A stretch of 32,000 bases of DNA, from NCBI RefSeq assembly GCF_041154365.1, contig NZ_AP035449.1. One strand, written 5' to 3'. The stretch is from Fidelibacter multiformis (GTDB taxonomy: Bacteria; Fidelibacterota; Fidelibacteria; Fidelibacterales; Fidelibacteraceae). This document shows positions 1 to 32,000 of the stretch, piece after piece. The notes beneath the pieces are model-generated. The model had not been told where the DNA came from, did no database searches, and worked only from the letters and a program-made list of their open reading frames with translations. Numbering within the stretch: the first letter of the stretch is position 1; every line of letters starts with the position of its first letter. Both the position numbers and the translations under genes were made by a program.

Positions 1-70
1 AGCGAGGTGCGAGGAACGTGAGAACGTGAATTTGCAGGGGCGAACCTTGTGTTCGCCCAAGAGCTATCAT

Positions 71-112
71 CAGTCGACAGTCGTCAGTGGACAGTTGGCA
101 GTAGTTAGTGGA
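71..112 (+). repeat. CAGTNNN heptamer tandem array (5 good units plus 1 degenerate)
   Basis: The units are cagtcga cagtcgt cagtgga cagttgg cagtagt tagtgga. The same heptamer family opens regions B (6849-6897) and C (16024-16086), and occurs inverted at 7527-7561. Confidence 0.9.
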
Positions 113-224
113 TTGATTCGATTGAATAGATTGACTGGATTGCTTGCCCCGTGAAAAGGGACCCGGTTTACCGGGATATTTCACGGGGGATTGATTCGAT
201 TGATTAGATTGGAGAATTGACCTG
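111..224. repeat. GATTG nonamer array, then a nested hairpin, then a second GATTG nonamer array
   Basis: First array: gattgattc gattgaata gattgactg gattgcttg (111-146). Outer stem CCCCGTGAAA (147-156) pairs with TTTCACGGGG (179-188), enclosing an inner hairpin CCCGG-ttta-CCGGG (162-175). Second array: gattgattc gattgatta gattggaga (189-215). A near-identical hairpin occurs at 6991-7032. Confidence 0.9.
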
Positions 225-295
225 GTTGAAACACCGGGAGCAGCGATGCTAACTTCAGACAGGCCGCAGCCTGTCCCTACATCTCGACACACATC

Positions 296-441
296 AGGAG
301 CGCAGCGACGCTAACTTCCAACTTCCACCTTCTAACTTCTTTAATAGAATTGGCGATTAATTTGATTTAGCACAAGGATTATAAGAGAGATGGGATATAT
401 GATTTCGCTTAGGTGACGCCCCCACCCCGGGGGTAAAATAC
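296..441 (+). repeat. Conserved composite module, copy 1 (NAACTTC heptamers, promoter-like TTAATT-17-TATAAG, mini-ORF, C5/G5 hairpin)
   Basis: Manual alignment to 16439-16585 gives 9 differences over about 146 nt. TATAAG is at 380-385 and TTAATT at 357-362, with a 17-nt spacer. The mini-ORF ATG GGA TAT ATG ATT TCG CTT AGG TGA spans 390-416 and is followed by GCCCCCACCCCGGGGGT. Confidence 0.8.
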
Positions 442-589
442 ATTGAATGAGTGGAGAGTGGAGAGTGGAGAGTCGTAGGGGCAGGACGTGTCCTGCCTCT
501 GAGTTGGAGTCTTGAGTTTTGAGTGTATGTTTTTAGAAAATTGCAGATTTTAAGACTTAGATTTTCAGACTTTTATTCATTGGATGATT

Positions 590-735
590 TTGCAATCAAT
601 TACTGCAAAGGCTATAAGTGAAACGAGATATATGATTTCGATTAGGTAGCGCCCCCCACCCCGGGGGTAAAATACACCGAAATGCGACACAATGCAAGAT
701 GATATTGTTATTCGTATATATGTATTATCGAATAA
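590..735 (+). repeat. Conserved composite module, copy 2 (core plus AT-rich tail), with TTGCAA-17-TATAAG promoter-like hexamers
   Basis: TTGCAA is at 590-595, followed by a 17-nt spacer and TATAAG at 613-618. The core gagatatatgatttcgattaggtagcgccccccaccccgggggtaaaatac and the tail accgaaatgcgacacaatgcaagatgatattg align to 16530-16620. The mini-ORF ATG ATT TCG ATT AGG TAG spans 632-649. Confidence 0.75.
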
Positions 736-942
736 AACAACAGATTGAGGCCTTATTTCAATCATCCCGGTCGTTGAGTAGGCCGCCGACTGGCCGGCAT
801 ATCGAGGTGCTAATATTTCGGGCGGACACAGGTCTGCACCCTCTCCCTATCGTGACCTTGTACCCTCATACCTTCCGTGCTCCCAAATTTCCTCTGCGAT
901 ATATAAAAAATAATATCAGCGTCTCCGCCCCCTCCGCAATAT

Positions 943-1024
943 AAAAACACTCTCCGCGTCTCTGCGCCCTCAGCGGGAGGCATCACCCAAAATCCCTCCG
1001 CATCTCCGCGCCCTCTGCGGGAGG
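943..1024 (-). terminator. Tandem GC-rich hairpins with T-runs immediately 3' of the protease gene stop (candidate intrinsic terminators)
   Basis: Minus strand, after the TGA stop at 1028-1026: CCTCCCGCagagggcGCGGAGA (1024-1003) followed by ...GGGATTTTGGG. A second hairpin CCTCCCGC...GCGGAGAG (980-950) is followed by TGTTTTTAT (T5 = 947-943). Stems contain a bulge, and the spacing to the T-run is not ideal. Confidence 0.35.
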
Positions 1025-1025
1025 C

Positions 1026-4000
1026 TCATTTCATATACACAATCTTCCGGATCTGCACCTGCCGGTCAAAACGGGCCCTGACGATATAAAGACCCGTAGA
1101 GAGGTGTGAAGCGGTGTAATCAAAATGGTGTTCGCCGGCGGGATGATTCGAAAAAGCTATCCGGTCTACAATGCGGCCGGTGATATCCACAACTTCAAAC
1201 ACAAGATCCCCCGCATCCGGCAGGCTGTAGGTCAACCGGGTCACCGGATTGAAGGGATTGGGATAGGCGGATCCAAGTATAAAAACTTCGGGAAGGATCT
1301 CCTCTTCCTGTCCGGGAAGGGTCCGTTTCCGGATCACCACTTTCTCCGGATCTTCTCCCCAATCGATTCTGGCAATGCCGGTCAGTTCATCCTCCGGATA
1401 TTTGGTTTTCAGTTCTGTTAAATAATACTCCGCCTGAACACTATCCGCTAAATCCTTATCATAGAGATTGAACAGATCAAAAAGGGCCGTGGTTTCATGG
1501 ATGGTTTCCGGGTTTTCCGCAAGGATTTCACGGGAGAGGGCGATGGCCTGTTTCGTATCTTTCATCCGACGGTATTCGGACACTTTCCGGGATTTGATCA
1601 CGGCCCGGAGGGTCTTATCGTCGACACCGGTCAGGAGTTCATCCAGATACGTCAGCATATCCCGGGGTTTCTGTTCACGGCAGAGGCGTACGGACATGCT
1701 CAAGGCCCGGTAGGCATAAGTGGAGGCGGGATATAAGCGGATCAGGGTCTGAAAATCATCGAGTGCCCCGGTATAGTTCTTTTCCCACACGGCACTCATA
1801 GCGACTTCCCACAGGGCTTTGGCCGCTTCGTCGCCCGGTTTTTCTTCCGGATGGGATGCGATGACCGATTCAGGGCTGCTTTTACTCAGGGTGCTGCCGG
1901 AACCGGGATCGGATTGCAAAGGATATGTGGTGAGTACATCTCCGTAACAGGCAGATGCTGAAGGTTGACCCCACCAGCAACGTCTTGCATCGATGGATGA
2001 TGTGCCATCCGATGCGACGGCGGCATAATAGGTCCCCTGCCAGATAATGGAGTTTTTGCAATTTCCCCACACTTGTGGGATATGTCCACCCATAACAGGC
2101 GTTGAAGCATTGGATGCTAAAATAACACCCTCTGAAGATTCTCCGGATGACATATAATTAAAGCCCGTGTATGTATAATTTTCATACTGTCCAAACAGCG
2201 GATCGCTCCCGTTGTTTGCATACACTGCCCATAAAGCATCCGTGGTGCTGATCGTATTATAATACAGATCCGGTGATGATGAATACATTATAAAAGCATA
2301 ATTCCCGCTTCCGCCGGTAATCAAATTATTGTGCATTTCCGAATTACTGTTCACAAAATATAGACCGAATAACCCGGATTCCGTGATTGCATTTGATTCT
2401 ATTAAGGGGGACCCGTTGTAAACATACAGGCCAAAGGTTGAGGCATTGCTGATTGTATTATCAGAAATTTCCGAACCCGCCGGGACATTCAGACTCATGA
2501 TCCCATATCCGGAATTTGATAGTTCGTTGTTGGAAATAACGACAGACCCATTCGAACCTGAACAATAAATAGCATACGTCTCTATATCGGACAATGTATT
2601 CTCATATATGTATGGGGTCGATCCATTAGAACAGTAAATACCATTTTTACTGTTTGAGATTTCATTAAAGGTTATAACAGGTGTCCCATTCAATCCTGAA
2701 TTAATTGCCCTGCTTGAAATATTTGTCAGATGATTATAAAAAATATACGTTGAAGAATTCAGAGAGCTTATTCCGTAAGATGCATCAGATATGGTATTTG
2801 AACTGAGTACCAGGGCATCCTGGCCTGTTTTCCCTGAATGATCACGAATGGCTGTGGTTGCATGGGTTATAGTGCATCCGCTTAATGAGCCCGAACTGTT
2901 TTCCTGATAATATAGACCGCCCCAGGTTCCGGAAATACTTGTAAACGTTGCATTATTTCCTTCCAGGGTTGCACCCCCTGCTATCTCCAATGTTTTTCCC
3001 GATGGATATTTTAACAGGGCTCCATCCTGAGCCACCAGCTTTCTTCCACTCGTCAGGGTATACGTATCATTAAAAATAAATTCTCCGCGAAGGTAAAGTT
3101 CTGATCCGTTATTAAATGCATCATCAATTGTTGTATACAACCCCAGAACCGTTGACCCGGACATAAGACGGATATCCGGAGTAAAGCTTGCACCGGATTC
3201 GATAGCAAGTGACCCGGATCCTTTTTGAATGGTATGACTGTCTAACGTAATATCTGACCCGTTTCTAAATGTCAGTGTCACCCCCGGGGGAACGGTGAGA
3301 CTCACGGCAAGGGTGTGAGAACCATATACATCGATACTCTGGCCACTGGTGGCGGCTGACATGGCAGATGTGATTGTGGAATATATCCCTTTAATGGCAC
3401 TTCCCGTTATAAGCCGGGTATGGGAATTGGAGGAGTTGATGGTTGCGCCGGATTCGACGGTGATCGTTCCGCCGGTAGAAATTATTGAATACCCATTCAG
3501 AGTAATATTCGTACTATTGGATATAGTTAGAGTAATACCAGAAGGAACAATAATAATTCCTGTGATTGTGTGGGATCCGGACCATATTGCATTTGCTGGC
3601 AACGTGCCTTCCGACAACATGCCATTATCAATACCATCAAGAACTGTAGCACCTGTGTTATCCGGATCAAGCCAATCTCTTAGGCGAGAAGAAGAACTGC
3701 CCCCATAATTCCATGACATAGAAAATTTGCCATACCATTTAGTTCTATATTCACAAAAAGGAACATCTCCTGTTCCTCCTTGATTCTGACCTACAACTCT
3801 ATGGTCCTGATTAATTAATGGTGCTCCAGATGACCCCCTTTCTGTAGTTCCATCATCAAATGTAACTCTCCAATGAGAATTTTCTGGTGTTACGTCCCAA
3901 GAACTGGATATTGCTTGATCGTATTCAAAGGAAATTTTTTTGATATCACCACTTGGATGATGGATAACTACAGAAGATGTCGGTGGAGTATTAATATTAG

Positions 4001-4973
4001 ACCAACCGTTATAATATACATTGTAATCAGAAGGCGGTGTTTCATCAAGTATGAGTAATGCAAAATCTGATGCTATATTACTAGCTTTGAGAGATGCTCC
4101 AACAAGTGTTTGTGCAGTCGGCTCTTCAGGAGGATTGTTACAGGTGTTGCTTTCATAATTAAACCAAATAACCCAGGTGTCAATATCCCCGTCTAAACAG
4201 TGTTCGGCAGTTAAAAAATAGGGAGCATAATTTTCTTTAACATTGTTAAGTAAAGAGCCGGAACAAAGTCTGGTACCATCACCTAGGACAATCAAACCAA
4301 CCGATCGAACTTCATTCTGCCAGTCTTCAGCTTCCGGACAATGGACATTATTATTACAAGCTTCAGAATCACCATAACCGGTAATTTTATAAAAATGACT
4401 CTTATTAGCACCCTTAAAAAAATCACGGTAAGCATGAACAACTCTGGAAATACTAATTTCACCGGTTCGGATAACATTTGCGGGTTCATAATATTCAAGA
4501 ATAATTTCATCACCTCTAACTAATCCGGTAGCAAACTTACCATGCGCTTTATTATTTCGGGATGTAAAAGCACCAATAATCATACTTTTTTCATTATTAT
4601 ATAAAAAATATTTTGATCCTTCTGGCAACCAAAATTTATCATAAATCAAGTTTATTGAATATGCACCACGAGATATTATTTTTAAACGCCATAGTTTACT
4701 TCCATCGGGAAAATTTACCCACGTACCCGAGTTTTGCATATTATATGAAACATCAAATCCATAACCAAAACGATAAGGTTCAAATTCCGGCGCATATTCG
4801 TCCTCAAACAGAAGCATTTCCGTGTCAATTTCCATCATTTCTTTAACCTCGATGGATTCTGAAACTTGTCGGCTAAAAGAGTAAGGCTGTCCCCCTTCAC
4901 TTAATTGTGCATAACTATCTGAGTATGCACATACTAAATAAAATACAACAAACAAAAAAGCTTTCAATTTCAT
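1026..4973 (-). CDS. Exported multidomain S1 (trypsin-fold, lysyl-endopeptidase-like) serine protease with parallel beta-helix repeats, a TPR-like helical region and a T9SS C-terminal sorting domain
   Basis: 1315-aa ORF. Signal peptide MKLKAFLFVVFYLVCAYSDSYAQ. Triad-like motifs LTAEHC (His258), SDFALLIL (Asp303) and ERGSSGAP (Ser382). Residues ~455-960 are G/S/N/T-rich periodic segments (e.g. NNxISxNxxYGI) typical of right-handed beta-helix repeats. Residues ~1040-1200 are helical and TPR-like. The C-terminal ~80 aa (AYPNPFNPVTRLTYSLP...GLYIVRARF) match the T9SS type A CTD pattern. SD AAGGAAA lies 8 nt upstream of the ATG. Confidence 0.85.
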   Translation of the reverse strand: MKLKAFLFVVFYLVCAYSDSYAQLSEGGQPYSFSRQVSESIEVKEMMEIDTEMLLFEDEYAPEFEPYRFGYGFDVSYNMQNSGTWVNFPDGSKLWRLKIISRGAYSINLIYDKFWLPEGSKYFLYNNEKSMIIGAFTSRNNKAHGKFATGLVRGDEIILEYYEPANVIRTGEISISRVVHAYRDFFKGANKSHFYKITGYGDSEACNNNVHCPEAEDWQNEVRSVGLIVLGDGTRLCSGSLLNNVKENYAPYFLTAEHCLDGDIDTWVIWFNYESNTCNNPPEEPTAQTLVGASLKASNIASDFALLILDETPPSDYNVYYNGWSNINTPPTSSVVIHHPSGDIKKISFEYDQAISSSWDVTPENSHWRVTFDDGTTERGSSGAPLINQDHRVVGQNQGGTGDVPFCEYRTKWYGKFSMSWNYGGSSSSRLRDWLDPDNTGATVLDGIDNGMLSEGTLPANAIWSGSHTITGIIIVPSGITLTISNSTNITLNGYSIISTGGTITVESGATINSSNSHTRLITGSAIKGIYSTITSAMSAATSGQSIDVYGSHTLAVSLTVPPGVTLTFRNGSDITLDSHTIQKGSGSLAIESGASFTPDIRLMSGSTVLGLYTTIDDAFNNGSELYLRGEFIFNDTYTLTSGRKLVAQDGALLKYPSGKTLEIAGGATLEGNNATFTSISGTWGGLYYQENSSGSLSGCTITHATTAIRDHSGKTGQDALVLSSNTISDASYGISSLNSSTYIFYNHLTNISSRAINSGLNGTPVITFNEISNSKNGIYCSNGSTPYIYENTLSDIETYAIYCSGSNGSVVISNNELSNSGYGIMSLNVPAGSEISDNTISNASTFGLYVYNGSPLIESNAITESGLFGLYFVNSNSEMHNNLITGGSGNYAFIMYSSSPDLYYNTISTTDALWAVYANNGSDPLFGQYENYTYTGFNYMSSGESSEGVILASNASTPVMGGHIPQVWGNCKNSIIWQGTYYAAVASDGTSSIDARRCWWGQPSASACYGDVLTTYPLQSDPGSGSTLSKSSPESVIASHPEEKPGDEAAKALWEVAMSAVWEKNYTGALDDFQTLIRLYPASTYAYRALSMSVRLCREQKPRDMLTYLDELLTGVDDKTLRAVIKSRKVSEYRRMKDTKQAIALSREILAENPETIHETTALFDLFNLYDKDLADSVQAEYYLTELKTKYPEDELTGIARIDWGEDPEKVVIRKRTLPGQEEEILPEVFILGSAYPNPFNPVTRLTYSLPDAGDLVFEVVDITGRIVDRIAFSNHPAGEHHFDYTASHLSTGLYIVRARFDRQVQIRKIVYMK

Positions 4974-4999
4974 AATTACTTTTCCTTATCTTATACGTT

Positions 5000-5025
5000 C
5001 TTTCATTCTTTATAAGAATGGAAAG
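5000..5025 (-). other. Intergenic hairpin between the META-domain gene and the protease gene
   Basis: CTTTCATTCTT-tata-AGAATG(G)AAAG forms an 11-bp stem with one bulge. No U-tract follows on either strand, so it is not a canonical terminator. It may be a processing or stability element. Confidence 0.3.
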
Positions 5026-5038
5026 CTGAGACACAATA

Positions 5039-5467
5039 CTAATTAATAAAAAATATTAATCTGTAGTTATTTTCATAATAAATATATAAACAATCATTTT
5101 TTATTGCGTAATTATGAGCTTTACGAAGTGCGGAAAGATATTTATCACTTACGGATTGATCACCACTACAATTCTTTTCTGTTGTAACCAGTTGATCAAT
5201 TTTTAATGAATCACCGGAAAAAATGATATATTTTGCAAAGAAATCGTTACAGTCATTTTTACCTGAGATCGTGCTATCGTTATTAAAATGGATAGTATAA
5301 ATTTTATCCTTTGGTGGTTTGAGAATGTTGCCGTCATTATCAAATGATTTCAATGTCCATAGAGTATTTTGAAGACTTATTTCATTATCATTATTTTCAT
5401 CTGTTAAAATACAATTAGAAAATATTATTATAAAAACAAGACTAAATAATATCTTGAACTTTTTCAT
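5039..5467 (-). CDS. META-domain (HslJ-like) lipoprotein
   Basis: 142 aa. Signal peptide ending in the lipobox-like FSNC. The pattern W.L.....G......I...F......SG...CN.F...Y......L.I......T...C matches the META/HslJ-like fold family as I recall it. Very AT-rich codon usage. Confidence 0.7.
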   Translation of the reverse strand: MKKFKILFSLVFIIIFSNCILTDENNDNEISLQNTLWTLKSFDNDGNILKPPKDKIYTIHFNNDSTISGKNDCNDFFAKYIIFSGDSLKIDQLVTTEKNCSGDQSVSDKYLSALRKAHNYAIKNDCLYIYYENNYRLIFFIN

Positions 5468-5507
5468 CCTTATACCCCTTTTTTCTTTCTAATATAATTT
5501 CCCATTA

Positions 5508-6578
5508 CTATTCCACCAATTTTCCGTGTAAAACCAAGTCATATGGGCCAGGACATAGTATACTAAAAATTATATCTTTTTCTAAAATCAGAGGGTCACC
5601 AACAAAACTAATGTTTTCTGTTGGAAGCTTGTAGAGATATTCCATGTCTGTGCCATTATAGTGAACAATGCCGTCTTTCATGCAAATAAAAATATCTTTT
5701 TCATTTCTCCCGAAAATTGGTCTATAGAAATTATTCATATTTATGGAAATAAACTTTTTAAAATCATTACTTTTATAATAAAACACGTCATTACCAACAG
5801 TAAAATAAACCTTTCCATATATTGAGCTTATTCCAGCCCAGGAAATTATGCTTTCTTTATTGGAATAGATTTGCTGTAGTTCATTATCTACTACCTGATA
5901 AAATTCCACATCGCCGTCACCGGTCTCATAATTGATCCCGTATGAAAATACATACACCTTGTCATTCTCTGCTCTAATCCTCAAAAACTGTGAATTAAAA
6001 TCAGCCCGGGCCATTTCCCGCCAGTTCGTGCCGTCATAATGCAAGACAAACCCTCGCCAACACTCATTTGTTCCATCAAAAAAACTGATAACACCACAGG
6101 CATAAACATCGTTTGGTGAGGTTCCCCACATATCATAAATATTAATAGAATAGTAATCCTCTTCGATACTATACACATAGTTTTGTTTCCATTCCGCACC
6201 GTCATAATGCCAGATCCCTGCTCCATGCTCAAGCCAGCCTGCACCACCCCCCATCCATACATCATCCGCACTGAAACCAAACAGCGTAAATCCGGAACAC
6301 CAGATTGTTTCATTGGTGTACGTCGTCCACTCTGTGCCGTCATAGTGCAGCAGCCGGTCATACTGGGTACCGCCACCGCCAACCGCCCATACGTCATCAG
6401 GTGAAGCACCCCATACCGAACTGATATAATTCATGGGCATATCCAGCGTATCCAATGTCCATACATAGTTCCGTTTGCCCGGTTCCGGCTCAGGTTCAAA
6501 TTCCGAAGGATTATCTTCACAGGAACAAAGAGCCAATAGTGTTATCATACTTACTATCAGACATGTTTTCCGGATCAT
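5508..6578 (-). CDS. Lipoprotein with beta-propeller-like repeats, function unknown
   Basis: The ORF is open to 6611. The ATG at 6578 has SD GAGG 6 nt upstream and yields MIRKTCLIVSMITLLALCSCED, a lipoprotein signal with lipobox LALC. The ATG at 6611 has no SD. Six or so repeats of the type DV(W/Y)xxGxxG...(L/W)HYDG(T/A)xW suggest blades of a propeller. Confidence 0.7.
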   Translation of the reverse strand: MIRKTCLIVSMITLLALCSCEDNPSEFEPEPEPGKRNYVWTLDTLDMPMNYISSVWGASPDDVWAVGGGGTQYDRLLHYDGTEWTTYTNETIWCSGFTLFGFSADDVWMGGGAGWLEHGAGIWHYDGAEWKQNYVYSIEEDYYSINIYDMWGTSPNDVYACGVISFFDGTNECWRGFVLHYDGTNWREMARADFNSQFLRIRAENDKVYVFSYGINYETGDGDVEFYQVVDNELQQIYSNKESIISWAGISSIYGKVYFTVGNDVFYYKSNDFKKFISINMNNFYRPIFGRNEKDIFICMKDGIVHYNGTDMEYLYKLPTENISFVGDPLILEKDIIFSILCPGPYDLVLHGKLVE

Positions 6579-6793
6579 GCTTGCCTCATCTGTTTTTTCG
6601 AATTGCACCATTAGGGTGAAAAGTCTGGAATATTTTCATTCTCTTGGTTAAAAGATTGAAATCAGGTAATAAATTTTTACTTTTTCTGCAATTGTTAAAT
6701 ATATTGTTACATTGGCACAAATAATTACACATTAAAATAACTATTTTTGATTTTTGGCTCATATTACCAACACTTTTTACGAACTTACTGCAT

Positions 6794-6821
6794 ATTATAA
6801 AAAAAAAAAAACGATTGTCAA
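6794..6821 (-). promoter_or_regulatory. Consensus sigma70-type promoter TTGACA-N16-TATAAT whose spacer is largely a T13 homopolymer, facing the exported-protein block
   Basis: The minus strand reads TTGACA (6821-6816), then atcg plus 12 T (6815-6800), then TATAAT (6799-6794). The plus-strand A run spans 6799-6811 (13 nt), so the T13 run contributes 12 T to the spacer and the first T of the -10 hexamer. The predicted TSS is near 6787, about 175-210 nt upstream of the first CDS. Confidence 0.6.
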
Positions 6822-6848
6822 GATTATTCAGGTTGAGACTCGCTGTTT

Positions 6849-6897
6849 GCAGTCGGCAGTGGACAGTCGACAGTCGACAGTCGACAGTTGGCAGTGA
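6849..6897 (+). repeat. CAGTNNN-family heptamer array, 7 units
   Basis: The units are gcagtcg gcagtgg acagtcg acagtcg acagtcg acagttg gcagtga. Confidence 0.9.
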
Positions 6898-6948
6898 CGA
6901 GGAGATTGGAGGGATTGATTTGATTGAATAGATTGATTGGATTGCTTG

Positions 6949-7032
6949 CCCCGTGAAATGAGCGCAGCGTATTTCACAGGGGATTGCCTGCCCCGTGAAA
7001 AGGGATCCGGTTTACCGGGATATTTCACGGGG
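6949..7032. repeat. Two adjacent CCCCGTGAAA(T)...(A)TTTCAC(A)GGGG hairpins, the second nested
   Basis: Hairpin a: CCCCGTGAAAT (6949-6959), loop gagcgcagcgt, ATTTCACAGGGG (6971-6982). A copy is at 16189-16222. Hairpin b: CCCCGTGAAA (6991-7000), inner CCGG-ttta-CCGG, TTTCACGGGG (7023-7032). A copy is at 147-188. Confidence 0.9.
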
Positions 7033-7096
7033 GATTCGATTGAATAGATTGATTGGATTGGGGGATTGGATGATTGGCACTTCGCTGAGCTCAGTG

Positions 7097-7420
7097 TTCA
7101 AACGCCTTCGGCGATCAAGAATTCAAGCGGCACTTCGTGCCGTTCAATTGCTTCACTTTGTTCAGCATTCAAGCACTGCTTCGCAGTGTTCAAAAAAGAA
7201 TTCCAGTCACCCATTGAAATCCGCATATCTGGAATTGAACACCGAACGAAGTGAGGTGCTTGAACCCCATGAAATGGGGGTTGAACGCCGTCAGGCGTTG
7301 GAATACCGCACAGCGGTTATTGAACACCGAACATTGTGAGGTGCTTGAACACCACGAAGTGGTGATTGAAAGCCGCGTAGCGGCGTTTAATAAATCAAGC
7401 GGCACTTCGTACCGTTCAAT
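7097..7420. repeat. Array of at least 11 short hairpins (mostly 4-6 bp stems with 3-nt loops) separated by a conserved TTCAA (left arm) or TTGAA (right arm) linker
   Basis: Left arm. CGCC-TTC-GGCG (7103-7113). CGGCAC-TTC-GTGCCG (7128-7142). CACTGC-TTC-GCAGTG (7174-7188). Right arm. CACCgaAC-GAA-GTgaGGTG (7240-7258). CCCCAT-GAA-ATGGGG (7265-7279). AACGCC-gtca-GGCGTT (7284-7299). ACCGC-aca-GCGGT (7305-7317). CACCgaAC-att-GTgaGGTG (7325-7343). CACCAC-GAA-GTGGTG (7350-7364). GCCGC-gta-GCGGC (7372-7384). Then a degenerate copy of the second hairpin at 7400-7414. Linker orientation flips near the GAATTC at 7198-7203. Confidence 0.85.
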
Positions 7421-7473
7421 TGCTTCGCTGCACTCAGCATCTCCGCCCTCTCCATAAAAAATCACTCTCAGCA

Positions 7474-7523
7474 TCTCCGCGCCCACTGCGGGAGGAAAAA
7501 GTCTCCGCGCCCTCTGCGGGAGG
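7474..7523 (-). repeat. Two CTCCGCG...GCGGGAGG hairpin modules (same family as 950-1024), each followed on the minus strand by a T-run
   Basis: tctccgcgcccactgcgggagg (7474-7495) followed by aaaaa. tctccgcgccctctgcgggagg (7502-7523). On the minus strand these read hairpin-CTTTTT and hairpin...GATTTTTTAT, which is terminator-like, yet no minus-strand gene ends here. Confidence 0.6.
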
Positions 7524-7526
7524 ATG

Positions 7527-7561
7527 TCGACTGCCCACTGACGACTGATGACTGACGACTG
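7527..7561 (-). repeat. Inverted CAGTNNN heptamer array, 5 units
   Basis: The plus strand reads tcgactg cccactg acgactg atgactg acgactg. The reverse complement gives CAGTCGT CAGTCAT CAGTCGT CAGTGGG CAGTCGA. Confidence 0.9.
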
Positions 7562-7642
7562 ATTAAGTTTACATAAAATCATTGTGTATCCCAAAAGCCT
7601 GTCATAAATTTTATTCCTAAACATAAAGAGACGAGGCAAAAC

Positions 7643-8206
7643 GTGGCATCAACAGCAGATTTCAGAAACGGGATGGTCATTGTATACAATGGCGCCCTGT
7701 GTAAAATTGTAGAGTTTCAACACAGCAAAATGGGTCGCGGCGGTGCCGTGATCCGGACCAAGCTGAAAAATATTATTACAGGACAAGTCCTGGAAAACAC
7801 ATTCCGCTCCGGCGAAAAGGTGGAAGAAGCCCGGGTTGAAGCCCGGGAAATGGAGTACCTGTATAATGACGGGACCTTCTATTACGTGATGGATCACGAA
7901 ACCTTTGAACAAATCCCCCTTTCGGCTGATATGCTGGGAGATGATGTGTACTATATGAAGGAAAACGCCTTTGTGAAGGTCCTCATGTATCAAAACAAAC
8001 CCATCGGCATCGAACTCCCCACGGCTGTTGTTCTGAAGATCACGGCCACTGAACCGGGCGTCCGGGGAAATACGGCCACCAATGTGACCAAACCGGCCAC
8101 CTGCGAAACGGGACTGGAAGTCCAGGTCCCGATTTTTATCAACGAAGGGGATCTGATAAAGGTGGATACCCGGGACGGTTCTTATCTGGGACGGGAAAGC
8201 AATTAA
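7643..8206 (+). CDS. efp: Translation elongation factor P
   Basis: 187 aa with a GTG start and SD GAGG 8 nt upstream. The N-terminus MASTADFRNGMVIVYNGALCKIVEFQHSKMGRGGAVIRTKLKN and the overall length are typical of EF-P. Confidence 0.95.
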   Translation: MASTADFRNGMVIVYNGALCKIVEFQHSKMGRGGAVIRTKLKNIITGQVLENTFRSGEKVEEARVEAREMEYLYNDGTFYYVMDHETFEQIPLSADMLGDDVYYMKENAFVKVLMYQNKPIGIELPTAVVLKITATEPGVRGNTATNVTKPATCETGLEVQVPIFINEGDLIKVDTRDGSYLGRESN

Positions 8207-8225
8207 TTAAAAATGAGGGGTTGTC

Positions 8226-8693
8226 ATGAGTGAAAGCTGGATTCGCCGGATGGTCAGTCTGGTGGAAGAAAGTGATATTGAAGAACTGGAATTTTCCGGT
8301 TTTTTCCGAAAGATCCGTATCAGTAAACACAAGTCCCCGGGAGGCGGTTCTGTCGTCTATTCTTCATCGCCGGCTTCGGCATCCCATACACCTCAAACCC
8401 CGCCGAAAGAGAGTCCCGAAACCTCAAAACCTGCACCACAAAAAGCACCGGCGGAAGACCCTGCCATAGTGACGAGTCCCATGGTGGGGACATTTTACCG
8501 GGCACCGTCTCCGGAAGATAAATCCTTCGTGGAAGTCGGGGATACAGTGGAAATCGGCCAGACACTCTGTATTATTGAAGCCATGAAGATTATGAATGAG
8601 ATTCAGGCGGAACGGGCGGGGACGGTGAAAGAAATTTTTGCGGAAAATGCCTCACCCGTGGAATACGGAACACCTTTATTCCGGATTGAATAA
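8226..8693 (+). CDS. accB: Acetyl-CoA carboxylase biotin carboxyl carrier protein
   Basis: 155 aa with a P/A-rich linker and the biotinyl-lysine motif [20 protein letters not shown] upstream. The efp-accB-accC arrangement is a common conserved gene order. Confidence 0.95.
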
Positions 8694-10051
8694 TGGCCCT
8701 GAAGAAAATTTTAATAGCCAACCGCGGCGAAATCGCCCTGAGAATTATTCGTGCCTGTCACGAACTGGATATTCCCACGGTGGCCGTTTATTCCAAAGCC
8801 GATAAATTATCCCTCCACGTGCGGTTTTCCGATGAGGCGATTTGCATCGGCGAGGCGAATCCCCGGGAGAGTTATCTGAATGTGACCCGGATTATGGCGG
8901 CGGCGGAACTGACGAATGCCGATGCCATCCATCCCGGATACGGTTTCCTGGCGGAAAATGCGGCCTTTGCCGAACTCTGCGGCGATCACCACCTGGCTTT
9001 TATCGGTCCAACCCCTGCAGTGATCCGGGAAATGGGGGATAAGGCCCGGGCCCGGGAGATCATGAAAAAAGCCGGTGTACCTGTCATTCCCGGAAGCGAC
9101 GGAGTCGTTAAAGATCCGGAAGCAGCGGAAAAAATTGCCGGAAAACTGGGATATCCCGTCATCCTGAAAGCCGTGGCCGGTGGCGGCGGAAAAGGGATGC
9201 GCATCGTTCACGAACCGAAAAATATCCAAAACGCCTTTAATACGGCCCGGAATGAAGCGGAGAATTCTTTCAGCAACGGGGATCTGTACATCGAACGGTT
9301 CATTCGAAAACCCCGGCACATCGAAATCCAGATTCTGGGAGATATGCATGGCAATGTATACGCCCTGGGAGAACGGGAATGTTCCATTCAGCGCCGTCAT
9401 CAGAAACTCATCGAGGAATCCCCTTCCACCGCCGTAGATCCGGAATTACGCCACCGGATGCAGGACACCGCCGTCCGGGCTGCCAAAGCCGTCAACTATA
9501 CCGGCGCCGGGACCATCGAATTCCTCCTAGATGATAAAAAGAATTTTTACTTCATGGAGATGAATACCCGTATCCAGGTGGAACACGCCATTACCGAAAT
9601 GGTCATGGGAATGGATCTGGTGAAAAAACAAATCCAGATCGCCGATGGATATATTTTGCCGGAACGACTGAAGGATTACAAAATCCGGGGACACGCCCTG
9701 GAATGCCGGGTCAACGCAGAAGATCCGGCAAATGGGTTTAAGCCCTCTCCGGGAACGATTGAAGCCCTTCATATTCCGGGAGGATCGGGTGTGCGTGTAG
9801 ATACCCACCTCTACAGCGGTTATACCATCCCCGTGAATTACGATTCTCTTCTTGCAAAAATCATCGTCCAGGGTTCCAGCCGTGAATCGGCGATCCACCG
9901 TATGGTCCGCGTCCTTGAAGAAACAGTTATCGAAGGAATTAAAACCACCATTCCCTTTCACAGACAGGTTCTTTCACATCCTGATTTCGTGAATGGGACC
10001 TTCGATACGGATTTCTTAGAACATTTTCATTTTAACCCCAATAAAGTATAA
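8693..10051 (+). CDS. accC: Biotin carboxylase subunit of acetyl-CoA carboxylase
   Basis: 452 aa. [19 protein letters not shown]-terminus, ATP-grasp motifs [20 protein letters not shown] and [10 protein letters not shown]. The start overlaps the accB stop (TAATG). Confidence 0.97.
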
Positions 10052-10058
10052 GGAGTGT

Positions 10059-10436
10059 ATGATGAATTTCCCTAAAAATTTAAAGTATTCCGATGATCAC
10101 GAATGGGTCCGTGTGGAAGGTGACGAAGCGGTTATCGGAATCACGGATTTTGCCCAGAGCGAACTGGGTGATGTGGTTTACCTGGAACTTCCCTCCGTGG
10201 GTGATGAAGTCAGCAAGGGCGATGCTTTCGGTACCATCGAAGCGGTCAAAACCGTCTCCGATATGCTGGCACCCGTTTCCGGTGAAATCATTGCAGTGAA
10301 TGAAGACCTGAATGATTCTCCGGAAGACGTGAACAAAGAGCCCTATGAAAGCTGGCTGGTTAAAATTAAAATGTCCGATCCTTCCGAAACGGAAGACCTG
10401 ATGGACGCGGAAGCCTACGAAGAATTTATCGGCTGA
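10059..10436 (+). CDS. gcvH: Glycine cleavage system H protein (lipoyl carrier)
   Basis: 125 aa. YSDDHEWVR motif and lipoyl-lysine context GTIEAVKTVSDM. SD AAGGAG upstream. Confidence 0.95.
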   Translation: MMNFPKNLKYSDDHEWVRVEGDEAVIGITDFAQSELGDVVYLELPSVGDEVSKGDAFGTIEAVKTVSDMLAPVSGEIIAVNEDLNDSPEDVNKEPYESWLVKIKMSDPSETEDLMDAEAYEEFIG

Positions 10437-10486
10437 GTCTTCCTTCAAACGGACAAGTGAACACCATTCTCTTATGAGGAGAAACC

Positions 10487-11824
10487 ATGGTTTATATCCC
10501 CAATTCTGAAAAAGATTTTCAGGAGATGTTACAGGCCATCGGGGTTAAGGATTTCGAGGATCTTCTACAATCCATCCCTGATGTGTTGAAATCGGACCGG
10601 ACGCTGGATCTTCCGCCGCCCCTAACGGAAATGGAGCTGGAGGCGGAAATCGCCGGAATCGCCGGAAAAAACCGGGCTTCAGACCGGCTGATCAACTTTA
10701 TGGGCGGGGGAGCCTATGATCACTTCATCCCAAAGGTGGTGGATTATATCCTTTCCCGTTCAGAATTTAAAACAGCCTATACCCCTTATCAGCCCGAAGT
10801 CAGCCAGGGCACCCTCCAGGCCATGTATGAATACCAGTCCATGATCTGTGAACTGACAGGCATGGGCGTTTCCAATGCCTCGCTCTATGACGGCGCCAGC
10901 GGCCTGGCGGAAGCAGCCATGATGGCCCGGAATATTACCGGAAAAAACCGCATTCTGATCGCTGAAACGGTCCACCCTCTTTACCTGCAGGTCCTGAAAA
11001 CCTACGCCGGTTCCCTGGAACTGGATATTGACATTCTTCCCGCCAAAAATTATGTGACCGATCCCAATGCATTGGATGAAAAACTGACATCCCAAACGGC
11101 AGCGGTCATCCTTCAGAGTCCAAATTTTTACGGTTATGTGGAAAACGCTCCGGCAGCGGCGGAAAAAGCCCATCAGGCGGAGGCTCTTTTCATCCAGGGT
11201 TTTGATCCCATTTCGCTGGCCATTCTCAGGGCTCCCGGGGATTACGGGACGGATATCGTTTTTGGCGAAGGGCAGTCACTGGGAAATCATCTGAACTTTG
11301 GCGGACCGTATCTGGGACTTTTTGCGGCAGACCGGAAGTATGTGCGAAAAATGCCGGGACGGATAATCGGCGCAACGGAAGATACACAGGGCCGCAGGGG
11401 ATTCGTCCTAACGCTCCAGACCCGGGAACAACATATCCGCCGGGAAAAGGCCACCAGTAATATCTGCACAAACCAGGGACTCAATGCCCTGGCAGCAACG
11501 GTCTATCTGGCGCTACTGGGAAAATGCGGCATTCGGAAAGTTGCCGAACTGAGCACCCAAAAAGCCCACTACCTGCATGAAAAAATCACCGCCTTGAAGG
11601 GATTTGATAAAGTTTCGGATGAACCTTTTTTCAAGGAATTCACCGTTTACACCCGTATCCCGGCAGCAGAAGTGGTCCGGGAAGCAGAACAGGCGGGATT
11701 TCTGGCGGGAGTCCATGTGGGACAATTTTATCCCGGCAGGATGCATGAACTGATCCTGGCGGTTACAGAAAAACGGACGAAAGCACAGATGGATAAACTG
11801 ATCAACTTTCTGGGAAGCCTATGA
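10487..11824 (+). CDS. gcvPA: Glycine dehydrogenase (decarboxylating), subunit 1 (N-terminal P-protein subunit)
   Basis: 445 aa. The motifs FMGGGAYDHFIP, YTPYQPEVSQGTLQ and REQHIRREKATSNICTNQ are characteristic of the two-subunit P protein alpha chain. No gcvPB follows. Confidence 0.93.
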   Translation: MVYIPNSEKDFQEMLQAIGVKDFEDLLQSIPDVLKSDRTLDLPPPLTEMELEAEIAGIAGKNRASDRLINFMGGGAYDHFIPKVVDYILSRSEFKTAYTPYQPEVSQGTLQAMYEYQSMICELTGMGVSNASLYDGASGLAEAAMMARNITGKNRILIAETVHPLYLQVLKTYAGSLELDIDILPAKNYVTDPNALDEKLTSQTAAVILQSPNFYGYVENAPAAAEKAHQAEALFIQGFDPISLAILRAPGDYGTDIVFGEGQSLGNHLNFGGPYLGLFAADRKYVRKMPGRIIGATEDTQGRRGFVLTLQTREQHIRREKATSNICTNQGLNALAATVYLALLGKCGIRKVAELSTQKAHYLHEKITALKGFDKVSDEPFFKEFTVYTRIPAAEVVREAEQAGFLAGVHVGQFYPGRMHELILAVTEKRTKAQMDKLINFLGSL

Positions 11825-12564
11825 CGGTCTACGAACACTTACTTAAAGCCCGGGAAACATATCAGGCCGGATACATGGTCCTGATTGATCCTGATGCACG
11901 GCCAATAAAGGAAACCGCTGAATTTGCACGGGTGATCAGCCGCGCCGGTGCCGATGCCATCCTCTATGGAGGCAGCCTGATCACCGACGAGGGATTTACG
12001 GATAAATTGATTGCACTCCATGAAGCATCCGATATCCCCGTGATCCTCTTTCCCGGATCTATCGGACAGGTAACATCCCATGTGGATGCCATTTTATATA
12101 TCAGTGTCATCAGCGGCCGGAATCCAAATCTGCTCATCGGTGAACATGTGACCACCGCCATTCAAATCAAGCGTTCCGGCGTGGAAACCATTCCCACAGG
12201 GTACATGCTGGTGGAATCCGGGAAAGTAACGACCGCAGAGTTCATCAGCGGGACCCGTCCCCTGCCGGCCCATAAGCCGGAACTGGCCCTGGCCCATGCC
12301 CTTGCCGGTGAGATGCTGGGCTTTAAAATTCTCTACCTGGAAGCCGGAAGTGGTGCAGAACGACCTGTTCCCAATGCCATGATCAGCACGATAAAAAAAT
12401 ATGTCCGGATTCCCGTAATCACCGGCGGCGGTATCCGAACCCCCGAAACTGCCCGGGAAAAGGTTTTGGCCGGAGCGGATTTTATTGTCACCGGGAATGT
12501 TTTGGAAGATTCGAACAACACAGACCTGCTGGAAGCCTTTGTGAAAGCGGTCCACGGAGAATAA
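11821..12564 (+). CDS. Geranylgeranylglyceryl phosphate synthase family protein (GGGPS/PcrB TIM-barrel prenyltransferase, group-II-like)
   Basis: 247 aa. Family-like motifs: LIDPD, GADAILYGGS, ILFPGS, ISVISGRNPNLLIG, ILYLEAGSG and ITGGGIRTPETAREKVLAGADFIVTGN. The ATGA start/stop overlap with gcvPA implies translational coupling. Confidence 0.8.
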   Translation: MTVYEHLLKARETYQAGYMVLIDPDARPIKETAEFARVISRAGADAILYGGSLITDEGFTDKLIALHEASDIPVILFPGSIGQVTSHVDAILYISVISGRNPNLLIGEHVTTAIQIKRSGVETIPTGYMLVESGKVTTAEFISGTRPLPAHKPELALAHALAGEMLGFKILYLEAGSGAERPVPNAMISTIKKYVRIPVITGGGIRTPETAREKVLAGADFIVTGNVLEDSNNTDLLEAFVKAVHGE

Positions 12565-12565
12565 C

Positions 12566-13156
12566 ATGATGAACAGCTCCTTCGACCTGATCCGTGCCCA
12601 TCTGAAAGCCGGTGGCGATCTGAAACACCGGATTGCCGCATCGGATGATCTGGTTCAGCGTATTTATGACGCCTCAGCCATCATGATCCGGACTTTGAAA
12701 AAGGGGAAGAAAATTCTCTGGTGCGGTAACGGCGGCTCAGCAGCCGACTCCCAGCACCTGTCCGCCGAACTGGTGGCACGGCTGAACATAACCCGGCCCG
12801 GGCTGGCGTCCCTGGCCCTCACGACGGATACATCCCTCCTCACCGCCTGGAGCAATGATGTAGGTTTTGAAAGCCTCTTCAGCCGCCAGGTGGAAGCTCT
12901 GGGGGATAACGGCGACGTGCTTATGGCTCTGTCCACCTCGGGAAAATCCCCCAATGTTTTAAAGGCAGTGAAAAGCGCCCGGGAGAAGAAAATCACCACC
13001 ATTGCCCTCCTGGGACGGGACGGTGGAGTAATCCGGAGTGAAGCGGATCTGGCCATCGTGGTTCCCTCAGAAAACACACAACTGATCCAAGAAATCCATG
13101 TCACGGTAGGGCATCTCCTTTGCGAGCTGGTTGAAACAAAACTGTTTAAAACCTGA
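12566..13156 (+). CDS. gmhA: D-sedoheptulose-7-phosphate isomerase (SIS domain)
   Basis: 196 aa. The motifs CGNGGSAADSQHLSAEL, NDVGFESLFSRQVEALG, STSGKSPNV and IQEIH are collinear with E. coli GmhA as I recall it. DiaA-like function cannot be excluded. Confidence 0.85.
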   Translation: MMNSSFDLIRAHLKAGGDLKHRIAASDDLVQRIYDASAIMIRTLKKGKKILWCGNGGSAADSQHLSAELVARLNITRPGLASLALTTDTSLLTAWSNDVGFESLFSRQVEALGDNGDVLMALSTSGKSPNVLKAVKSAREKKITTIALLGRDGGVIRSEADLAIVVPSENTQLIQEIHVTVGHLLCELVETKLFKT

Positions 13157-13165
13157 CCTGCCGCC

Positions 13166-14080
13166 ATGAATCGACTCAAAGAGACCCTGACCGATTTTAT
13201 CAATCATTTGAGAGTGGAACGTAATTTAGCTGCCAATACCATCGAATCCTACCAGATCGATCTGAACCGCTATCTGGCCTATCTGGAGAGTCTGGAAATT
13301 CAAAATCCCGACGCGGTTGAAATATCCCATGTCATTGCTTTTATCCGGGAACTCCATGATGTTCCCCTGGCGCCCCGGAGCATCTCACGGAACCTTTCTG
13401 CCATCCGCATGTACCATAGATTTATGATGAATGAAGGGTACATTCAGAAAGACGTCACGGAAAACATCGATCTGCCGAAGCTTCCGGCCCGACTCCCCAA
13501 GGTTCTGGAAATTCACGAGATGGAAGCTATCCTCAATGTGATCAACACAGAGACGGATCTGGGAAGGCGGGATCGTGCCATGCTGGAATTGCTTTACGCC
13601 TGCGGGCTTCGGATTTCAGAACTTTTGGATTTGCGTCTATCCAATGTCTATCTGAATCATGGCTGGCTGAGGATTTTCGGAAAGGGTTCAAAAGAACGGG
13701 TGGTGCCCATGGGTGCGGAAGCCCGGGAATGGTTAAAGCACTATCTGACCTATGTGCGATACACCCTGGCGCAAAAATCCATCGAGAGTGAAGATGTGGT
13801 TTTTCTCAATGCCCGGGGCAAGCCCCTGAGCCGCATGGGCGTGTGGAAAATCATCCAGCAGTATATCAAAGCGGCTAAAATCACCAAAAAAGTGAGTCCA
13901 CACACCTTCCGTCACTCCTTTGCCACCCATCTGCTGGAAGGCGGCGCCGATCTTCGGGCCGTTCAGGAAATGCTGGGACACTCGGACATTTCCACTACCC
14001 AAATTTACACCCACCTGGACCGGGAATATTTGAAGGAGGTCCATAAAACCTTTCACCCCAGAGAACGGAGACACGATTGA
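13166..14080 (+). CDS. xerD: Tyrosine site-specific recombinase XerD-like
   Basis: 304 aa. N-terminal SAM-like core-binding domain, catalytic region with ELLYACGLRISEL and HTFRHSFATHLLEGGADLRAVQEMLGHSDISTTQIYTH (R..HxxR..Y). Embedded in a housekeeping operon. Confidence 0.88.
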   Translation: MNRLKETLTDFINHLRVERNLAANTIESYQIDLNRYLAYLESLEIQNPDAVEISHVIAFIRELHDVPLAPRSISRNLSAIRMYHRFMMNEGYIQKDVTENIDLPKLPARLPKVLEIHEMEAILNVINTETDLGRRDRAMLELLYACGLRISELLDLRLSNVYLNHGWLRIFGKGSKERVVPMGAEAREWLKHYLTYVRYTLAQKSIESEDVVFLNARGKPLSRMGVWKIIQQYIKAAKITKKVSPHTFRHSFATHLLEGGADLRAVQEMLGHSDISTTQIYTHLDREYLKEVHKTFHPRERRHD

Positions 14081-14715
14081 ACAATCAGATATTAGATATC
14101 CTCGCCCTGGCTGTTCCCATTTTAATTGCCCTCACGGTCCATGAAGTTTCACACGGGTATGTGGCCTGGAAACTGGGAGATCCCACGGCAAAAATGATGG
14201 GGCGTCTGACTCTGAATCCTATCGCCCACCTGGATCCCATCGGAACCCTTATGCTTTTTCTGGTCCGCTTCGGCTGGGCCAAGCCGGTCCCTGTGGATCC
14301 CCGTTATTTTAAAAATCCCAAACAGGATATGCTGTGGGTTGCCCTGGCCGGTCCGGCATCCAACATGGTATTGGCCTTTCTTTTTGGCCTGCTGATCCGG
14401 GCAGTGGGACTCCAGTCTTCCGGAAATTTTACCGGAGATTTCCTGAAAATGATCCTTCTTTACGGCCTCTATATCAACCTGGCCCTGGCGATTTTTAACC
14501 TGCTTCCTATCCCGCCTCTGGACGGGGGTCGTATTCTGCGCGGACTCCTACCCTGGCGCTATGAACATTACGTAGACCGTCTGGAACAATACGGACCTTT
14601 TGTATTGATGGGACTCATTTTCCTGGGAATGTTTACCGGATTCAGTGTTTTCGGGATTATTATCACACCTTTTGTGCGGTTTTTTGGGGGAATGTTTGCG
14701 GGGATAAACCTGTAG
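14077..14715 (+). CDS. Site-2 protease family (peptidase M50) membrane metalloprotease
   Basis: 212 aa, polytopic. HEVSHG (HExxH) in the first TM helix and NLLPIPPLDGG in a later helix. The TTG start overlaps the xerD TGA stop. Confidence 0.85.
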   Translation: MNNQILDILALAVPILIALTVHEVSHGYVAWKLGDPTAKMMGRLTLNPIAHLDPIGTLMLFLVRFGWAKPVPVDPRYFKNPKQDMLWVALAGPASNMVLAFLFGLLIRAVGLQSSGNFTGDFLKMILLYGLYINLALAIFNLLPIPPLDGGRILRGLLPWRYEHYVDRLEQYGPFVLMGLIFLGMFTGFSVFGIIITPFVRFFGGMFAGINL

Positions 14716-14739
14716 AGAACGGTTTGAAACCGTTCTCTA
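14713..14739. terminator. Perfect 13-bp-arm palindrome between convergent genes (bidirectional terminator-like hairpin, no U-tract)
   Basis: TAGAGAACGGTTT-g-AAACCGTTCTCTA. It starts at the TAG stop of the M50 gene and ends 3 nt before the TAA of the minus-strand methyltransferase gene. Confidence 0.5.
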
Positions 14740-14742
14740 CTA

Positions 14743-15513
14743 TTACAATTGATAACATAATATGCTGAGGATGGCCGCCGCTGCTGTAGCTGCATTCAGG
14801 GATTCGCAATCGCTCAAAGGCGGCAGAGTAACAGGTAAAACAGCATCACCGTTCCATTGGGGATTTACACCCCGTGCTTCGTTCCCAATCACAAGCAGAA
14901 AAGGTTTATCAGATATTTTCAGTTTGGAAACCGGTGTACCATTCCGGACCACGCTGGCTAAAATTTGGTGGGAATTCCGGGTTTTTTCCAGGATATCTGA
15001 GATCGTCATTTCGAAAACAGGCAGGTGAAAATGGGATCCCATGGCGGACCGGATCACCTTGGGATTTACCGCATCCACCGTCCCGGGTGTTGTAATCACC
15101 CCGGCCAGTCCAAACCAGTGGGCAATGCGGATCAGGGTCCCCAGGTTTCCCGGATCCTGAATTTCGTCACACACCAACAGAGAGCCTTCAAGCGTGATAT
15201 CCGGAGAAGACGGCATGGCAATAAGAGCAATCACCCCTTGGGGACTCACCTCGGTACTGAGGCTTTTTATCACACCAGGAGAGACTTCATACACAGGGAT
15301 ATTTCGGTGGCGGGCTGTATCCAGGAGTGCATTAAATCCTGGTTTATCCAGGAGATAAGGCTGGTAGAGAATTTCCTGAACCCGTGCCTGCATCTTCAGG
15401 GCTTCCTCCAGGAGAAGAATTCCTTCCAGCAGATAAGCCTGGTGAATTGAGCGATACTTTTTCTGTTGCAGGGAGCGGATACGTTTTAGATGTTCTTTGG
15501 AAAGTGTTTCCAT
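14743..15513 (-). CDS. TrmH/SpoU-family RNA 2'-O-methyltransferase (RlmB-like)
   Basis: 256 aa. N-terminal substrate-binding-like segment, then SpoU motifs LLVCDEIQDPGNLGTLIRIAHWFG, LVIGNEARGV and SLNAATAAAI. Confidence 0.85.
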   Translation of the reverse strand: METLSKEHLKRIRSLQQKKYRSIHQAYLLEGILLLEEALKMQARVQEILYQPYLLDKPGFNALLDTARHRNIPVYEVSPGVIKSLSTEVSPQGVIALIAMPSSPDITLEGSLLVCDEIQDPGNLGTLIRIAHWFGLAGVITTPGTVDAVNPKVIRSAMGSHFHLPVFEMTISDILEKTRNSHQILASVVRNGTPVSKLKISDKPFLLVIGNEARGVNPQWNGDAVLPVTLPPLSDCESLNAATAAAAILSILCYQL

Positions 15514-15595
15514 AGAAAGAATTTAAGAAGAGTCTGCCTGCATAACGACAAAAACCGTCAGGAGGAACCGACAGCTTACAGATGTGTATAAAGTA

Positions 15596-15624
15596 TTGAA
15601 CGGAACGGGGAAAATCCCTATACT
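15596..15624 (+). promoter_or_regulatory. Near-consensus sigma70-type promoter for ssrA (TTGAAC-N17-TATACT)
   Basis: TTGAAC is at 15596-15601, followed by a 17-nt spacer and TATACT at 15619-15624. The mature tmRNA 5' end lies 18 nt downstream. Confidence 0.6.
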
Positions 15625-15641
15625 ACCGTGCTTTTTGAAAA

Positions 15642-15993
15642 GGGGGTGTACAGGTTTCGACGGGATAGACCGGTTTATGCGATAGCGTGCCGAGGTGTTC
15701 AGGATTCCTCGTGAATCAACCTGAAAACAATCGTAATTGCAGACAATTACGCTTACGCTGCTTAAACAACATTAGGTAGCCGTCCGCCCGGGTTTGTTCG
15801 TGGGCCCGGACCGGGCGCCAATAACACGGACTCGTTCCTGGTATTGTCTGGGTACTAAGAACTAAACACTTTCAGACTGGCTGCCGGTGGTTTGTTTTTT
15901 GTCCTCCCGGCAGTAAGACTCAACAAAAAACTGCGCACGGAGAAATCGTGTAAGTCGCTATTTCGGACCCGGGTTCGATTCCCGGCACCTCCA
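15642..15993 (+). ncRNA. ssrA: Transfer-messenger RNA (tmRNA, SsrA)
   Basis: The 5' end reads GGGGGTGTACAGGTTTCGACGGG and the 3' end GGACCCGGGTTCGATTCCCGGCACCTCCA. The acceptor stem GGGGGUG/CACCUCC has a G3:U wobble. The T-arm is GGGTTCGATTCCC. The tag reading frame GCA GAC AAT TAC GCT TAC GCT GCT TAA (15739-15765) encodes ...ADNYAYAA-stop. CCA is not encoded. Confidence 0.95.
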
Positions 15994-16023
15994 CTTGTAA
16001 ATGTTTAGACGTTGTTTTGTTGG

Positions 16024-16438
16024 CAGTCGGCAGTTGACAGTTGTCAGTCATCAGTCGTCAGTCGGCAGTCGGCAGTCGGCAGTGGTGAGGGGATTGGGGA
16101 GATTGATTCGATTGGATAGATAGATTTGATTGAAACACCAGGAGCGACGCTAACTTCCAACTTCCAACTTCCAGATTTTGATTGCCTGCCCCGTGAAATG
16201 AGCGCAGCGTATTTCACAGGTGATTGATTGGATTGGGGGATTGGCACTTCGCTGCACGCAGTGTTATAGGATTCAAGCGGCACTTCGTGCCTTTCAATTG
16301 CTTCGCTGCGCTCAGCATTCAATCGCCTTCGGCGTTCAATGATTCCAGGCGTCGACATTTGAACGCTGCGCAGCAGCGTTTGAAAACCGCGAAGCGGCTA
16401 TTGAACCCATGAGCCCCTGAACCCATGAACCAACTATC
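16024..16438. repeat. Mosaic non-coding repeat region C (same module families as A and B), starting 30 nt after ssrA
   Basis: Order of modules. CAGTNNN x9 (16024-16086). GATTG nonamers x5 (16092-16136). ttgaaacaccaggagcgacgctaa plus NAACTTC x3 (16151-16171). CCCCGTGAAAT hairpin (16189-16222). A GATTG tract. A triloop hairpin array with TTCAA linkers: GGCAC-TTC-GTGCC (16279-16291) and CGCC-TTC-GGCG (16324-16334). The linkers then switch to TTGAA after GTCGAC (16351-16356): AACGCTGC-gca-GCAGCGTT (16362-16380) and CCGC-GAA-GCGG (16387-16397). Confidence 0.9.
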
Positions 16439-16640
16439 AGGAGCAAAGCGACGCTAAATTCCAACTTCCACCTTCTAACTTCTTAAATAGAATTGGCGAT
16501 TCATTTGATTTAGCACCAGGATTATAAGAGAGATGGAATATATGATTTCGCTTAGGTAACGCCCCCCACCCCGGGGGTAAAATACAGCGAAATGCGACTT
16601 AAAGCAAGATAATATTGATAATAATATATATGATGAATAA
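16439..16640 (+). repeat. Conserved composite module, copy 3 (full length: heptamers, TTCATT-17-TATAAG, mini-ORF, C/G hairpin, AT-rich tail)
   Basis: Aligns to 296-441 (9 differences) and to 612-735. TATAAG is at 16523-16528. The mini-ORF ATG GAA TAT ATG ATT TCG CTT AGG TAA spans 16533-16559. The module ends 5 nt from the stop of the convergent response regulator gene. Confidence 0.8.
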
Positions 16641-16644
16641 TTTT

Positions 16645-17028
16645 TTATAATTGTTCCGGGGCTTTACCAAAATAGAATTTGATAATGGGAGTGAGCAGAC
16701 TGACATCGACAGGTTTGCTAAAATATCCCAGCGGATTCAGTTTTTTTGCCTGTTCACTGAAATCCGACTGAGAGTAACCTGTCATAAAAATAACTGGGAT
16801 ATCCTGTTGTTTACGGATCTTTTCCATGGTGTGGATACCATCTATATCATCCTGTAAAGAGATGTCCATGAGTATCAAATCAGGTTTTTCCTCCTGGGAT
16901 TTTTGTATAGCTTTTTTACCACATGCCACACAACCGCAAACATCATACCCTTCCAGTTCCAATTCCAGACTAAGGTTGTAAGCAATAATTGCTTCATCTT
17001 CCACCAGCAAAATTCGAATCTTTTTCAT
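16645..17028 (-). CDS. Stand-alone response regulator receiver domain (CheY-like)
   Basis: 127 aa. ILLVEDE acidic pocket, phospho-acceptor context DLILMDISL, T in IFMTGY and K in YFSKP. No output domain. Confidence 0.9.
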   Translation of the reverse strand: MKKIRILLVEDEAIIAYNLSLELELEGYDVCGCVACGKKAIQKSQEEKPDLILMDISLQDDIDGIHTMEKIRKQQDIPVIFMTGYSQSDFSEQAKKLNPLGYFSKPVDVSLLTPIIKFYFGKAPEQL

Positions 17029-17098
17029 TCTTTACAAATCCCCCATCCCATATAAATTCGTAACATTAATGAGAAAGTTTTTCATGTTCATTCCGGGT

Positions 17099-17374
17099 TT
17101 ATAATTTCATTAAAAATAGAGCTAAGTCTTCGTGGCGTTTCAACGGCATTTTTTTCCTCAGACGATAACGGGTGGTTTCCACCGCCCGAAGCGTACGACC
17201 TGAGATTTCAGCAATCTGACGGGTTGTATATCCGGCTCTCAGAAAACAACAGACCCTGAATTCTGCTGTTTTTAAGTTGGGGAAAGACTTGGATAAATGC
17301 CGGATAAAATCTTCATGACGGCTGTTAAACCTCTCAAAAAAATCAGGCCACGAATCGTTATTTACGGGTTCCAT
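17099..17374 (-). CDS. Small LuxR-type helix-turn-helix protein, paralogous to the C-terminus of the adjacent TPR sensor
   Basis: 91 aa. WPDFFERF...FIRHL...FPNLKTAEFRVCCFLRAGYTTRQIAEISGRTLRAVETTRYRLRKKM aligns with residues ~520-604 of the 604-aa neighbour (WRQFETRF...FFQHL...NPALTSQDIKICAYHRMNLDTKEIASLCYLTVRAVQTSRYRLRKKL). Confidence 0.8.
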   Translation of the reverse strand: MEPVNNDSWPDFFERFNSRHEDFIRHLSKSFPNLKTAEFRVCCFLRAGYTTRQIAEISGRTLRAVETTRYRLRKKMPLKRHEDLALFLMKL

Positions 17375-17457
17375 ATAAAAAAATAGTGGGGAAATCGCTG
17401 AAAATTGCTACTACAAAACTACGCAAACAGGTATAAAACAAGAACGATGACAATTCC

Positions 17458-19272
17458 TTAGATTTGATTGATAAACTCCTGAAAACTCATTTCTTCTGGA
17501 ATTTCAAGTTTTTTACGCAACCGGTATCGGCTGGTTTGAACTGCCCGGACGGTAAGATAACAAAGTGATGCAATTTCCTTGGTGTCCAGGTTCATCCGGT
17601 GGTAAGCACAGATTTTTATATCCTGAGAGGTCAGAGCAGGATTGATGGCTGTTAAATGTTGAAAAAAGCCCGGGAAAATCTGAGTAAAACGGGTTTCAAA
17701 TTGTCTCCAGGCCTGGCCTCCCTGTAGTGAGCGATCAATGGCATGGACAGCTCGCCGAAGCATTCCACCAGAATTACCACTATCACTACCCGTCAGTTCC
17801 TGTAAATCAGACTTCAGCTTTTCAAGAAAACTTTTCTGTTGTTGTATGAGAGTCGCCTGGCAGATTAGCTCCCGATTTGCCTGATCTTGTTTGATTTTCT
17901 CAAGTTGTAATTGCTGTACATGAATTTTTTCCTTCTGATTCAATATTTTTTGGTGTGTTTTTTTTCTATTATGATATCTGGCGATCAACAACCATAGCAT
18001 TGCCAGAAACAGCAGGCTGATAAAAAATGCCCCATTTCGCCAAATGTGTGCTTTCTCAAGTTCCAGTTTTTTTATGTATAATTTATGTTGATACTCTTGA
18101 AGCAGGTTTTGGATATCAACTCGTTGAATTTGTGCAGAGACTTCCGACTCATAGCGCTTTTCCATAAGTTGATTCAGAAAATGTTGATGCCGGATCAGTA
18201 ATTCCTTCTCACCTGTCAATTTATAGTGTTCAATCAATCTTTTTTCGATTTGGATCTGATGATGTATCATCCCTTCTTTTTCAAATAATTCCCGGGCCTG
18301 ATCTAAAACAAGTAATGCAGAATTATCATCATGCATATCAAAATATAAATCAGACATTGTCAGATAAAGGTCCGACAGGTAAAAGAGATTTGTGTTCTGG
18401 ATAAAATCCGCTTCTGCCTGTTTCAAATATTGGATGGCTGTCAATGTATCGCCCTGTTCCAATAGCACGGAAGCGGCTTTTTCTCGTATGAGACCGATAA
18501 GATTGTCTTCCGGATCGGTTACCGTCACATTCAGGGTTTTATTGTAGTAGACCAGAGCTGAATCTCTTTGTCCCATAGCACGATATAGATCGCCGATATA
18601 TTTATAACTGTGAGCCAGCAAATAAGGAATGTCAAGTTTTTCGTGTGCAATATGAAGCGCATCCAAAAATAATTGATGTGCTTCATGATAATTTCCTAAT
18701 GCTTTTTCAATAAGAGCCAGATTGTTGATGGAAGTGTAAACACCTGCCCAATTATTTTCTTTGTGAAATAGATTTTTGGCGACTTGATATTTTTCGGCAG
18801 CAGGTTCAAATTGATTTTGATGATAATAAAGATTGCCGATATCGATATTCAGATATCCGGTCTTTGGACCCATGCCCGATTCCTCCAACAATCTGGCGGC
18901 ATCCAGATAAAAAGCCAATGCCTGCATAGGAAAACCCTGTTTATCCAGTAGATATCCCATATGCAGAGTGGTAAATGCACGTATTGTATCAGGAATTTCA
19001 TCAGGTGTAAGGTCGAGAATCTCCAGGCCTATTTGTATTGCTTTTAGTGGATTGGATTTGAGATGTGCTGTAAGCGAATCATGCATCCATACACCGGCAG
19101 GTATGTTGGAATGGGTCCGATTGGCTTGTATGGGCCTTGTTGAAAAAAGCAGACAAATTCCCAGAATTATCAGGAGGTGTGAACACATATATAGGGTACG
19201 GTTTGTTGCCATATGTGTTATTGCTTTTTCCAGGTATCGTTCATTTTTGAATATAAGGAAGTCTCCAGTCAT
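17458..19272 (-). CDS. TPR-repeat / transmembrane / LuxR-type HTH one-component sensor-regulator
   Basis: 604-aa ORF. An N-terminal hydrophobic segment (HLLIILGICLLFSTRPIQA) is followed by multiple TPR-like repeats (residues ~100-330), then a coiled-coil region. A TM helix GAFFISLLFLAMLWLLIARY follows, then a second coiled coil and a C-terminal LuxR-type HTH. The true start may be an internal Met (residue 21 or 29). Confidence 0.8.
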   Translation of the reverse strand: MTGDFLIFKNERYLEKAITHMATNRTLYMCSHLLIILGICLLFSTRPIQANRTHSNIPAGVWMHDSLTAHLKSNPLKAIQIGLEILDLTPDEIPDTIRAFTTLHMGYLLDKQGFPMQALAFYLDAARLLEESGMGPKTGYLNIDIGNLYYHQNQFEPAAEKYQVAKNLFHKENNWAGVYTSINNLALIEKALGNYHEAHQLFLDALHIAHEKLDIPYLLAHSYKYIGDLYRAMGQRDSALVYYNKTLNVTVTDPEDNLIGLIREKAASVLLEQGDTLTAIQYLKQAEADFIQNTNLFYLSDLYLTMSDLYFDMHDDNSALLVLDQARELFEKEGMIHHQIQIEKRLIEHYKLTGEKELLIRHQHFLNQLMEKRYESEVSAQIQRVDIQNLLQEYQHKLYIKKLELEKAHIWRNGAFFISLLFLAMLWLLIARYHNRKKTHQKILNQKEKIHVQQLQLEKIKQDQANRELICQATLIQQQKSFLEKLKSDLQELTGSDSGNSGGMLRRAVHAIDRSLQGGQAWRQFETRFTQIFPGFFQHLTAINPALTSQDIKICAYHRMNLDTKEIASLCYLTVRAVQTSRYRLRKKLEIPEEMSFQEFINQI

Positions 19273-19491
19273 TATAGATTTTTTTCAGAAATACGAGGTT
19301 TTTTACATTGCAGACACATCAAAGTGATATCTTAATCAGAAAATCTTCGGATTAATACAGGATATACACATGAATAATGGTTAAATTTTTCTTATACTTT
19401 AACCAACAAATAAGGTGAGATATGAAAAAAAGTATACGACATAAGTCTCCTTTTTACATCCATAATACTCCTTCTTTCATGTTCACAGGAA

Positions 19492-21531
19492 ATGATGGAC
19501 CCGCCGGTTGCTCCGAGAATTGAAAAAAAGATTGAAGCTTTCGGAGATATTCGGGTGGATCATTATGACTGGCTGAAAGATAAACAGAATCCGGAGGTTA
19601 TCCGATATCTGGAGGCGGAAAACGATTATGCAGACTTTATCCTGAAAAACACCCGTAAGTTGCAGAAAAAACTGTACCGGGAAATGATCGGACGGATACA
19701 GGAAACAGATATGTCCGTCCCTGTGAAACACGATGATTACTTTTATTACAGCCGGACGGAAAAAGGGAAACAATACAGCATCTATTGCCGGAAAAAAGGA
19801 TCCTTGGACCATAAAGAAGAGATCTATTTTGATGCCAATACACAGGCTGAGCATAGTGATTTTTATTCCTTGGGACTTCTAAGTGTGTCCTCCAACCATC
19901 AGATCCTTGCCTATGCCGAAGACCGGAATGGCTCGGAAGTATATACCCTGCGTTTTAAAAATCTTGAAAAGGATTCCCTCTATCCGGAAGTCATCGACAG
20001 TGTGGCCGGCGGGGTATGGGCAAATGACAACAAGACCTTTTTTTATTCAACCATTGATTATACCTACCGCCCATGGCGGGTTTACCGGCATGTTCTGGGA
20101 ACTCCCGCTTCAGAGGATGTCCTGGTGTATGAAGACCCGGACATGGCCTACTATGTGGATGTGGACCGTTCAAAGGACAGGCAGTACATCTTTATTACAT
20201 CCGCAAGCAAGATCACAACAGAAGTCCATTACCTGAAAACCAGCGATCCTGAAAAGGATTTCACCCTTTTTGCACCCCGGGAGAAGGGAAAGGAATACAG
20301 CCTGGAACATCGGGACGGATTTTTCTATATCCTGACCAACCTGAATGATCAGAAAAATTTTATCATCCTCCGTCAGCCGGTTTCAGCACCGGCCTTTACA
20401 CAGACCGTCACAGTGTATGAACACAATCCGGAGGTTAAAATCACCGGTTTGGATATGTTTGAAGATTATCTTGCCGTCTACAAAACCGGAAATGCCCGGG
20501 CCATGATTGATGTGTATACTTTTGGGGATAAAGAAGCCCATACCATTTCCTTTCCGGAAGAAACGTATACCGCCCGGGGGACCGGCAATCCGGAATATAC
20601 ATCGGACGTTTTGAGAATTTACTATACCTCACTTCTTACCCCCGAGACGGTTTATGAATATAATATGAAAACCCGGGAACTCTCCCTGCTGAAACAAAAA
20701 GAAGTCCGCGGCGGTTGGGACCGTCACGATTATACCACGGACCTCTTATGGGTCACAGCCCGTGACGGGGCGAAAATCCCGGTGTCGATGCTCTACCCGA
20801 AAGGATTTAAAAAAGATGGGACTCAGCCTGTGTTTCTTTATGGATACGGAGCATACGGTATTGCCATGACACCCTATTTTTCCTATGCCCGCTGGAGTCT
20901 GGTGGACCGGGGATTTGCCTATGCCGTCGCCCATATAAGGGGTGGCGGAGCCAAGGGTGAATACTGGTATGAAGACGGGAAATGGCTGAAGAAAAAAAAT
21001 ACCTTTACGGATTTTATTGATGTGGTTGAATATCTTATCCAGGAAGGTTACACGACACCTGAAAAACTGGCCATAGGTGGCGGGAGCGCCGGCGGTCTTC
21101 TCATGGGAGCTGTCGTAAATATGCGCCCGGATCTCTTTGGGGTTGTGGTGGCCAGCGTTCCCTTTGTGGATGTCCTCAATACCATGTCGGATCCCGATTT
21201 ACCCCTGACCGTCACCGAATATGACGAATGGGGGAATCCGGGCATCGAAACCTATTACCGGTACATCAAAAGTTATTGTCCCTATACCAATGTGAAAGCA
21301 CAGGACTATCCTCCCATGATGATTACAGCGGGGCTGAATGATCCCCGGGTTTCCTATGCCGAGCCGGCCAAATGGACCGCCAAACTCCGTGCCCTGAAAA
21401 CAGATCATCATCCCCTGATTTTAAGAACCAATATGGGGGCCGGACACGGGGGAGCATCGGGCCGTTATGATGCCTATAAGGAAATTGCTGAGGAATATGG
21501 GTTTGTTTTGGGAATCATTAAAGGAGAATGA
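19492..21531 (+). CDS. ptrB: Oligopeptidase B / prolyl oligopeptidase family S9A serine peptidase (start as in the ORF track; see the A7 frameshift finding)
   Basis: 679 aa. N-terminal PPVAPRIEKKIEAFGDIRVDHYDWLKDK beta-propeller domain. Catalytic Ser in GGSAGGLLMG, with Asp (GLNDPRV) and His (GAGHGG) near the C-terminus. Upstream in the same frame, codons 19426-19491 encode KKVYDISLLFTSIILLLSCSQE, a lipoprotein signal, but contain no in-frame start codon. Confidence 0.9.
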   Translation: MMDPPVAPRIEKKIEAFGDIRVDHYDWLKDKQNPEVIRYLEAENDYADFILKNTRKLQKKLYREMIGRIQETDMSVPVKHDDYFYYSRTEKGKQYSIYCRKKGSLDHKEEIYFDANTQAEHSDFYSLGLLSVSSNHQILAYAEDRNGSEVYTLRFKNLEKDSLYPEVIDSVAGGVWANDNKTFFYSTIDYTYRPWRVYRHVLGTPASEDVLVYEDPDMAYYVDVDRSKDRQYIFITSASKITTEVHYLKTSDPEKDFTLFAPREKGKEYSLEHRDGFFYILTNLNDQKNFIILRQPVSAPAFTQTVTVYEHNPEVKITGLDMFEDYLAVYKTGNARAMIDVYTFGDKEAHTISFPEETYTARGTGNPEYTSDVLRIYYTSLLTPETVYEYNMKTRELSLLKQKEVRGGWDRHDYTTDLLWVTARDGAKIPVSMLYPKGFKKDGTQPVFLYGYGAYGIAMTPYFSYARWSLVDRGFAYAVAHIRGGGAKGEYWYEDGKWLKKKNTFTDFIDVVEYLIQEGYTTPEKLAIGGGSAGGLLMGAVVNMRPDLFGVVVASVPFVDVLNTMSDPDLPLTVTEYDEWGNPGIETYYRYIKSYCPYTNVKAQDYPPMMITAGLNDPRVSYAEPAKWTAKLRALKTDHHPLILRTNMGAGHGGASGRYDAYKEIAEEYGFVLGIIKGE

Positions 21532-21572
21532 AGAATGAAGAATGAAGAATGATGAATGATGAATGATGAATT
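21524..21572 (+). repeat. Heptamer tandem repeat (A/G)(A/T)GAATG x7 spanning the ptrB stop codon
   Basis: The units are gagaatg aagaatg aagaatg aagaatg atgaatg atgaatg atgaatt. The ptrB TGA stop (21529-21531) lies in unit 1. The repeat supplies several ATG and TGA triplets in all frames. Confidence 0.9.
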
Positions 21573-21600
21573 GGGTGCAGAGGCTCATATAAGGAAGAAT

Positions 21601-22617
21601 ATGAAATTATTGATTACAGGAACGGCCGGTTTTATTGGATTTCACCTGACACGGCGCCTTCTGGCCGAAGGTCATGATATCACCGGCCTGGATAACCTGA
21701 ACGAGTATTACGATGTCAACCTGAAATTTGCCCGGTTGAAGAAATTGGGAATCGACCTGTCTTCGAAACAAAAGAGTTCTGAATCCTTTTCTGTTCAGGC
21801 GGGCCGGCTGCATTTTATTCGGGCCGATCTGACGGACAAAGAAAAACTTCTCTCCCTTTTCAGGGATACATCCTTTGACCATGTAATCCATCTGGCTGCC
21901 CAGGCGGGAGTCCGGTACAGTCTGGATCACCCTCAAACCTATGTGGACAGCAATGTAACAGGTTTTTTGAATATTCTGGAAGCCTGTCGGCGCTATCCCG
22001 TATCACATCTGATATATGCCAGTTCATCCAGTGTGTATGGGTTAAATACAGATTTTCCCTATTCAGAAGAGGACCGGACCGATCAACCTGCCAGTTTGTA
22101 TGCCTCCACGAAAAAGGCCGATGAAATGCTGGCCCATGCCTACAGCCATTTGTTTTCCATTCCCGTTACAGGACTCCGATTTTTTACCGTCTATGGTCCA
22201 TGGGGACGACCGGATATGGCCTTTTTTAAATTTACCGATGCCATTTTGCACCAAAAACCTATTGACGTGTATAATCACGGCAAAATGGCCCGGGATTTTA
22301 CTTACATCGACGATATTCTTGAAGGAATTCTTGGAGTCATGAAAGGGGATGCTCCCCGGGGAAATCCTCCGTGTGACCTTTATAATATCGGCCTTGGAAA
22401 TCCCGTCAATCTCATGGACTTTATTCGGGCCATCGAATCTGCCTGCGGGAAAAAAGCAGAAATCCGCTACCAAAATATGCAACCAGGAGATGTCCTTAAA
22501 ACCCATGCGGACATATCCGCCCTTCAAACCTTATGTGGTTATCACCCGAAAACAGATATCCAAACCGGAATGAAACATTTTGTGGAATGGTATAAAAGCT
22601 ATTACCACTTATCATAA
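21601..22617 (+). CDS. NAD-dependent nucleotide-sugar epimerase (UDP-glucuronate 4-epimerase-like, extended SDR)
   Basis: 338 aa from the ATG at 21601, with SD AAGGAAG 6 nt upstream. MKLLITGTAGFIGFHL Rossmann motif and the YxxxK catalytic motif in LYASTKKADE. The track ORF starts at 21556 inside the heptamer repeat, which is judged less likely. Confidence 0.88.
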   Translation: MKLLITGTAGFIGFHLTRRLLAEGHDITGLDNLNEYYDVNLKFARLKKLGIDLSSKQKSSESFSVQAGRLHFIRADLTDKEKLLSLFRDTSFDHVIHLAAQAGVRYSLDHPQTYVDSNVTGFLNILEACRRYPVSHLIYASSSSVYGLNTDFPYSEEDRTDQPASLYASTKKADEMLAHAYSHLFSIPVTGLRFFTVYGPWGRPDMAFFKFTDAILHQKPIDVYNHGKMARDFTYIDDILEGILGVMKGDAPRGNPPCDLYNIGLGNPVNLMDFIRAIESACGKKAEIRYQNMQPGDVLKTHADISALQTLCGYHPKTDIQTGMKHFVEWYKSYYHLS

Positions 22618-22652
22618 AAGAGTTAAAAAAAATTCACAAGTGGGTGGATATT

Positions 22653-22802
22653 CTAACGGGCAAGGTATTCTGTATAAATATAAAGCGAAGCTGCAAAAAT
22701 CAAAGCCAGTACAAAAGCCCTGATAATGCCTGCCTTTAAGTCTTCGAAGTACCGGTTTTTTTCTTTCATTTCACTTGCATCCATGACTCGATGAAACCTC
22801 AT
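22653..22802 (-). CDS. Hypothetical 49-aa tail-anchored small membrane protein (weak prediction)
   Basis: MRFHRVMDASEMKEKNRYFEDLKAGIIRAFVLALIFAASLYIYTEYLAR. One C-terminal hydrophobic helix. It lies 82 nt downstream of the last carotenoid gene on the same strand. It falls below the ORF-track length cut-off, and there is no homology evidence. Confidence 0.2.
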   Translation of the reverse strand: MRFHRVMDASEMKEKNRYFEDLKAGIIRAFVLALIFAASLYIYTEYLAR

Positions 22803-22884
22803 AGTTTTTTGTATACAGAATATACGGTGCTTACGCCGTAGATAATGTGATATCTGTCAAATTCATGCAAAGGGTATTTTGTCT

Positions 22885-23550
22885 TCAGGCAAGATTTACC
22901 AGAACAAAATAGAGAAACTGGGCAATAAAGATATGCATGGGAATTAATTGCCGATCTTTAACAGGCGGGAAATACCGTAGGAAAGGAAAGGAGAAAATAA
23001 AACCGAAGGCAAACCATGCCACATAATTTTGCCAGGGGATGGTATAGTTCTGCCAGTACCAGAATCCTAAAGCCCGGGCCGCCGGTTCCATCACACCGTC
23101 AAATCCGGTCATCAATAGTGCGGCAAAAAGTGATCTGAAACCCCAGGCATAACGGGAAAGATACAGGTTTGCAATCTGGACGGCACCAAAAACCAGGTTG
23201 AGCCAGCTAAAGCCGATCACCAAAGGAACGCCGAAAATCTGCGGAGAAAGGGCATTGGTATAGGCATAATGTCCGAAAAGGATTCCGGTTTTTTCACCCA
23301 CAATTTCCAATACCAGGGCGGTTATAAAAATTAAACCGGTCCAGATGAAAAAAATATTCAGTAGGGGTGTTTCCCGATAAAGAGAGATAAAATAAATCAG
23401 ATTAATGGAAAAGAGGAGGACCAGAAGTGGAACGTACAGTATTTGGCTGGTTTTGTGAAAAAGTCCTGCCAGGTGCCAGATCCCTCCAAAGATCATCACC
23501 GCGTATATGAGGATCATGAGTCCGTATGTTTGGAAAAATTGTTTCTTCAT
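22885..23550 (-). CDS. cruF: Carotenoid biosynthesis membrane protein, CruF-like (DUF422 family; carotenoid 1',2'-hydratase type)
   Basis: 221 aa, polytopic. The segments GEKTGILFGHYAYT, GVPLVIGFSW and MEPAARALGFWYW resemble the CruF/DUF422 family as I recall it. ATGA overlap with the upstream GT2 gene. Confidence 0.7.
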   Translation of the reverse strand: MKKQFFQTYGLMILIYAVMIFGGIWHLAGLFHKTSQILYVPLLVLLFSINLIYFISLYRETPLLNIFFIWTGLIFITALVLEIVGEKTGILFGHYAYTNALSPQIFGVPLVIGFSWLNLVFGAVQIANLYLSRYAWGFRSLFAALLMTGFDGVMEPAARALGFWYWQNYTIPWQNYVAWFAFGFIFSFPFLRYFPPVKDRQLIPMHIFIAQFLYFVLVNLA

Positions 23551-24674
23551 CGTGTATTTTCCTCTTTTATGACAGCTCTTCCCTTCCAGGTGATACTGCC
23601 TTTTCGGTAACTGTTCCAGGAGTGAAGTGCGATACGGGCTGTATACAGGATGGATATGGGGTGCAGAACGATGCTGACAAAGGGCGGGTGACGGTAAGCC
23701 AGCACCAGAAGCATGCGGATCAACAGGTTGAGAATCACAGTTCCTGCTACTGCCAAACCAGGAGAAAAAATCAACAGTCCGTAAGGGATCACCATTGTCA
23801 ACAGCAACATGGAAAAAATAAGAAAAAACAATCCCGAATGAAATCCGGTAAGTCCGAACAGATTTTTTGCAAAGCCGGCACGAACCTCTTCCGCATTCCG
23901 GTACATACGGCCGTATACCGTGCCCGTCCCGGGCGTGGTGAGGAGATGCAGTCCCCGTTTCTTGGTTTTTCGGCTCATGGCCACATCTTCAACTATTTCG
24001 GAAGCCATTTCTTTGTGTCCACCCAATGTGTCGTAAGCCTCTTTTCTGAACACCATCCACTGCCCATTTGCAGCAGCCAGGGAAGGAAAGGGTGAAAACC
24101 GGGTGAGCCAGAGGGGAAGCATACTGTACACAAAAAGATCTACCACTGGTATCACCAGCTTTTCAGGAAGGGTTTTAAGAGTTTGTTGGGGAAAAGCAGA
24201 GAGCATGTCCAGATTCAAGGCCTGCATCCATCGGACGCTTCTTTCCAGTGCCGCCGGATGGTAGGTGTTATCGGCATCGGTAAAGACAAGGATCTCACCG
24301 GATGCTTCCTGAGACAGCTGATGACAGGCCCATGTTTTTCCCACCCATCCAGCCGGAAGTTCTTTTCCCCGTATTCCCCGGACCTGCTTGTGTTTGAAGG
24401 CAAATCCCTGAATGATTTCCCGGGTTTTATCTGTCGAGTGATCATCCAGGACCAAAATTTCCGCAGGTGCCGGATCCAAAGCCAGCAGACTTTCCAGACA
24501 CGCCGGCAGGTTGTGTTCTTCATTCCGGGCCGGGACAAGCACCGATATGGTGGGGTTTGTAAAACGAGATTTTTTAGGAGGATGGGATAAGCGCGGGCCT
24601 GTTGATACATTGACCAGCGTGACCAATAGAAAAAGGCCCAGGATTCCATAGAGAATAATTATAAAAAATGTCAT
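23547..24674 (-). CDS. Family 2 glycosyltransferase (carotenoid glycosyltransferase, CruC/CrtQ-like by context)
   Basis: 375 aa. GT-A motifs SVLVPARNEE, ILVLDDHSTDKT and VFTDADN, plus C-terminal TM helices. Sits inside the carotenoid operon with ATGA overlaps on both sides. Confidence 0.75.
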   Translation of the reverse strand: MTFFIIILYGILGLFLLVTLVNVSTGPRLSHPPKKSRFTNPTISVLVPARNEEHNLPACLESLLALDPAPAEILVLDDHSTDKTREIIQGFAFKHKQVRGIRGKELPAGWVGKTWACHQLSQEASGEILVFTDADNTYHPAALERSVRWMQALNLDMLSAFPQQTLKTLPEKLVIPVVDLFVYSMLPLWLTRFSPFPSLAAANGQWMVFRKEAYDTLGGHKEMASEIVEDVAMSRKTKKRGLHLLTTPGTGTVYGRMYRNAEEVRAGFAKNLFGLTGFHSGLFFLIFSMLLLTMVIPYGLLIFSPGLAVAGTVILNLLIRMLLVLAYRHPPFVSIVLHPISILYTARIALHSWNSYRKGSITWKGRAVIKEENTR

Positions 24675-25342
24675 CGGGATCCCGGTGATTGCCTGCCTGT
24701 AAAAAGGCGGTGACCTGTTTCACCCTGAATAATGCTGTTTTCCATTTCCTGAAGCAACATGTCCATCTTAAGGGCAGCAGGGGCTGGAGAAAATGCGGAA
24801 TTTTCAATTTTTCGGAACATGATAAAGATATCCGGACGCTGATCTCCCAGAAATTCTGTCCGGATACCACAGATAAACACATCCGGTTTTCCTGAGGATG
24901 CAGAAAGAATATGTGAAAATCCTGCTTTAAAGGTCAGGGGTCGCTGATGCCAGGGCAGCAGTTTCCCCTGGGGGAAAAGAAAAAGCAGATGCCGGGGATT
25001 TTCCAGCAGGCGTGCACTGTAAGCCAGGGTTTTTTCAACATCTTCACGGTCCCCCGGCCGCACTGAATATGCACCAAGACGGTTGAAAAAGGGAAATCGA
25101 TCCAGTTGTTTCTCTTCCATCATCACAAAGGGTTTTTTTTGCCAGACAAGATCATTGATCAGATAAATGATAAAACCATCCCACCAGGTGCTATGATTGG
25201 GAAGGAGTAAGACACTCCGATCTTCAGAAAATGGAGGAAGTTCTCCCAAAATCTGCACACTGTGAAAGGAACACCGGACCAGATGATGTAAATAAGGCCT
25301 GAAAACAATATGGGCCCACCCTGTATGACGAGCCGGTTTCAT
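24671..25342 (-). CDS. PlsC-type acyltransferase (carotenoid glycoside acyltransferase, CruD/CrtO(Staph)-like by context)
   Basis: 223 aa. H(X)4D motif in LLPNHSTWWDGF. Operon context between crtB and the GT2 gene, with ATGA overlaps. Confidence 0.65.
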   Translation of the reverse strand: MKPARHTGWAHIVFRPYLHHLVRCSFHSVQILGELPPFSEDRSVLLLPNHSTWWDGFIIYLINDLVWQKKPFVMMEEKQLDRFPFFNRLGAYSVRPGDREDVEKTLAYSARLLENPRHLLFLFPQGKLLPWHQRPLTFKAGFSHILSASSGKPDVFICGIRTEFLGDQRPDIFIMFRKIENSAFSPAPAALKMDMLLQEMENSIIQGETGHRLFTGRQSPGSR

Positions 25343-26238
25343 TTCCTGTTGAAAACCTTATCTCTTCGGTATTTCATGTATTCTGTTAAAGTGATGGCTA
25401 TTTTCCGGTTAAAACTGACACTGACCCGCCCCTTAAAGGGATTGTAGTCATTGGCTCTGAATTCTTCCAAAATGCCCCGGTAAATCCGGGAAGCAGCATG
25501 GATGGCAAAACGGGAATCGGTATCCAGGTAGCGGATTCCTGATGCAGATTCTTCATAATAACGGTGGGCGTTATCGGCAGTAGCTTTCAACATGCTTCGC
25601 ATGGCCGGTGAAAAACGTTCCTGAAAGATATCTTCTTCAGCGACATCATATCGCTCCAGTTCCGACATGGGGATGTAAATTTTACCCCGGTTCTTATCTT
25701 CCCGGATGTCCCGGAGGATATTGGTCAGCTGCATGGCGACACCCAGTTTTTCGGCATATTCAAAGGCATCCCGGTGTGAAAATCCTATAATGTATGTCAT
25801 CATGAGTCCGATGGTGCCTGCCACACGATAACAATACACATACAAATCTTCAACGTGGGTATAACGGCTGTGGGAAATATCCATACTGACACCTTTGATC
25901 AGATCGAGAGGATATTCAATAGGAATGGAGAAAGAGATGGCAGTCTGGATAAAAGGTTTTAAAACGGGATGCTCCGATTCTTTTCGCCGGTAGGCTGTTT
26001 CGATTTCCCATCGCAGGTGGTCCAGTTCCCTCTGGAGTTCTTCCCGGTCCCTGTCCCGGGGATTATCAACCAGGTTGTCTGTATACCGGGCAAAACCATA
26101 CAGGGCATAGGTCGCCTGGCGTTTGTGTTTAGGGAAAAACCGGGAGGCAAAATAAAAACTCCGGGCGTACAAGGCCGTGATGTTTTTAACGTAGGCGTGG
26201 CTCAAAAGATGTGGCTTGTTTGGATCCCCTTTCATCAA
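25339..26238 (-). CDS. crtB: Phytoene synthase (squalene/phytoene synthase family)
   Basis: 299 aa. YARSFYFASRFFP, YGFARYTDNLVD (first Asp-rich region) and QLTNILRDIREDKNRGKIYIP (second). Confidence 0.92.
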   Translation of the reverse strand: MMKGDPNKPHLLSHAYVKNITALYARSFYFASRFFPKHKRQATYALYGFARYTDNLVDNPRDRDREELQRELDHLRWEIETAYRRKESEHPVLKPFIQTAISFSIPIEYPLDLIKGVSMDISHSRYTHVEDLYVYCYRVAGTIGLMMTYIIGFSHRDAFEYAEKLGVAMQLTNILRDIREDKNRGKIYIPMSELERYDVAEEDIFQERFSPAMRSMLKATADNAHRYYEESASGIRYLDTDSRFAIHAASRIYRGILEEFRANDYNPFKGRVSVSFNRKIAITLTEYMKYRRDKVFNRK

Positions 26239-27731
26239 ACCCCTTCAGTCTCTGTCAGGATGACATGTTCCGTCGTTTCAGCCGTCATCAGTGTTCCGGG
26301 GAGTCCGGCTCCCGGATGGGTGCTGGCCCCAACCAGGTATAAGCCCTGAATATCTTCGCTCCGGTTATGAGGCCGTAAATAAGCGCTCTGGGTCAGTTTG
26401 GGTTCCACACCCCAGGCGGCTCCAAGATGATTGTTTCGATCCTTTTGAAAATCTTCAGGTGTAAACACCGATTTGTAAATAATATGTTTTGAGAAATCTT
26501 CCAAACCAAAGCTGTGTTCCAGGTAATGGAGAATGCTGTTGACAAACATTTCACTGAATTCGTCCCAGTTTGTCCTGCTGAGCTGATTGGCAACAGGAAC
26601 CAGAACATACATGCTTTCTCCTCCGGGAATGGCCATGGTTTTATCGGTCCGGCTGGGTACATGAAGGTACATGGAAAAATCAAAGGGGACCTTCTTTTTA
26701 TCAAAAATATTCCGGATAAGCCGTTTGTAATCTTTTGAAATGATCAGGGTATGGTGTTTTAACTTGTCGTACTTTCGGTCCAGTCCCAGGTAGATCAGAA
26801 CAGAACTCATGGAATAATCAATTTTCTCCAGCTTTTTATTCCGCCATTTTTTCCGGTCCCCGGCATCCACCAGGTCATGGTAAGTGTGATAGAAATCGGC
26901 ATTGGAAACAACGATATCCGCCGGATAAAAGGATTGACTGCTTTTTACACCCGTCACCCGCCGGTTTTGGGTTTCGATACGGGTTGCCGGCTCAGATGTG
27001 TGGATGTGCCCGCCCAATTCCTGAAAAAGGGACGTGAAGGCTTGAATGAGTGAATACATTCCACCGGGGGTATAATGAACTCCGCCCTCTTTTTCAAGCC
27101 ACGGAATCATCTGATAAACCGCAGGTGCTTTAAACGGATTACCTCCGATAAACAGGGGATGAAAGGAAAAGACAAAGCGGCTTCTGGGATCTTTGAAATA
27201 CCGTTTGACAAAGGTATAGGCCGGCAAAAAAACACCCAATCGAATGGCTTTTGGCGCAAAGCTGATCATGGATTTCAAGGTCATGAAAGGTTTTGTCCCC
27301 AGCCCCTTTTTGATGACGGCTTCTTCCATGATCCTGGAGGATTCCATAAAGGCATCATACCGGGCTGCATCTTTGGGATGAAAGGTTGCCAGTTGTTCTT
27401 TCATCCTTTCTGTATTTCCGGAATAATCCAGATAACTGCCATCATGAAAATAGATGCGGTAGTAGGGATCCAGGGGGATCAGTTCCAGGTAATCGGACAT
27501 TTTCTTCCCTGCAGACTGAAATATCTGATCCACCACGTCCGGGGCGGTAACCAGAGAGGGTCCCATGTCAAATGTAAAACCCTCTGCCTTTAACTGTTGG
27601 GCGTGTCCCCCTGGGGCAGCCTGTTTTTCCAAAATAGTGACTTTGGCTCCCCGGGACTGAAGGCGGATACCCAGGGCCAGCCCGCCGAAACCGGAACCAA
27701 TAATGACCACATTTTTTCCCTTTAACGTCAT
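26235..27731 (-). CDS. crtI: Phytoene desaturase (CrtI family)
   Basis: 499 aa from the ATG at 27731 (MTLKGKNVVIIGSGFGGLALGIRLQSRGAKVTILEK, FAD dinucleotide fold). That ATG forms an ATGA overlap with the upstream stop. The C-terminal YLVGASTHPGAGLPG motif is present. The longer track ORF (to 27833) overlaps the upstream gene and lacks the fold. Confidence 0.9.
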   Translation of the reverse strand: MTLKGKNVVIIGSGFGGLALGIRLQSRGAKVTILEKQAAPGGHAQQLKAEGFTFDMGPSLVTAPDVVDQIFQSAGKKMSDYLELIPLDPYYRIYFHDGSYLDYSGNTERMKEQLATFHPKDAARYDAFMESSRIMEEAVIKKGLGTKPFMTLKSMISFAPKAIRLGVFLPAYTFVKRYFKDPRSRFVFSFHPLFIGGNPFKAPAVYQMIPWLEKEGGVHYTPGGMYSLIQAFTSLFQELGGHIHTSEPATRIETQNRRVTGVKSSQSFYPADIVVSNADFYHTYHDLVDAGDRKKWRNKKLEKIDYSMSSVLIYLGLDRKYDKLKHHTLIISKDYKRLIRNIFDKKKVPFDFSMYLHVPSRTDKTMAIPGGESMYVLVPVANQLSRTNWDEFSEMFVNSILHYLEHSFGLEDFSKHIIYKSVFTPEDFQKDRNNHLGAAWGVEPKLTQSAYLRPHNRSEDIQGLYLVGASTHPGAGLPGTLMTAETTEHVILTETEGV

Positions 27732-29221
27732 ATCTTCCCTCTTTCCCTGAATTGTTTTACCAGTTTCCCCGTGATCTGTCCTGAAAGAATCACCAAGGGT
27801 ACTCCACCACCGGGATGAGCAGATCCACCACAAAAATAGAGTCCCTTTACATCCCGGTTCCGGTTGGCCGGCCGCCGAAAAGCCGTGTTCCGGTCATTGG
27901 ATGAAATTCCGTATATGCTGCCACGGTTCGATCCGTATAAACGCTCCATGTCCCTGGGATCGGTCACAGCTTCCGCCACGATCCTGTTCCGGATATCCAG
28001 GCCGTGATCCAAAAGTTTCTGTAAAACACGCTCCCGGATGGCAGGGATCCACGTATCCCAGTCCTGATGTGGAGCCAGACTGGGCATGTTGACCAGAACA
28101 AACCAGTTTTCATGGCCTTTTCGTGCATGTTCTTCGTCTTTTTTCGATGTGACGGCCACATATACCGTCAGATCTTCTGCAGGGGTTTGGGTTACGAACA
28201 AATGTTCAAATTCCTGGTCATAATTTCGGGCAAAAAAAATGTTATGGTGGGCCAGTTCCGGATATTTTCCTTCTACACCCCAGTAAAAAATCAGTCCGGA
28301 GAGAGAAGGTTCAAGCCGTTCAAGCCGGTGGAGGGATTGATTCTTCCCTTTGATAAGGTGTCGAAACGTAGTGACGGCATCGGCGTTGGAGACGACGGCT
28401 GAGGCACCCGTGAAGTGCTCACCGGTCTGAAGGCCGGTCACGTGATGGCTGTTGTAAAATATTTGCCGGACCGGAGTGTGATACTCAATGGGAATGTCCA
28501 ATTCGGCACACCGTTGGGTCAGTGCATCAGTAAGCCGGGCAATGCCTCCTTTGATGTAAACGGCCGGAAGGCCATATTCCACATAGGAGATCATGTTCAG
28601 GGTCGCCGGAGCTTTTCGGGGATCGGCGCCCACATAGGTGGCATACCGGTCCATCATCTGCCGGATGCGATGATCGGTGAAATAGGAGGAAATCGCCTGG
28701 TGCATGGACCGGAAAGCGTCAATTTTCAGCAGGGATGGCAATCGGAGGAGACTTTTCAGGGTCAGCAGGGTGGCCAGTTCATGGATAGGCTGAAAAAGAA
28801 AGAGATCTGCCGTCCGTTCATAGAGTCCCCGGCCGTAACGAAGAAAAGACTCCCATCGTTGTGCGTCTTGGACGGATAGCCGGCCAAGATTTTCAGTCAT
28901 CTGCTCCGGGTCGGCCGTGGCATCGAAAGCCTCCCTTTCTCCCGGAAAAAAATAGCGGCAAAGGGGGTCAATGGGTACATAATCCAGATAATCCTGCCGG
29001 TGGGCACCCGTTTGTTCAAAGAGCCGGTCGATTACGAAAGGCATGGTAATCAGGGAAGGACCTGTATCAAAGCGGAAACCGCTCACAATCCGTTCTCCGG
29101 CTTTTCCGCCGGCATGGGCATTTTGCTCGTAAATTTCTGTTTCAATACCCAGAGATTTCATCGTAAGGGCGGCACTGAGTCCACCCAGGCCCGCACCAAT
29201 CACCGGGACTTTTTCAATCAC
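27728..29221 (-). CDS. Second CrtI-family flavoenzyme (CrtD-like 3',4'-desaturase or CrtO-type ketolase; not distinguishable by eye)
   Basis: About 498 aa from the GTG at 29221 (VIEKVPVIGAGLGGLSAALTMKSLGIETEIYEQN), which overlaps the upstream stop by 8 nt. C-terminal YFCGGSAHPGGGVP motif. The ATG at 29299 would give an 85-nt overlap with the cyclase gene. Start position is uncertain. Confidence 0.8.
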   Translation of the reverse strand: MIEKVPVIGAGLGGLSAALTMKSLGIETEIYEQNAHAGGKAGERIVSGFRFDTGPSLITMPFVIDRLFEQTGAHRQDYLDYVPIDPLCRYFFPGEREAFDATADPEQMTENLGRLSVQDAQRWESFLRYGRGLYERTADLFLFQPIHELATLLTLKSLLRLPSLLKIDAFRSMHQAISSYFTDHRIRQMMDRYATYVGADPRKAPATLNMISYVEYGLPAVYIKGGIARLTDALTQRCAELDIPIEYHTPVRQIFYNSHHVTGLQTGEHFTGASAVVSNADAVTTFRHLIKGKNQSLHRLERLEPSLSGLIFYWGVEGKYPELAHHNIFFARNYDQEFEHLFVTQTPAEDLTVYVAVTSKKDEEHARKGHENWFVLVNMPSLAPHQDWDTWIPAIRERVLQKLLDHGLDIRNRIVAEAVTDPRDMERLYGSNRGSIYGISSNDRNTAFRRPANRNRDVKGLYFCGGSAHPGGGVPLVILSGQITGKLVKQFRERGKI

Positions 29222-29903
29222 GGGACCTCCGGAATTTGAGATATGTGTAGAAGGTAAGGATGATGCTGATATGGGACAGACCAAATAAGAAATCTTCAAG
29301 GGGGATGGTCCATACGTGAAGATTGCTCCGGTACAGGGAGGTGTATTCTACAACCGGCCGGGCTGTCAGATATCCATTGGCAATCAGAACCATCACAATA
29401 AATATAAGGAGAAAACGGTACCACAGGGACTGATACCAAACAGATTTTTCACCCAGGAGGATAAAATCCACCCCAAGGGCCAATGCAAAGGCCAGAAAGA
29501 CCAGGGCGGTGTAATACCACTGGAAAAGTGTGGCAAAAATGAGGGCACCTCCCAATCCTCCGGGGATGAGGAGAAATATCAATCTTTTGACCGGCAAGTG
29601 CCGGCTGGTAAAATAGGCCCGAAAAACCTCCCAGGTAAAAAGAACAGCATAAGGTACTGTGAAAAAAAAGAGGATTTCTTCCAGGGGAAGAGGCCCGATG
29701 TTGATTCCCAGTGTGTACAAGGGGTTAAATGTCCAAAAATGACCTTCTGCAAAATAATCCCAGACAAGAAAAGGAAAACTGCCGGCTGCCATGGCAGGAA
29801 AGACTTTGGACCAGTACTGCCTGAAGCAGACCTTTCGATCAAAACTCAGGGAAAAAGGTCCTGCCAGAACCAAAATATTGAAGAGCAGGTATTCACTCCC
29901 CAT
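29214..29903 (-). CDS. Lycopene cyclase domain protein (fused CrtYc/CrtYd-type)
   Basis: 229 aa with about 7 TM helices. Two repeats carry the PLEE/PLED signature (GPLPLEEILFFFTVPY and WTIPLEDFLFGLSH), typical of the heterodimeric-type lycopene beta-cyclase family. Confidence 0.8.
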   Translation of the reverse strand: MGSEYLLFNILVLAGPFSLSFDRKVCFRQYWSKVFPAMAAGSFPFLVWDYFAEGHFWTFNPLYTLGINIGPLPLEEILFFFTVPYAVLFTWEVFRAYFTSRHLPVKRLIFLLIPGGLGGALIFATLFQWYYTALVFLAFALALGVDFILLGEKSVWYQSLWYRFLLIFIVMVLIANGYLTARPVVEYTSLYRSNLHVWTIPLEDFLFGLSHISIILTFYTYLKFRRSRD

Positions 29904-30477
29904 AGATCCTCCGGAGTTGCTTCAGCATATCTTCCAGGCAGGCTTTTTCGTCCGGACACAAATGGCTGTGTTCTTCCAAAAAATTGATGACATTGACGAC
30001 AAGGTCCGCCGGGTATTCATGATGTACCTGGGGCAGAAGCCTTACGATGGCGTGAAAATTTGCGACTGCCCGTTTCTGCTGATGGAAAAAGAAGGGTAAA
30101 TAATAGGTGGTCGTTCCCTGGATGAATAAAATTTCCACATTGGTGGAATCCATCCTACGTGCCTTTTCCATCATCGGCAGGGATTCCATCACATAATGAT
30201 ATTTTTTTCGGGGTGACAGGGCATGTTTTCCTTTGAGTCCTGTGAGAGATCCTTCATAGACGGTTAATAAAGCGTCATTAATCCGGTTTTCCCGGCGAAG
30301 ATCCTCTATATATGTCAGGGTTTTATCCAGTGAACTTTTATCTTCCACACTCCGGTAGTAAAGAATTCGAAGAGAATCCATGTCTCCTGCGAAAAGTATG
30401 TTTCCCAACGGAGTTCCAAAGGCAGCAAGAAAGAAGAAAACAAATGAGGCGCACCATATATATTTTTTGTTTTTCAT
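29893..30477 (-). CDS. Exported protein of unknown function, first gene of the carotenoid operon
   Basis: 194 aa. Signal peptide MKNKKYIWCASFVFFFLAAFGTPLG. The remainder is predicted helical, with no motif I recognise. Its stop overlaps the lycopene cyclase start by 11 nt. Confidence 0.6.
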   Translation of the reverse strand: MKNKKYIWCASFVFFFLAAFGTPLGNILFAGDMDSLRILYYRSVEDKSSLDKTLTYIEDLRRENRINDALLTVYEGSLTGLKGKHALSPRKKYHYVMESLPMMEKARRMDSTNVEILFIQGTTTYYLPFFFHQQKRAVANFHAIVRLLPQVHHEYPADLVVNVINFLEEHSHLCPDEKACLEDMLKQLRRIYGE

Positions 30478-30635
30478 GTCCCTTAGAGCACCCTTTTGGG
30501 TCGGAAGTTACGGAGTGGACAGGCTAAATTTAAAAAAAGTAAAGATATTTTATAAAATAATGCTTATAATTTCCTTACTGGTTCAGCTAACAGTTGGGAA
30601 CAATCGCAAATTTTGGCGTGTACATACTTTTGTGC

Positions 30636-30664
30636 TTGACATGGAAATATCACTTTGGTAATAT
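30636..30664 (+). promoter_or_regulatory. Consensus sigma70-type promoter with extended -10 upstream of rho (TTGACA-N17-TAATAT)
   Basis: TTGACA is at 30636-30641, followed by a 17-nt spacer ending in TGg (extended -10) and TAATAT at 30659-30664. This predicts an approximately 80-nt leader before the rho GTG. Confidence 0.6.
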
Positions 30665-30750
30665 CTTGTCCGCACACATTTACCACGGCATGACATTCAA
30701 TCAAAACGTGTATCACCCATCAATCATTTAAAAAATGAAGGATTTTTTCT

Positions 30751-32000
30751 GTGAAAACAAGTAAACAAGCCGGCAATGCTGACAATGGAACCTATCGCAT
30801 ATCAGAATTGCAGGAAAAGACCCTGAAGCAATTGCAAAACATTGCTGCCGATTTTGAAGTCCCCGGGACTCAGAACATGAAAAAGATGGAATTGATTTTT
30901 AAAATCCTGGAAGCTCAGGCTGAGATTTCGGGAAATATTTTTGAAGAGGGTGTTTTGGAAATTCTTCCGGATGGTTACGGATTTCTCCGGAGCAGCCGGT
31001 TTCATTATTTGAACAGTCCTTATGATTTATATGTCTCACCTTCTCAGATCAAGCGGTTTGGTTTAAAAACGGGGCACATTATCAGTGGGCAGGTTCGTCC
31101 GCCCAAGGACAATGAGCGATTTTTTGCCTTATTAAAGGTGGAATCGATAAACTTTGAAGATCCTGAGAAGGCCAAGATGACCCGTCCCTTTGGAACCCTG
31201 ACACCTTTGCATCCCGAAGAGCGCCTGAGCCTGGAACGGAATCCCAAAGATTACTCCACCCGGATTATCGATTTGTTATCGCCCATCGGGAAGGGTCAGC
31301 GCGGACTTATTGTCGCCCAGCCTAAGACAGGGAAGACCATTCTTTTGCAGAAAATCGCCAACAGCATATTAGCCAACCATCCGGAAGCGATGCTGATTGT
31401 GCTTCTTATTGATGAACGGCCGGAGGAAGTGACGGATATGCAGCGGAATGTCGATGCTGAAGTCGTGAGTTCCACCTTTGATGAACCGCCGGAACGGCAT
31501 GTCCAGGTCGCTGAAATGGTGTTACAAAAAGCCCGGCGCATGGTGGAATTCGGTCATGATGTGGTCATTCTTCTGGATTCGATCACCCGCCTGGCTCGTG
31601 CCCACAATTCCGTGGTGCCCCACTCCGGGAAAATCCTCTCCGGGGGTATTGACAGCAACGCACTGCACCGGCCGAAACGCTTTTTCGGTGCAGCCCGGAA
31701 TATTGAGGAAGGAGGCAGCCTGACCATTATTGCTACTGCCCTCATTGATACGGGAAGCCGGATGGACGATGTGATTTTTGAGGAATTCAAGGGAACCGGT
31801 AATATGGAACTGGTTCTGGACCGGCGCCTTAGTGACCGCCGGATCTTCCCGGCCATTGATATTAACCGGTCAGGAACCCGTAAGGAAGAACTCCTGATGT
31901 CCAAAGCCGAACTGGCCCGGGTGTGGATCCTGAGAAAATTCCTTAATGAAATGAGTCCCGTGGAAGCCATGGAGTTTCTCCTGGATAAGATGTCCGCCTC
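30751..32000 (+). CDS. rho: Transcription termination factor Rho (5' partial; runs off the window)
   Basis: Not in the ORF track because no stop lies within the window. GTG start at 30751, with GAAGGA 8 nt upstream and a stop at 30736-30738 closing the frame upstream. N-terminal [18 protein letters not shown] and [16 protein letters not shown] (RNA-binding domain). Walker [31 protein letters not shown] and [13 protein letters not shown]. Confidence 0.95.

Follow-up and report, generated by a model that had tools for sequence, protein, structure and literature searches.

A dispersed intergenic repeat family of uncultured Marinimicrobia with a putative minus-strand sigma-70-type promoter

The module found in three copies in the window (the whole stretch of 32,000 nt that was analysed) belongs to a real dispersed intergenic repeat family, which is limited to one group of uncultured Marinimicrobia. 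The best explanation for its conserved core appears to be a repeat-borne promoter of the sigma-70 type on the minus strand, directed leftward into an unstructured C-rich leader, and we put the probability of this reading at about 0.5. The original prediction had taken the module for a possible tiny ORF, an sRNA or an antisense RNA generator carried by a repeat and had read it on the plus strand; the repeat family is genuine and an RNA generator stays plausible, but the plus-strand reading was not supported by the copies that we collected.

Copies in the window and distribution of the family

The original prediction described three copies of a module of ~150 nt, and all three were present with every feature that had been listed for them. 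The repeat is real, but the segment common to all three copies comprises only ~65 nt, from TATAAG to TAAAATAC, with TATAAG, the mini-ORF, the C/G run and TAAAATAC present in 3/3. Copy 3 shares its left 146 nt with copy 1 (91% identity) and its right 110 nt with copy 2 (85%). The sequence CCCCACCCCGGGGGTAAAATAC occurred at 420-441, 654-675 and 16564-16585 (3 matches vs 0 in 100 shuffles), and TATATGATTTCGMTTAGGT was counted 3 times in the window against 0.02 expected. The features of the copies, including those predicted on the minus strand, are as follows.

Copy 1, truncated: 377..441, plus strand; left edge, leader, C/G run and TAAAATAC
Copy 2, complete core: 613..735, plus strand
Copy 3, complete core: 16523..16640, plus strand
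Copy 1 mini-ORF: 390..416, plus strand; ATG GGA TAT ATG ATT TCG CTT AGG TGA, judged not to be a gene
Copy 2 predicted promoter: 669..697, minus strand; -35 TTGCAT 697-692, 17-nt spacer 691-675, -10 TATTTT 674-669
Copy 3 predicted promoter: 16579..16607, minus strand; -35 TTGCTT 16607-16602, 17-nt spacer 16601-16585, -10 TATTTT 16584-16579
Copy 2 AT-rich box just upstream of the -35: 698..710, minus strand; plus strand GATGATATTGTTA, family consensus GATAATATTGTTA
Copy 3 AT-rich box: 16608..16620, minus strand; GATAATATTGATA
Copy 2 C6-A-C4-G5 run: 652..668, either strand; CCCCCCACCCCGGGGGT
Equivalents of the C/G run: copy 1, 419-434 (C5); copy 3, 16562-16578
Copy 2 leader region: 613..651, minus strand; reads GCTACCTAATCGAAATCATATATC..., C-rich, G-poor and unstructured
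Copy 3 leader region: 16523..16561, minus strand; plus-strand mini-ORF at 16533-16559

On the plus strand, TATAAG lies at 380-385, 613-618 and 16523-16528 in copies 1, 2 and 3, and a -35-like hexamer stands exactly 17 nt before it in 3/3 copies, as originally described (TTAATT 357-362, TTGCAA 590-595 and TTCATT 16500-16505). The mini-ORF spans 390-416, 632-649 and 16533-16559, so that in copy 2 the leader region contains both TATAAG and the mini-ORF; the first ATG is absent from copy 2, in which it reads ACG. A stop was indeed kept in 3/3 window copies, but the order in copies 1 to 3 is TGA, TAG and TAA, not TGA, TAA and TAG. The C/G run is able to form a hairpin of 5-6 bp on either strand and represents, on the minus strand, the GC-rich stretch from the -10 to the start of the leader. 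The AT-rich tail was found in copies 2 and 3, as predicted, and both copies point at real convergent genes, 1026-4973(-) encoding a secreted beta-helix/trypsin-like protein with a Por tail and 16645-17028(-) encoding a response regulator, the stop codon of which is separated from the tail end of copy 3 by 5 nt. Copy 1 is cut off by a different repeat directly after TAAAATACA, and a GAGTGGA-array/hairpin repeat adjoins it from ~445; it has neither the -35 nor the AATATTA box, and its nhmmer match covers model positions 5-81 only. The same module order recurs in window 65-441 and 16018-16585, and no family could be assigned to the ORFs within the window repeats. More unusual than the module itself, within the window, is the mosaic of heptamer arrays and hairpins around it.

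The 19-mer CACCCCGGGGGTAAAATAC from the invariant block, spanning the -10 and the C/G run, was used as the search query. Scanning 185,579 species-representative genomes returned 23 loci, all in Marinimicrobia/Neomarinimicrobiota MAGs ("46_43" with 8 copies, DJKA126 bin 19 with 10, STD1_216 with 4 and UBA6817 with 1), and a metagenome scan with the same 19-mer yielded 21 further stretches. Deduplication gave 38 distinct matches, among them L029, a chance match; the distinct copies number 37 (34 plus the three of the window), all in Marinimicrobia MAGs or related metagenome contigs. Two viral-contig matches were chance matches in GC-rich DNA, and a viral origin was rejected. A literature search on Marinimicrobia intergenic repeats returned nothing relevant. 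Outside the window, at least 11 of 34 copies are found no more than 125 nt from the end of their locus or contig, and two more contigs carrying the response-regulator gene of the window end inside the module, indicating that the repeat breaks assemblies.

The genes beside the copies are unrelated housekeeping genes, including those for HtrA, phosphoglucomutase, LipA and a PurM-like protein, and some copies occupy orthologous positions in different species. The copies occur singly, not as inverted pairs, and have other repeat families around them. Between window 613-1024 and L017 the identity is 96% though the adjacent genes differ, the shared composite being at least 410 nt long, and L048 goes over to a different mosaic with a different neighbouring gene precisely at the left edge of the module, a junction that may, relative to the window, be an assembly chimera. 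The right-hand gene is on the minus strand and terminates shortly before the module in 19/26 cases, which makes it convergent to the plus-strand reading and co-oriented with the predicted promoter (nominal binomial p ~0.03, with copies that are not all independent), and at several loci the module starts 5-20 nt past the stop codon of this gene. The left-hand gene is convergent in 10/17 and co-oriented in 7/17 cases; where co-oriented downstream genes are present, they are mostly 190-500 nt from the module.

Several other associations and element classes were considered and rejected. There was no link with tRNA or tmRNA genes, just two loci having a tRNA, ~0.9 and 4.6 kb off. No terminal inverted pair typical of a MITE was common to the 8 copies examined, in which an internal AT-rich repeat of ~10 nt (ATATATGATT / AATCATATAT) recurs. 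An inverton did not fit, since the flanking inverted repeats are too short and variable and the orthologues share one orientation. The copies of STD1_216, in a larger duplicated block near an IS30-like fragment, are the only ones near an IS element, with no such link elsewhere. The anatomy of a dif/Xer site, a DGR IMH, an attC site and a retron does not match that of the module. No empty orthologous site was recovered, and the edges of the element are blurred by neighbouring repeats.

Conservation of the minus-strand core

On the minus strand, the "AT-rich tail" together with TAAAATAC reads AACAATATTATC, TTGCWT, 17 nt, TATTTT and ACCCCCGGGGTGGGGGG, giving the order AATATTA box, TTGnnn, exactly 17 nt, TATTTT and a CCCCGGGG-rich stretch. 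TTG at the -35 and TATTTT 17 nt away were found without indels in 28/28 aligned typical copies, and TTG, the last T of the -35, the AT box and TATTTT were invariant or nearly so across alignment A2. The invariance of the -10 and of the C/G run is circular, because the 19-mer covers them and all copies but L021:4096-4181 (hereafter L021b) were retrieved with it. The pattern expected of a sigma-70-type promoter, with TTGnnn and TAnnnT separated by 16-18 bp and more conserved than the spacer, was present on the minus strand of the 28 aligned copies and of 4 diverged ones.

L021b was found by nhmmer without the 19-mer; its -35 and -10 are intact, 17 nt apart, and CCCCGGGG is present. A hairpin is impossible in this copy, which retains the promoter and CCCCGGGG without it, so the hairpin is probably not the conserved feature. 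The diverged members are the informative cases, as their spacer is nearly random in sequence. In five of them the 17-nt spacing and TATTTT are kept, together with 8-11 of the 13 positions of the AT box (8-13 across the diverged members as a whole), at the following identities of the spacer to the consensus.

L011: spacer 3/17; -35 TTGACA
L021b: spacer 4/17; -35 TTGATT
L038: spacer 7/17; -35 TTGCAT
L027: spacer 8/17; -35 TTGACT
L023: spacer 11/17; -35 TTGACA

A generic promoter scan of the minus strand of the module recovered TTGACA-17-TATTTT in L023 and L011 (10/12 each) and TTGACT-17-TATTTT in L027 (9/12); typical copies, in which the -35 is TTGCTT or TTGCAT, score 3/6 to the consensus at this hexamer, below the threshold of the scan. 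Orthologous copies were compared in two pairs, L026/L027 sharing the right-hand gene and L007/L020 sharing the left-hand PurM-like gene. In both pairs the module is kept and the adjacent intergenic DNA is unalignable, and within the module the AT box is 12/13 identical vs 8-11/17 for the spacer. The tmRNA promoter in the window (TTGAAC-17-TATACT at 15596-15624) and the tRNA-Leu promoter in L019 (TTGTCA-17-TAAATT) indicate that the lineage uses this promoter style. Co-oriented genes lie 73 and ~155 nt downstream of the predicted minus-strand promoter in L023 and L021b, respectively; the product in L023 is a 219-aa protein that we take, from its sequence, to be TsaA/YaeB-like, and the fragment in L021b presumably belongs to an NRAMP-type transporter.

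Other promoter signals were also considered. A perfect TATAAT stands on the minus strand at the left edge of the module with no -35, and it was rejected as a second minus-strand -10 on that ground. Sigma-54 promoters (TGGC..TTGA upstream; TGGCAC..TATGC downstream) occur in a subset of copies only and with the wrong spacing, and the Bacteroidetes-type -7 motif TAnnTTTG is absent.

Considering these results, we propose a plausible model for the module. The selectively kept core would consist of the AT-rich box AACAATATTATC, the -35 (TTGCWT, or TTGACA in diverged copies), 17 bp, TATTTT and ACCCCCGGGGTGGGGGG, with the AT-rich box in front of the -35 as a candidate UP element or as the site of an activator. 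Transcription would begin within the C/G run or immediately past it and head leftward, resulting in an unstructured leader of ~55 nt, weakly to moderately conserved (CGyyACCUAAnCGAAAUCAUAUAUCCCAUCUCUCUUAUAAU) and composed of 11 C to 2 G, before the transcript enters the left-hand DNA, which may be other repeat arrays or a gene. The product could be a short independent RNA, a 5' leader of the left-hand genes (7/17 co-oriented) or an antisense or insulator RNA (10/17 convergent), and copy 1, missing the -35 and the AT box, is predicted to be inactive. The firing of this promoter, its start site and the role of its transcript are predictions from sequence. It is doubtful, though conceivable, that the module forms the promoter and 5' end of a non-coding transcript of several hundred nt running through the left-hand heptamer/hairpin mosaic.

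Several observations count against the promoter reading, among them the weak -35 of typical copies. No canonical terminator was found within 500 nt downstream on the minus strand, where a hairpin with a U-tract was absent in 32/37 copies and the five matches fell on hairpins of other repeats or, for L018, on that of the module itself. In 10/17 cases the left-hand gene is convergent, and the promoter would fire head-on into its 3' end. The orientation bias of the right-hand gene (19/26) is not predicted by a promoter role alone, and conservation of the AT box and TTG could reflect the site of a DNA-binding protein.

Mini-ORF, plus-strand signals and RNA structure

According to the original prediction, a plus-strand TATAAG promoter would drive a mini-ORF (M-I-S-[LIFV]-R) or an sRNA that ends at the C5/G5 hairpin, a model that we now regard as highly improbable. 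The sixth base of TATAAG was G in 28/28 aligned copies and never T, and G is the wrong base for what is the second most constrained position of a -10 element; the variants (TATTAG, TATATG, TATAGG, TATACG and AATAAG) likewise include none with a terminal T. No plus-strand "-35" is kept either: 17 nt before TATAAG, many copies have a T-run, and L005, L018 and L034 have an unrelated GAGCCC tandem array. A different plus-strand promoter, GTGACG-16-TAAAAT, was rejected, as it works for the TGA copies only and is not kept in L011 and L023.

The stop position of the mini-ORF reads TAG in 11, TGA in 8, TAA in 7 and TAT in 2 of the 28 aligned copies. The presence of a stop in 26/28, with TGG never seen, favours the coding model, as do the commonest changes, AGG to AGA (synonymous) and any base at NTT (always encoding a hydrophobic residue); these changes are compatible with coding, but represent very few independent events. 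The model is opposed by TAT at the stop position in L027 and L028 and TGC in L038, as well as by the state of the start codons. The second, main ATG is present in 24/28 aligned copies, being lost in L007, L013, L020/L040 and L044, and the first is present in 16/28 and lost in 12/28, leaving L007 and L044 with no usable ATG. The mini-ORF comprises 5-8 codons (MGYMISLR), or 12 codons (MISARYRPPTPG) in L027, in which the stop is lost. The leader that contains it is 63-66% identical (20-21/32) between orthologous copies, among the least conserved parts of the module, and the deepest members of the family, L011, L023 and L021b, keep the core without any ORF region. The tiny near-leaderless ORF is not supported by these copies, and the plus-strand TATAAG, mini-ORF and stop triplet are probably by-products of the minus-strand leader sequence.

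The structured sRNA fared no better. RNAalifold on 29 copies predicted the C5/G5 anchor hairpin alone, on both strands, and no base-pair covariation was found on either strand. When three helices (ATTTCGN/N'CGAAAT, GUR/UAC and the C/G hairpin) were modelled explicitly on the plus strand, 89.3% of the cells of alignment A2 were paired vs 89.2% in shuffles, and the covariation score of 0.088 compared with a shuffled mean of 0.086, 196/500 shuffles scoring at least as high. The ATTTCG/CGAAAT stem and its variable N pairing are intact in roughly half of the copies, and diverged copies have lost them. Two alternative stems had been proposed, of which the C/G stem occurs in the copies, but the GGTG/CACC stem occurs only in TGA copies. 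Folding of the plus strand, slightly better than that of shuffles (z -1.5 to -2.0), favours the original model; for the minus-strand leader the folds were no more stable than those of shuffles (z +0.9 and +1.6). The original prediction had stated in advance what would speak against it, namely sense codons at the stop position and stems lacking compensatory changes, and both were observed once the genomic copies had been collected.

At the gathering threshold, Rfam recognized over the window only the tmRNA at 15642-15996, and at a permissive threshold (E up to 10) only chance-level matches elsewhere in the regions, with no family for the module. The hairpin is followed by TAAAATAC and by no terminator U-tract, and the downstream gene on the plus strand is convergent in 19/26 cases, which argues against an attenuator or the leader-peptide unit that had also been suggested; a leader peptide/attenuator was rejected for having neither a conserved start and stop nor a co-oriented gene with a U-tract terminator pair. 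A type I toxin-antitoxin locus was rejected as well, as the ORF has 5-8 codons vs ~18-60 aa for a small hydrophobic toxin.

Alternative explanations, related systems and implications

It is possible, though on the unlikely side, that the module is a selfish or neutral dispersed repeat (MITE-, REP- or BIME-like) whose resemblance to a promoter is incidental. Transposition, recombination or gene conversion would then be the way in which it spreads, and the conserved blocks would have a role in mobility or simply be young. This fits its multi-copy, assembly-breaking nature (11/34 non-window copies <=125 nt from a locus or contig end), the near-identity with L017 beside different genes, the switch of partner in L048 exactly at the left edge and the embedding among other repeat families. 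However, there are no consistent terminal inverted repeats, the 10-nt AT-rich one being internal, and no transposase is consistently nearby, the neighbours being unrelated housekeeping genes. Orthologous copies across species also keep the -35, -10 and AT box while the spacer is free to change, which mobility alone does not predict. The fixed 17-bp distance from TTG to TATTTT and the way in which the -35 of diverged copies approaches TTGACA likewise remain unexplained if the module acts at the DNA level as a protein-binding site, that is, as an operator on the CCCCGGGG and/or TAATATTA palindrome or as a nucleoid-organising site with no transcript of its own. We consider such a site rather unlikely. 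The most invariant blocks are indeed these two short palindromes, RNA structure is unsupported, and CCCCGGGG is kept even in the hairpin-incapable L021b, but the invariance of CCCCGGGG is partly circular, as the 19-mer contains it, and no candidate binding protein was identified.

The orientation of the right-hand gene could also be taken to mean that the module is a 3'-end element of the co-oriented upstream gene on the minus strand, in which a stable GC hairpin and, behind it, an unstructured tract rich in C and poor in G act as an mRNA stabiliser or a Rho-dependent (rut-like) site. The bias itself (19/26, nominal p ~0.03 for copies that are not independent), the start of the module 5-20 nt from the stop codon of that gene at several loci and a leader of 11 C to 2 G that is less structured than shuffles are consistent with this role. 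We nevertheless find it quite improbable, because in the mRNA the -35 TTG and the AT box would precede the hairpin and neither their conservation nor the free spacer would be explained, 7/26 copies have no co-oriented upstream gene, and there is no U-tract.

If the minus-strand promoter reading is right, the module would work most like the promoter-bearing intergenic repeats or "putative mobile promoters" known from other bacteria. Promoter-bearing intergenic repeats include the Correia elements of Neisseria, ERIC and REPIN (Nijveen, Matus-Garcia and van Passel, 2012, PMC3575422; Siddique et al., 2011, cited therein), and putative mobile promoters were defined by >=80% identity over >=50 nt, at -150 to -50 relative to the start codon of genes that are not paralogous (Matus-Garcia et al., PMC3575422). 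Our copies reach this identity and have unrelated genes as neighbours, and in about half of them the module faces a convergent gene. Like Correia elements, ERIC and REPIN, the module is a short non-coding repeat in many copies beside unrelated genes, with -35/-10-like elements, shared between related species and with no Rfam match. Unlike them, it shows no sequence similarity to these families, and no terminal inverted repeats or target duplications were found. In contrast to mobile promoters, it is mostly located downstream of genes or facing convergent ones, not 50-150 nt before a start codon, and its activity is predicted.

The promoter rrnB P1 of Escherichia coli consists of an UP element, -35, -10 and a GC-rich discriminator, with a 16-bp spacer. 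The module similarly has an AT-rich block directly before the -35, canonical hexamers and a GC-rich stretch after the -10. Its spacer is 17 bp vs 16, its AT block is a specific sequence with the TAATATTA palindrome, unlike the A/T tracts of rrnB P1, and, unlike stable-RNA promoters, it precedes no rRNA or tRNA gene at the examined loci; the likeness is a resemblance only. Enterobacterial type I toxin-antitoxin and sRNA loci (Sib/Ibs and Ldr/Rdl) consist of repeated units encoding toxins of at least 18 hydrophobic residues. The module resembles them in being multi-copy and intergenic and in having a small ORF opposite a possible overlapping transcript, but its ORF of 5-8 codons is neither hydrophobic nor conserved, and its RNA structure is not conserved. 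The surrounding repeats can be compared with REP/BIME mosaic elements and with the heptamer arrays of cyanobacterial STRR. These also form an ordered intergenic mosaic of short modules, hairpins and tandem heptamers, of which the present module would be one part, but the sequences and the phylum are different; the module is much longer than a REP, and its conserved logic looks promoter-like, not palindromic. STRR sequences are mentioned in PMC5088731.

The module also serves as a warning that tiny "conserved" ORFs in repeats can be by-products of opposite-strand signals. If the longer-transcript reading were true, the intergenic mosaics would represent at least 10 lineage-specific long intergenic RNAs or terminator-promoter insulator cassettes, not junk. 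If the minus-strand promoter reading is true, each genome would carry at least 10 copies of a portable promoter cassette kept across species, and such a cassette could rewire transcription between genes or insulate it, besides causing genome rearrangements. The family offers a testable handle on promoter structure in a phylum without genetics.

Promoter-like signals at the tmRNA gene and in the module

The core of the module, the dispersed intergenic repeat, is read as a predicted leftward sigma-70-type promoter, and in copy 3 this promoter is aimed at the 3' end of the tmRNA gene, at a distance of about 575 nt. The relevant signals in the window were as follows:

15642-15996, tmRNA gene, tag peptide ADNYAYAA
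15596-15624, clear tmRNA promoter, TTGAAC-17-TATACT
378-383 and 16521-16526, minus strand, perfect TATAAT at the left edge of the module, opposite the plus-strand TATAAG

The TATAAG had been taken as a promoter-like plus-strand hexamer in the original prediction. No -35 partner was recognized for the minus-strand TATAAT at either site, with GAAATC lying at 17 nt. This TATAAT might represent a second, activator-dependent start.

Repeat mosaics between genes

The following short repeats make up mosaics in the intergenic regions of the window:

1-1025, 6830-7560 and 16000-16440, intergenic tandem-array mosaics with a period of 7-8 nt
7080-7440 and 16258-16420, short GC hairpins in runs of 6-10

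The array units were CAGTCGN, GATTGNN, AACTTCC, GAACCC/TGAGCCC and GAGTGGA, and the arrays flank the long hairpins CCCCGTGAAA...TTTCACGGGG and GGGGCAGGACGTGTCCTGCC. The order of mosaic modules is identical in window 65-441 and 16018-16585. In both hairpin runs, neighbouring hairpins are separated by TTGAAC or TTCAAT, and the orientation flips midway. TTGAAC is also the -35 hexamer of the tmRNA promoter. The arrays resemble the cyanobacterial STRR heptamer arrays, and according to a literature search on Marinimicrobia intergenic repeats, such mosaics appear not to have been described before in this phylum.

Duplication and possible rearrangement at the module

A 412-nt composite repeat, comprising the module, a GGCCGCCGACTGGCCGGC hairpin, a TATCGAGGTGC box and CTCCGCG...CGGGAGG hairpins, was shared at 96% identity by window 613-1024 and L017:5668-6079, a locus outside the window with different neighbouring genes; at each locus, a minus-strand gene has its stop codon 1-18 nt from the end of this composite. 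In the STD1_216 MAG (L016:2016-3117 and L022), the module lies within a larger duplicated block. The L016 copy has a repeated sequence of about 430 nt on each side, and the L022 copy lies 100 nt from a fragment of an IS30-like transposase. At another locus (L048:3385-3720), the response-regulator gene and module are identical to window 16500-16644 as far as ...TTATAATCC, beyond which both the repeat mosaic and the neighbouring gene differ. Either the locus was rearranged by recombination at the repeat, or the assembly is chimeric.

The CAGTCGN heptamer array at window 16018-16085 was 42 nt (six units) longer than at the same locus in another sample (L047), while the remainder of the region was near-identical; thus, the length of the heptamer array is polymorphic between strains.

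Follow-up and report, generated by a model that had tools for sequence, protein, structure and literature searches.

The locus upstream of efp

The window, i.e. the whole 32-kb stretch of DNA analysed here, belongs to a lineage of Marinimicrobia (Neomarinimicrobiota) from samples of the anaerobic digester and oil-reservoir type. Between the gene at 5508-6611 and efp, which begins with a GTG codon at 7643, lies a composite of short repeats and hairpins (6849-7561). A first-pass annotation had listed its modules, and TRF, motif positions and scans for inverted repeats and hairpins recovered all of them in place. The terminal heptamer arrays are indeed inverted with respect to each other, with 37-nt arms (6850-6886 and 7525-7561) that are 81% complementary. 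The leftward consensus promoter reported just outside the left array matches at 12 of 12 positions, and efp starts some 80 nt to the right of the right array, as annotated. The locus reads as follows.

6794-6821, minus strand: consensus sigma-70-type promoter, TTGACA-16-TATAAT, leftward to the gene at 5508-6611; left neighbour of the element, outside it
6850-6895, plus strand: module 1, heptamer array (CAGTCGN), 5.6-6.6 copies (TRF)
6904-6948, plus strand: module 2, nonamer array (GATTGNNNN)x5 (TRF, period 9), with GATTG every 9 nt at 6904, 6913, 6922, 6931 and 6940
6949-6982, no strand: long hairpin 1 (HPA), CCCCGTGAAAT / ATTTCACAGGGG enclosing a GCGCAGC mini-hairpin; -18.6 kcal/mol, z -4.4 (RNA folding)
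6991-7033, no strand: long hairpin 2 (HPA), outer stem as in hairpin 1, enclosing a CCGG-TTTA-CCGG hairpin; -23.6 kcal/mol, z -2.9
7038-7077, plus strand: second GATTG array (TRF)
7078-7213, minus strand: small-hairpin array, left block, five hairpin + TTCAA units at 25/21-nt spacing (linker and hairpin scan)
7201-7234, no strand: pivot between the blocks, TTCCAG...22 nt...CTGGAA, read off the sequence
7214-7394, plus strand: small-hairpin array, right block, seven TTGAA + hairpin units; loops GAA, GTCA, ACA, ATT, GAA, GTA
7395-7440, minus strand: two further units in inverted orientation, a duplicate of 7123-7154 (97% direct repeat)
7441-7523, plus strand: CTCCGC(G)...GCGGGAGG modules, hairpins at 7475-7495 and 7503-7523, degenerate copy at about 7441-7455
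7525-7561, minus strand: inverted heptamer array (NNNACTG)x5, reverse complement of module 1
7562-7642, plus strand: efp promoter and leader, outside the element; promoter-like CTGACG-16-TAAAAT

Both long hairpins are of the form CCCCGTGAAA...TTTCACRGGGG, and the first is located exactly between two 9-mer units. A 721-nt stretch folds much better than its shuffles on either strand (z -10 to -11), and the minimum-energy fold of the 6849-7561 copy pairs both terminal arrays (z -10).

A multi-copy element with a conserved module order

The composite is not singular. The same modules occur two further times in the window, with strand and order preserved, and again in related Marinimicrobia contigs at unrelated loci. 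The two other window copies are:

1-1025, plus strand: second copy, extending past the window start and ending at the stop codon of the convergent gene at 1026-4973
16018-16640, plus strand: third copy, beginning 22 nt past the tmRNA gene and ending at the stop codon of a convergent response-regulator gene

The three composites make up about 7% of the window and share modules at 91-100% identity (TRF, self-BLAST), with 16-20-nt units and 34-43-nt hairpins that repeat within and between them as well as in the related contigs. Module 2 is 96% identical to window positions 110-156, long hairpins 1 and 2 are 96% identical to 16180-16226 and 137-192, respectively, and the CTCCGC(G) modules match 1000-1024 at 96-100% identity, immediately next to the stop codon of that copy's convergent gene. 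We do not regard it as a one-off regulatory device.

A regex module map revealed the same grammar in the window and in the contigs L019, L125, L130, L131, L145, L148 and L150-L152. Members of the family are 0.6-1 kb long, consist of short tandem repeats and small hairpins, and occupy entire intergenic gaps. Their canonical 5' end is the (CAGTCGN) array, which also opens the copies at 71-112 and 16022-16083 and those in L019, L125, L130, L145, L148 and L150-L152. (CAGTCGN)n is followed by (GATTGNNNN)n, optionally by CAGGAGCG..GCGACGC and (AACTTCC)n, next by one or two long hairpins with the stem GCCCCGTGAAAT/ATTTCACGGGG between GATTG units, and then by hairpin units of 21 or 25 nt. These form a hairpin-TTCAA block, a pivot and a TTGAA-hairpin block, after which come variable 3' modules. 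A full copy with 82% identity over 335 nt is found in L019 upstream of an unrelated phosphomannomutase gene; the left block is collinear with positions 322-635 of that contig (82% identity), and the right block is 89% identical to L148 1614-1799. The terminal inverted bracket is rare: it is present in the efp-upstream copy and in one mini-copy (L148 185-430), and the module map did not find it in the other full copies.

Copies other than that of efp begin within 0-25 nt of the point where an upstream gene in the same orientation ends, at its stop codon or 3' end. Copies in tandem or convergent gaps include those at the tmRNA locus of the window and in L130, L145, L150 and L152. The element is co-oriented with the flanking gene in all five tandem-type contexts and with the upstream gene in five of six cases, a bias that might reflect a function tied to one strand, perhaps exerted through RNA. 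Two candidates for transcription signals were discarded. On the minus strand, the CTCCGCG hairpin (-10.3 kcal/mol) is followed by CUUUUU, but it is no stabler than shuffles (z only -0.8) and was not called by a terminator scan, so that a role of these modules as intrinsic terminators would be a weak inference. As for the element being its own transcription unit, a promoter upstream of the 5' heptamer array is plausible only in L148, which is inconsistent among copies.

Strain variation

The assembled sequence is genuine: the right-hand part of the composite is present upstream of an identical efp on nine contigs assembled independently from other samples. Up to 383 nt are reproduced base for base in independent assemblies from at least nine samples, the longest stretch being that of the JGI contig L131. 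All nine short-read contigs with the identical efp terminate inside the composite, and a left-side contig, found via the gene beyond the left neighbour, stops about where the left array starts.

From strain to strain, array lengths change in exact 7-nt steps, and entire modules are gained, lost or exchanged. Between fixed anchors the inverted heptamer array measures 35, 56 or 63 nt depending on the strain, and the heptamer array of the third copy 62 vs 20 nt, with three heptamers in L131 and nine in the window. In L131, a CAGGAGC/AACTTCC module replaces the two inverted units at 7395-7440 and there is one extra CTCCGCG unit, the copy number of which varies among strains. In L130, a synteny break falls exactly at the element.

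Small hairpins and their conservation

Between 7078 and 7440, there are 10 perfect small hairpins with stems of at least 4 bp, vs 3.8 +/- 1.8 in shuffles, and 4-5 imperfect ones besides. The total is about 14, and most of the loops have 3 nt. The units share one linker type, which reads TTCAA at 7097-7189 and at 7415 and TTGAA at 7214-7366, with alternating 21/25-nt spacing. Their orientation changes by blocks, with five inverted, seven direct and two inverted units; those of the left block are TTGAA-tagged units in inverse, hence their TTC loops on the plus strand. The pivot looks like a decayed hairpin unit; in a multiple alignment, its counterparts in L125 and L131 are intact units.

When units were selected by their linker, the hairpin not being a criterion, 12 of 12 inside the composites were found to fold, with seven different stems. 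The variable palindromes belong to about seven recurring types that are conserved between species, and the hairpin array is passed on between species as one collinear block of 200-300 nt. In aligned copies, pair-preserving double changes affect 10 of the 21 consensus pairs, and comparison of these sequences shows the stems to be maintained through compensatory changes. The loops are mostly GAA, GTA or GCA with C-G closing; d(C-GNA-G) mini-hairpins of DNA are said, after the work of Hirao and colleagues, to be extra-stable and far less stable as RNA.

A long-hairpin stem that recurs in several FCB phyla

The outer stem of the long hairpins, GCCCCGTGAAAT...ATTTCACGGGG, occurs in many copies across several phyla of the FCB group; it was found at 94 of 120 loci drawn from numerous FCB MAGs. 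The stem, (Y)TGCCCCGTGAAAT...ATTTCACGGGG(Y), is always found between short tandem arrays that are lineage-specific. In Marinimicrobia these arrays consist of GATTG, in Bacteroidota and Cloacimonadota of GATTTG/AATTTG, and in a Bacteroidales MAG from peat of TTGCTTG. The gaps occupied by this hairpin family are tandem in 37 cases, convergent in 13 and divergent in 5, and no recurrent neighbour gene was identified beside it among the 120 loci. A literature search with the stem sequence returned PCR primers only. Within the long hairpin, G.T mismatches, C.A mismatches and compensated T-A pairs are all seen in one and the same orientation, and no transcribed strand is indicated.

The viral contigs searched gave no match to the long hairpin. 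The pattern TTGAAC-stem-CGAAG-stem had 66 matches in them, none with a fully complementary stem; the eight closest ones, with three of four stem positions complementary, are in sequence that looks protein-coding and were read as chance. As these searches yielded no long hairpins and only chance-like unit matches, a phage vector is not supported.

Origin and possible roles

On balance, we favour the interpretation that the composite at 6849-7561 belongs to a multi-copy family of oriented, non-coding mosaic repeats, similar to BIMEs and NIMEs, that changes by slippage and recombination. Its arrays would grow and shrink by replication slippage, and its modules might be shuffled and homogenised via recombination or gene conversion between copies. 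Single-strand-DNA hairpin transposition, as in REP/RAYT systems, might also contribute. We found neither a transposase nor a target-site duplication nor an empty/filled pair, and can therefore only infer how the element spreads. The bracket of the efp copy could be an extra heptamer array placed in inverse beside the efp promoter. The function of the element, if any, is probably passive punctuation of transcripts and not the control of efp: as with BIMEs, the hairpins might punctuate, insulate or stabilise neighbouring transcript ends, and the arrays might act as mutable spacers.

The conservation of the long-hairpin stem across phyla suggests a trans-acting factor. It is tempting to speculate that this hairpin is the handle of an FCB-wide trans-acting system, based on a hairpin-binding nuclease, a recombinase, a transposase or an RNA-binding protein. 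In that case, the composites of Marinimicrobia would represent the most elaborate output of this system, and a new class of ordered, oriented non-coding elements instead of a passive pile-up. We consider this possible but on the unlikely side.

A rather doubtful alternative is a REP/RAYT-type system, in which an HUH (Y1) transposase, encoded by a single gene elsewhere in the genome, would act on the TTGAA triloop hairpins, and perhaps on the long GCCCCGTGAAAT hairpin, as single-stranded DNA and copy them into intergenic sequence. The composite would be the BIME-like accumulation of such insertions. The conserved 5' tag TTGAA, usually TTGAAC, beside a variable stem, in both orientations and in tandem, fits this proposal, as do the C-G-closed GAA, GTA and GCA loops, reportedly of the extra-stable DNA mini-hairpin type described by Hirao and colleagues. 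The same holds for the long hairpins, which have no strand asymmetry in their G.T and C.A mismatches, are found exactly between 9-mer units as if inserted, and like REPs are commoner in tandem and convergent gaps than in divergent ones. However, no Y1 transposase was seen in about 200 kb of related DNA, no gene family recurs near the hairpins, and the inheritance of the hairpin array as one collinear block does not resemble a series of independent insertions. Furthermore, the tag is not GTAG/CGTC, and the stems and loops are unlike those of the described REP super-families (PMC3733652).

It is unlikely that the element is a functional structured RNA, sense-transcribed as a long 3' or 5' UTR or as an RNA of its own. 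Such an RNA would act via its hairpins and the single-stranded motifs CAGUCGN, GAUUG, UUGAA and AACUUCC, for instance as a multivalent platform or sponge for an RNA-binding protein, and the heptamer arrays of the efp copy would close a terminal helix. The strong orientation bias relative to flanking genes, the co-varying stems and the pairing of the terminal arrays in the minimum-energy fold speak for this idea, as does the position of the 5' array next to an upstream stop codon or the tmRNA 3' end, which makes read-through likely. Nevertheless, both strands fold equally well, the other full copies are devoid of the terminal helix, and strains differ freely in the modules present and in the length of the arrays. 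Moreover, the element ends have no consistent promoter or terminator, there is no Rfam match, and C-G-closed triloops are reportedly a signature of DNA and not of RNA. Binding of S1, Csp or CsrA has been proposed by MacGregor for the related NNACTGA arrays (PMC4679880), which is in line with an RNA-level role.

The first-pass annotation had tentatively placed the composite in a zone between divergent promoters, where supercoiling would extrude cruciforms or the arrays would bind a nucleoid or regulatory protein; in its locus-specific form, this model would have the composite control efp and the neighbouring exported-protein gene. We deem this improbable, even though part of its premise stands. 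The left promoter lies 28 nt outside the left array, and the 80 nt between the right array and efp contain promoter-like hexamers and have only 4 differences from those of L153, a relative with 88% identity; with a promoter to the left and this conserved promoter-like segment to the right, the efp copy is probably located between divergent promoters. Perfect short palindromes denser than chance and TTCAA/TTGAA linkers recurring at 21 and 25 nt are also compatible with the proposal. The divergent geometry does not extend to the family, as the same element resides in tandem and convergent gaps elsewhere, and the bracket is absent from other full copies. At the efp locus itself, module content varies among strains, and relatives whose efp has 81% and 73% identity do not have the element upstream but an 88-nt spacer and other upstream genes. 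The element is therefore not needed for efp, and its efp-upstream copy is probably no dedicated efp regulator. In addition, with 4-6 bp the stems are short to be extruded as cruciforms.

Finally, an assembly artefact or a decayed protein-coding gene is barely conceivable: such repeats do confuse assemblers, and every short-read contig examined breaks at the composite, but at least nine independently assembled samples agree, the ORFs inside the composite have no Pfam domain, and the decayed gene that the first-pass annotation had kept in reserve is not seen in the efp upstream regions of related genomes, where no gene occupies the position.

The element described here is an ordered, kilobase-scale non-coding repeat in a poorly studied phylum. 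It breaks all short-read assemblies examined and coincides with a synteny break between strains, which makes it relevant to MAG quality and to the typing of strains. With it, the unexplained phenomenon of heptamer arrays, known from cyanobacteria, Beggiatoaceae and Bacteroidetes, extends to Marinimicrobia, and the association of the arrays with a hairpin whose stem sequence is shared across phyla provides a concrete bait for the responsible factor. If a dedicated enzyme or RNA-binding protein makes or reads the element, it would represent a new repeat system; otherwise, it is a useful, well-delimited example of intergenic DNA built by slippage and recombination.

Comparison with known repeat families

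Rfam was searched at gathering and permissive thresholds with the window, the region, L019 and 18 other loci. The only matches were to tmRNA, tRNA and SRP RNA, all outside the composites; no family was found within them, the best E-value in the region being 1.4. Consistent with the first-pass annotation, neither Rfam nor the literature searched holds a described family with this architecture, and the search for papers on repeats and hairpins in Marinimicrobia found none. The general kind is known: it comprises BIME and NIME clusters and the assemblages of heptamer arrays of Bacteroidetes and cyanobacteria (PMC4679880).

CRISPR arrays have identical repeats of 24-48 bp and unique spacers of about that size, whereas here the constant part is 5 nt long (TTGAA) and the variable parts are palindromes. 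Like MITEs such as the Correia element, the composites are small, non-coding and multi-copy, and the efp copy has terminal inverted repeats. However, the inverted ends are tandem heptamers and exist only in that copy and in one mini-copy, the ends of the other copies being unlike, and no duplicated sequence is common to the flanks of 10 copies.

The resemblance to BIMEs, the REP clusters of E. coli and its relatives, is closer. Those are also extragenic, multi-copy, non-coding, strain-variable and often situated at gene 3' ends, and they combine small imperfect palindromes in both orientations with short conserved linkers. REPs are palindromes of 20-40 bp in many copies, a size range in which the 16-20-nt units and the 34-43-nt long hairpins can be placed. 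The differences reside in the tag, TTGAA(C) and not GTAG/CGTC, in the triloops and 5-6-bp stems, where described REP families have 8-9-bp stems and 4-5-nt loops (PMC3733652), in the orientation that switches by blocks and not per unit, and in the embedding of the hairpin cluster in a fixed, oriented series of other modules.

NIMEs of Neisseria are likewise long intergenic mosaics made from few short repeats that are shuffled between loci and strains. They are thought to promote recombination, and their units are flanked by dRS3 inverted repeats; no such 20-bp bracket (ATTCCC-N8-GGGAAT) is present in the composite sequence or its inverted repeats. Unlike in NIMEs, the order of modules is largely fixed and oriented. 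That order and orientation are stricter than in BIME or NIME clusters counts against a passive mosaic.

Heptamer arrays (long simple sequence repeats or LSSR, the STRR of cyanobacteria, TAACTGA arrays) are intergenic, differ by 7-nt indels and break assemblies, and they are mixed into larger assemblages, as described in Bacteroidetes and cyanobacteria (PMC4679880). The TAACTGA arrays studied by MacGregor in 2015 are those of Beggiatoaceae, Cyanobacteria and Bacteroidetes (PMC4679880). The arrays of our element are likewise intergenic, with head-to-tail heptamers and copy-number steps of 7 nt between strains, but they belong to another phylum, and their units are CGACTGA, TGACTGA or CCCACTG, which share 5-6 of 7 bases with TAACTGA. 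Before efp and the first gene of L148, ACTGA reads toward the downstream start codon, as in the TAACTGA arrays, whereas most arrays of the element abut stop codons and read in the opposite orientation. Above all, the heptamer arrays here are just the outer modules of a larger, ordered element with conserved hairpins.

A family of composite elements

The 713-bp composite at 6849-7561 is not singular. Tandem Repeats Finder and self-BLAST of the window placed two further sets of its modules on the same strand, at 1-1025 and 16018-16640, the pieces shared among the three copies being 91-100% identical by self-BLAST. The window begins inside the former composite, so its true 5' end lies outside; the latter, a full copy, begins 22 nt past the tmRNA gene (15642-15996, identified via Rfam). 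The same modules occur at unrelated loci in a Neomarinimicrobiota MAG (L019), Marinimicrobia bacterium 46_43 (L125), JGI contigs (L130-L132) and metagenome contigs (L145-L152). The module map follows one grammar in a single orientation across copies.

Modules of the element, in order
Module 1: heptamer array
Module 2: GATTG nonamer array
Module 3 (optional): CAGGAGCG..GCGACGC plus (AACTTCC)n
Module 4: one or two long hairpins, between GATTG units
Module 5: hairpin array
Module 6: (TGAACCCA)n
Module 7: second CAGGAGC/AACTTCC module
Module 8: conserved 3' module with GATTTCGCTTAGGTAACGCCCCCCACCCCGGGGGTAAAATACAGCGAAAT

The best full copy (L019, 130-1000) shares 82% identity with the window copy across 335 nt and adjoins an unrelated gene, lying upstream of phosphomannomutase. 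The copy upstream of efp comprises modules 1, 2, 4 and 5, then CTCCGCG modules, which also terminate the copy at 1-1025, and finally an inverted heptamer array.

Layout of the copy upstream of efp
6850-6895: (CAGTCGN) heptamer array (sequence reading and Tandem Repeats Finder)
6904-6948 and 7038-7077: GATTG units at 9-nt spacing (sequence reading and Tandem Repeats Finder)
6949-6982 and 6991-7033: two long hairpins, arms CCCCGTGAAA(T/A) and TTTCAC(A/G)GGGG
7078-7440: small-hairpin run
7078-7213: its left block, of hairpin + TTCAA units
Between left and right blocks: decayed unit with TTCCAG/CTGGAA stem
7214-7394: its right block, of TTGAA + hairpin units
7395-7440: two further inverted units
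7475-7495 and 7503-7523: CTCCGCG...GCGGGAGG hairpins
7527-7561: (NNNACTG)x5 array
7643: efp start

Sequence reading and Tandem Repeats Finder recovered every element previously listed for this region, and its two heptamer arrays are, as proposed, reverse complements (81% across 37 nt). The terminal inverted repeats described earlier hold for this copy; as the only other bracketed example in the module map is a 240-nt mini-copy (L148), the bracket is a trait of this copy, not of the family. The leftward promoter noted outside the left array is also there, matching TTGACA-16-TATAAT at 12/12 positions (minus strand, 6821->6794), with a 13-nt T run upstream. This perfect sigma-70 consensus (6794-6821) suggests that classical -35/-10 promoters, not the Bacteroidetes type, may be used by this FCB-group organism.

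The 3' module GATTTCGCTTAGGTAACGCCCCCCACCCCGGGGGTAAAATACAGCGAAAT recurs at window 394-442, 627-690 and 16538-16605, in L019 (875-940) and in L125, L130 and L151. For this module, folding predicts an ATTTCGC/GCGAAAT stem that encloses a C5/G5 hairpin (-20.7 kcal/mol, z -2.8); its copies show no clear covariation, and an Rfam search with it gave no match. Further array types in the same vocabulary, namely (GAACGTGA)2, (GAGTGGA)3.6, (AGATTTTAAGACTT)2 and (ACGCGTN)n, are located at window 1-70 and 449-572 and in L148, L149 and L150. In L149 (1-1014), modules of the element (heptamers, GATTG, CAGGAGC/AACTTCC and ACGCGTN heptamers) are located where two CRISPR arrays (37-nt repeat GTTTCAATCCTTGTCTTAATGGAAGGGGGACTTCAAC) end in degenerate repeats.

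Reality of the sequence and variation among relatives

Nine other contigs, drawn from different samples, encode an identical efp protein; each of them repeats the composite's right-hand part and terminates inside it. JGI contig L131 includes 383 nt of it, and a contig approaching from the left terminates at the start of the left array. Because independent contigs reproduce the sequence yet end inside it, it is real, and so repetitive that short-read assemblies break in it. As far as the data go, an assembly artefact is excluded by these nine contigs and L131, and a decayed gene by the internal ORFs, for which a Pfam search gave no match.

Measured from one fixed anchor to the next, the right array is 35, 56 or 63 nt long depending on the strain; in the tmRNA copy, the left array comes to 62 or 20 nt. 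Every difference is a multiple of 7, which, judged from sequence, is the expected product of replication slippage. Larger exchanges also occur: in L131, a CAGGAGC/AACTTCC module replaces two hairpin units of the window and there is one CTCCGCG unit more. In L130 (10385-10720), the response-regulator gene retains the proximal half of the element and the gene on the far side is different, so that synteny breaks exactly at the element. Among efp relatives, L153 (88% identity) has a conserved 80-nt leader preceded, in inverted orientation, by about 11 heptamers plus other arrays, at which the contig terminates. In L154 and L155 (81% and 73%) the spacer is 88 nt and the genes upstream are different, so the element is lineage-specific and dispensable for efp.

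Small and long hairpins

The small-hairpin run contains 10 perfect hairpins (3.8 +/- 1.8 in shuffles) and several imperfect ones. Its TTCAA/TTGAA linkers recur at spacings that alternate between 21 and 25 nt; their background frequency is below 2 per kb. In unit orientation, the plan is TTGAA(C), a 5-6-bp stem, a triloop and the return stem. When units inside composites were selected by their linkers alone, 12 of 12 folded, with seven different stems and loops of GAA (the majority), GTA, GCA or ACA. When paralogous and orthologous arrays are aligned, 10 of 21 base pairs in the local hairpins retain pairing through two-sided changes, and the array has passed between species as a collinear block. 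REP/RAYT-like mobilisation of such TTGAA-tagged hairpins as single-stranded DNA is conceivable, and we consider it unlikely. C-GNA-G triloops, studied by Hirao and colleagues, reportedly make exceptionally stable DNA mini-hairpins; they are much weaker as RNA. Folding of the whole region gives equal results for both strands (z -10 and -11).

The outer stem of the long hairpins, GCCCCGTGAAAT...ATTTCACRGGG (window 6949-6982 and 6991-7033; loci L010-L129), is conserved in sequence across FCB-group phyla. Scanning one genome per species with GCCCCGTGAAA-N8-32-TTTCACRGG gave at least 120 loci. Among the 120 matches listed, 94 have the extra stem-extending T and A (about 7 expected by chance) and 61 a YT 5' flank. 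Several copies per genome are common among them, in Chlorobium MAGs, Bacteroidota CSMAG_1571 and CSMAG_1309, Rikenellaceae, a peat Bacteroidales MAG, Saprospiraceae, Cloacimonadota, Neomarinimicrobiota, Omnitrophota and Stahlbacteria. Tandem gaps (37) and convergent gaps (13) are preferred to divergent gaps (5), and no neighbour gene recurs. The interior is variable, often with one or two mini-hairpins with GAA, GTA or TTT loops, and the flanks in other phyla are lineage-specific short tandem arrays (GATTTG/AATTTG, TTGCTTG, TTCCAAA-like). In the window, the long hairpins sit exactly between 9-mer units, and their excision restores the array. Since C.A and T.G mismatches occur in the same orientation, alongside compensated T-A pairs, no transcribed strand can be inferred. 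The outer stem matched no Rfam family and no literature, and the long hairpin no viral contig. Conservation of the stem in sequence, not just in pairing, suggests that a conserved factor may recognise it.

Gene context and orientation

In the tmRNA copy and in L130, L145, L150 and L152, the upstream gene is co-oriented, and the 5' heptamer array begins 0-25 nt past its stop codon or 3' end. In gaps of tandem type, the element and the adjacent genes share their orientation in five of five cases (L148, L150, L152 and, on the downstream side, a gene in L019 and a tRNA in L125; roughly p = 0.03 under random orientation), and in convergent gaps its 3' end adjoins the stop codon of the opposing gene. 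This bias relative to genes argues for a functional structured RNA or protein-binding platform, an explanation that we nevertheless find rather improbable. No consistent promoter or terminator bounding the element was found across copies, and the CTCCGCG modules, which on the minus strand read as a hairpin then a U-run, are no more stable than shuffles. The copy upstream of efp is the exception in lying between gene starts, and the supercoiled, cruciform-forming zone between divergent promoters proposed for it is very improbable.

Two side observations concern neighbouring sequences. An (AGAATGA)3(TGAATGA)3 heptamer array (window 21525-21571) begins at the stop codon of an S9 peptidase gene (19492-21531) and occupies the entire spacer before the next gene, without other modules. 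In L145, directly beyond the composite and about 600-1150 nt past its start, a putative DDE/integrase-core-type transposase-like ORF was seen by eye on the reverse strand, with no sign of linkage to the element.

Interpretation and comparison with known systems

The best-supported reading, which we hold to be somewhat probable, is a BIME/NIME-like mosaic repeat family, in which arrays prone to slippage and hairpin units that are maintained come together in a fixed order. Copies would be spread and homogenised among intergenic sites by a recombination, gene conversion or transposition step. Any effect on neighbouring genes would be at most passive, through hairpins at transcript ends and mutable spacers.

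The first-pass annotation knew of no described family with this architecture, which holds at the level of defining features. The GTAG or CGTC tag of BIMEs (PMC3733652), the dRS3 bracket of NIMEs and CRISPR-type spacers are absent, and the unit differs from the TAACTGA of the MacGregor 2015 arrays; failing the defining tests of each, the element falls outside these families proper. It has no Rfam match, and no target-site duplication was found for its copies. The general kind is familiar, however. The right array points its ACTGA-reading orientation to efp, as an array in L148 does to the first gene there, 25 nt away, matching what MacGregor called the 'forward' arrangement of TAACTGA arrays (PMC4679880). 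In its working, the element most resembles BIMEs, NIME clusters and the heptamer-array assemblages of MacGregor 2015.

Follow-up and report, generated by a model that had tools for sequence, protein, structure and literature searches.

Hairpin arrays with a common TTGAA head in Fidelibacter multiformis: a candidate REP/BIME-like repeat family of Fidelibacterota

The array of short hairpins at positions 7077-7440 of the window (the whole 32,000-nt stretch of Fidelibacter multiformis DNA analysed here) is, on balance, best read as one copy of a dispersed, hypervariable and mosaic family of non-coding REP/BIME-like repeats of the Fidelibacterota (Marinimicrobia), a phylum that to our knowledge has only one cultured species. 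Its hairpins would act in single-stranded nucleic acid, more likely DNA, and the reading does not imply any advantage for efp and tmRNA, the genes next to it. A literature search found no account of this repeat in Marinimicrobia or Fidelibacter; if the reading holds, REP-like repeats gain another phylum, and one with an unusually legible grammar.

Organization of the arrays in the window

Two hairpin arrays lie in the 32-kb window among three mosaic blocks (A, B and C) that make up 6.3% of it, and 11 of the 14 occurrences of GCGNAGC in the window fall within these blocks. The initial annotation had placed an array at 7097-7420 in block B; the array stands, with its limits moved to a true span of 7077-7440. 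The features of block B are as follows.

6850..6895 (+): left border, a (CAGTCGA)n heptamer array (TRF period 7, 5.6 copies), inverted partner of 7525-7561 (37 nt, 81% complementary)
6899..7077 (+): GATTG-type 9-mers around two long hairpins; blocks A and C, as well as MAG loci, contain these modules too
6949-6981: first long hairpin, CCCCGTGAAAT...ATTTCACAGGGG, with a GCGCAGC mini-hairpin in its loop
6991-7032: second long hairpin, CCCCGTGAAA...TTTCACGGGG
7077..7193 (-): X-arm, five TTGAA + hairpin units, whose unit-type order recurs at other loci
7077-7101 (-): X-arm unit, 25 nt, CACT-GA-GC-TCA-GC-GA-AGTG, tandem G·A
7102-7126 (-): X-arm unit, 25 nt, TTCTTGAT-CGCC-GAA-GGCG
7127-7147 (-): X-arm unit, 21 nt, CGGCAC-GAA-GTGCCG
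7148-7172 (-): X-arm unit, 25 nt, TGCT-GA-AC-AAA-GT-GA-AGCA, tandem G·A
7173-7193 (-): X-arm unit, 21 nt, CACTGC-GAA-GCAGTG
7194..7213: short centre at which the orientation flips, AAAAGAATTCCAGTCACCCA, with GAATTC at 7198-7203
7214..7388 (+): Y-arm, eight units
7214 (+): Y-arm unit, 21 nt, degenerate ATCCGC-ATA-TCTGGA
7235 (+): Y-arm unit, 25 nt, CACC-GA-AC-GAA-GT-GA-GGTG
7260 (+): Y-arm unit, 21 nt, CCCCAT-GAA-ATGGGG
7281 (+): Y-arm unit, CGCC-GTCA-GGCG
7298 (+): Y-arm unit, ACCGC-ACA-GCGGT
7320 (+): Y-arm unit, 25 nt, ATT loop
7345 (+): Y-arm unit, 21 nt, CACCAC-GAA-GTGGTG
7366 (+): Y-arm unit, AGCCGC-GTA-GCGGCG
7389..7440 (-): start of a second, truncated X-arm (7109-7168 versus 7381-7440, 83%)
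7394-7419 (-): truncated X-arm unit, CGGTAC-GAA-GTGCCG
7420-7440 (-): truncated X-arm unit, TGCT-GA-GT-GCA-GC-GA-AGCA
7441..7524 (+): TCTCCGCGCCC...GCGGGAGGA hairpin modules, at 7474-7496 and 7502-7524
7525..7562 (+): right border, inverted heptamers (CGACTGA)n

Both arms read TTGAA outward from the short centre. TTCAA sites lie at 7097, 7122, 7143, 7168 and 7189 (spacings 25, 21, 25 and 21) and TTGAA sites at 7214, 7235, 7260, 7281, 7320, 7345 and 7366 (spacings 21, 25, 21, 39, 25 and 21), which bears out an orientation flip noticed earlier near GAATTC, with TTCAA to the left of AAAAGAATTCCAGTCACCCA and TTGAA to its right. The Y-arm contains an 85-nt internal duplication (7216-7290 versus 7301-7375, 79% identity), and the hairpins at 7240-7258 and 7325-7343 are, as had been described, one tandem-G·A hairpin with loops GAA and ATT. 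Toward efp, the module content of 7441..7524 varies among contigs with identical EF-P, the (CGACTGA/TGACTGA)n heptamers stop 80 nt upstream of the gene, and its conserved upstream region begins at 7563 (TTAAGTTTACATAAA).

Block C, directly 3' of tmRNA, holds the second array, in which the layout of a TTCAA arm, a centre and a TTGAA arm recognised by the initial annotation does recur.

16272..16435: second array copy
16272-16339 (-): X'-arm, units of 21, 25 and 17 nt
16340-16358: centre, TGATTCCAGGCGTCGACAT
16359-16400 (+): Y'-arm, two 21-nt units, then (TGAACCCN)n 8-mers

Its heads are found at 16272, 16293, 16318 and 16335 (TTCAA) and at 16359, 16380 and 16401 (TTGAA), and the same array subtype is also present in loci L014 and L015.

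Unit grammar, covariation and folding

Each unit consists of TTGAA, a hairpin of 10-19 nt and one further nucleotide, with total lengths quantised at 17, 21 or 25 nt and at least 10 unit types; stems of the 25-nt class contain tandem G·A/A·G pairs as well. Among 96 distinct units the loop was GNA in 67 (GAA 34, GCA 19, GTA 14, GGA 0) and the closing pair C-G in 83, while TNC loops were never seen on the TTGAA strand. Loop bases 1 and 3 are thus held as G and A with the middle base free, so that of the unit proposed earlier, a GAA loop beside a TTGAA linker, the head is kept and the loop consensus is replaced by GNA closed by C-G. In most units loop and closing pair together form the GCGNAGC DNA mini-hairpin motif, which was characterised by Hirao and co-workers and combines a C-G closing pair with a sheared G·A in the GNA loop.

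Across eight whole-element copies, identity was 94% in linker columns, 98% in tandem-G·A columns and 80% in stems. The tandem G·A mismatches are retained in at least five outer-stem lineages and not corrected to perfect pairs; units that retain them outside our search pattern include TGCT-GAGC...GCGA-AGCA and CATC-GAGC...GCGA-GATG. The stems had been called non-conserved, which holds for neighbouring units but not for the unit type, which is conserved between whole-element copies elsewhere.

Chance was assessed by counting TTGAA followed directly by a perfect hairpin (stem of at least 4 bp, 3-nt loop) in 300 dinucleotide shuffles of the window. The window holds 8 such matches, 6 of them in the two arrays, against 0.80 ± 0.80 in the shuffles (maximum 3), and the unit is accordingly enriched over shuffled sequence, a comparison that the initial annotation had proposed for the whole genome. 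In the 21-nt units (58 distinct) 88% of cells pair, with a covariation of 0.62 against 0.26 in shuffled data (0 of 500 shuffles reached it); in the 25-nt units (32 distinct) 95% pair, with 0.62 against 0.30. The initial inference, of a fixed geometry and linker combined with variable stems, is upheld. RNAalifold on eight element copies retained the local hairpins, and units Y2, Y3 and X2 showed compensated changes, whereas long-range pairs between the arms showed no double changes. The covariation seen between copies may be due in large part to the exchange of whole units and not to stepwise compensation.

DNA folding gave z-scores of -3.5 for the right arm, -2.3 for the left arm and -8.6 for the whole array, and in the minimum-energy fold computed from the single sequence 7075-7442 the two arms pair with each other (DNA, -86.3 kcal/mol, z = -8.6). 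Nearest-neighbour energies did not separate the strands for the 21-nt units, a comparison that is uninformative for this class because the parameter sets lack a GNA triloop bonus. We favour DNA over RNA as the active form because published stabilities make cGNAg an extraordinarily stable DNA mini-hairpin, and because there is neither an RNA-type wobble bias nor a promoter reading into the window copy.

Dispersal, turnover and alternative explanations

The units are widely dispersed. One fragmented Neomarinimicrobiota MAG contains 11 matches of one unit on 9 contigs, and in metagenomes about 35 true matches were found among 117 stretches; six different outer stems, all of them fully complementary, occurred in these matches. 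The unit types recur in the same order at about 19 other places, in the Neomarinimicrobiota MAG and about 25 metagenome contigs, and twelve TTCAA-centre-TTGAA flips, with centres of 13-35 nt, were counted among the loci examined. The possibility that the pattern might be absent from every relative, which would have favoured a purely local satellite, is contradicted by this recurrence of unit types and order in other genomes. A blastn search in distant mode of plasmids and phages returned no match. The specific unit had 0 matches in IMG/VR viral contigs; there the tandem-G·A pattern alone gave 13 matches, all in coding DNA and with at most 2 of 4 outer pairs, and served as a negative control.

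Content turns over quickly between these sites. Orthologous sites with flanks 81-97% identical hold different unit sets, and at one locus seen in six samples a 42-nt two-unit repeat is present 1, 2 or 3 times and a 257-nt element 1 to 3 times. One array form was produced by a deletion between TGCTTCGC direct repeats. Strains differ in a minisatellite-like manner, in that single complete units, blocks of two units or entire X-centre-Y elements have been gained or lost. Such arrays would expand and contract at their repeated heads, through slippage or unequal recombination, and they may spread by either of two routes: a trans-acting factor that reads head and hairpin, as RAYT does with GTAG and the REP hairpin, or recombination between the many copies. 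Contigs assembled from short reads end inside the block; since the blocks take up about 6% of the window and break such assemblies, they affect MAG quality for the phylum. Copy-number variation in the arrays could also serve as a strain marker.

A related reading, which we offer tentatively and consider rather unlikely, is that the arrays are the arms of an undescribed cassette tied to genes for four-helix-bundle proteins (S23p/PF05635, Avd-like). At loci L151-L156 and L157 a PF05635/TIGR02436 four-helix-bundle gene lies at the centre, between inverted hairpin arms, and at L007 and L077 a PF05635 gene lies between inverted ends made of other modules; where a copy bears the gene, the Y-arm follows it on the 3' side, in GNA orientation. 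TTGAAC-type 8-mer repeats flank PF05635 homologues in other phyla. A polar TTGAAC-type repeat would then flank the PF05635 gene in inverted orientation, as a plain 8-mer in Bacteroidota, Rhodohalobacter and Thermodesulfobacteriota and elaborated to a head plus cGNAg mini-hairpin in Fidelibacterota, and the single-stranded repeat would be read by a dedicated factor, for which the four-helix-bundle protein itself is a possible candidate. Both window arrays are gene-less, as are most element copies, and such copies would be non-autonomous derivatives. A literature search found no link between PF05635 and tandem repeats. If true, this reading would provide a general genomic context for S23p-type intervening sequences and a ligand for the large orphan PF05635 family, whose function would become testable. 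Separately, a 99%-identical PF05635 protein is encoded in Fidelibacter multiformis, and in the L077 contig group a neighbouring gene encodes a promiscuous AAA+ ATPase.

It is improbable that the element acts at the RNA level after transcription, as a sponge, an mRNA 3'-end stabiliser, a terminator, an insulator or stems cut by RNase III. All true arrays lie in non-coding DNA, and their neighbouring genes are divergent in 5 cases, convergent in 4 and co-directional in 6, without a preferred orientation. Some arrays between co-directional genes are probably co-transcribed, because they stand 13-60 nt from coding ends, and copies inside operons must be transcribed; the window copy, in contrast, sits between two predicted outward-pointing promoters, and no promoter-like site was predicted within 6850-7550. 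As RNA the whole array folds well (z = -6.65), and RNA parameters favour the GNA strand of the tandem-G·A 25-nt units (-3.25 versus -1.89 kcal/mol), but the long-range pairing between arms has no compensatory support and the G·U bias expected as an RNA signature is lacking, with 19 G·T against 17 A·C mismatches among the distinct units. An RNA role would also be consistent with the position of the Y-arm 3' of PF05635 genes, with the inverted heptamer arrays that bound block B and with the excision by RNase III of S23p-bearing intervening sequences through their inverted ends (PMC4990558). On the other hand, the mini-hairpin is far less stable as RNA than as DNA: d(GCGAAGC) melts at 76.5 °C and r(GCGAAAGC) at 39 °C (PMC13037366). 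Rfam at gathering thresholds found tmRNA alone, and at E <= 10 blocks B and C gave only chance-level matches to eukaryotic snoRNA, miRNA and lncRNA families.

The CsrB/RsmZ-like sponge put forward by the initial annotation is not supported. CsrA-type binding needs a GGA motif, which is absent from the loops of all 96 units (GNA is never GGA); outward promoters, indifferent orientation, the balanced mismatch counts and the missing Rfam match tell against it as well. In addition, relatives with EF-P 81-88% identical lack the block upstream of efp and have a different upstream gene there.

Quite improbable, too, is a neutral local minisatellite without constraint of its own, whose hairpins would survive only through the youth of the copies and the correction of imperfect palindromes by template switching at replication. 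The VNTR-like copy-number change within one species, the 85-nt duplication in the window copy, the three tandem 190-nt super-units of locus L035, the turnover at orthologous sites and the symmetric mismatch types are all compatible with it. Against it stand the retention of the tandem G·A in at least five outer-stem lineages, the fixed G and A around a free middle loop base, the head as the most conserved part, and the unit types and order common to genomes in which identity between the flanking genes is as low as 81-89%.

Least probable is a double-stranded DNA-binding array, in which heads about two helical turns apart bind a nucleoid protein, topoisomerase or recombinase and the palindromes are incidental or form cruciforms that absorb supercoils between divergent promoters: the near-invariant head, the 21-bp spacing equal to two turns, the five arrays between divergent genes and the position of the window copy exactly between two outward promoters would suit it, but the heads are out of helical phase because the spacing alternates between 21 and 25 and is sometimes 17 nt, the asymmetric loop (GNA, never TNC) and the conserved G·A are meaningful only in a folded single strand, and no candidate protein was found.

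Comparison with known systems

A dispersed REP/BIME-like family, the preferred reading, was also the second proposal of the initial annotation, and it is the better fit: the arrays are dispersed, extragenic, mosaic and hypervariable and are built of a head plus a hairpin. The reservation that REP families share their stems proved half right, in that here stems are shared between copies of one unit type. In common with REP, BIME and REPIN elements, the repeats are short extragenic imperfect palindromes with many dispersed copies, in which the hairpin adjoins a short conserved head, TTGAA here and GTAG in REPs, and mosaic clusters with specific linkers are built from several unit types differing in stem. 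RAYT proteins read GTAG together with the REP hairpin, and BIMEs bind gyrase and IHF. REPIN properties that are also found here include inverted arrangements, predicted folding as ssDNA or mRNA and strain variation (PMC3116915).

The differences are nevertheless clear. The head occupies an analogous position but is TTGAA and not GT(A/G)G, and with hairpins of 10-19 nt and at least 10 types the units are both shorter and much more diverse than in REPs. REP clusters alternate in orientation, whereas here units are in tandem within an arm, with one flip per element; the arms, which in a REPIN would be two inverted REPs folding with their spacer into one long hairpin, are not true complements and their pairing has no covariation support; and the specific cGNAg mini-hairpin makes up the loops. 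With two approximate Y1-transposase sequences as probes, phmmer found no RAYT/Y1 match among 4,623 ORFs in 867 kb of loci, mostly unrelated DNA. With regard to MITEs, the arms are inverted in geometry, and neither a target-site duplication nor a precise empty site could be defined among the loci compared.

CsrB and RsmZ likewise set many short hairpins in a row with short single-stranded linkers between them; in contrast to these RNAs, the arrays lack the defining GGA loop motif (0 of 96) and a framing promoter or terminator, and they occur in both orientations as dispersed multiple copies. Several other systems were considered and rejected: CRISPR arrays, which have identical 23-50-nt repeats between unique spacers of similar size, as here only the 5-nt head is shared, while the parts that vary can pair with themselves and are found again at other loci; integron attC sites, on anatomy; type III antitoxin RNA arrays, as the neighbours of the window arrays are efp, a 367-aa protein without Pfam match, tmRNA and a response regulator, with no ToxN/AbiE-type gene; and K-turns, for want of a 3-nt bulge.

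S23p intervening sequences share with some element copies a PF05635 ORF between inverted arms. That of Coxiella is selfish; its ends are inverted, and the GACAGAT heptamers beside its ORF vary in number between strains (PMC4990558), and the blocks described here end in GACAGTC-type heptamers. These intervening sequences, however, are located in 23S rRNA genes, which applies to 0 of our loci, and have a simple stem where the arms here are arrays of short units. For the block borders alone, a further likeness is to the TAACTGA heptamers of Beggiatoaceae, Cyanobacteria and Bacteroidetes, which are intergenic, share an ACTGA core, are patchy across phyla and often lie just upstream of start codons (PMC4679880). 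The border heptamers are also intergenic and tandem, with an ACTGA core and near efp, but their sequence differs and they form inverted pairs.

Finally, d(GCGNAGC) is a structural motif and not an element family. Its natural sites are single-stranded DNA, namely the phage G4 priming origin, ssiA and the phage N4 hairpin promoters (PMC13037366; PMC3201870). A literature search found no chromosome-dispersed arrays of tens of GCGNAGC hairpins with a common head, and the present arrays are the first case found in which a chromosomal element has the DNA mini-hairpin as its repeated unit; they offer a natural setting for studies of the in vivo role of such hairpins.

Block layout and anatomy of the array

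The hairpin array is located in a non-coding gap of about 1 kb with a 367-aa gene on one side and efp on the other, inside a mosaic repeat block (block B) built from the same kit of modules as two further blocks, A and C. In total, the three blocks cover 6.3% of the window.

Genes and mosaic blocks
~60-730: block A, same kit as block B
5508-6611, minus strand: 367-aa gene without Pfam match
6850-7562: block B (713 nt), consisting of (CAGTCGA)n heptamers; GATTG-type 9-mers; two long CCCCGTGAAA...TTTCACGGGG hairpins; further GATTG repeats; the hairpin array (7077-7440); TCTCCGCGCCC...GCGGGAGGA hairpins; and the heptamers of the left border, inverted
7643-8206: efp, then accB, accC, gcvH, gcvP
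15642-15996: tmRNA gene (Rfam 184.8 bits; tag ADNYAYAA)
16022-16640: block C, same kit as block B, beginning 26 nt past the tmRNA gene

The window has a GC content of 46.2% (45.6% in cultured F. multiformis; PMC11652737), and its EF-P homologues and T9SS sorting domain place it in Marinimicrobia/Fidelibacterota. A low-GC stretch (4000-6600; 29-35% versus a mean of 46%), which encodes a META-domain protein (5039-5467) and the 367-aa protein, may be a horizontal acquisition. The orthologue of the 367-aa gene in metagenomic locus L018 likewise has a repeat block upstream.

The linker positions, the two tandem-G·A units and the orientation flip at GAATTC described for the main array in the initial annotation, together with the flip of the second array (block C) at GTCGAC, were all verified in the sequence. 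Each unit is a TTGAA head followed by a hairpin and 1 nt, and unit lengths are quantised, running 21-25-21-25 outward from the flip in both the X-arm (minus-strand units) and the Y-arm (plus-strand units).

Unit types
17 nt: 4-bp stem, 3-nt loop
21 nt: 6-bp stem, 3-nt loop
25 nt: 4 bp, tandem G·A/A·G, 2 bp, 3-nt loop

Additional tandem-G·A units were found on the minus strand at 7148-7172 and 7077-7101. The array is real and non-random: TTGAA plus a perfect hairpin occurs 8 times in the window compared with 0.80 ± 0.80 in shuffles (maximum 3), and folding z-scores lie between -2.3 and -8.6. Among 96 units the loop was GNA in 67 and NNA in 85, the closing pair was C-G in 83, and no TNC loop was found on the TTGAA strand; moreover, the G·A pairs were retained in units outside the selection of the search pattern (GAGC...GCGA cores). 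The unit is therefore polar, with the purine-rich strand as the constrained one, and because the arms are inverted this strand points away from the centre, 5'→3', in either arm. In locus L035 (540-1129), three tandem super-units of ~190 nt, each made up of 5-6 hairpin units and a short segment that is inverted, show higher-order amplification of the array.

Structural constraint and the repeat kit

Hairpin structure is maintained across units. In a set restricted to chains with mean pairing of at least 75% of positions, and hence slightly biased toward pairing, 88% of cells were paired in 58 distinct 21-nt units (covariation 0.62; shuffled 0.26; slid controls at most 0.22) and 95% in 32 distinct 25-nt units (0.62; shuffled 0.30; slid controls at most 0.17), with 0/500 shuffles reaching 0.62 in either case. 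The same bimodality was present in the raw, unfiltered metagenome scan. Stems do differ between neighbouring units, as originally proposed, but they are not free to vary, since unit types and their order recur: the succession below was seen in twelve flips and ~19 copies, with two or three subtypes.

Unit order
X-arm: CACTGC (21 nt), TGCT-GA... (25), CGGCAC (21), TTTTTGAT-CGCC-GAA-GGCG (25), CACT-GA... (25)
Y-arm: ATCCGC-ATA (21), GATC- or CACC-GA... (25), CGCTGC (21), AGCCGC (21), then (TGAACCCN)n

In an alignment of eight copies, heads were 94% identical to those of the window copy, G·A positions 98%, stems 80%, loops 77% and the remainder 68%. RNAalifold retained the local hairpins, with compensated changes, and gave no double changes for long-range pairs; the window copy alone is able to fold arm on arm.

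Other modules of the kit
~110-nt module (…TATATGATTTCGNTTAGGTNNCGCCCCCCACCCCGGGGGTAAAATACANCGAAATGCGAC…GCAAGATAATATTGTTA): window 380-450, 615-700, 16525-16610; L008, L015, L028, L032, L054, L063, L109, L123, L129
Heptamer tandem arrays (CAGTCGA, GGCAGTC, CGCGTCA, GACTTTC): window 71-112, 6850-6895, 7525-7562, 16022-16083; L077 ~5330-5400; L018
(TGAACCCN)n 8-mer arrays: window 16401-16431; L015 280-430; L007 1000-1110, 1670-1940; L014 ~960-1100
Long hairpins with TGCCCCGTGAAA...TTTCACGGGG stems of 10-11 bp: window 6947-7034, 145-190, 16187-16222
AGGAGCGNAGCGACGCTAACTTCC modules with GCGNAGC, then AACTTCC heptamers: window 236-340, 16140-16175, 16436-16480
GACAGGCCGCAGCCTGTC hairpin module: window 258-275

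The ~110-nt module, which is conserved and lies outermost in many blocks, where they adjoin unique DNA, matched no Rfam family and may mark either a small RNA or the end of an element. Heptamer arrays, often inverted pairs at block borders and strain-variable in copy number, resemble intergenic heptamers of the TAACTGA type (PMC4679880) as well as the GACAGAT run in the Coxiella intervening sequence (PMC4990558). As the 8-mers extend the Y-arm directly and have the TTGAAC head in common with it, hairpin units and 8-mers appear to be two versions of a single repeat. Long hairpins occur 6 times in the window versus 0.27 expected, their loop containing a GCGCAGC mini-hairpin or a CCGG-TTTA-CCGG hairpin.

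Distribution and turnover between strains

In a scan of species-representative genomes the best-conserved unit matched one genome only, a Neomarinimicrobiota MAG (11 matches on 9 contigs), whose similarity to the window is confined to the repeats. A metagenome scan with the outer stem left free returned 117 stretches, of which ~35 had fully complementary outer stems and were located in arrays (CACC/GGTG, GATC/GATC, CATC/GATG, CGCC/GGCG, TATC/GATA and TGCT/AGCA); the others were chance matches with at most 2/4 pairs. The plasmids and phages searched gave no match, and IMG/VR chance matches only.

The block upstream of efp is present in one relative (EF-P 88%) and absent in two (88%, 81%), and the conserved efp leader begins exactly at the right edge of block B. 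Short-read contigs with identical EF-P all break off inside the block and vary in heptamer number and module content. In a relative without the block (L135, GCA_028716785.1; 1-330), the sequence upstream of efp ends in the C-terminal portion of an ORF resembling an integrase or transposase, so that this locus was rearranged independently. Orthologous spacers with 81-97% identical flanks all contained arrays with unlike unit sets, the differences being located at TTCAA/TTGAA boundaries. At one locus, recovered from six samples in which the neighbouring protein is identical, a 42-nt (25+17) repeat was present 1, 2 or 3 times on one side and the whole 257-nt X-centre-Y element in 1 to 3 tandem copies on the other. 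Deletion between TGCTTCGC direct repeats also gave rise to a shortened form. These dynamics are minisatellite behaviour on top of a dispersed family, with local growth, probably via slippage or unequal exchange.

DNA or RNA, associated genes and relation to REP/BIME

The initial annotation had considered an RNA sponge; this reading is not supported. Block B is bounded by outward promoters, namely the efp promoter region and, directly outside the block on the other side, a perfect leftward TTGACA-16-TATAAT promoter for the 367-aa gene (6821-6794, minus strand), an indication that this organism uses promoters of the sigma-70 consensus type; none was predicted inside the block. Array contexts were mixed (5 divergent, 4 convergent, 6 co-directional), G·T mismatches (19) were about as frequent as A·C (17), no Rfam family matched the array and no GGA loops were found.

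A GNA loop closed by C-G (cGNAg) is an extraordinarily stable DNA mini-hairpin, d(GCGAAGC) melting at 76.5 °C versus 39 °C for r(GCGAAAGC), and it is known in nature from priming signals in ssDNA and from hairpin promoters (PMC13037366). This stability and these sites, together with a ~55-fold higher density of GCGNAGC within the blocks than outside, would count toward single-stranded DNA. The folding parameters used carry no score for the triloop bonus, and some arrays lie within operons and are hence necessarily transcribed. Closing-pair effects for d(GCA) are reportedly treated in a separate paper (PMC3201870).

An unexpected lead came from genes of the PF05635/TIGR02436 family (S23p, Avd-like), which lie between inverted arrays of the repeat kit.

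PF05635/TIGR02436 genes
L151 4001-4384; L157 2501-2881; L007 1258-1617; L077 1629-2099; also L158-L165

At the six-sample locus (L151-L156), the X and Y arms enclose a 127-aa four-helix-bundle gene of this family at their centre. A second MAG carries an 86%-identical gene, at an unrelated locus, that is preceded by TTCAA units and followed by TTGAA units, heptamers and 8-mers. Between these two loci the X-arm, the upstream region and the gene align at 80%, and the neighbouring genes are unrelated. Two further paralogues lie between inverted 8-mer or GATTG modules. Homologues from Salinivirgaceae, Lentimicrobium, Bacteroidales, Rhodohalobacter and a Thermodesulfobacteriota MAG all carry flanking 8-mers with a common TTGAAC-type core (CTTGAACC, TTTGAATC, CTTAAACC, CTGRAACC), mostly in reverse orientation ahead of the gene and in forward orientation behind it. 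The cassettes are co-directional within operons. In Coxiella, the intervening sequence of the 23S rRNA has been described as a selfish element with an S23p-family ORF; it is excised by RNase III and has a GACAGAT heptamer run that varies between strains (PMC4990558). A search of the available literature gave no paper tying PF05635 to such repeats. As the comparison covers a small set of 9 loci and neither array in the window contains the gene, the link is treated as a lead and not as the explanation.

The proposed REP/BIME-like DNA element fits as a likeness in the way of working, not as sequence-level membership of REP: the head has another sequence, orientation does not alternate from unit to unit, and phmmer of the collected loci with approximate Y1-transposase queries found no RAYT (the REP transposase), so that the array is best described as working like REP/BIME. 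A trans-acting factor may read head and hairpin and so spread the family. The array belongs to a REP/BIME-like mosaic repeat family that is new for this phylum and whose unit, a head plus a DNA mini-hairpin, is unusual.

Follow-up and report, generated by a model that had tools for sequence, protein, structure and literature searches.

A bacterial group II GGGP synthase gene in Fidelibacter multiformis, its candidate ether-lipid partner genes and its probably rearranged neighbourhood

The window analysed here, a 32,000 nt stretch of the Fidelibacter multiformis genome, contains at 11821..12564 (+) a gene for a 247 aa bacterial geranylgeranylglyceryl phosphate (GGGP) synthase (GGGPS) of group II within the PcrB family. 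Profiles, solved structures, an AF2 model and the conserved residues agree on this identity, and the comparisons of sequence and fold set the protein apart from group I/PcrB. The preferred reading takes three elements as one explanation, namely a group II GGGPS, a putative ether-lipid pathway encoded in the same genome and a gene position left behind by a rearrangement, and is given a probability of roughly three in four. The genome belongs to the Fidelibacterota (Marinimicrobia/SAR406), a phylum of the FCB group, to which the earlier note had linked genes of this type. The GGGPS gene is a typical representative of a known type; both GGGPS and DGGGPS have previously been recorded for the phylum, so that the gene as such brings nothing new.

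Identity, fold and conserved residues of the GGGPS

The ORF starts with ATG, and the start codon at 11821 is correct, since the alignments of homologues begin at residue 1–2. The earlier note had described a GGGPS/PcrB-like ORF and proposed a profile search, in which the protein exceeded every curated cut-off: PF01884 at 154.1 bits (cut-off 23.9, E = 5e-45, residues 17–243), NF003198 at 278.8 bits (cut-off 247) and TIGR01769 at 207.7 bits (cut-off 161.55). More than 7000 relatives were returned by a database search, and the family match greatly exceeds chance. The motifs that had been cited, F77-P78-G79-S80 and S98-G99-R100-N101-P102-N103-L104-L105-I106-G107, are both present in the translation, and the group II type they had suggested is borne out by comparison of sequence and fold with PDB entries. 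Group II sequences in the PDB match with E values of 1e-42 to 5e-51 at 35–41 % identity, as against 1.5e-10 for AfGGGPS and 2e-7 (~21 % identity) for PcrB. The AF2 model (pLDDT 86.5, pTM 0.88) has the modified (beta-alpha)8 barrel fold; in Foldseek it aligns to group II GGGPS structures at TM 0.89–0.93 with an rmsd of 1.6–1.9 Å, and to group I/PcrB structures at TM 0.73–0.80.

Three characterized enzymes frame the comparison. The best sequence match (E = 4.9e-51) is GGGPS from Methanothermobacter thermautotrophicus (MtGGGPS; 4MM1, an archaeal IIa hexamer), which shares the Asp, the Ser, the Tyr/Tyr/Glu set and the Val limiter, and has an aromatic anchor at the same position (W141 in 4MM1, F141 here). 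That enzyme is archaeal, however, and works in a pathway with a G1P dehydrogenase and CarS, both of which are absent from the Fidelibacter genome. GGGPS from Flavobacterium johnsoniae (PDB 4JEJ, bacterial IIb) has the same family, fold and catalytic residues (41 % identity, TM 0.90, E = 8e-50) and likewise comes from the FCB superphylum; in contrast to it, the Fidelibacter protein has Phe141 at the anchor position, as hexameric enzymes do, and the genomic context differs. Bacillus PcrB (heptaprenylglyceryl phosphate synthase, group Ib; 1VIZ/3VZX), whose prenyl donor is C35, belongs to the same superfamily and has the same G1P-binding barrel, but is set apart by the low identity and weak E value given above and by a TM of ~0.8.

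Alignment to 4mm1 places D23, S52, V84, Y128, F141, Y172, E174, S177-G178, G202-204 and V223-T224-G225 at functional positions, and all of these except V84 are invariant in alignment A1. Roles of the residues were taken from PMC9385802 and PMC7888582. The G1P triad was mapped through the 4mm1 alignment because the MtGGGPS triad numbers in PMC9385802 do not match the chain index. V84 aligns with V86, the chain-length limiter of MtGGGPS (PMC9385802), which argues for a C20 donor. F141 aligns with the aromatic anchor W141 of 4mm1 (PMC7888582), which argues for a hexamer, and a hexameric oligomer is predicted on this basis.

The protein is a group II GGGPS, a soluble prenyltransferase with a (beta-alpha)8 barrel, and is predicted to form GGGP from geranylgeranyl diphosphate (GGPP) and glycerol-1-phosphate (G1P). 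By homology, Mg2+ bound by Asp23 would help GGPP to ionise, Tyr128, Tyr172 and Glu174 together with the standard phosphate-binding loops would place G1P, and the C3 hydroxyl of G1P would attack the carbocation to give GGGP. Group II enzymes from Bacteroidetes and Cloacimonetes make GGGP in vitro (PMC7852524).

Candidate partner genes for ether-lipid synthesis

A search of the genome for partner genes, which the earlier note had proposed, recovered a DGGGPS-like UbiA and no G1P dehydrogenase, the same inventory as already published for FCB bacteria (PMC6431249, PMC7852524). The UbiA gene (C1:2561790-2562638) lies ~21 kb downstream of GGGPS and is not in the same operon. Its best profile matches are DGGGPS models (NF009521, 205 bits, cut-off 296; a second model, 203 against a cut-off of 269), and its best PDB match is MjDGGGPS (6m31, E = 3.5e-31). 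Additionally, the genome encodes a member of the GGR family (236 bits, cut-off 158.8) whose best specific matches are digeranylgeranylglycerophospholipid reductases, an IdsA/GGPPS-like gene adjoining a type-2 IDI, CdsA and IspH. No G1P dehydrogenase (EgsA/AraM) was found in the genome: NF002022 reached 38.8 bits at best (cut-off 413), and the PF13685 matches are AroB and two generic Fe-ADHs, which are paralogues (C1:685705-686805 and C1:2313195-2314352). Nor was CarS found in the genome, the best PF01864 match (19.2 bits) being below cut-off and within the CdsA gene.

A carotenoid cluster that looks to be of the C40 glycoside-ester type is located near the UbiA gene. A CruF-like gene in this cluster raised the possibility that UbiA is a lycopene elongase, which is remote given that DGGGPS is the best match by both profile and structure and given the type of the cluster.

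The closest published parallel is the 'mixed membrane' gene set of Ca. Cloacimonetes (Villanueva et al., ISME J 2021, PMC7852524), in which GGGPS and a DGGGPS homologue are likewise accompanied by two polyprenyl synthases, a GGR and CdsA and, as here, CarS and G1P dehydrogenase are lacking. The two synthase genes are co-localised in Cloacimonetes, whereas in Fidelibacter they are separated by the ~21 kb noted above, with GGGPS inside a housekeeping array; and enzyme activity has been shown for the Cloacimonetes enzymes, while that of the Fidelibacter enzyme is predicted. In the pathway that these genes suggest, GGGP would probably be passed to the DGGGPS-like UbiA, the geranylgeranyl-reductase homologue would saturate the chains and the bacterial CdsA would activate the product, so that diether lipids of archaeal type would form one part of the lipids, next to ordinary ones built from fatty acids. 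The absent G1P dehydrogenase and CarS, which bear on the acceptor supply and on the activation step, and the UbiA scores below the NCBIfam equivalog cut-offs, were counted against this pathway.

Given the lack of a G1P dehydrogenase, the enzyme could instead use glycerol-3-phosphate (G3P) in vivo, giving ether lipids with bacterial stereochemistry. G1P dehydrogenase-like genes occur in just 12 of the 151 phylum genomes and in none from the window's own family, and promiscuity of GGGPS for G3P has been reported (PMC7852524; PMC9385802). However, the Tyr/Tyr/Glu set, on which stereospecificity for G1P depends, is conserved, and archaeal lipids of the G1P type form in E. coli in the absence of araM and egsA (PMC7852524), so that some unknown bacterial source of G1P exists. 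The use of G3P is considered unlikely.

Distribution across the phylum and the possible composition of the membrane

GGGPS and UbiA occur together in 104 of the 151 phylum genomes and are jointly absent from 16, including three well-assembled lineages; GGGPS without UbiA is confined to four genomes, all ≤87 % complete. The sister genus (g2) has UbiA in 21 of 22 genomes and GGGPS in none (0/22), and a PcrB-family gene was not found in five g2 genomes. This genus has therefore kept UbiA and lost GGGPS, which indicates that UbiA can work without GGGPS.

The g2 genomes speak for an explanation in which the GGGP that is made ends up in some minor or specialised lipid rather than in a bulk diether of the membrane, with UbiA serving another pathway. 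Such a product could be dephosphorylated or modified, as is heptaprenylglyceryl phosphate in Bacillus. The separate operons of UbiA and GGGPS, the ordinary fatty-acid profile of the probable source strain, F. multiformis IA91, and the published statement that what GGGPS products do in bacteria is unknown (PMC7888582) are all consistent with this. Set against it are the joint presence of the two genes in most of the phylum genomes, their joint absence from several well-assembled lineages and the GGR homologue resembling digeranylgeranylglycerophospholipid reductases. This explanation is considered rather unlikely.

It is tentatively suggested that Fidelibacter, which is probably alone in its phylum in having been cultured, has a mixed membrane of isoprenoid diethers and fatty-acid esters with no known G1P dehydrogenase, the diethers coming from GGGPS, the DGGGPS-like UbiA and GGR. 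This is doubtful on present evidence; if true, it would mean that a living culture holds either an unknown bacterial route to G1P or 'archaeal' lipids based on G3P. Whether a living bacterium does make archaeal-type ether lipids next to bacterial ones matters for the 'lipid divide' and for views of early membranes. The lipid data published for IA91, the probable source strain, are MIDI fatty-acid profiles alone, of ordinary C16–C18 composition (PMC11652737), and such profiles neither show nor exclude ether lipids. Villanueva et al. (PMC7852524) explicitly left the mixed-lipid question waiting for cultured strains. The present case is chiefly of value because a cultured strain may allow lipidomics to test the 'mixed membrane' idea: should the genome be that of IA91, its culture would permit direct measurement of ether-lipid content, glycerol stereochemistry and the missing source of G1P.

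It is scarcely credible that the enzyme runs backwards, or acts as a salvage enzyme, on archaeal lipids taken from neighbouring methanogens, and we know of no precedent for this. Catabolism has been raised for FCB bacteria without G1P dehydrogenase (Coleman et al., PMC6431249), and IA91 relies on substances made by other microbes and shows improved growth when a methanogen is present (PMC11652737). However, a complete supply of GGPP is encoded (MEP pathway, IDI and the GGPPS-like gene), and bacterial homologues catalyse synthesis both in vitro and in E. coli (PMC7852524).

The gene array and its probable rearrangement

GGGPS is located within a run of genes on the same strand. Upstream are efp (7643..8206; TIGR00038, 259.7 bits, cut-off 185.8), accB for the biotin carboxyl carrier protein (8226..8693; TIGR00531, 158.7 bits, cut-off 115.2), accC for biotin carboxylase (8693..10051; NF006367, 703.6 bits, cut-off 597), gcvH (10059..10436; NF002270, 178.6 bits, cut-off 117) and gcvPA for glycine dehydrogenase subunit 1 (10487..11824; NF001696, 615 bits, cut-off 364). 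Downstream are a GmhA-like SIS-domain protein gene (12566..13156; TIGR00441, 197 bits, cut-off 209), xerD (13166..14080; TIGR02225, 376.8 bits, cut-off 329.6) and a gene for an M50-family membrane protease-like protein (14077..14715; PF02163, 61.2 bits), the last gene of the conserved array. The earlier note's account of an operon that also carries accBC agrees with this order, as does its ATGA overlap with gcvPA, read directly at 11821..11824 (+): in the sequence ...cctATGAcgg... the ATG occupies 11821–11823 and the gcvPA stop TGA 11822–11824, so the overlap is real. The gcvPA–GGGPS junction measures 0–28 nt in the relatives examined, and a single nucleotide separates GGGPS from the next gene. 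GGGPS is very probably co-transcribed with its neighbours. In a promoter and terminator scan of 6800–15600 the counts equalled the shuffled expectation; the scan is therefore uninformative on operon structure.

The earlier note had found it unusual that GGGPS stands where gcvPB is expected. It is correct that gcvPB is not beside gcvPA, being located ~680 kb away (C1:1861356-1862813, −) between alaS and a udk-like gene; the arrangement is not a peculiarity of this genome, however, but phylum-wide, and is best explained as a swap of partners. Most of the Fidelibacterota loci examined retain the order gcvH-gcvPA-GGGPS-SIS-xerD, with an identity of only ~50–56 %, and gcvH/gcvPA are found upstream of GGGPS only at loci labelled Fidelibacterota or clustering with them. 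GGGPS sequences from array-bearing loci all fall in one clade. In other FCB phyla, alaS is directly upstream of GGGPS (27 loci), and outgroups keep (accC)-gcvH-gcvPA, with gcvPB as the next gene in Fibrobacteres and one gene later in Zixibacteria. The complementary alaS-gcvPB adjacency is present in the genus to which the window belongs, in f2, in f8 and in each of 20 additional genomes drawn from 15 other families of the phylum.

These two sets of junctions would be accounted for if, in the ancestor of the Fidelibacterota, alaS|GGGPS and gcvPA|gcvPB had been swapped to give alaS-gcvPB and gcvH-gcvPA-GGGPS-gmhA, with one inversion as the simplest route. One ancient reciprocal rearrangement would thus explain the presence of GGGPS at the place expected for gcvPB, and a conserved scar of such an event is the simplest reading of the arrangement. 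The relative strand of the two arrays is not diagnostic of a single inversion and cannot prove one, since complete genomes differ (opposite in G000, same in G134).

A functional tie of GGGPS to the gcv and acetyl-CoA carboxylase genes, with the operon coupling lipid synthesis to C1/lipoate metabolism, would fit the tight junctions on both sides of GGGPS, the retention of the array across the phylum and the sister genus g2, in which accBC and GGGPS are both gone from the array. This co-loss is seen in g2 only and was rejected as evidence of coupling, as the ~1-Mb g23 genomes retain accC (7/7) without GGGPS (0/7). Beyond the phylum GGGPS follows alaS and not gcvPA, the complementary alaS-gcvPB junction throughout the phylum points to a scar, and in some families gcvH stands directly before GGGPS without gcvPA. 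The comparison of synteny between Fidelibacterota and other FCB phyla gave no indication of a functional tie to glycine cleavage, and coupling is judged highly improbable. The synteny result therefore removes a tempting but wrong lead, a functional gcv–lipid operon, and the scar could be a marker for the phylum Fidelibacterota.

In Fidelibacterota, Ignavibacteriota, Bacteroidota and Zixibacteria alike, the GmhA-like gene immediately follows GGGPS. That it might be an orphan isomerase for the missing glycerol-phosphate supply was considered and dropped in favour of a simpler reading, namely that it is GmhA: the genome has no other gmhA-like gene, and it also encodes a GmhB-like protein and, at the cut-off, a heptose-7-phosphate kinase domain. 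The M50-family protease-like gene is likewise kept after xerD in relatives.

The GGGPS gene, its product and its probable source strain

The gene for geranylgeranylglyceryl-phosphate synthase (GGGPS) was correctly found and well interpreted in the earlier note, yet genes of this kind are already published and this one is ordinary among them. Added here are an explanation of its position by rearrangement, with the complementary alaS–gcvPB junction, a clean loss of GGGPS in genus g2 and a full inventory of the pathway. The ORF at window 11821–12564 (+) is real and encodes 247 aa; its ATG (11821–11823) overlaps the TGA (11822–11824) of the upstream gene, which is indeed gcvPA (NF001696, 615 bits). 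Upstream of gcvPA, going outward, are gcvH, accC, accB and efp on the same strand, which places accBC in the same gene run as had been described. Downstream, 1 nt past the end of GGGPS, comes a SIS/GmhA-like gene (window 12566–13156), then xerD and an M50-like gene. From efp through the M50-like gene all lie on one strand, with gaps of −4 to about 50 nt.

The protein matches Pfam PF01884 (PcrB; 154 bits), as well as NCBIfam NF003198 (GGGPS/HepGPS subfamily) and TIGR01769 (GGGP), the latter two above curated cut-offs, and both motifs cited previously, FPGS and SGRNP(N/E)LLIG, are found in the translation. Its top solved-structure matches are group II enzymes of Methanothermobacter thermautotrophicus (4mm1, E = 4.9e-51) and F. 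johnsoniae (4jej, 8e-50), along with 6nke from T. volcanium and 6jo3 from T. acidophilum, whereas group I AfGGGPS (1.5e-10) and Bacillus PcrB (2e-7) match far more weakly. An AlphaFold model (12 homologues, pLDDT 86.5) has the (beta-alpha)8 barrel fold, superposing on group II structures with TM 0.89–0.93 (rmsd 1.6–1.9 Å) and on group I, PcrB and MoeO5 structures with TM 0.73–0.81. D23, S52 and V84 align, in an ungapped stretch, with D25, S54 and V86 of 4mm1, positions assigned to the Mg2+/diphosphate site and a proposed C20 limiter. Likewise, Y128, Y172 and E174 align to the conserved Tyr/Tyr/Glu, S177-G178, G202–204 and V223-T224-G225 to the phosphate-binding loops, and F141 to the aromatic anchor W141; all residue roles are taken from PMC9385802 and PMC7888582. 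Apart from V84, these residues are invariant among 12 relatives. Profile, structure, model and residue evidence thus put the protein in group II of the GGGPS family, the type suspected from the motifs. C20 specificity and a hexamer are predicted; we infer both activity and oligomeric state.

A single contig of 2,788,509 bp makes up the genome, with 45.6 % G+C. Its nearest named relatives are Candidatus Marinimicrobia/Neomarinimicrobiota, a phylum currently named Fidelibacterota in NCBI taxonomy, of which Fidelibacter multiformis IA91T is the sole cultured member (PMC11652737). Lipid data for IA91T are MIDI fatty-acid methyl esters only, mainly C16:0 and C18:1, by a method blind to isoprenoid ethers (PMC11652737). 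The probable link to this strain makes the hypothesis of a mixed membrane, with archaeal-type diethers alongside bacterial fatty-acid lipids, testable by lipidomics.

Origin of the gcvPA–GGGPS junction

The order gcvH-gcvPA-GGGPS-(SIS)-xerD-(M50) is found at about 26 of the best 30 phylum loci, spread over eight families or more, with just 50–56 % protein identity; gcvPA/GGGPS junctions at these best 30 span 0–28 nt. Across 80 named loci of GTDB species genomes, efp-accBC-gcvH-gcvPA is found upstream only where the locus is labelled (Neo)marinimicrobiota or clusters with loci so labelled. Array-bearing GGGPS sequences and that of the window form one clade (13 rows, SH-aLRT 86); together with an Ignavibacteriota+Bacteroidota group this falls in a larger clade of good support (SH-aLRT 96).

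The recurrent context in other FCB phyla is recA-recX-alaS-GGGPS-SIS, with alaS directly upstream of GGGPS at 27 loci of Bacteroidota, Zixibacteria, Calditrichota, Fibrobacterota and Rhodothermota. In the genome carrying the window alaS is followed by gcvPB and a udk-like fusion gene (G000:C1:1861356–1865492; loci L007 and L150). This alaS–gcvPB junction, complementary to gcvPA–GGGPS, is conserved across Fidelibacterota: it was found for the window's genus and for families f2 and f8, as well as in 20/20 further genomes from 15 other families. Outgroup genomes retain (accC)-gcvH-gcvPA. In one of Fibrobacteres gcvPB is the next gene, and in one of Zixibacteria a single gene intervenes; for one genome each of Calditrichota and Bacteroidetes, with accC-gcvH-gcvPA, gcvPB was not within the flank examined.

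The simplest reading is a single reciprocal exchange in the Fidelibacterota ancestor, by which the junctions alaS|GGGPS and gcvPA|gcvPB would have been swapped. One inversion would suffice if both arrays lay on opposite strands. They do so in the window's genome, as the inversion model predicts, and lie on the same strand in the complete genome G134, so that later rearrangements blur this test. The earlier observation that GGGPS sits where gcvPB is expected is therefore literally true, and the unusual position is most simply a rearrangement scar. The arrangement lends no support to the idea that GGGPS and glycine cleavage are functionally linked.

In families with a single-chain GcvP of about 950 aa in place of split GcvPA/GcvPB (f11, f19, f21, f16, f22; loci L100, L117–L119) gcvH directly precedes GGGPS. 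These families are a nested subclade in the GGGPS tree, which suggests that gcvPA was secondarily lost.

Conserved partners and the lipid pathway

The SIS/GmhA-like gene lies directly 3′ of GGGPS on the same strand in Fidelibacterota, and the pair recurs in Ignavibacteriota, Bacteroidota and Zixibacteria, at about 30 loci of these three phyla; the gene upstream varies between phyla. Loci showing the pair across these FCB phyla are L065, L073, L078, L079, L081, L088–L092, L094–L099, L101, L103, L105, L107–L109, L114, L115, L121, L126, L127 and L133. The genome has no other gmhA-like gene; this one scores 197.5 bits, with the cut-off at 209, and a GmhB-like gene and a heptose-7-phosphate kinase domain (345.4 bits against 345) are encoded elsewhere. 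The plain reading is GmhA for heptose synthesis, making GGGPS-SIS a conserved pair without an obvious common pathway. Other neighbours include a CpsB/CapC-type PHP phosphatase gene directly 3′ of GGGPS at L064, L086, L113 and L131, which are from Calditrichota, Cloacimonadota and two further sources. At four Poribacteria loci (L060, L067, L085, L093) the gene immediately 5′ of GGGPS is geranylgeranyl-reductase-like, and at related Poribacteria loci grpE-dnaJ follows GGGPS (L069, L074, L076, L077, L083, L112).

The genome holds one PcrB-family gene and two UbiA genes, one of them MqnP/UbiA-like and adjoining UbiX. The other (C1:2561790–2562638) follows rho and a Cas6b-like ORF, just outside the window and some 21 kb 3′ of GGGPS. 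As a candidate for the next prenyltransferase (DGGGPS), which the earlier note had suggested seeking, it matches DGGGPS models best, although at 205 and 203 bits it is under their cut-offs of 296 and 269; among PDB entries it comes closest to M. jannaschii DGGGPS (E = 3.5e-31). The Cas6b-like ORF (PF17262, 83.7 bits) is stand-alone, at L045:764–1459 (+), equal to G000:C1:2561053–2561748. Also encoded are an IdsA/GGPPS-like short-chain prenyl synthase adjoining a type-2 IPP isomerase, a second polyprenyl synthase, CdsA, IspH and a member of the geranylgeranyl-reductase family, which among specific models matches digeranylgeranylglycerophospholipid reductases best. HMG-CoA reductase and CarS are absent from the genome, and the glycerol-1-phosphate (G1P) dehydrogenase EgsA/AraM, a further search suggested earlier, was not found there (NF002022 scores 38.8 bits at most, with its cut-off at 413). 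Matches to PF13685 are instead AroB and two generic Fe-ADHs. This gene pattern is that described for Ca. Cloacimonetes (PMC7852524). Published work (Coleman et al., PMC6431249) has already placed GGGPS and DGGGPS in the window's phylum.

Window 22885–30477 (−) carries a carotenoid gene cluster, in an obligately anaerobic subsurface lineage, with CruF-like (PF04240), GT2 glycosyltransferase, acyltransferase, CrtB-like, CrtI-family, CrtD-like and lycopene cyclase genes. It is similar to carotenoid glycoside ester clusters and has its GGPP pool in common with GGGPS.

Distribution within Fidelibacterota

GGGPS was found in 108/151 sampled phylum genomes (53 of 60 genera) and the DGGGPS-like UbiA in 131/151. 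Cross-tabulated by hand from two listings of the 151 genomes, both are found in 104 and neither in 16, including seven g23 genomes of about 1 Mb and g39, g54 and g49, those named being 94–99 % complete. Four have GGGPS without UbiA, every one at most 87 % complete, and 27 have UbiA without GGGPS. The two genes thus usually co-occur, in support of a shared pathway, but UbiA can persist without GGGPS.

Genus g2, in the window's own family, accounts for 21 of those 27. Five of its genomes (92–95 % complete) contain no PcrB-family gene, and its array reads efp-gcvH-gcvPA-(gap)-SIS-xerD-M50, with GGGPS and accBC cleanly excised (e.g. L147, G017:C1:702000–713000; also L148 and L149). This sister of the window's genus keeps the DGGGPS-like UbiA in 21/22 genomes. 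In contrast, accC is found in 2/22, both weak matches; the missing accB-accC suggests that acetyl-CoA carboxylase is lacking, and hence perhaps de novo fatty-acid synthesis.

G1P dehydrogenase-like genes occur in 12/151 genomes (98–191 bits, all below cut-off) and in none of the window's family. Nine genomes, of families f5, f9 and f18 only, reach 155–191 bits with NF002022, under the archaeal cut-off (G064, G109, G057, G081, G129, G096, G052, G032, G053); the genes in these families might be of AraM type, completing the pathway there.

Follow-up and report, generated by a model that had tools for sequence, protein, structure and literature searches.

The 32,000-nt stretch of Fidelibacter multiformis DNA analysed here (the window) contains three repeat-rich, non-coding regions. 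Region C (16022-16644) lies between ssrA (15642-15996, + strand) and a response-regulator gene (16645-17028, - strand), region A (1-1025) lies 3' of the stop codon of a - strand gene for a 1315-aa protein, and region B (6849-7563) separates two divergent genes, efp and a gene for a 367-aa protein. These contexts are as described in an earlier, sequence-only reading of the window, which also proposed that the three regions share their building blocks, and pairwise block matches between them were indeed found.

Region C starts with nine CAGTNNN heptamers on the + strand (16022-16086; NNNACTG on the - strand), followed by a GATTGNNNN nonamer array (16092..16133, + strand), both identified with TRF and regular expressions, a TTGAAACACCAGGAGCGACGCTAA block with three AACTTCC heptamers (16128..16173, + strand), and hairpin H1 (CCCCGTGAAATGAGCGCAGCGTATTTCACAGG; 16185..16219), which is 94% identical to 6937-6986 and folds with a z-score of -2.3. 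The + strand modules continue with nonamers, a GGCACTTCGCTG..CAGTGTT block and triloop hairpins spaced by TTCAA and then by TTGAA (16222..16400), four TGAACCCN octamers (16402..16431; up to 14 units in related loci) and a AACTATCAGGAGCAAAGCGACGCTAA block with NAACTTC heptamers (16432..16483). The region ends with a promoter-like module, hereafter the core, on the - strand (16518..16644; nhmmer match 16644..16518, E 2.7e-35), in which an AT-rich block (16608-16644) precedes a -35 box, TTGCTT (16607..16602), a 17-nt spacer, a -10 box, TATTTT (16584..16579), and ACCCCCGGGGTGGGGGG. A putative start near 16572 would be directed leftwards into the repeats.

In region A, six heptamers (71-112; TRF and regular expression) open a + strand head and body (71..339) that continues with nonamers, hairpin H2 (146-193), further nonamers, a TTGAAACACC block, hairpin H3 (258-275) and AGGAGCGCAGCGACGCTAA with heptamers (293-339). 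Two copies of the core follow on the - strand. The first (376..452) is truncated and matches the profile at model positions 53-130 only; it retains the -10 box and the part downstream, with GAGTGGA heptamers (449-473) in place of the -35 side. The second (609..735; profile E 2.5e-36) is complete, with TTGCAT at 697..692, a 17-nt spacer and TATTTT at 674..669. A tail (736..1025) that includes CTCCGCG..GCGGGAGG direct repeats (915-1024) adjoins the stop codon of the gene for the 1315-aa protein. Positions 613-1024 share 96% identity with the stretch that follows hydF in the 46_43 MAG; the 1315-aa protein had no exact match in the sequence collection, and the left continuation of region A was not recovered.

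The head and body of region B (6850..7098, + strand) consist of seven heptamers (6850-6898; TRF), nonamers, hairpins H1 (6945-6979) and H2 (6990-7028), further nonamers and a GGCACTTCGCTG block. Next are arrays of hairpins spaced by TTCAA, then TTGAA, then again TTCAA (7099..7440, + strand), of which the TTGAA-spaced part comprises two copies of a 75-nt repeat (7216-7290 and 7301-7375) with starts 85 nt apart, and two CTCCGCG..GCGGGAGG repeats (7441..7523, + strand). No core was detected in region B, even by profile search. An inverted heptamer array beside the efp upstream region (7525..7563, - strand), which had been missed earlier, closes the region; a longer version is present in the relative L029.

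Each locus opens, as the earlier reading had it, with CAGTNNN heptamers followed by GATTG nonamers, and the heptamers number 6, 7 and 9 in A, B and C (TRF). These arrays, CCCCGTGAAA hairpins and the ~150-nt module here called the core make up the common repertoire of the regions. The identity between loci is 82-100%, a wider range than the 90-100% claimed: it reaches 97-100% for short blocks, 86-94% for hairpin blocks, 91% for a 146-nt module (293-438 versus 16436-16581) and 85% for the block 613-722 versus 16523-16632. The head pattern CAGTN3CAGTN3CAGTN8GATTGN4GATTG occurs exactly three times in the window, as compared to none in 100 shuffles, and a search of genome contigs returned 23 stretches, nearly all from the MAGs LGGY01 and JASGMP01 and many at contig ends. 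A core pattern matched 31 stretches in metagenomes, and the LDZU assembly has at least 10 core copies; viral contigs, phages and plasmids gave no match that would suggest a phage or plasmid origin. All copies are intergenic, and the three composites in the 32-kb window account for 7.4% of it. From these sequence comparisons, a Marinimicrobia lineage has a genome-wide family of non-coding mosaic repeats, to which regions A, B and C belong.

The order of the modules is not freely shuffled in a Lego-like manner, as had been suggested, but largely colinear and polar across 54 composites from the window and related loci. Counted as before:after, heptamers precede the core 14:0, they precede the nonamers 68:16 and the octamers 9:0, and nonamers precede the core 42:2. 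In the orientation of the earlier reading, a full unit runs from (CAGTNNN)n through (GATTGNNNN)n, a CCCCGTGAAA..TTTCACGGGG hairpin, inner blocks and (TGAACCCN)n octamers to the core. The inner blocks are an optional TTGAAACACC / AGGAGC..GCGACGCTAA block with (NAACTTC)n, and then triloop hairpins spaced by TTCAA and later by TTGAA. Each block is optional and the inner blocks may be reiterated, so that units range from ~230 nt to more than 1 kb; the terminal core (~130-150 nt) is absent from about half of the composites. The commonest heptamers on the other strand are CCGACTG, TCGACTG, TCCACTG and TTGACTG. A link between orientation and replication was rejected, as L020 has two oppositely oriented units 5 kb apart.

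On the strand opposite to that of the earlier reading, in which these boxes had been overlooked, the core has the layout of a sigma-70-type promoter, with an AT-rich block, TTGACA or TTGCAT, exactly 17 variable nucleotides, TATCTT or TATTTT, and CCCCCGGGGTGGGGG. A TTGACA-like -35 hexamer, a spacer of 17 +/- 1 nt and a TAnnnT -10 hexamer, by which such promoters are recognised, are all found on the - strand. When 36 copies were aligned on the -10 box, 35 had TTG upstream of TATNTT at a distance of exactly 20 nt, and divergent copies preserve TTGACA-17 nt-TATCTT with unrelated spacer sequences. The AT-rich block upstream of the boxes is palindromic, and the start region is GC-rich. Promoters of the same type occur elsewhere in the window, namely TTGACA-16-TATAAT (6821..6794) and TTGAAC-17-TATACT before ssrA. 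The -35 box of the main family (TTGCAT/TTGCTT) has only three of the six consensus bases and fails a simple promoter scanner, and divergent copies contain a weaker promoter-like sequence, TTGTCA-18 nt-TATATT, on the strand of the earlier reading, which makes the direction of the core tentative. Furthermore, since about half of the composites lack the core, a promoter cannot account for the whole family.

The core is usually situated just downstream of a co-directional gene and directed back through the repeats towards the heptamers. By counts from a crude ORF caller and MAG fragments, 22 of 27 cores have a co-directional gene upstream, or about 18 of 22 without redundancy. These upstream genes are mutually unrelated, ordinary housekeeping genes, and a classic terminator hairpin was observed ~100 nt after the core in L054. 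A partner gene was not recognised, as the tblastn link to secretion-tail proteins failed for the adjacent genes and the core-upstream genes are unrelated. A short leader peptide (ATG...PPPRG*) across the C-run was discarded, with the frame retained in only two divergent copies, as was a dif/Xer-like site in the AT-rich palindrome, for which the spacing is unsuitable as judged by reading alone.

Hairpins H1 and H2 are stable, with fold z-scores of -2.3 to -3.8 relative to shuffled sequences, and the inner stems of H2 vary with compensation (CCCGG/CCGGG, CCCAA/TTGGG, CCCGA/TCGGG). Many smaller hairpins have GAA, GCA or GTA triloops; in single-stranded DNA, triloops of the GNA type are exceptionally stable. 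Variation within the family affects units of 7, 8 and 9 nt. The CTCCGCG..GCGGGAGG elements, which had been described as hairpins, fold no better than shuffled sequences (z about 0) and are direct repeats rather than convincing hairpins; a role as terminators was dismissed for the same reason. Whole units also fold at the level of shuffles (z -1.1 and -1.6). RNAalifold recovered from the first 85 nt of the putative transcript only an invariant 5-bp C5/G5 stem that is itself part of the search pattern, and a larger alignment showed no consistent covariation for an ATTTCG/CGAAAT pairing in the ~150-nt module. In Rfam 15, only the tmRNA passed, with the next-best matches (E 1.3-4.8) far below thresholds. 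With no Rfam match and only the invariant stem, the ~150-nt module was rejected as a riboswitch or structured RNA gene, and so was a CRISPR array, for which the repeat-spacer regularity is absent and CRISPR-DR8 matched only with E 3.7. The open reading frames within the repeats (16044-16358, 6995-7339, 7190-7639, 699-944) had no Pfam match and were discarded as coding.

We compared the window to strain L002, in which the genes are 99.2-99.65% identical. In region C, L002 has three heptamers as compared to nine in the window, a 42-nt indel of six units, and in region B a ~57-nt module (7385-7440) has been swapped for another, with three rather than two GCGGGAGG units. Such swaps and changes in unit counts between near-identical strains support one half of the earlier claim that the family is mobile or recombining, namely recombination. 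The other half, transposon-type mobility, finds no support, with neither target-site duplications nor constant ends at the junctions read. No transposase was identified among the flanking open reading frames examined in ~8-kb fragments around the repeats, and the core-adjacent genes are unrelated housekeeping genes and not recombinases. Upstream of efp, relatives with 73% and 81% EF-P identity have a plain intergenic spacer, and the repeats are also absent from one of two relatives at 88% EF-P identity, which makes the suggested punctuation system unlikely to be obligatory. It had also been proposed that regions A and B border an accessory cassette. This is partly supported: the block between them (1026-6611) is AT-rich, with a GC content of 0.29-0.43 over most of its length versus about 0.47-0.55 in flanking genes, and the non-coding sequence on either side of it matches the 46_43 MAG at 94-96% identity, where different genes follow. 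No excision or insertion junction was seen.

Tandem heptamers comparable to those of region C are found in cyanobacteria as STRR, and the Correia elements of Neisseria are small repeats that carry promoters. The kind of element described here is already known, while its version in Marinimicrobia appears to be undescribed. BIMEs are mosaics built from REP palindromes in E. coli and pseudomonads (PMC2817692, PMC3116915). Like these, the family is extragenic and multi-copy, mixes small GC-rich stem-loops with short motifs, favours gene 3' flanks and convergent regions, and breaks assemblies. Unlike BIMEs, it has no REP consensus or GTAG head, its hairpins are of several unrelated types (H1, H2, H3, triloops) and do not alternate in orientation, and each unit shows a single change of spacer, with TTCAA giving way to TTGAA. 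It also combines long tandem arrays, with units of 7, 8 and 9 nt, with a promoter-like module and a polarity that is fixed over 0.2-1 kb. The BOX elements of Streptococcus pneumoniae, organised as boxA-boxB(n)-boxC (PMC3049150), are likewise modular, polar, intergenic and non-coding with a variable number of inner modules, but they differ in sequence, phylum and scale, and the Marinimicrobia units have more module types, much shorter tandem units and a promoter-like terminal module.

The TAACTGA-type heptamer direct repeats of Beggiatoaceae, Cyanobacteria and Bacteroidetes (MacGregor 2015, PMC4679880) resemble the heads of the family in being intergenic tandem heptamers with an ACTG core on the other strand, in 7-nt-step strain indels such as the one in region C, in their association with other short repeats and in contigs that end within the arrays. 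However, no locus contains tandem TAACTGA, the units being NNNACTG with mostly CCG, TCG or TCC, the arrays are located 24-264 nt from start codons and not directly at starts, and the heptamers have a fixed place at the outer end of a larger composite of ordered modules. The core shares with reused or mobile promoters (PMC3575422) a highly similar promoter-like sequence at many loci beside unrelated genes, but about half of the core copies are directed towards a convergent gene's 3' end and not towards a gene start, and hundreds of nucleotides of repeats lie downstream.

On balance, with chances that we put slightly above even, the three regions would represent a recombining, BIME/BOX-like, lineage-specific and polar mosaic repeat family with a promoter-like module, which occupies the space between genes in one lineage of Marinimicrobia; we think that it is neither an essential punctuation system nor a classical transposon. 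Core-bearing units would be transcribed as repeat-rich non-coding RNA, and the heptamer and nonamer arrays may provide platforms for a putative sequence-specific binding protein. The strain comparison supports two modes of change in the family, slippage of the 7-, 8- and 9-nt units and the swapping of modules between dispersed copies through homologous recombination or gene conversion. Slippage or recombination between copies may also rearrange flanking genes, and the family would accumulate where it does little harm, as in gene 3' flanks and convergent regions. A bolder extension, which we regard as unlikely, is that the core is an active stable-RNA-style promoter, with at least 10 copies per genome each driving a non-coding "repeat RNA" of hairpins and ordered, protein-binding arrays of heptads, nonads and octads. 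Taken together, the copies would serve the whole genome as an RNA (or DNA) platform on which one or more nucleic-acid-binding proteins are titrated or positioned. In that case, a single conserved class of proteins would bind both the ACTG arrays seen here and the TAACTGA-type arrays known from Beggiatoaceae, Cyanobacteria and Bacteroidetes.

It is improbable, in our view, that the units serve the flanking genes as functional punctuation under selection, acting as 3'-end stabilisers, terminators, insulators or upstream binding-site arrays for neighbouring promoters. The heads are located 5-25 nt past stop codons in ~10 loci, with no space for another terminator, the stable H1 and H2 hairpins lie within ~100 nt of the heads, and an inter-strain SNP restores a hairpin pair; however, the hairpins lack U-tracts and a terminator scan showed no enrichment. 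Similarly, convergent intergenic regions are enriched for the family and both heptamer arrays of region B end ~24-28 nt upstream of the -35 box of a flanking gene's promoter, but identical modules are found after stop codons as well as before start codons, their content differs between strains that are >99% identical, and the plain 88-nt spacer upstream of orthologous efp genes in relatives shows that the element is dispensable there.

We find it rather unlikely that the copies are non-autonomous transposable elements (MITE-, REPIN- or IS200/IS605-type passengers), mobilised by a transposase encoded elsewhere that recognises the hairpins or heptamer ends as single-stranded DNA. This would agree with copies at many unrelated loci in at least two species-level genomes, with the abundance of GAA, GCA and GTA triloop hairpins, and with the presence or absence of the efp-upstream copy among close relatives. 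Inverted heptamer arrays, reminiscent of the terminal inverted repeats of MITEs, bound region B, L027 and L028 (L028b), but not regions A and C or most copies. The elements do not have the uniform length of MITEs, since both length and content vary, and the head junctions read lack constant termini. The neighbours are ordinary housekeeping genes, the sole integrase in the window is an XerC/D-type protein 2 kb away, and the strain differences resemble slippage and the exchange of one module for another and do not look like insertions or excisions.

A purely local duplication, or mis-assembly and contig joining at low-complexity sequence, is extremely improbable: many contigs do end within the repeats, and L001, possibly a chimera, matches the window only from 16515 rightwards and has the response-regulator gene linked to other genes, with the junction precisely at the core, but the family occurs in two species-level Marinimicrobia MAGs at NCBI and in several JGI metagenomes of different samples, and region C with both flanks is the same in two independent JGI assemblies save for one indel and two SNPs. 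An artefact is thereby refuted for the family, although individual unit counts and the L001 junction may still reflect assembly error.

Small interspersed repeats shape the plasticity of bacterial genomes, and most of them remain unexplained. The recombining mosaic family interrupts metagenome assemblies and thereby limits how complete the MAGs of Marinimicrobia, an abundant uncultured phylum, can be. It also appears to act as a hot spot where modules are exchanged and where rearrangements and the replacement of cassettes may occur. Its fixed polarity and promoter-like core offer a testable handle on the transcription of repeats and on the binders of ACTG-type arrays (PMC4679880). Even as selfish or neutral repeat DNA, the family would serve as a strain-typing marker and as a warning in binning. 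One copy, L027, was recovered from a contig labelled Kosmotogaceae.

Genes in the window form an ordinary bacterial set, comprising a secreted beta-helix/trypsin protein of 1315 aa with a type-IX secretion tail, a META-domain protein, efp, accB, accC, a XerC/D-type integrase, a SpoU methylase, a response regulator and a single tmRNA gene (ssrA, 15642-15996). Three intergenic regions, A (1-1025), B (6849-7563) and C (16022-16644), account for 7.4% of its length. In each of them, Tandem Repeats Finder identified CAGTNNN heptamers followed by GATTG nonamers (71-112, 6850-6898 and 16022-16086), and AACTTCC heptamers, TGAACCCA octamers and GAGTGGA heptamers were also called in the window. A repeat finder connected the three regions through 17 repeat families with identities of 82-100%, and recovered an inverted heptamer array that closes region B (7525-7563). 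The 22-base head pattern, which consists of three heptamers, 8 nt and two GATTG motifs, has three matches in the window and none in 100 shuffles. Taken together, the arrays, the common families and the head-pattern count show that the repeats are real, in agreement with the sequence-only reading, which had described common building blocks at the three loci.

In a scan of 185,579 species genomes, 23 stretches matched the head pattern, nearly all of which were found in two MAGs, "Marinimicrobia bacterium 46_43" (LGGY01) and a "Candidatus Neomarinimicrobiota" MAG (JASGMP01), many of them less than 200 nt from a contig end. The three matches in other bins were from Prevotellaceae, Bacteroidales and a contig labelled Kosmotogaceae (L027, JBNGCV010000116.1). 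The latter is probably mis-binned, since it contains an entire Marinimicrobia-type composite and a promoter module that is 92.5% identical to that of the window. A 21-base pattern taken from the conserved module of about 150 nt, hereafter the core, matched 31 metagenome stretches, and the response-regulator protein is encoded by 7 public contigs. A merely local duplication is refuted by the genome and metagenome matches elsewhere, and a contig-joining artefact by two independent JGI assemblies that run collinear with the window across region C. No similar sequence was found in viral contigs, phage records, plasmid records or Rfam, and our literature search found no description of Marinimicrobia repeats of this kind.

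Modules of 11 types were annotated in both orientations across the window and every non-redundant locus, and clustered into 54 composites. When counted as first-named module ahead of the second versus the reverse, heptamers preceded nonamers (68:16), CCCCGTGAAA hairpins (24:4), the TTGAAACACC block (13:1), the GGCACTTCG block (8:0), octamers (9:0) and the core (14:0), and the core was likewise preceded by nonamers (42:2), hairpins (13:3) and octamers (5:1). Read locus by locus, the series matches region C: heptamers, nonamers, a hairpin, nonamers, the GGCACTTCG block, TTCAA-spaced hairpins and TTGAA-spaced hairpins, followed by octamers, an AGGAGC..GCGACGCTAA block with NAACTTC heptamers or a GACAGGC hairpin, and the core. 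Individual blocks are absent from some composites, the heptamer-nonamer-hairpin unit is repeated in loci such as L025, L013 and L014, and unit numbers range from 3 to 12 for heptamers, 2 to 9 for nonamers and 3 to 14 for octamers. About half of the composites, including region B, L019 and L025, lack the core even by profile search. The earlier proposal that the same blocks recur in shuffled order thus holds for their re-use, but not for the shuffling, as the order is polar.

Hairpins of the form CCCCGTGAAA..TTTCACGGGG are more stable than sequences shuffled as controls (z -2.3 to -3.8). In the longer type, changes in the inner stem are compensated (CCCGG/CCGGG, CCCAA/TTGGG, CCCGA/TCGGG), and the small hairpins mostly have stems of 4-8 bp and 3-nt loops, TTC on one strand and GAA, GCA or GTA on the other. 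The GCGGGAGG repeats fold no better than chance, and folds of the whole unit are unexceptional on either strand (z -1.1 and -1.6).

Contig L002 is 99.2-99.65% identical to the window over 19.5 kb of genes. In region C, the two differ by one 42-nt indel (9 heptamers in the window versus 3) and by two substitutions; with one of these, a base pair in a hairpin is restored. In region B, a hairpin module of about 57 nt in the window is swapped in L002 for a AGGAGCGCAGCGACGCTAA-plus-heptamer module, and the GCGGGAGG repeat is present in 3 copies versus 2 in the window. An alignment of six copies of the hairpin arrays shows that whole TTCAA-bounded units are gained or lost. These visible changes are slippage and exchange between copies; insertion with target duplication was not among the changes seen in the strain comparisons. 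L001, a JGI contig, is 99.66% identical to the window from position 16515 rightwards, with other modules and genes to the left. This junction stems either from a strain rearrangement with its breakpoint at the core or from chimeric assembly. At 10385-11310 in L001, the response-regulator gene and the core are joined to other modules and, in place of ssrA, to a TPR gene and a giant protein of 3111 aa.

Upstream of efp in relatives, inverted heptamers and octamers are present in L029 (88% EF-P identity), and short plain spacers in L030 (81%) and L031 (73%). L032 (88%) has no repeats at this site, but an apparent transposase remnant instead. The repeat family is young, labile and lineage-restricted. 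In L032 (1-710), the remnant is the C-terminal part of a transposase-like ORF, recognized by eye only, and the heptamers are also replaced by a fragment similar to the AT-rich portion of the core (nhmmer E 0.023).

The core was aligned from 39 unique copies, of which 36 were re-anchored gap-free. Placing the heptamers first and the core last, the blocks kept even in the most divergent copies are, on the opposite strand, an AT-rich stretch with the near-palindrome AATAATATTAT; a hexamer starting with TTG (TTGCAT or TTGCTT in the main group, TTGACA in 7 divergent copies); a spacer of exactly 17 nt, the sequence of which is unrelated among divergent copies; TATTTT or TATCTT; ACCCCCGGGGTGGGGG; and, about 20 nt further on, CATATAT. 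Exact matches to TTG-N20-TATNTTACCCCCGGGGTGGGGG were found in 37 of the 64 fetched loci. Judged from its sequence, this anatomy is that of a putative sigma-70 promoter with an AT-rich upstream element and a GC-rich start region. On the minus strand, the predicted -35 and -10 elements are located at 16607..16602 and 16584..16579 in region C, and at 697..692 and 674..669 in the complete copy in region A; in a second copy in region A (376-452), the -35 side is replaced by GAGTGGA heptamers. The organism has promoters of the same type, with a perfect TTGACA-16-TATAAT before a 367-aa gene (6821..6794) and a likely one, TTGAAC-17-TATACT, before ssrA. The main-group -35 is weak and a simple promoter scanner makes no call on it, and the other strand has a weaker promoter-like reading in the opposite direction (TTGTCA-18-TATATT). 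Apart from an invariant C5/G5 stem, which is itself part of the search pattern, no RNA structure is conserved over the first 85 nt.

The predicted promoter would fire into the repeats, toward the heptamers. Divergent cores, too, have tandem repeats downstream, of different types, including heptamers of GACTTYC (L049), ACTCTCC (L040) and CTCAGCA (L036). By inference, the core acts as a promoter, the repeats are transcribed and a protein binds the arrays. In L049 (9383-9743), two tandem cores 244 nt apart are followed by the GACTTYC heptamers and a gene, and in L056 (2642-2769 and downstream), a core precedes four copies of a 25-nt repeat in which TCTTGACAC is included. A classic terminator hairpin lies about 100 nt past the core in L054 (6257-6450), so that this locus looks like a small RNA gene of about 120 nt. 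The mature 5' end of the tmRNA follows 17 nt after the likely ssrA promoter, TTGAAC-17 nt-TATACT (15596-15624). The -35 hexamer of this promoter, TTGAAC, recurs in hairpin spacers and octamers (CTTGAACC) in the window (7216-7440, 16266-16431) and related loci, and TTGAC is part of the heptamer variant TTGACTG, so that -35-like boxes abound in the arrays.

With the predicted promoter taken as forward, 22 of 27 cases have a co-directional gene upstream of the core that ends at a distance of 28-550 nt, or about 18 of 22 once redundant loci are removed. These genes are mutually unrelated (dehydrogenases, an HtrA-type protease, response regulators, hydF and others), and no recombinase was found among them. 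Downstream of the unit is a co-directional gene start in 14 cases and a convergent gene end in 12, and many units thus occupy convergent intergenic regions. Arrays at the heptamer end are found either 5-25 nt past a convergent gene's stop or 24-264 nt ahead of a co-directional start. The two inverted heptamer arrays of region B each end upstream of a flanking promoter, that of the 367-aa gene and that of efp, about 24-28 nt from its -35. No terminator-like hairpin separates the first heptamer (16024) from the 3' end of the tmRNA (15996).

Regions A, B and C represent a real, genome-wide and lineage-specific family of polar mosaic intergenic repeats, with distinct modules, a fixed order, dispersal, rapid slippage and module exchange, and a core of promoter-like anatomy. 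Architecturally closest are mosaic REP-based BIMEs and modular BOX elements, which are extragenic, multi-copy and made of small stem-loops and linker motifs (PMC2817692, PMC3049150, PMC3116915); however, the shared palindrome consensus and alternating orientation that define REP/BIME elements are both missing from the window family. TAACTGA direct repeats are known from Beggiatoaceae, Cyanobacteria and Bacteroidetes (PMC4679880). The heptamers of the window family, when read on the other strand, are CCGACTG, TCGACTG, TCCACTG and TTGACTG, and thus have an ACTG core in common with these repeats; both are also intergenic, vary in 7-nt steps, are mixed with other short repeats and have contigs ending in them. 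They differ in that the unit of the window family is not TAACTGA and its arrays are not located at start codons. As with reused promoters (PMC3575422), one promoter-containing sequence recurs at many loci, the promoter here being a predicted one. The two Bacteroidales matches of the genome scan are CAGTNNN arrays with inverted copies between genes, which fits a wider distribution of the TAACTGA type. Both lie between co-directional genes: in the Prevotellaceae MAG (L023, 2136-2201), the array is followed by loosely inverted copies and reads (AAACTGA)n on the other strand, near the published repeats; in Bacteroidales UBA1189 (L024, 6479-6568), array and inverted copies form an inverted repeat of about 25 bp, by eye.

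Regions A and B had also been suggested to border an accessory cassette. The block between them (1026-6611) has a GC content of 0.29-0.43 over most of its length versus about 0.47-0.55 in the flanking genes. An AT-rich module of about 240 nt upstream of the 367-aa lipoprotein-like gene (6594-6862, promoter on the minus strand) contains this gene's first six codons together with the perfect promoter. It is 94% identical to a contig of the 46_43 MAG (L042/L020, 6418-6685), where the frame stops after 8 codons and is followed by a PKD/LRR protein gene, and further copies were found in L027 (683-977, 92.5%) and L008 (4732-4978, 79%). This suggests a conserved promoter module before replaceable surface-protein genes. 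Further along the same 46_43 contig is a homologue of the 1315-aa protein (52% identical), and the sequence past hydF is 96% identical to positions 613-1024, past the 1315-aa gene. Conserved non-coding flanks that enclose different genes fit a replacement of surface-protein cassettes via recombination in the repeats. The low GC content and these flanks partly support the border proposal, but a junction that would prove such a replacement was not seen. A second heptamer family, (AGAATGA)n or (TCATTCA)n, is located directly at gene ends, in the window at the junction of S9 peptidase and epimerase genes (21525-21571) and beside gene ends in related loci (L020, 414-467; L008, 357-455; L014, 1276-1333). 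Two Logan contigs, L004 and L005, start inside this repeat.
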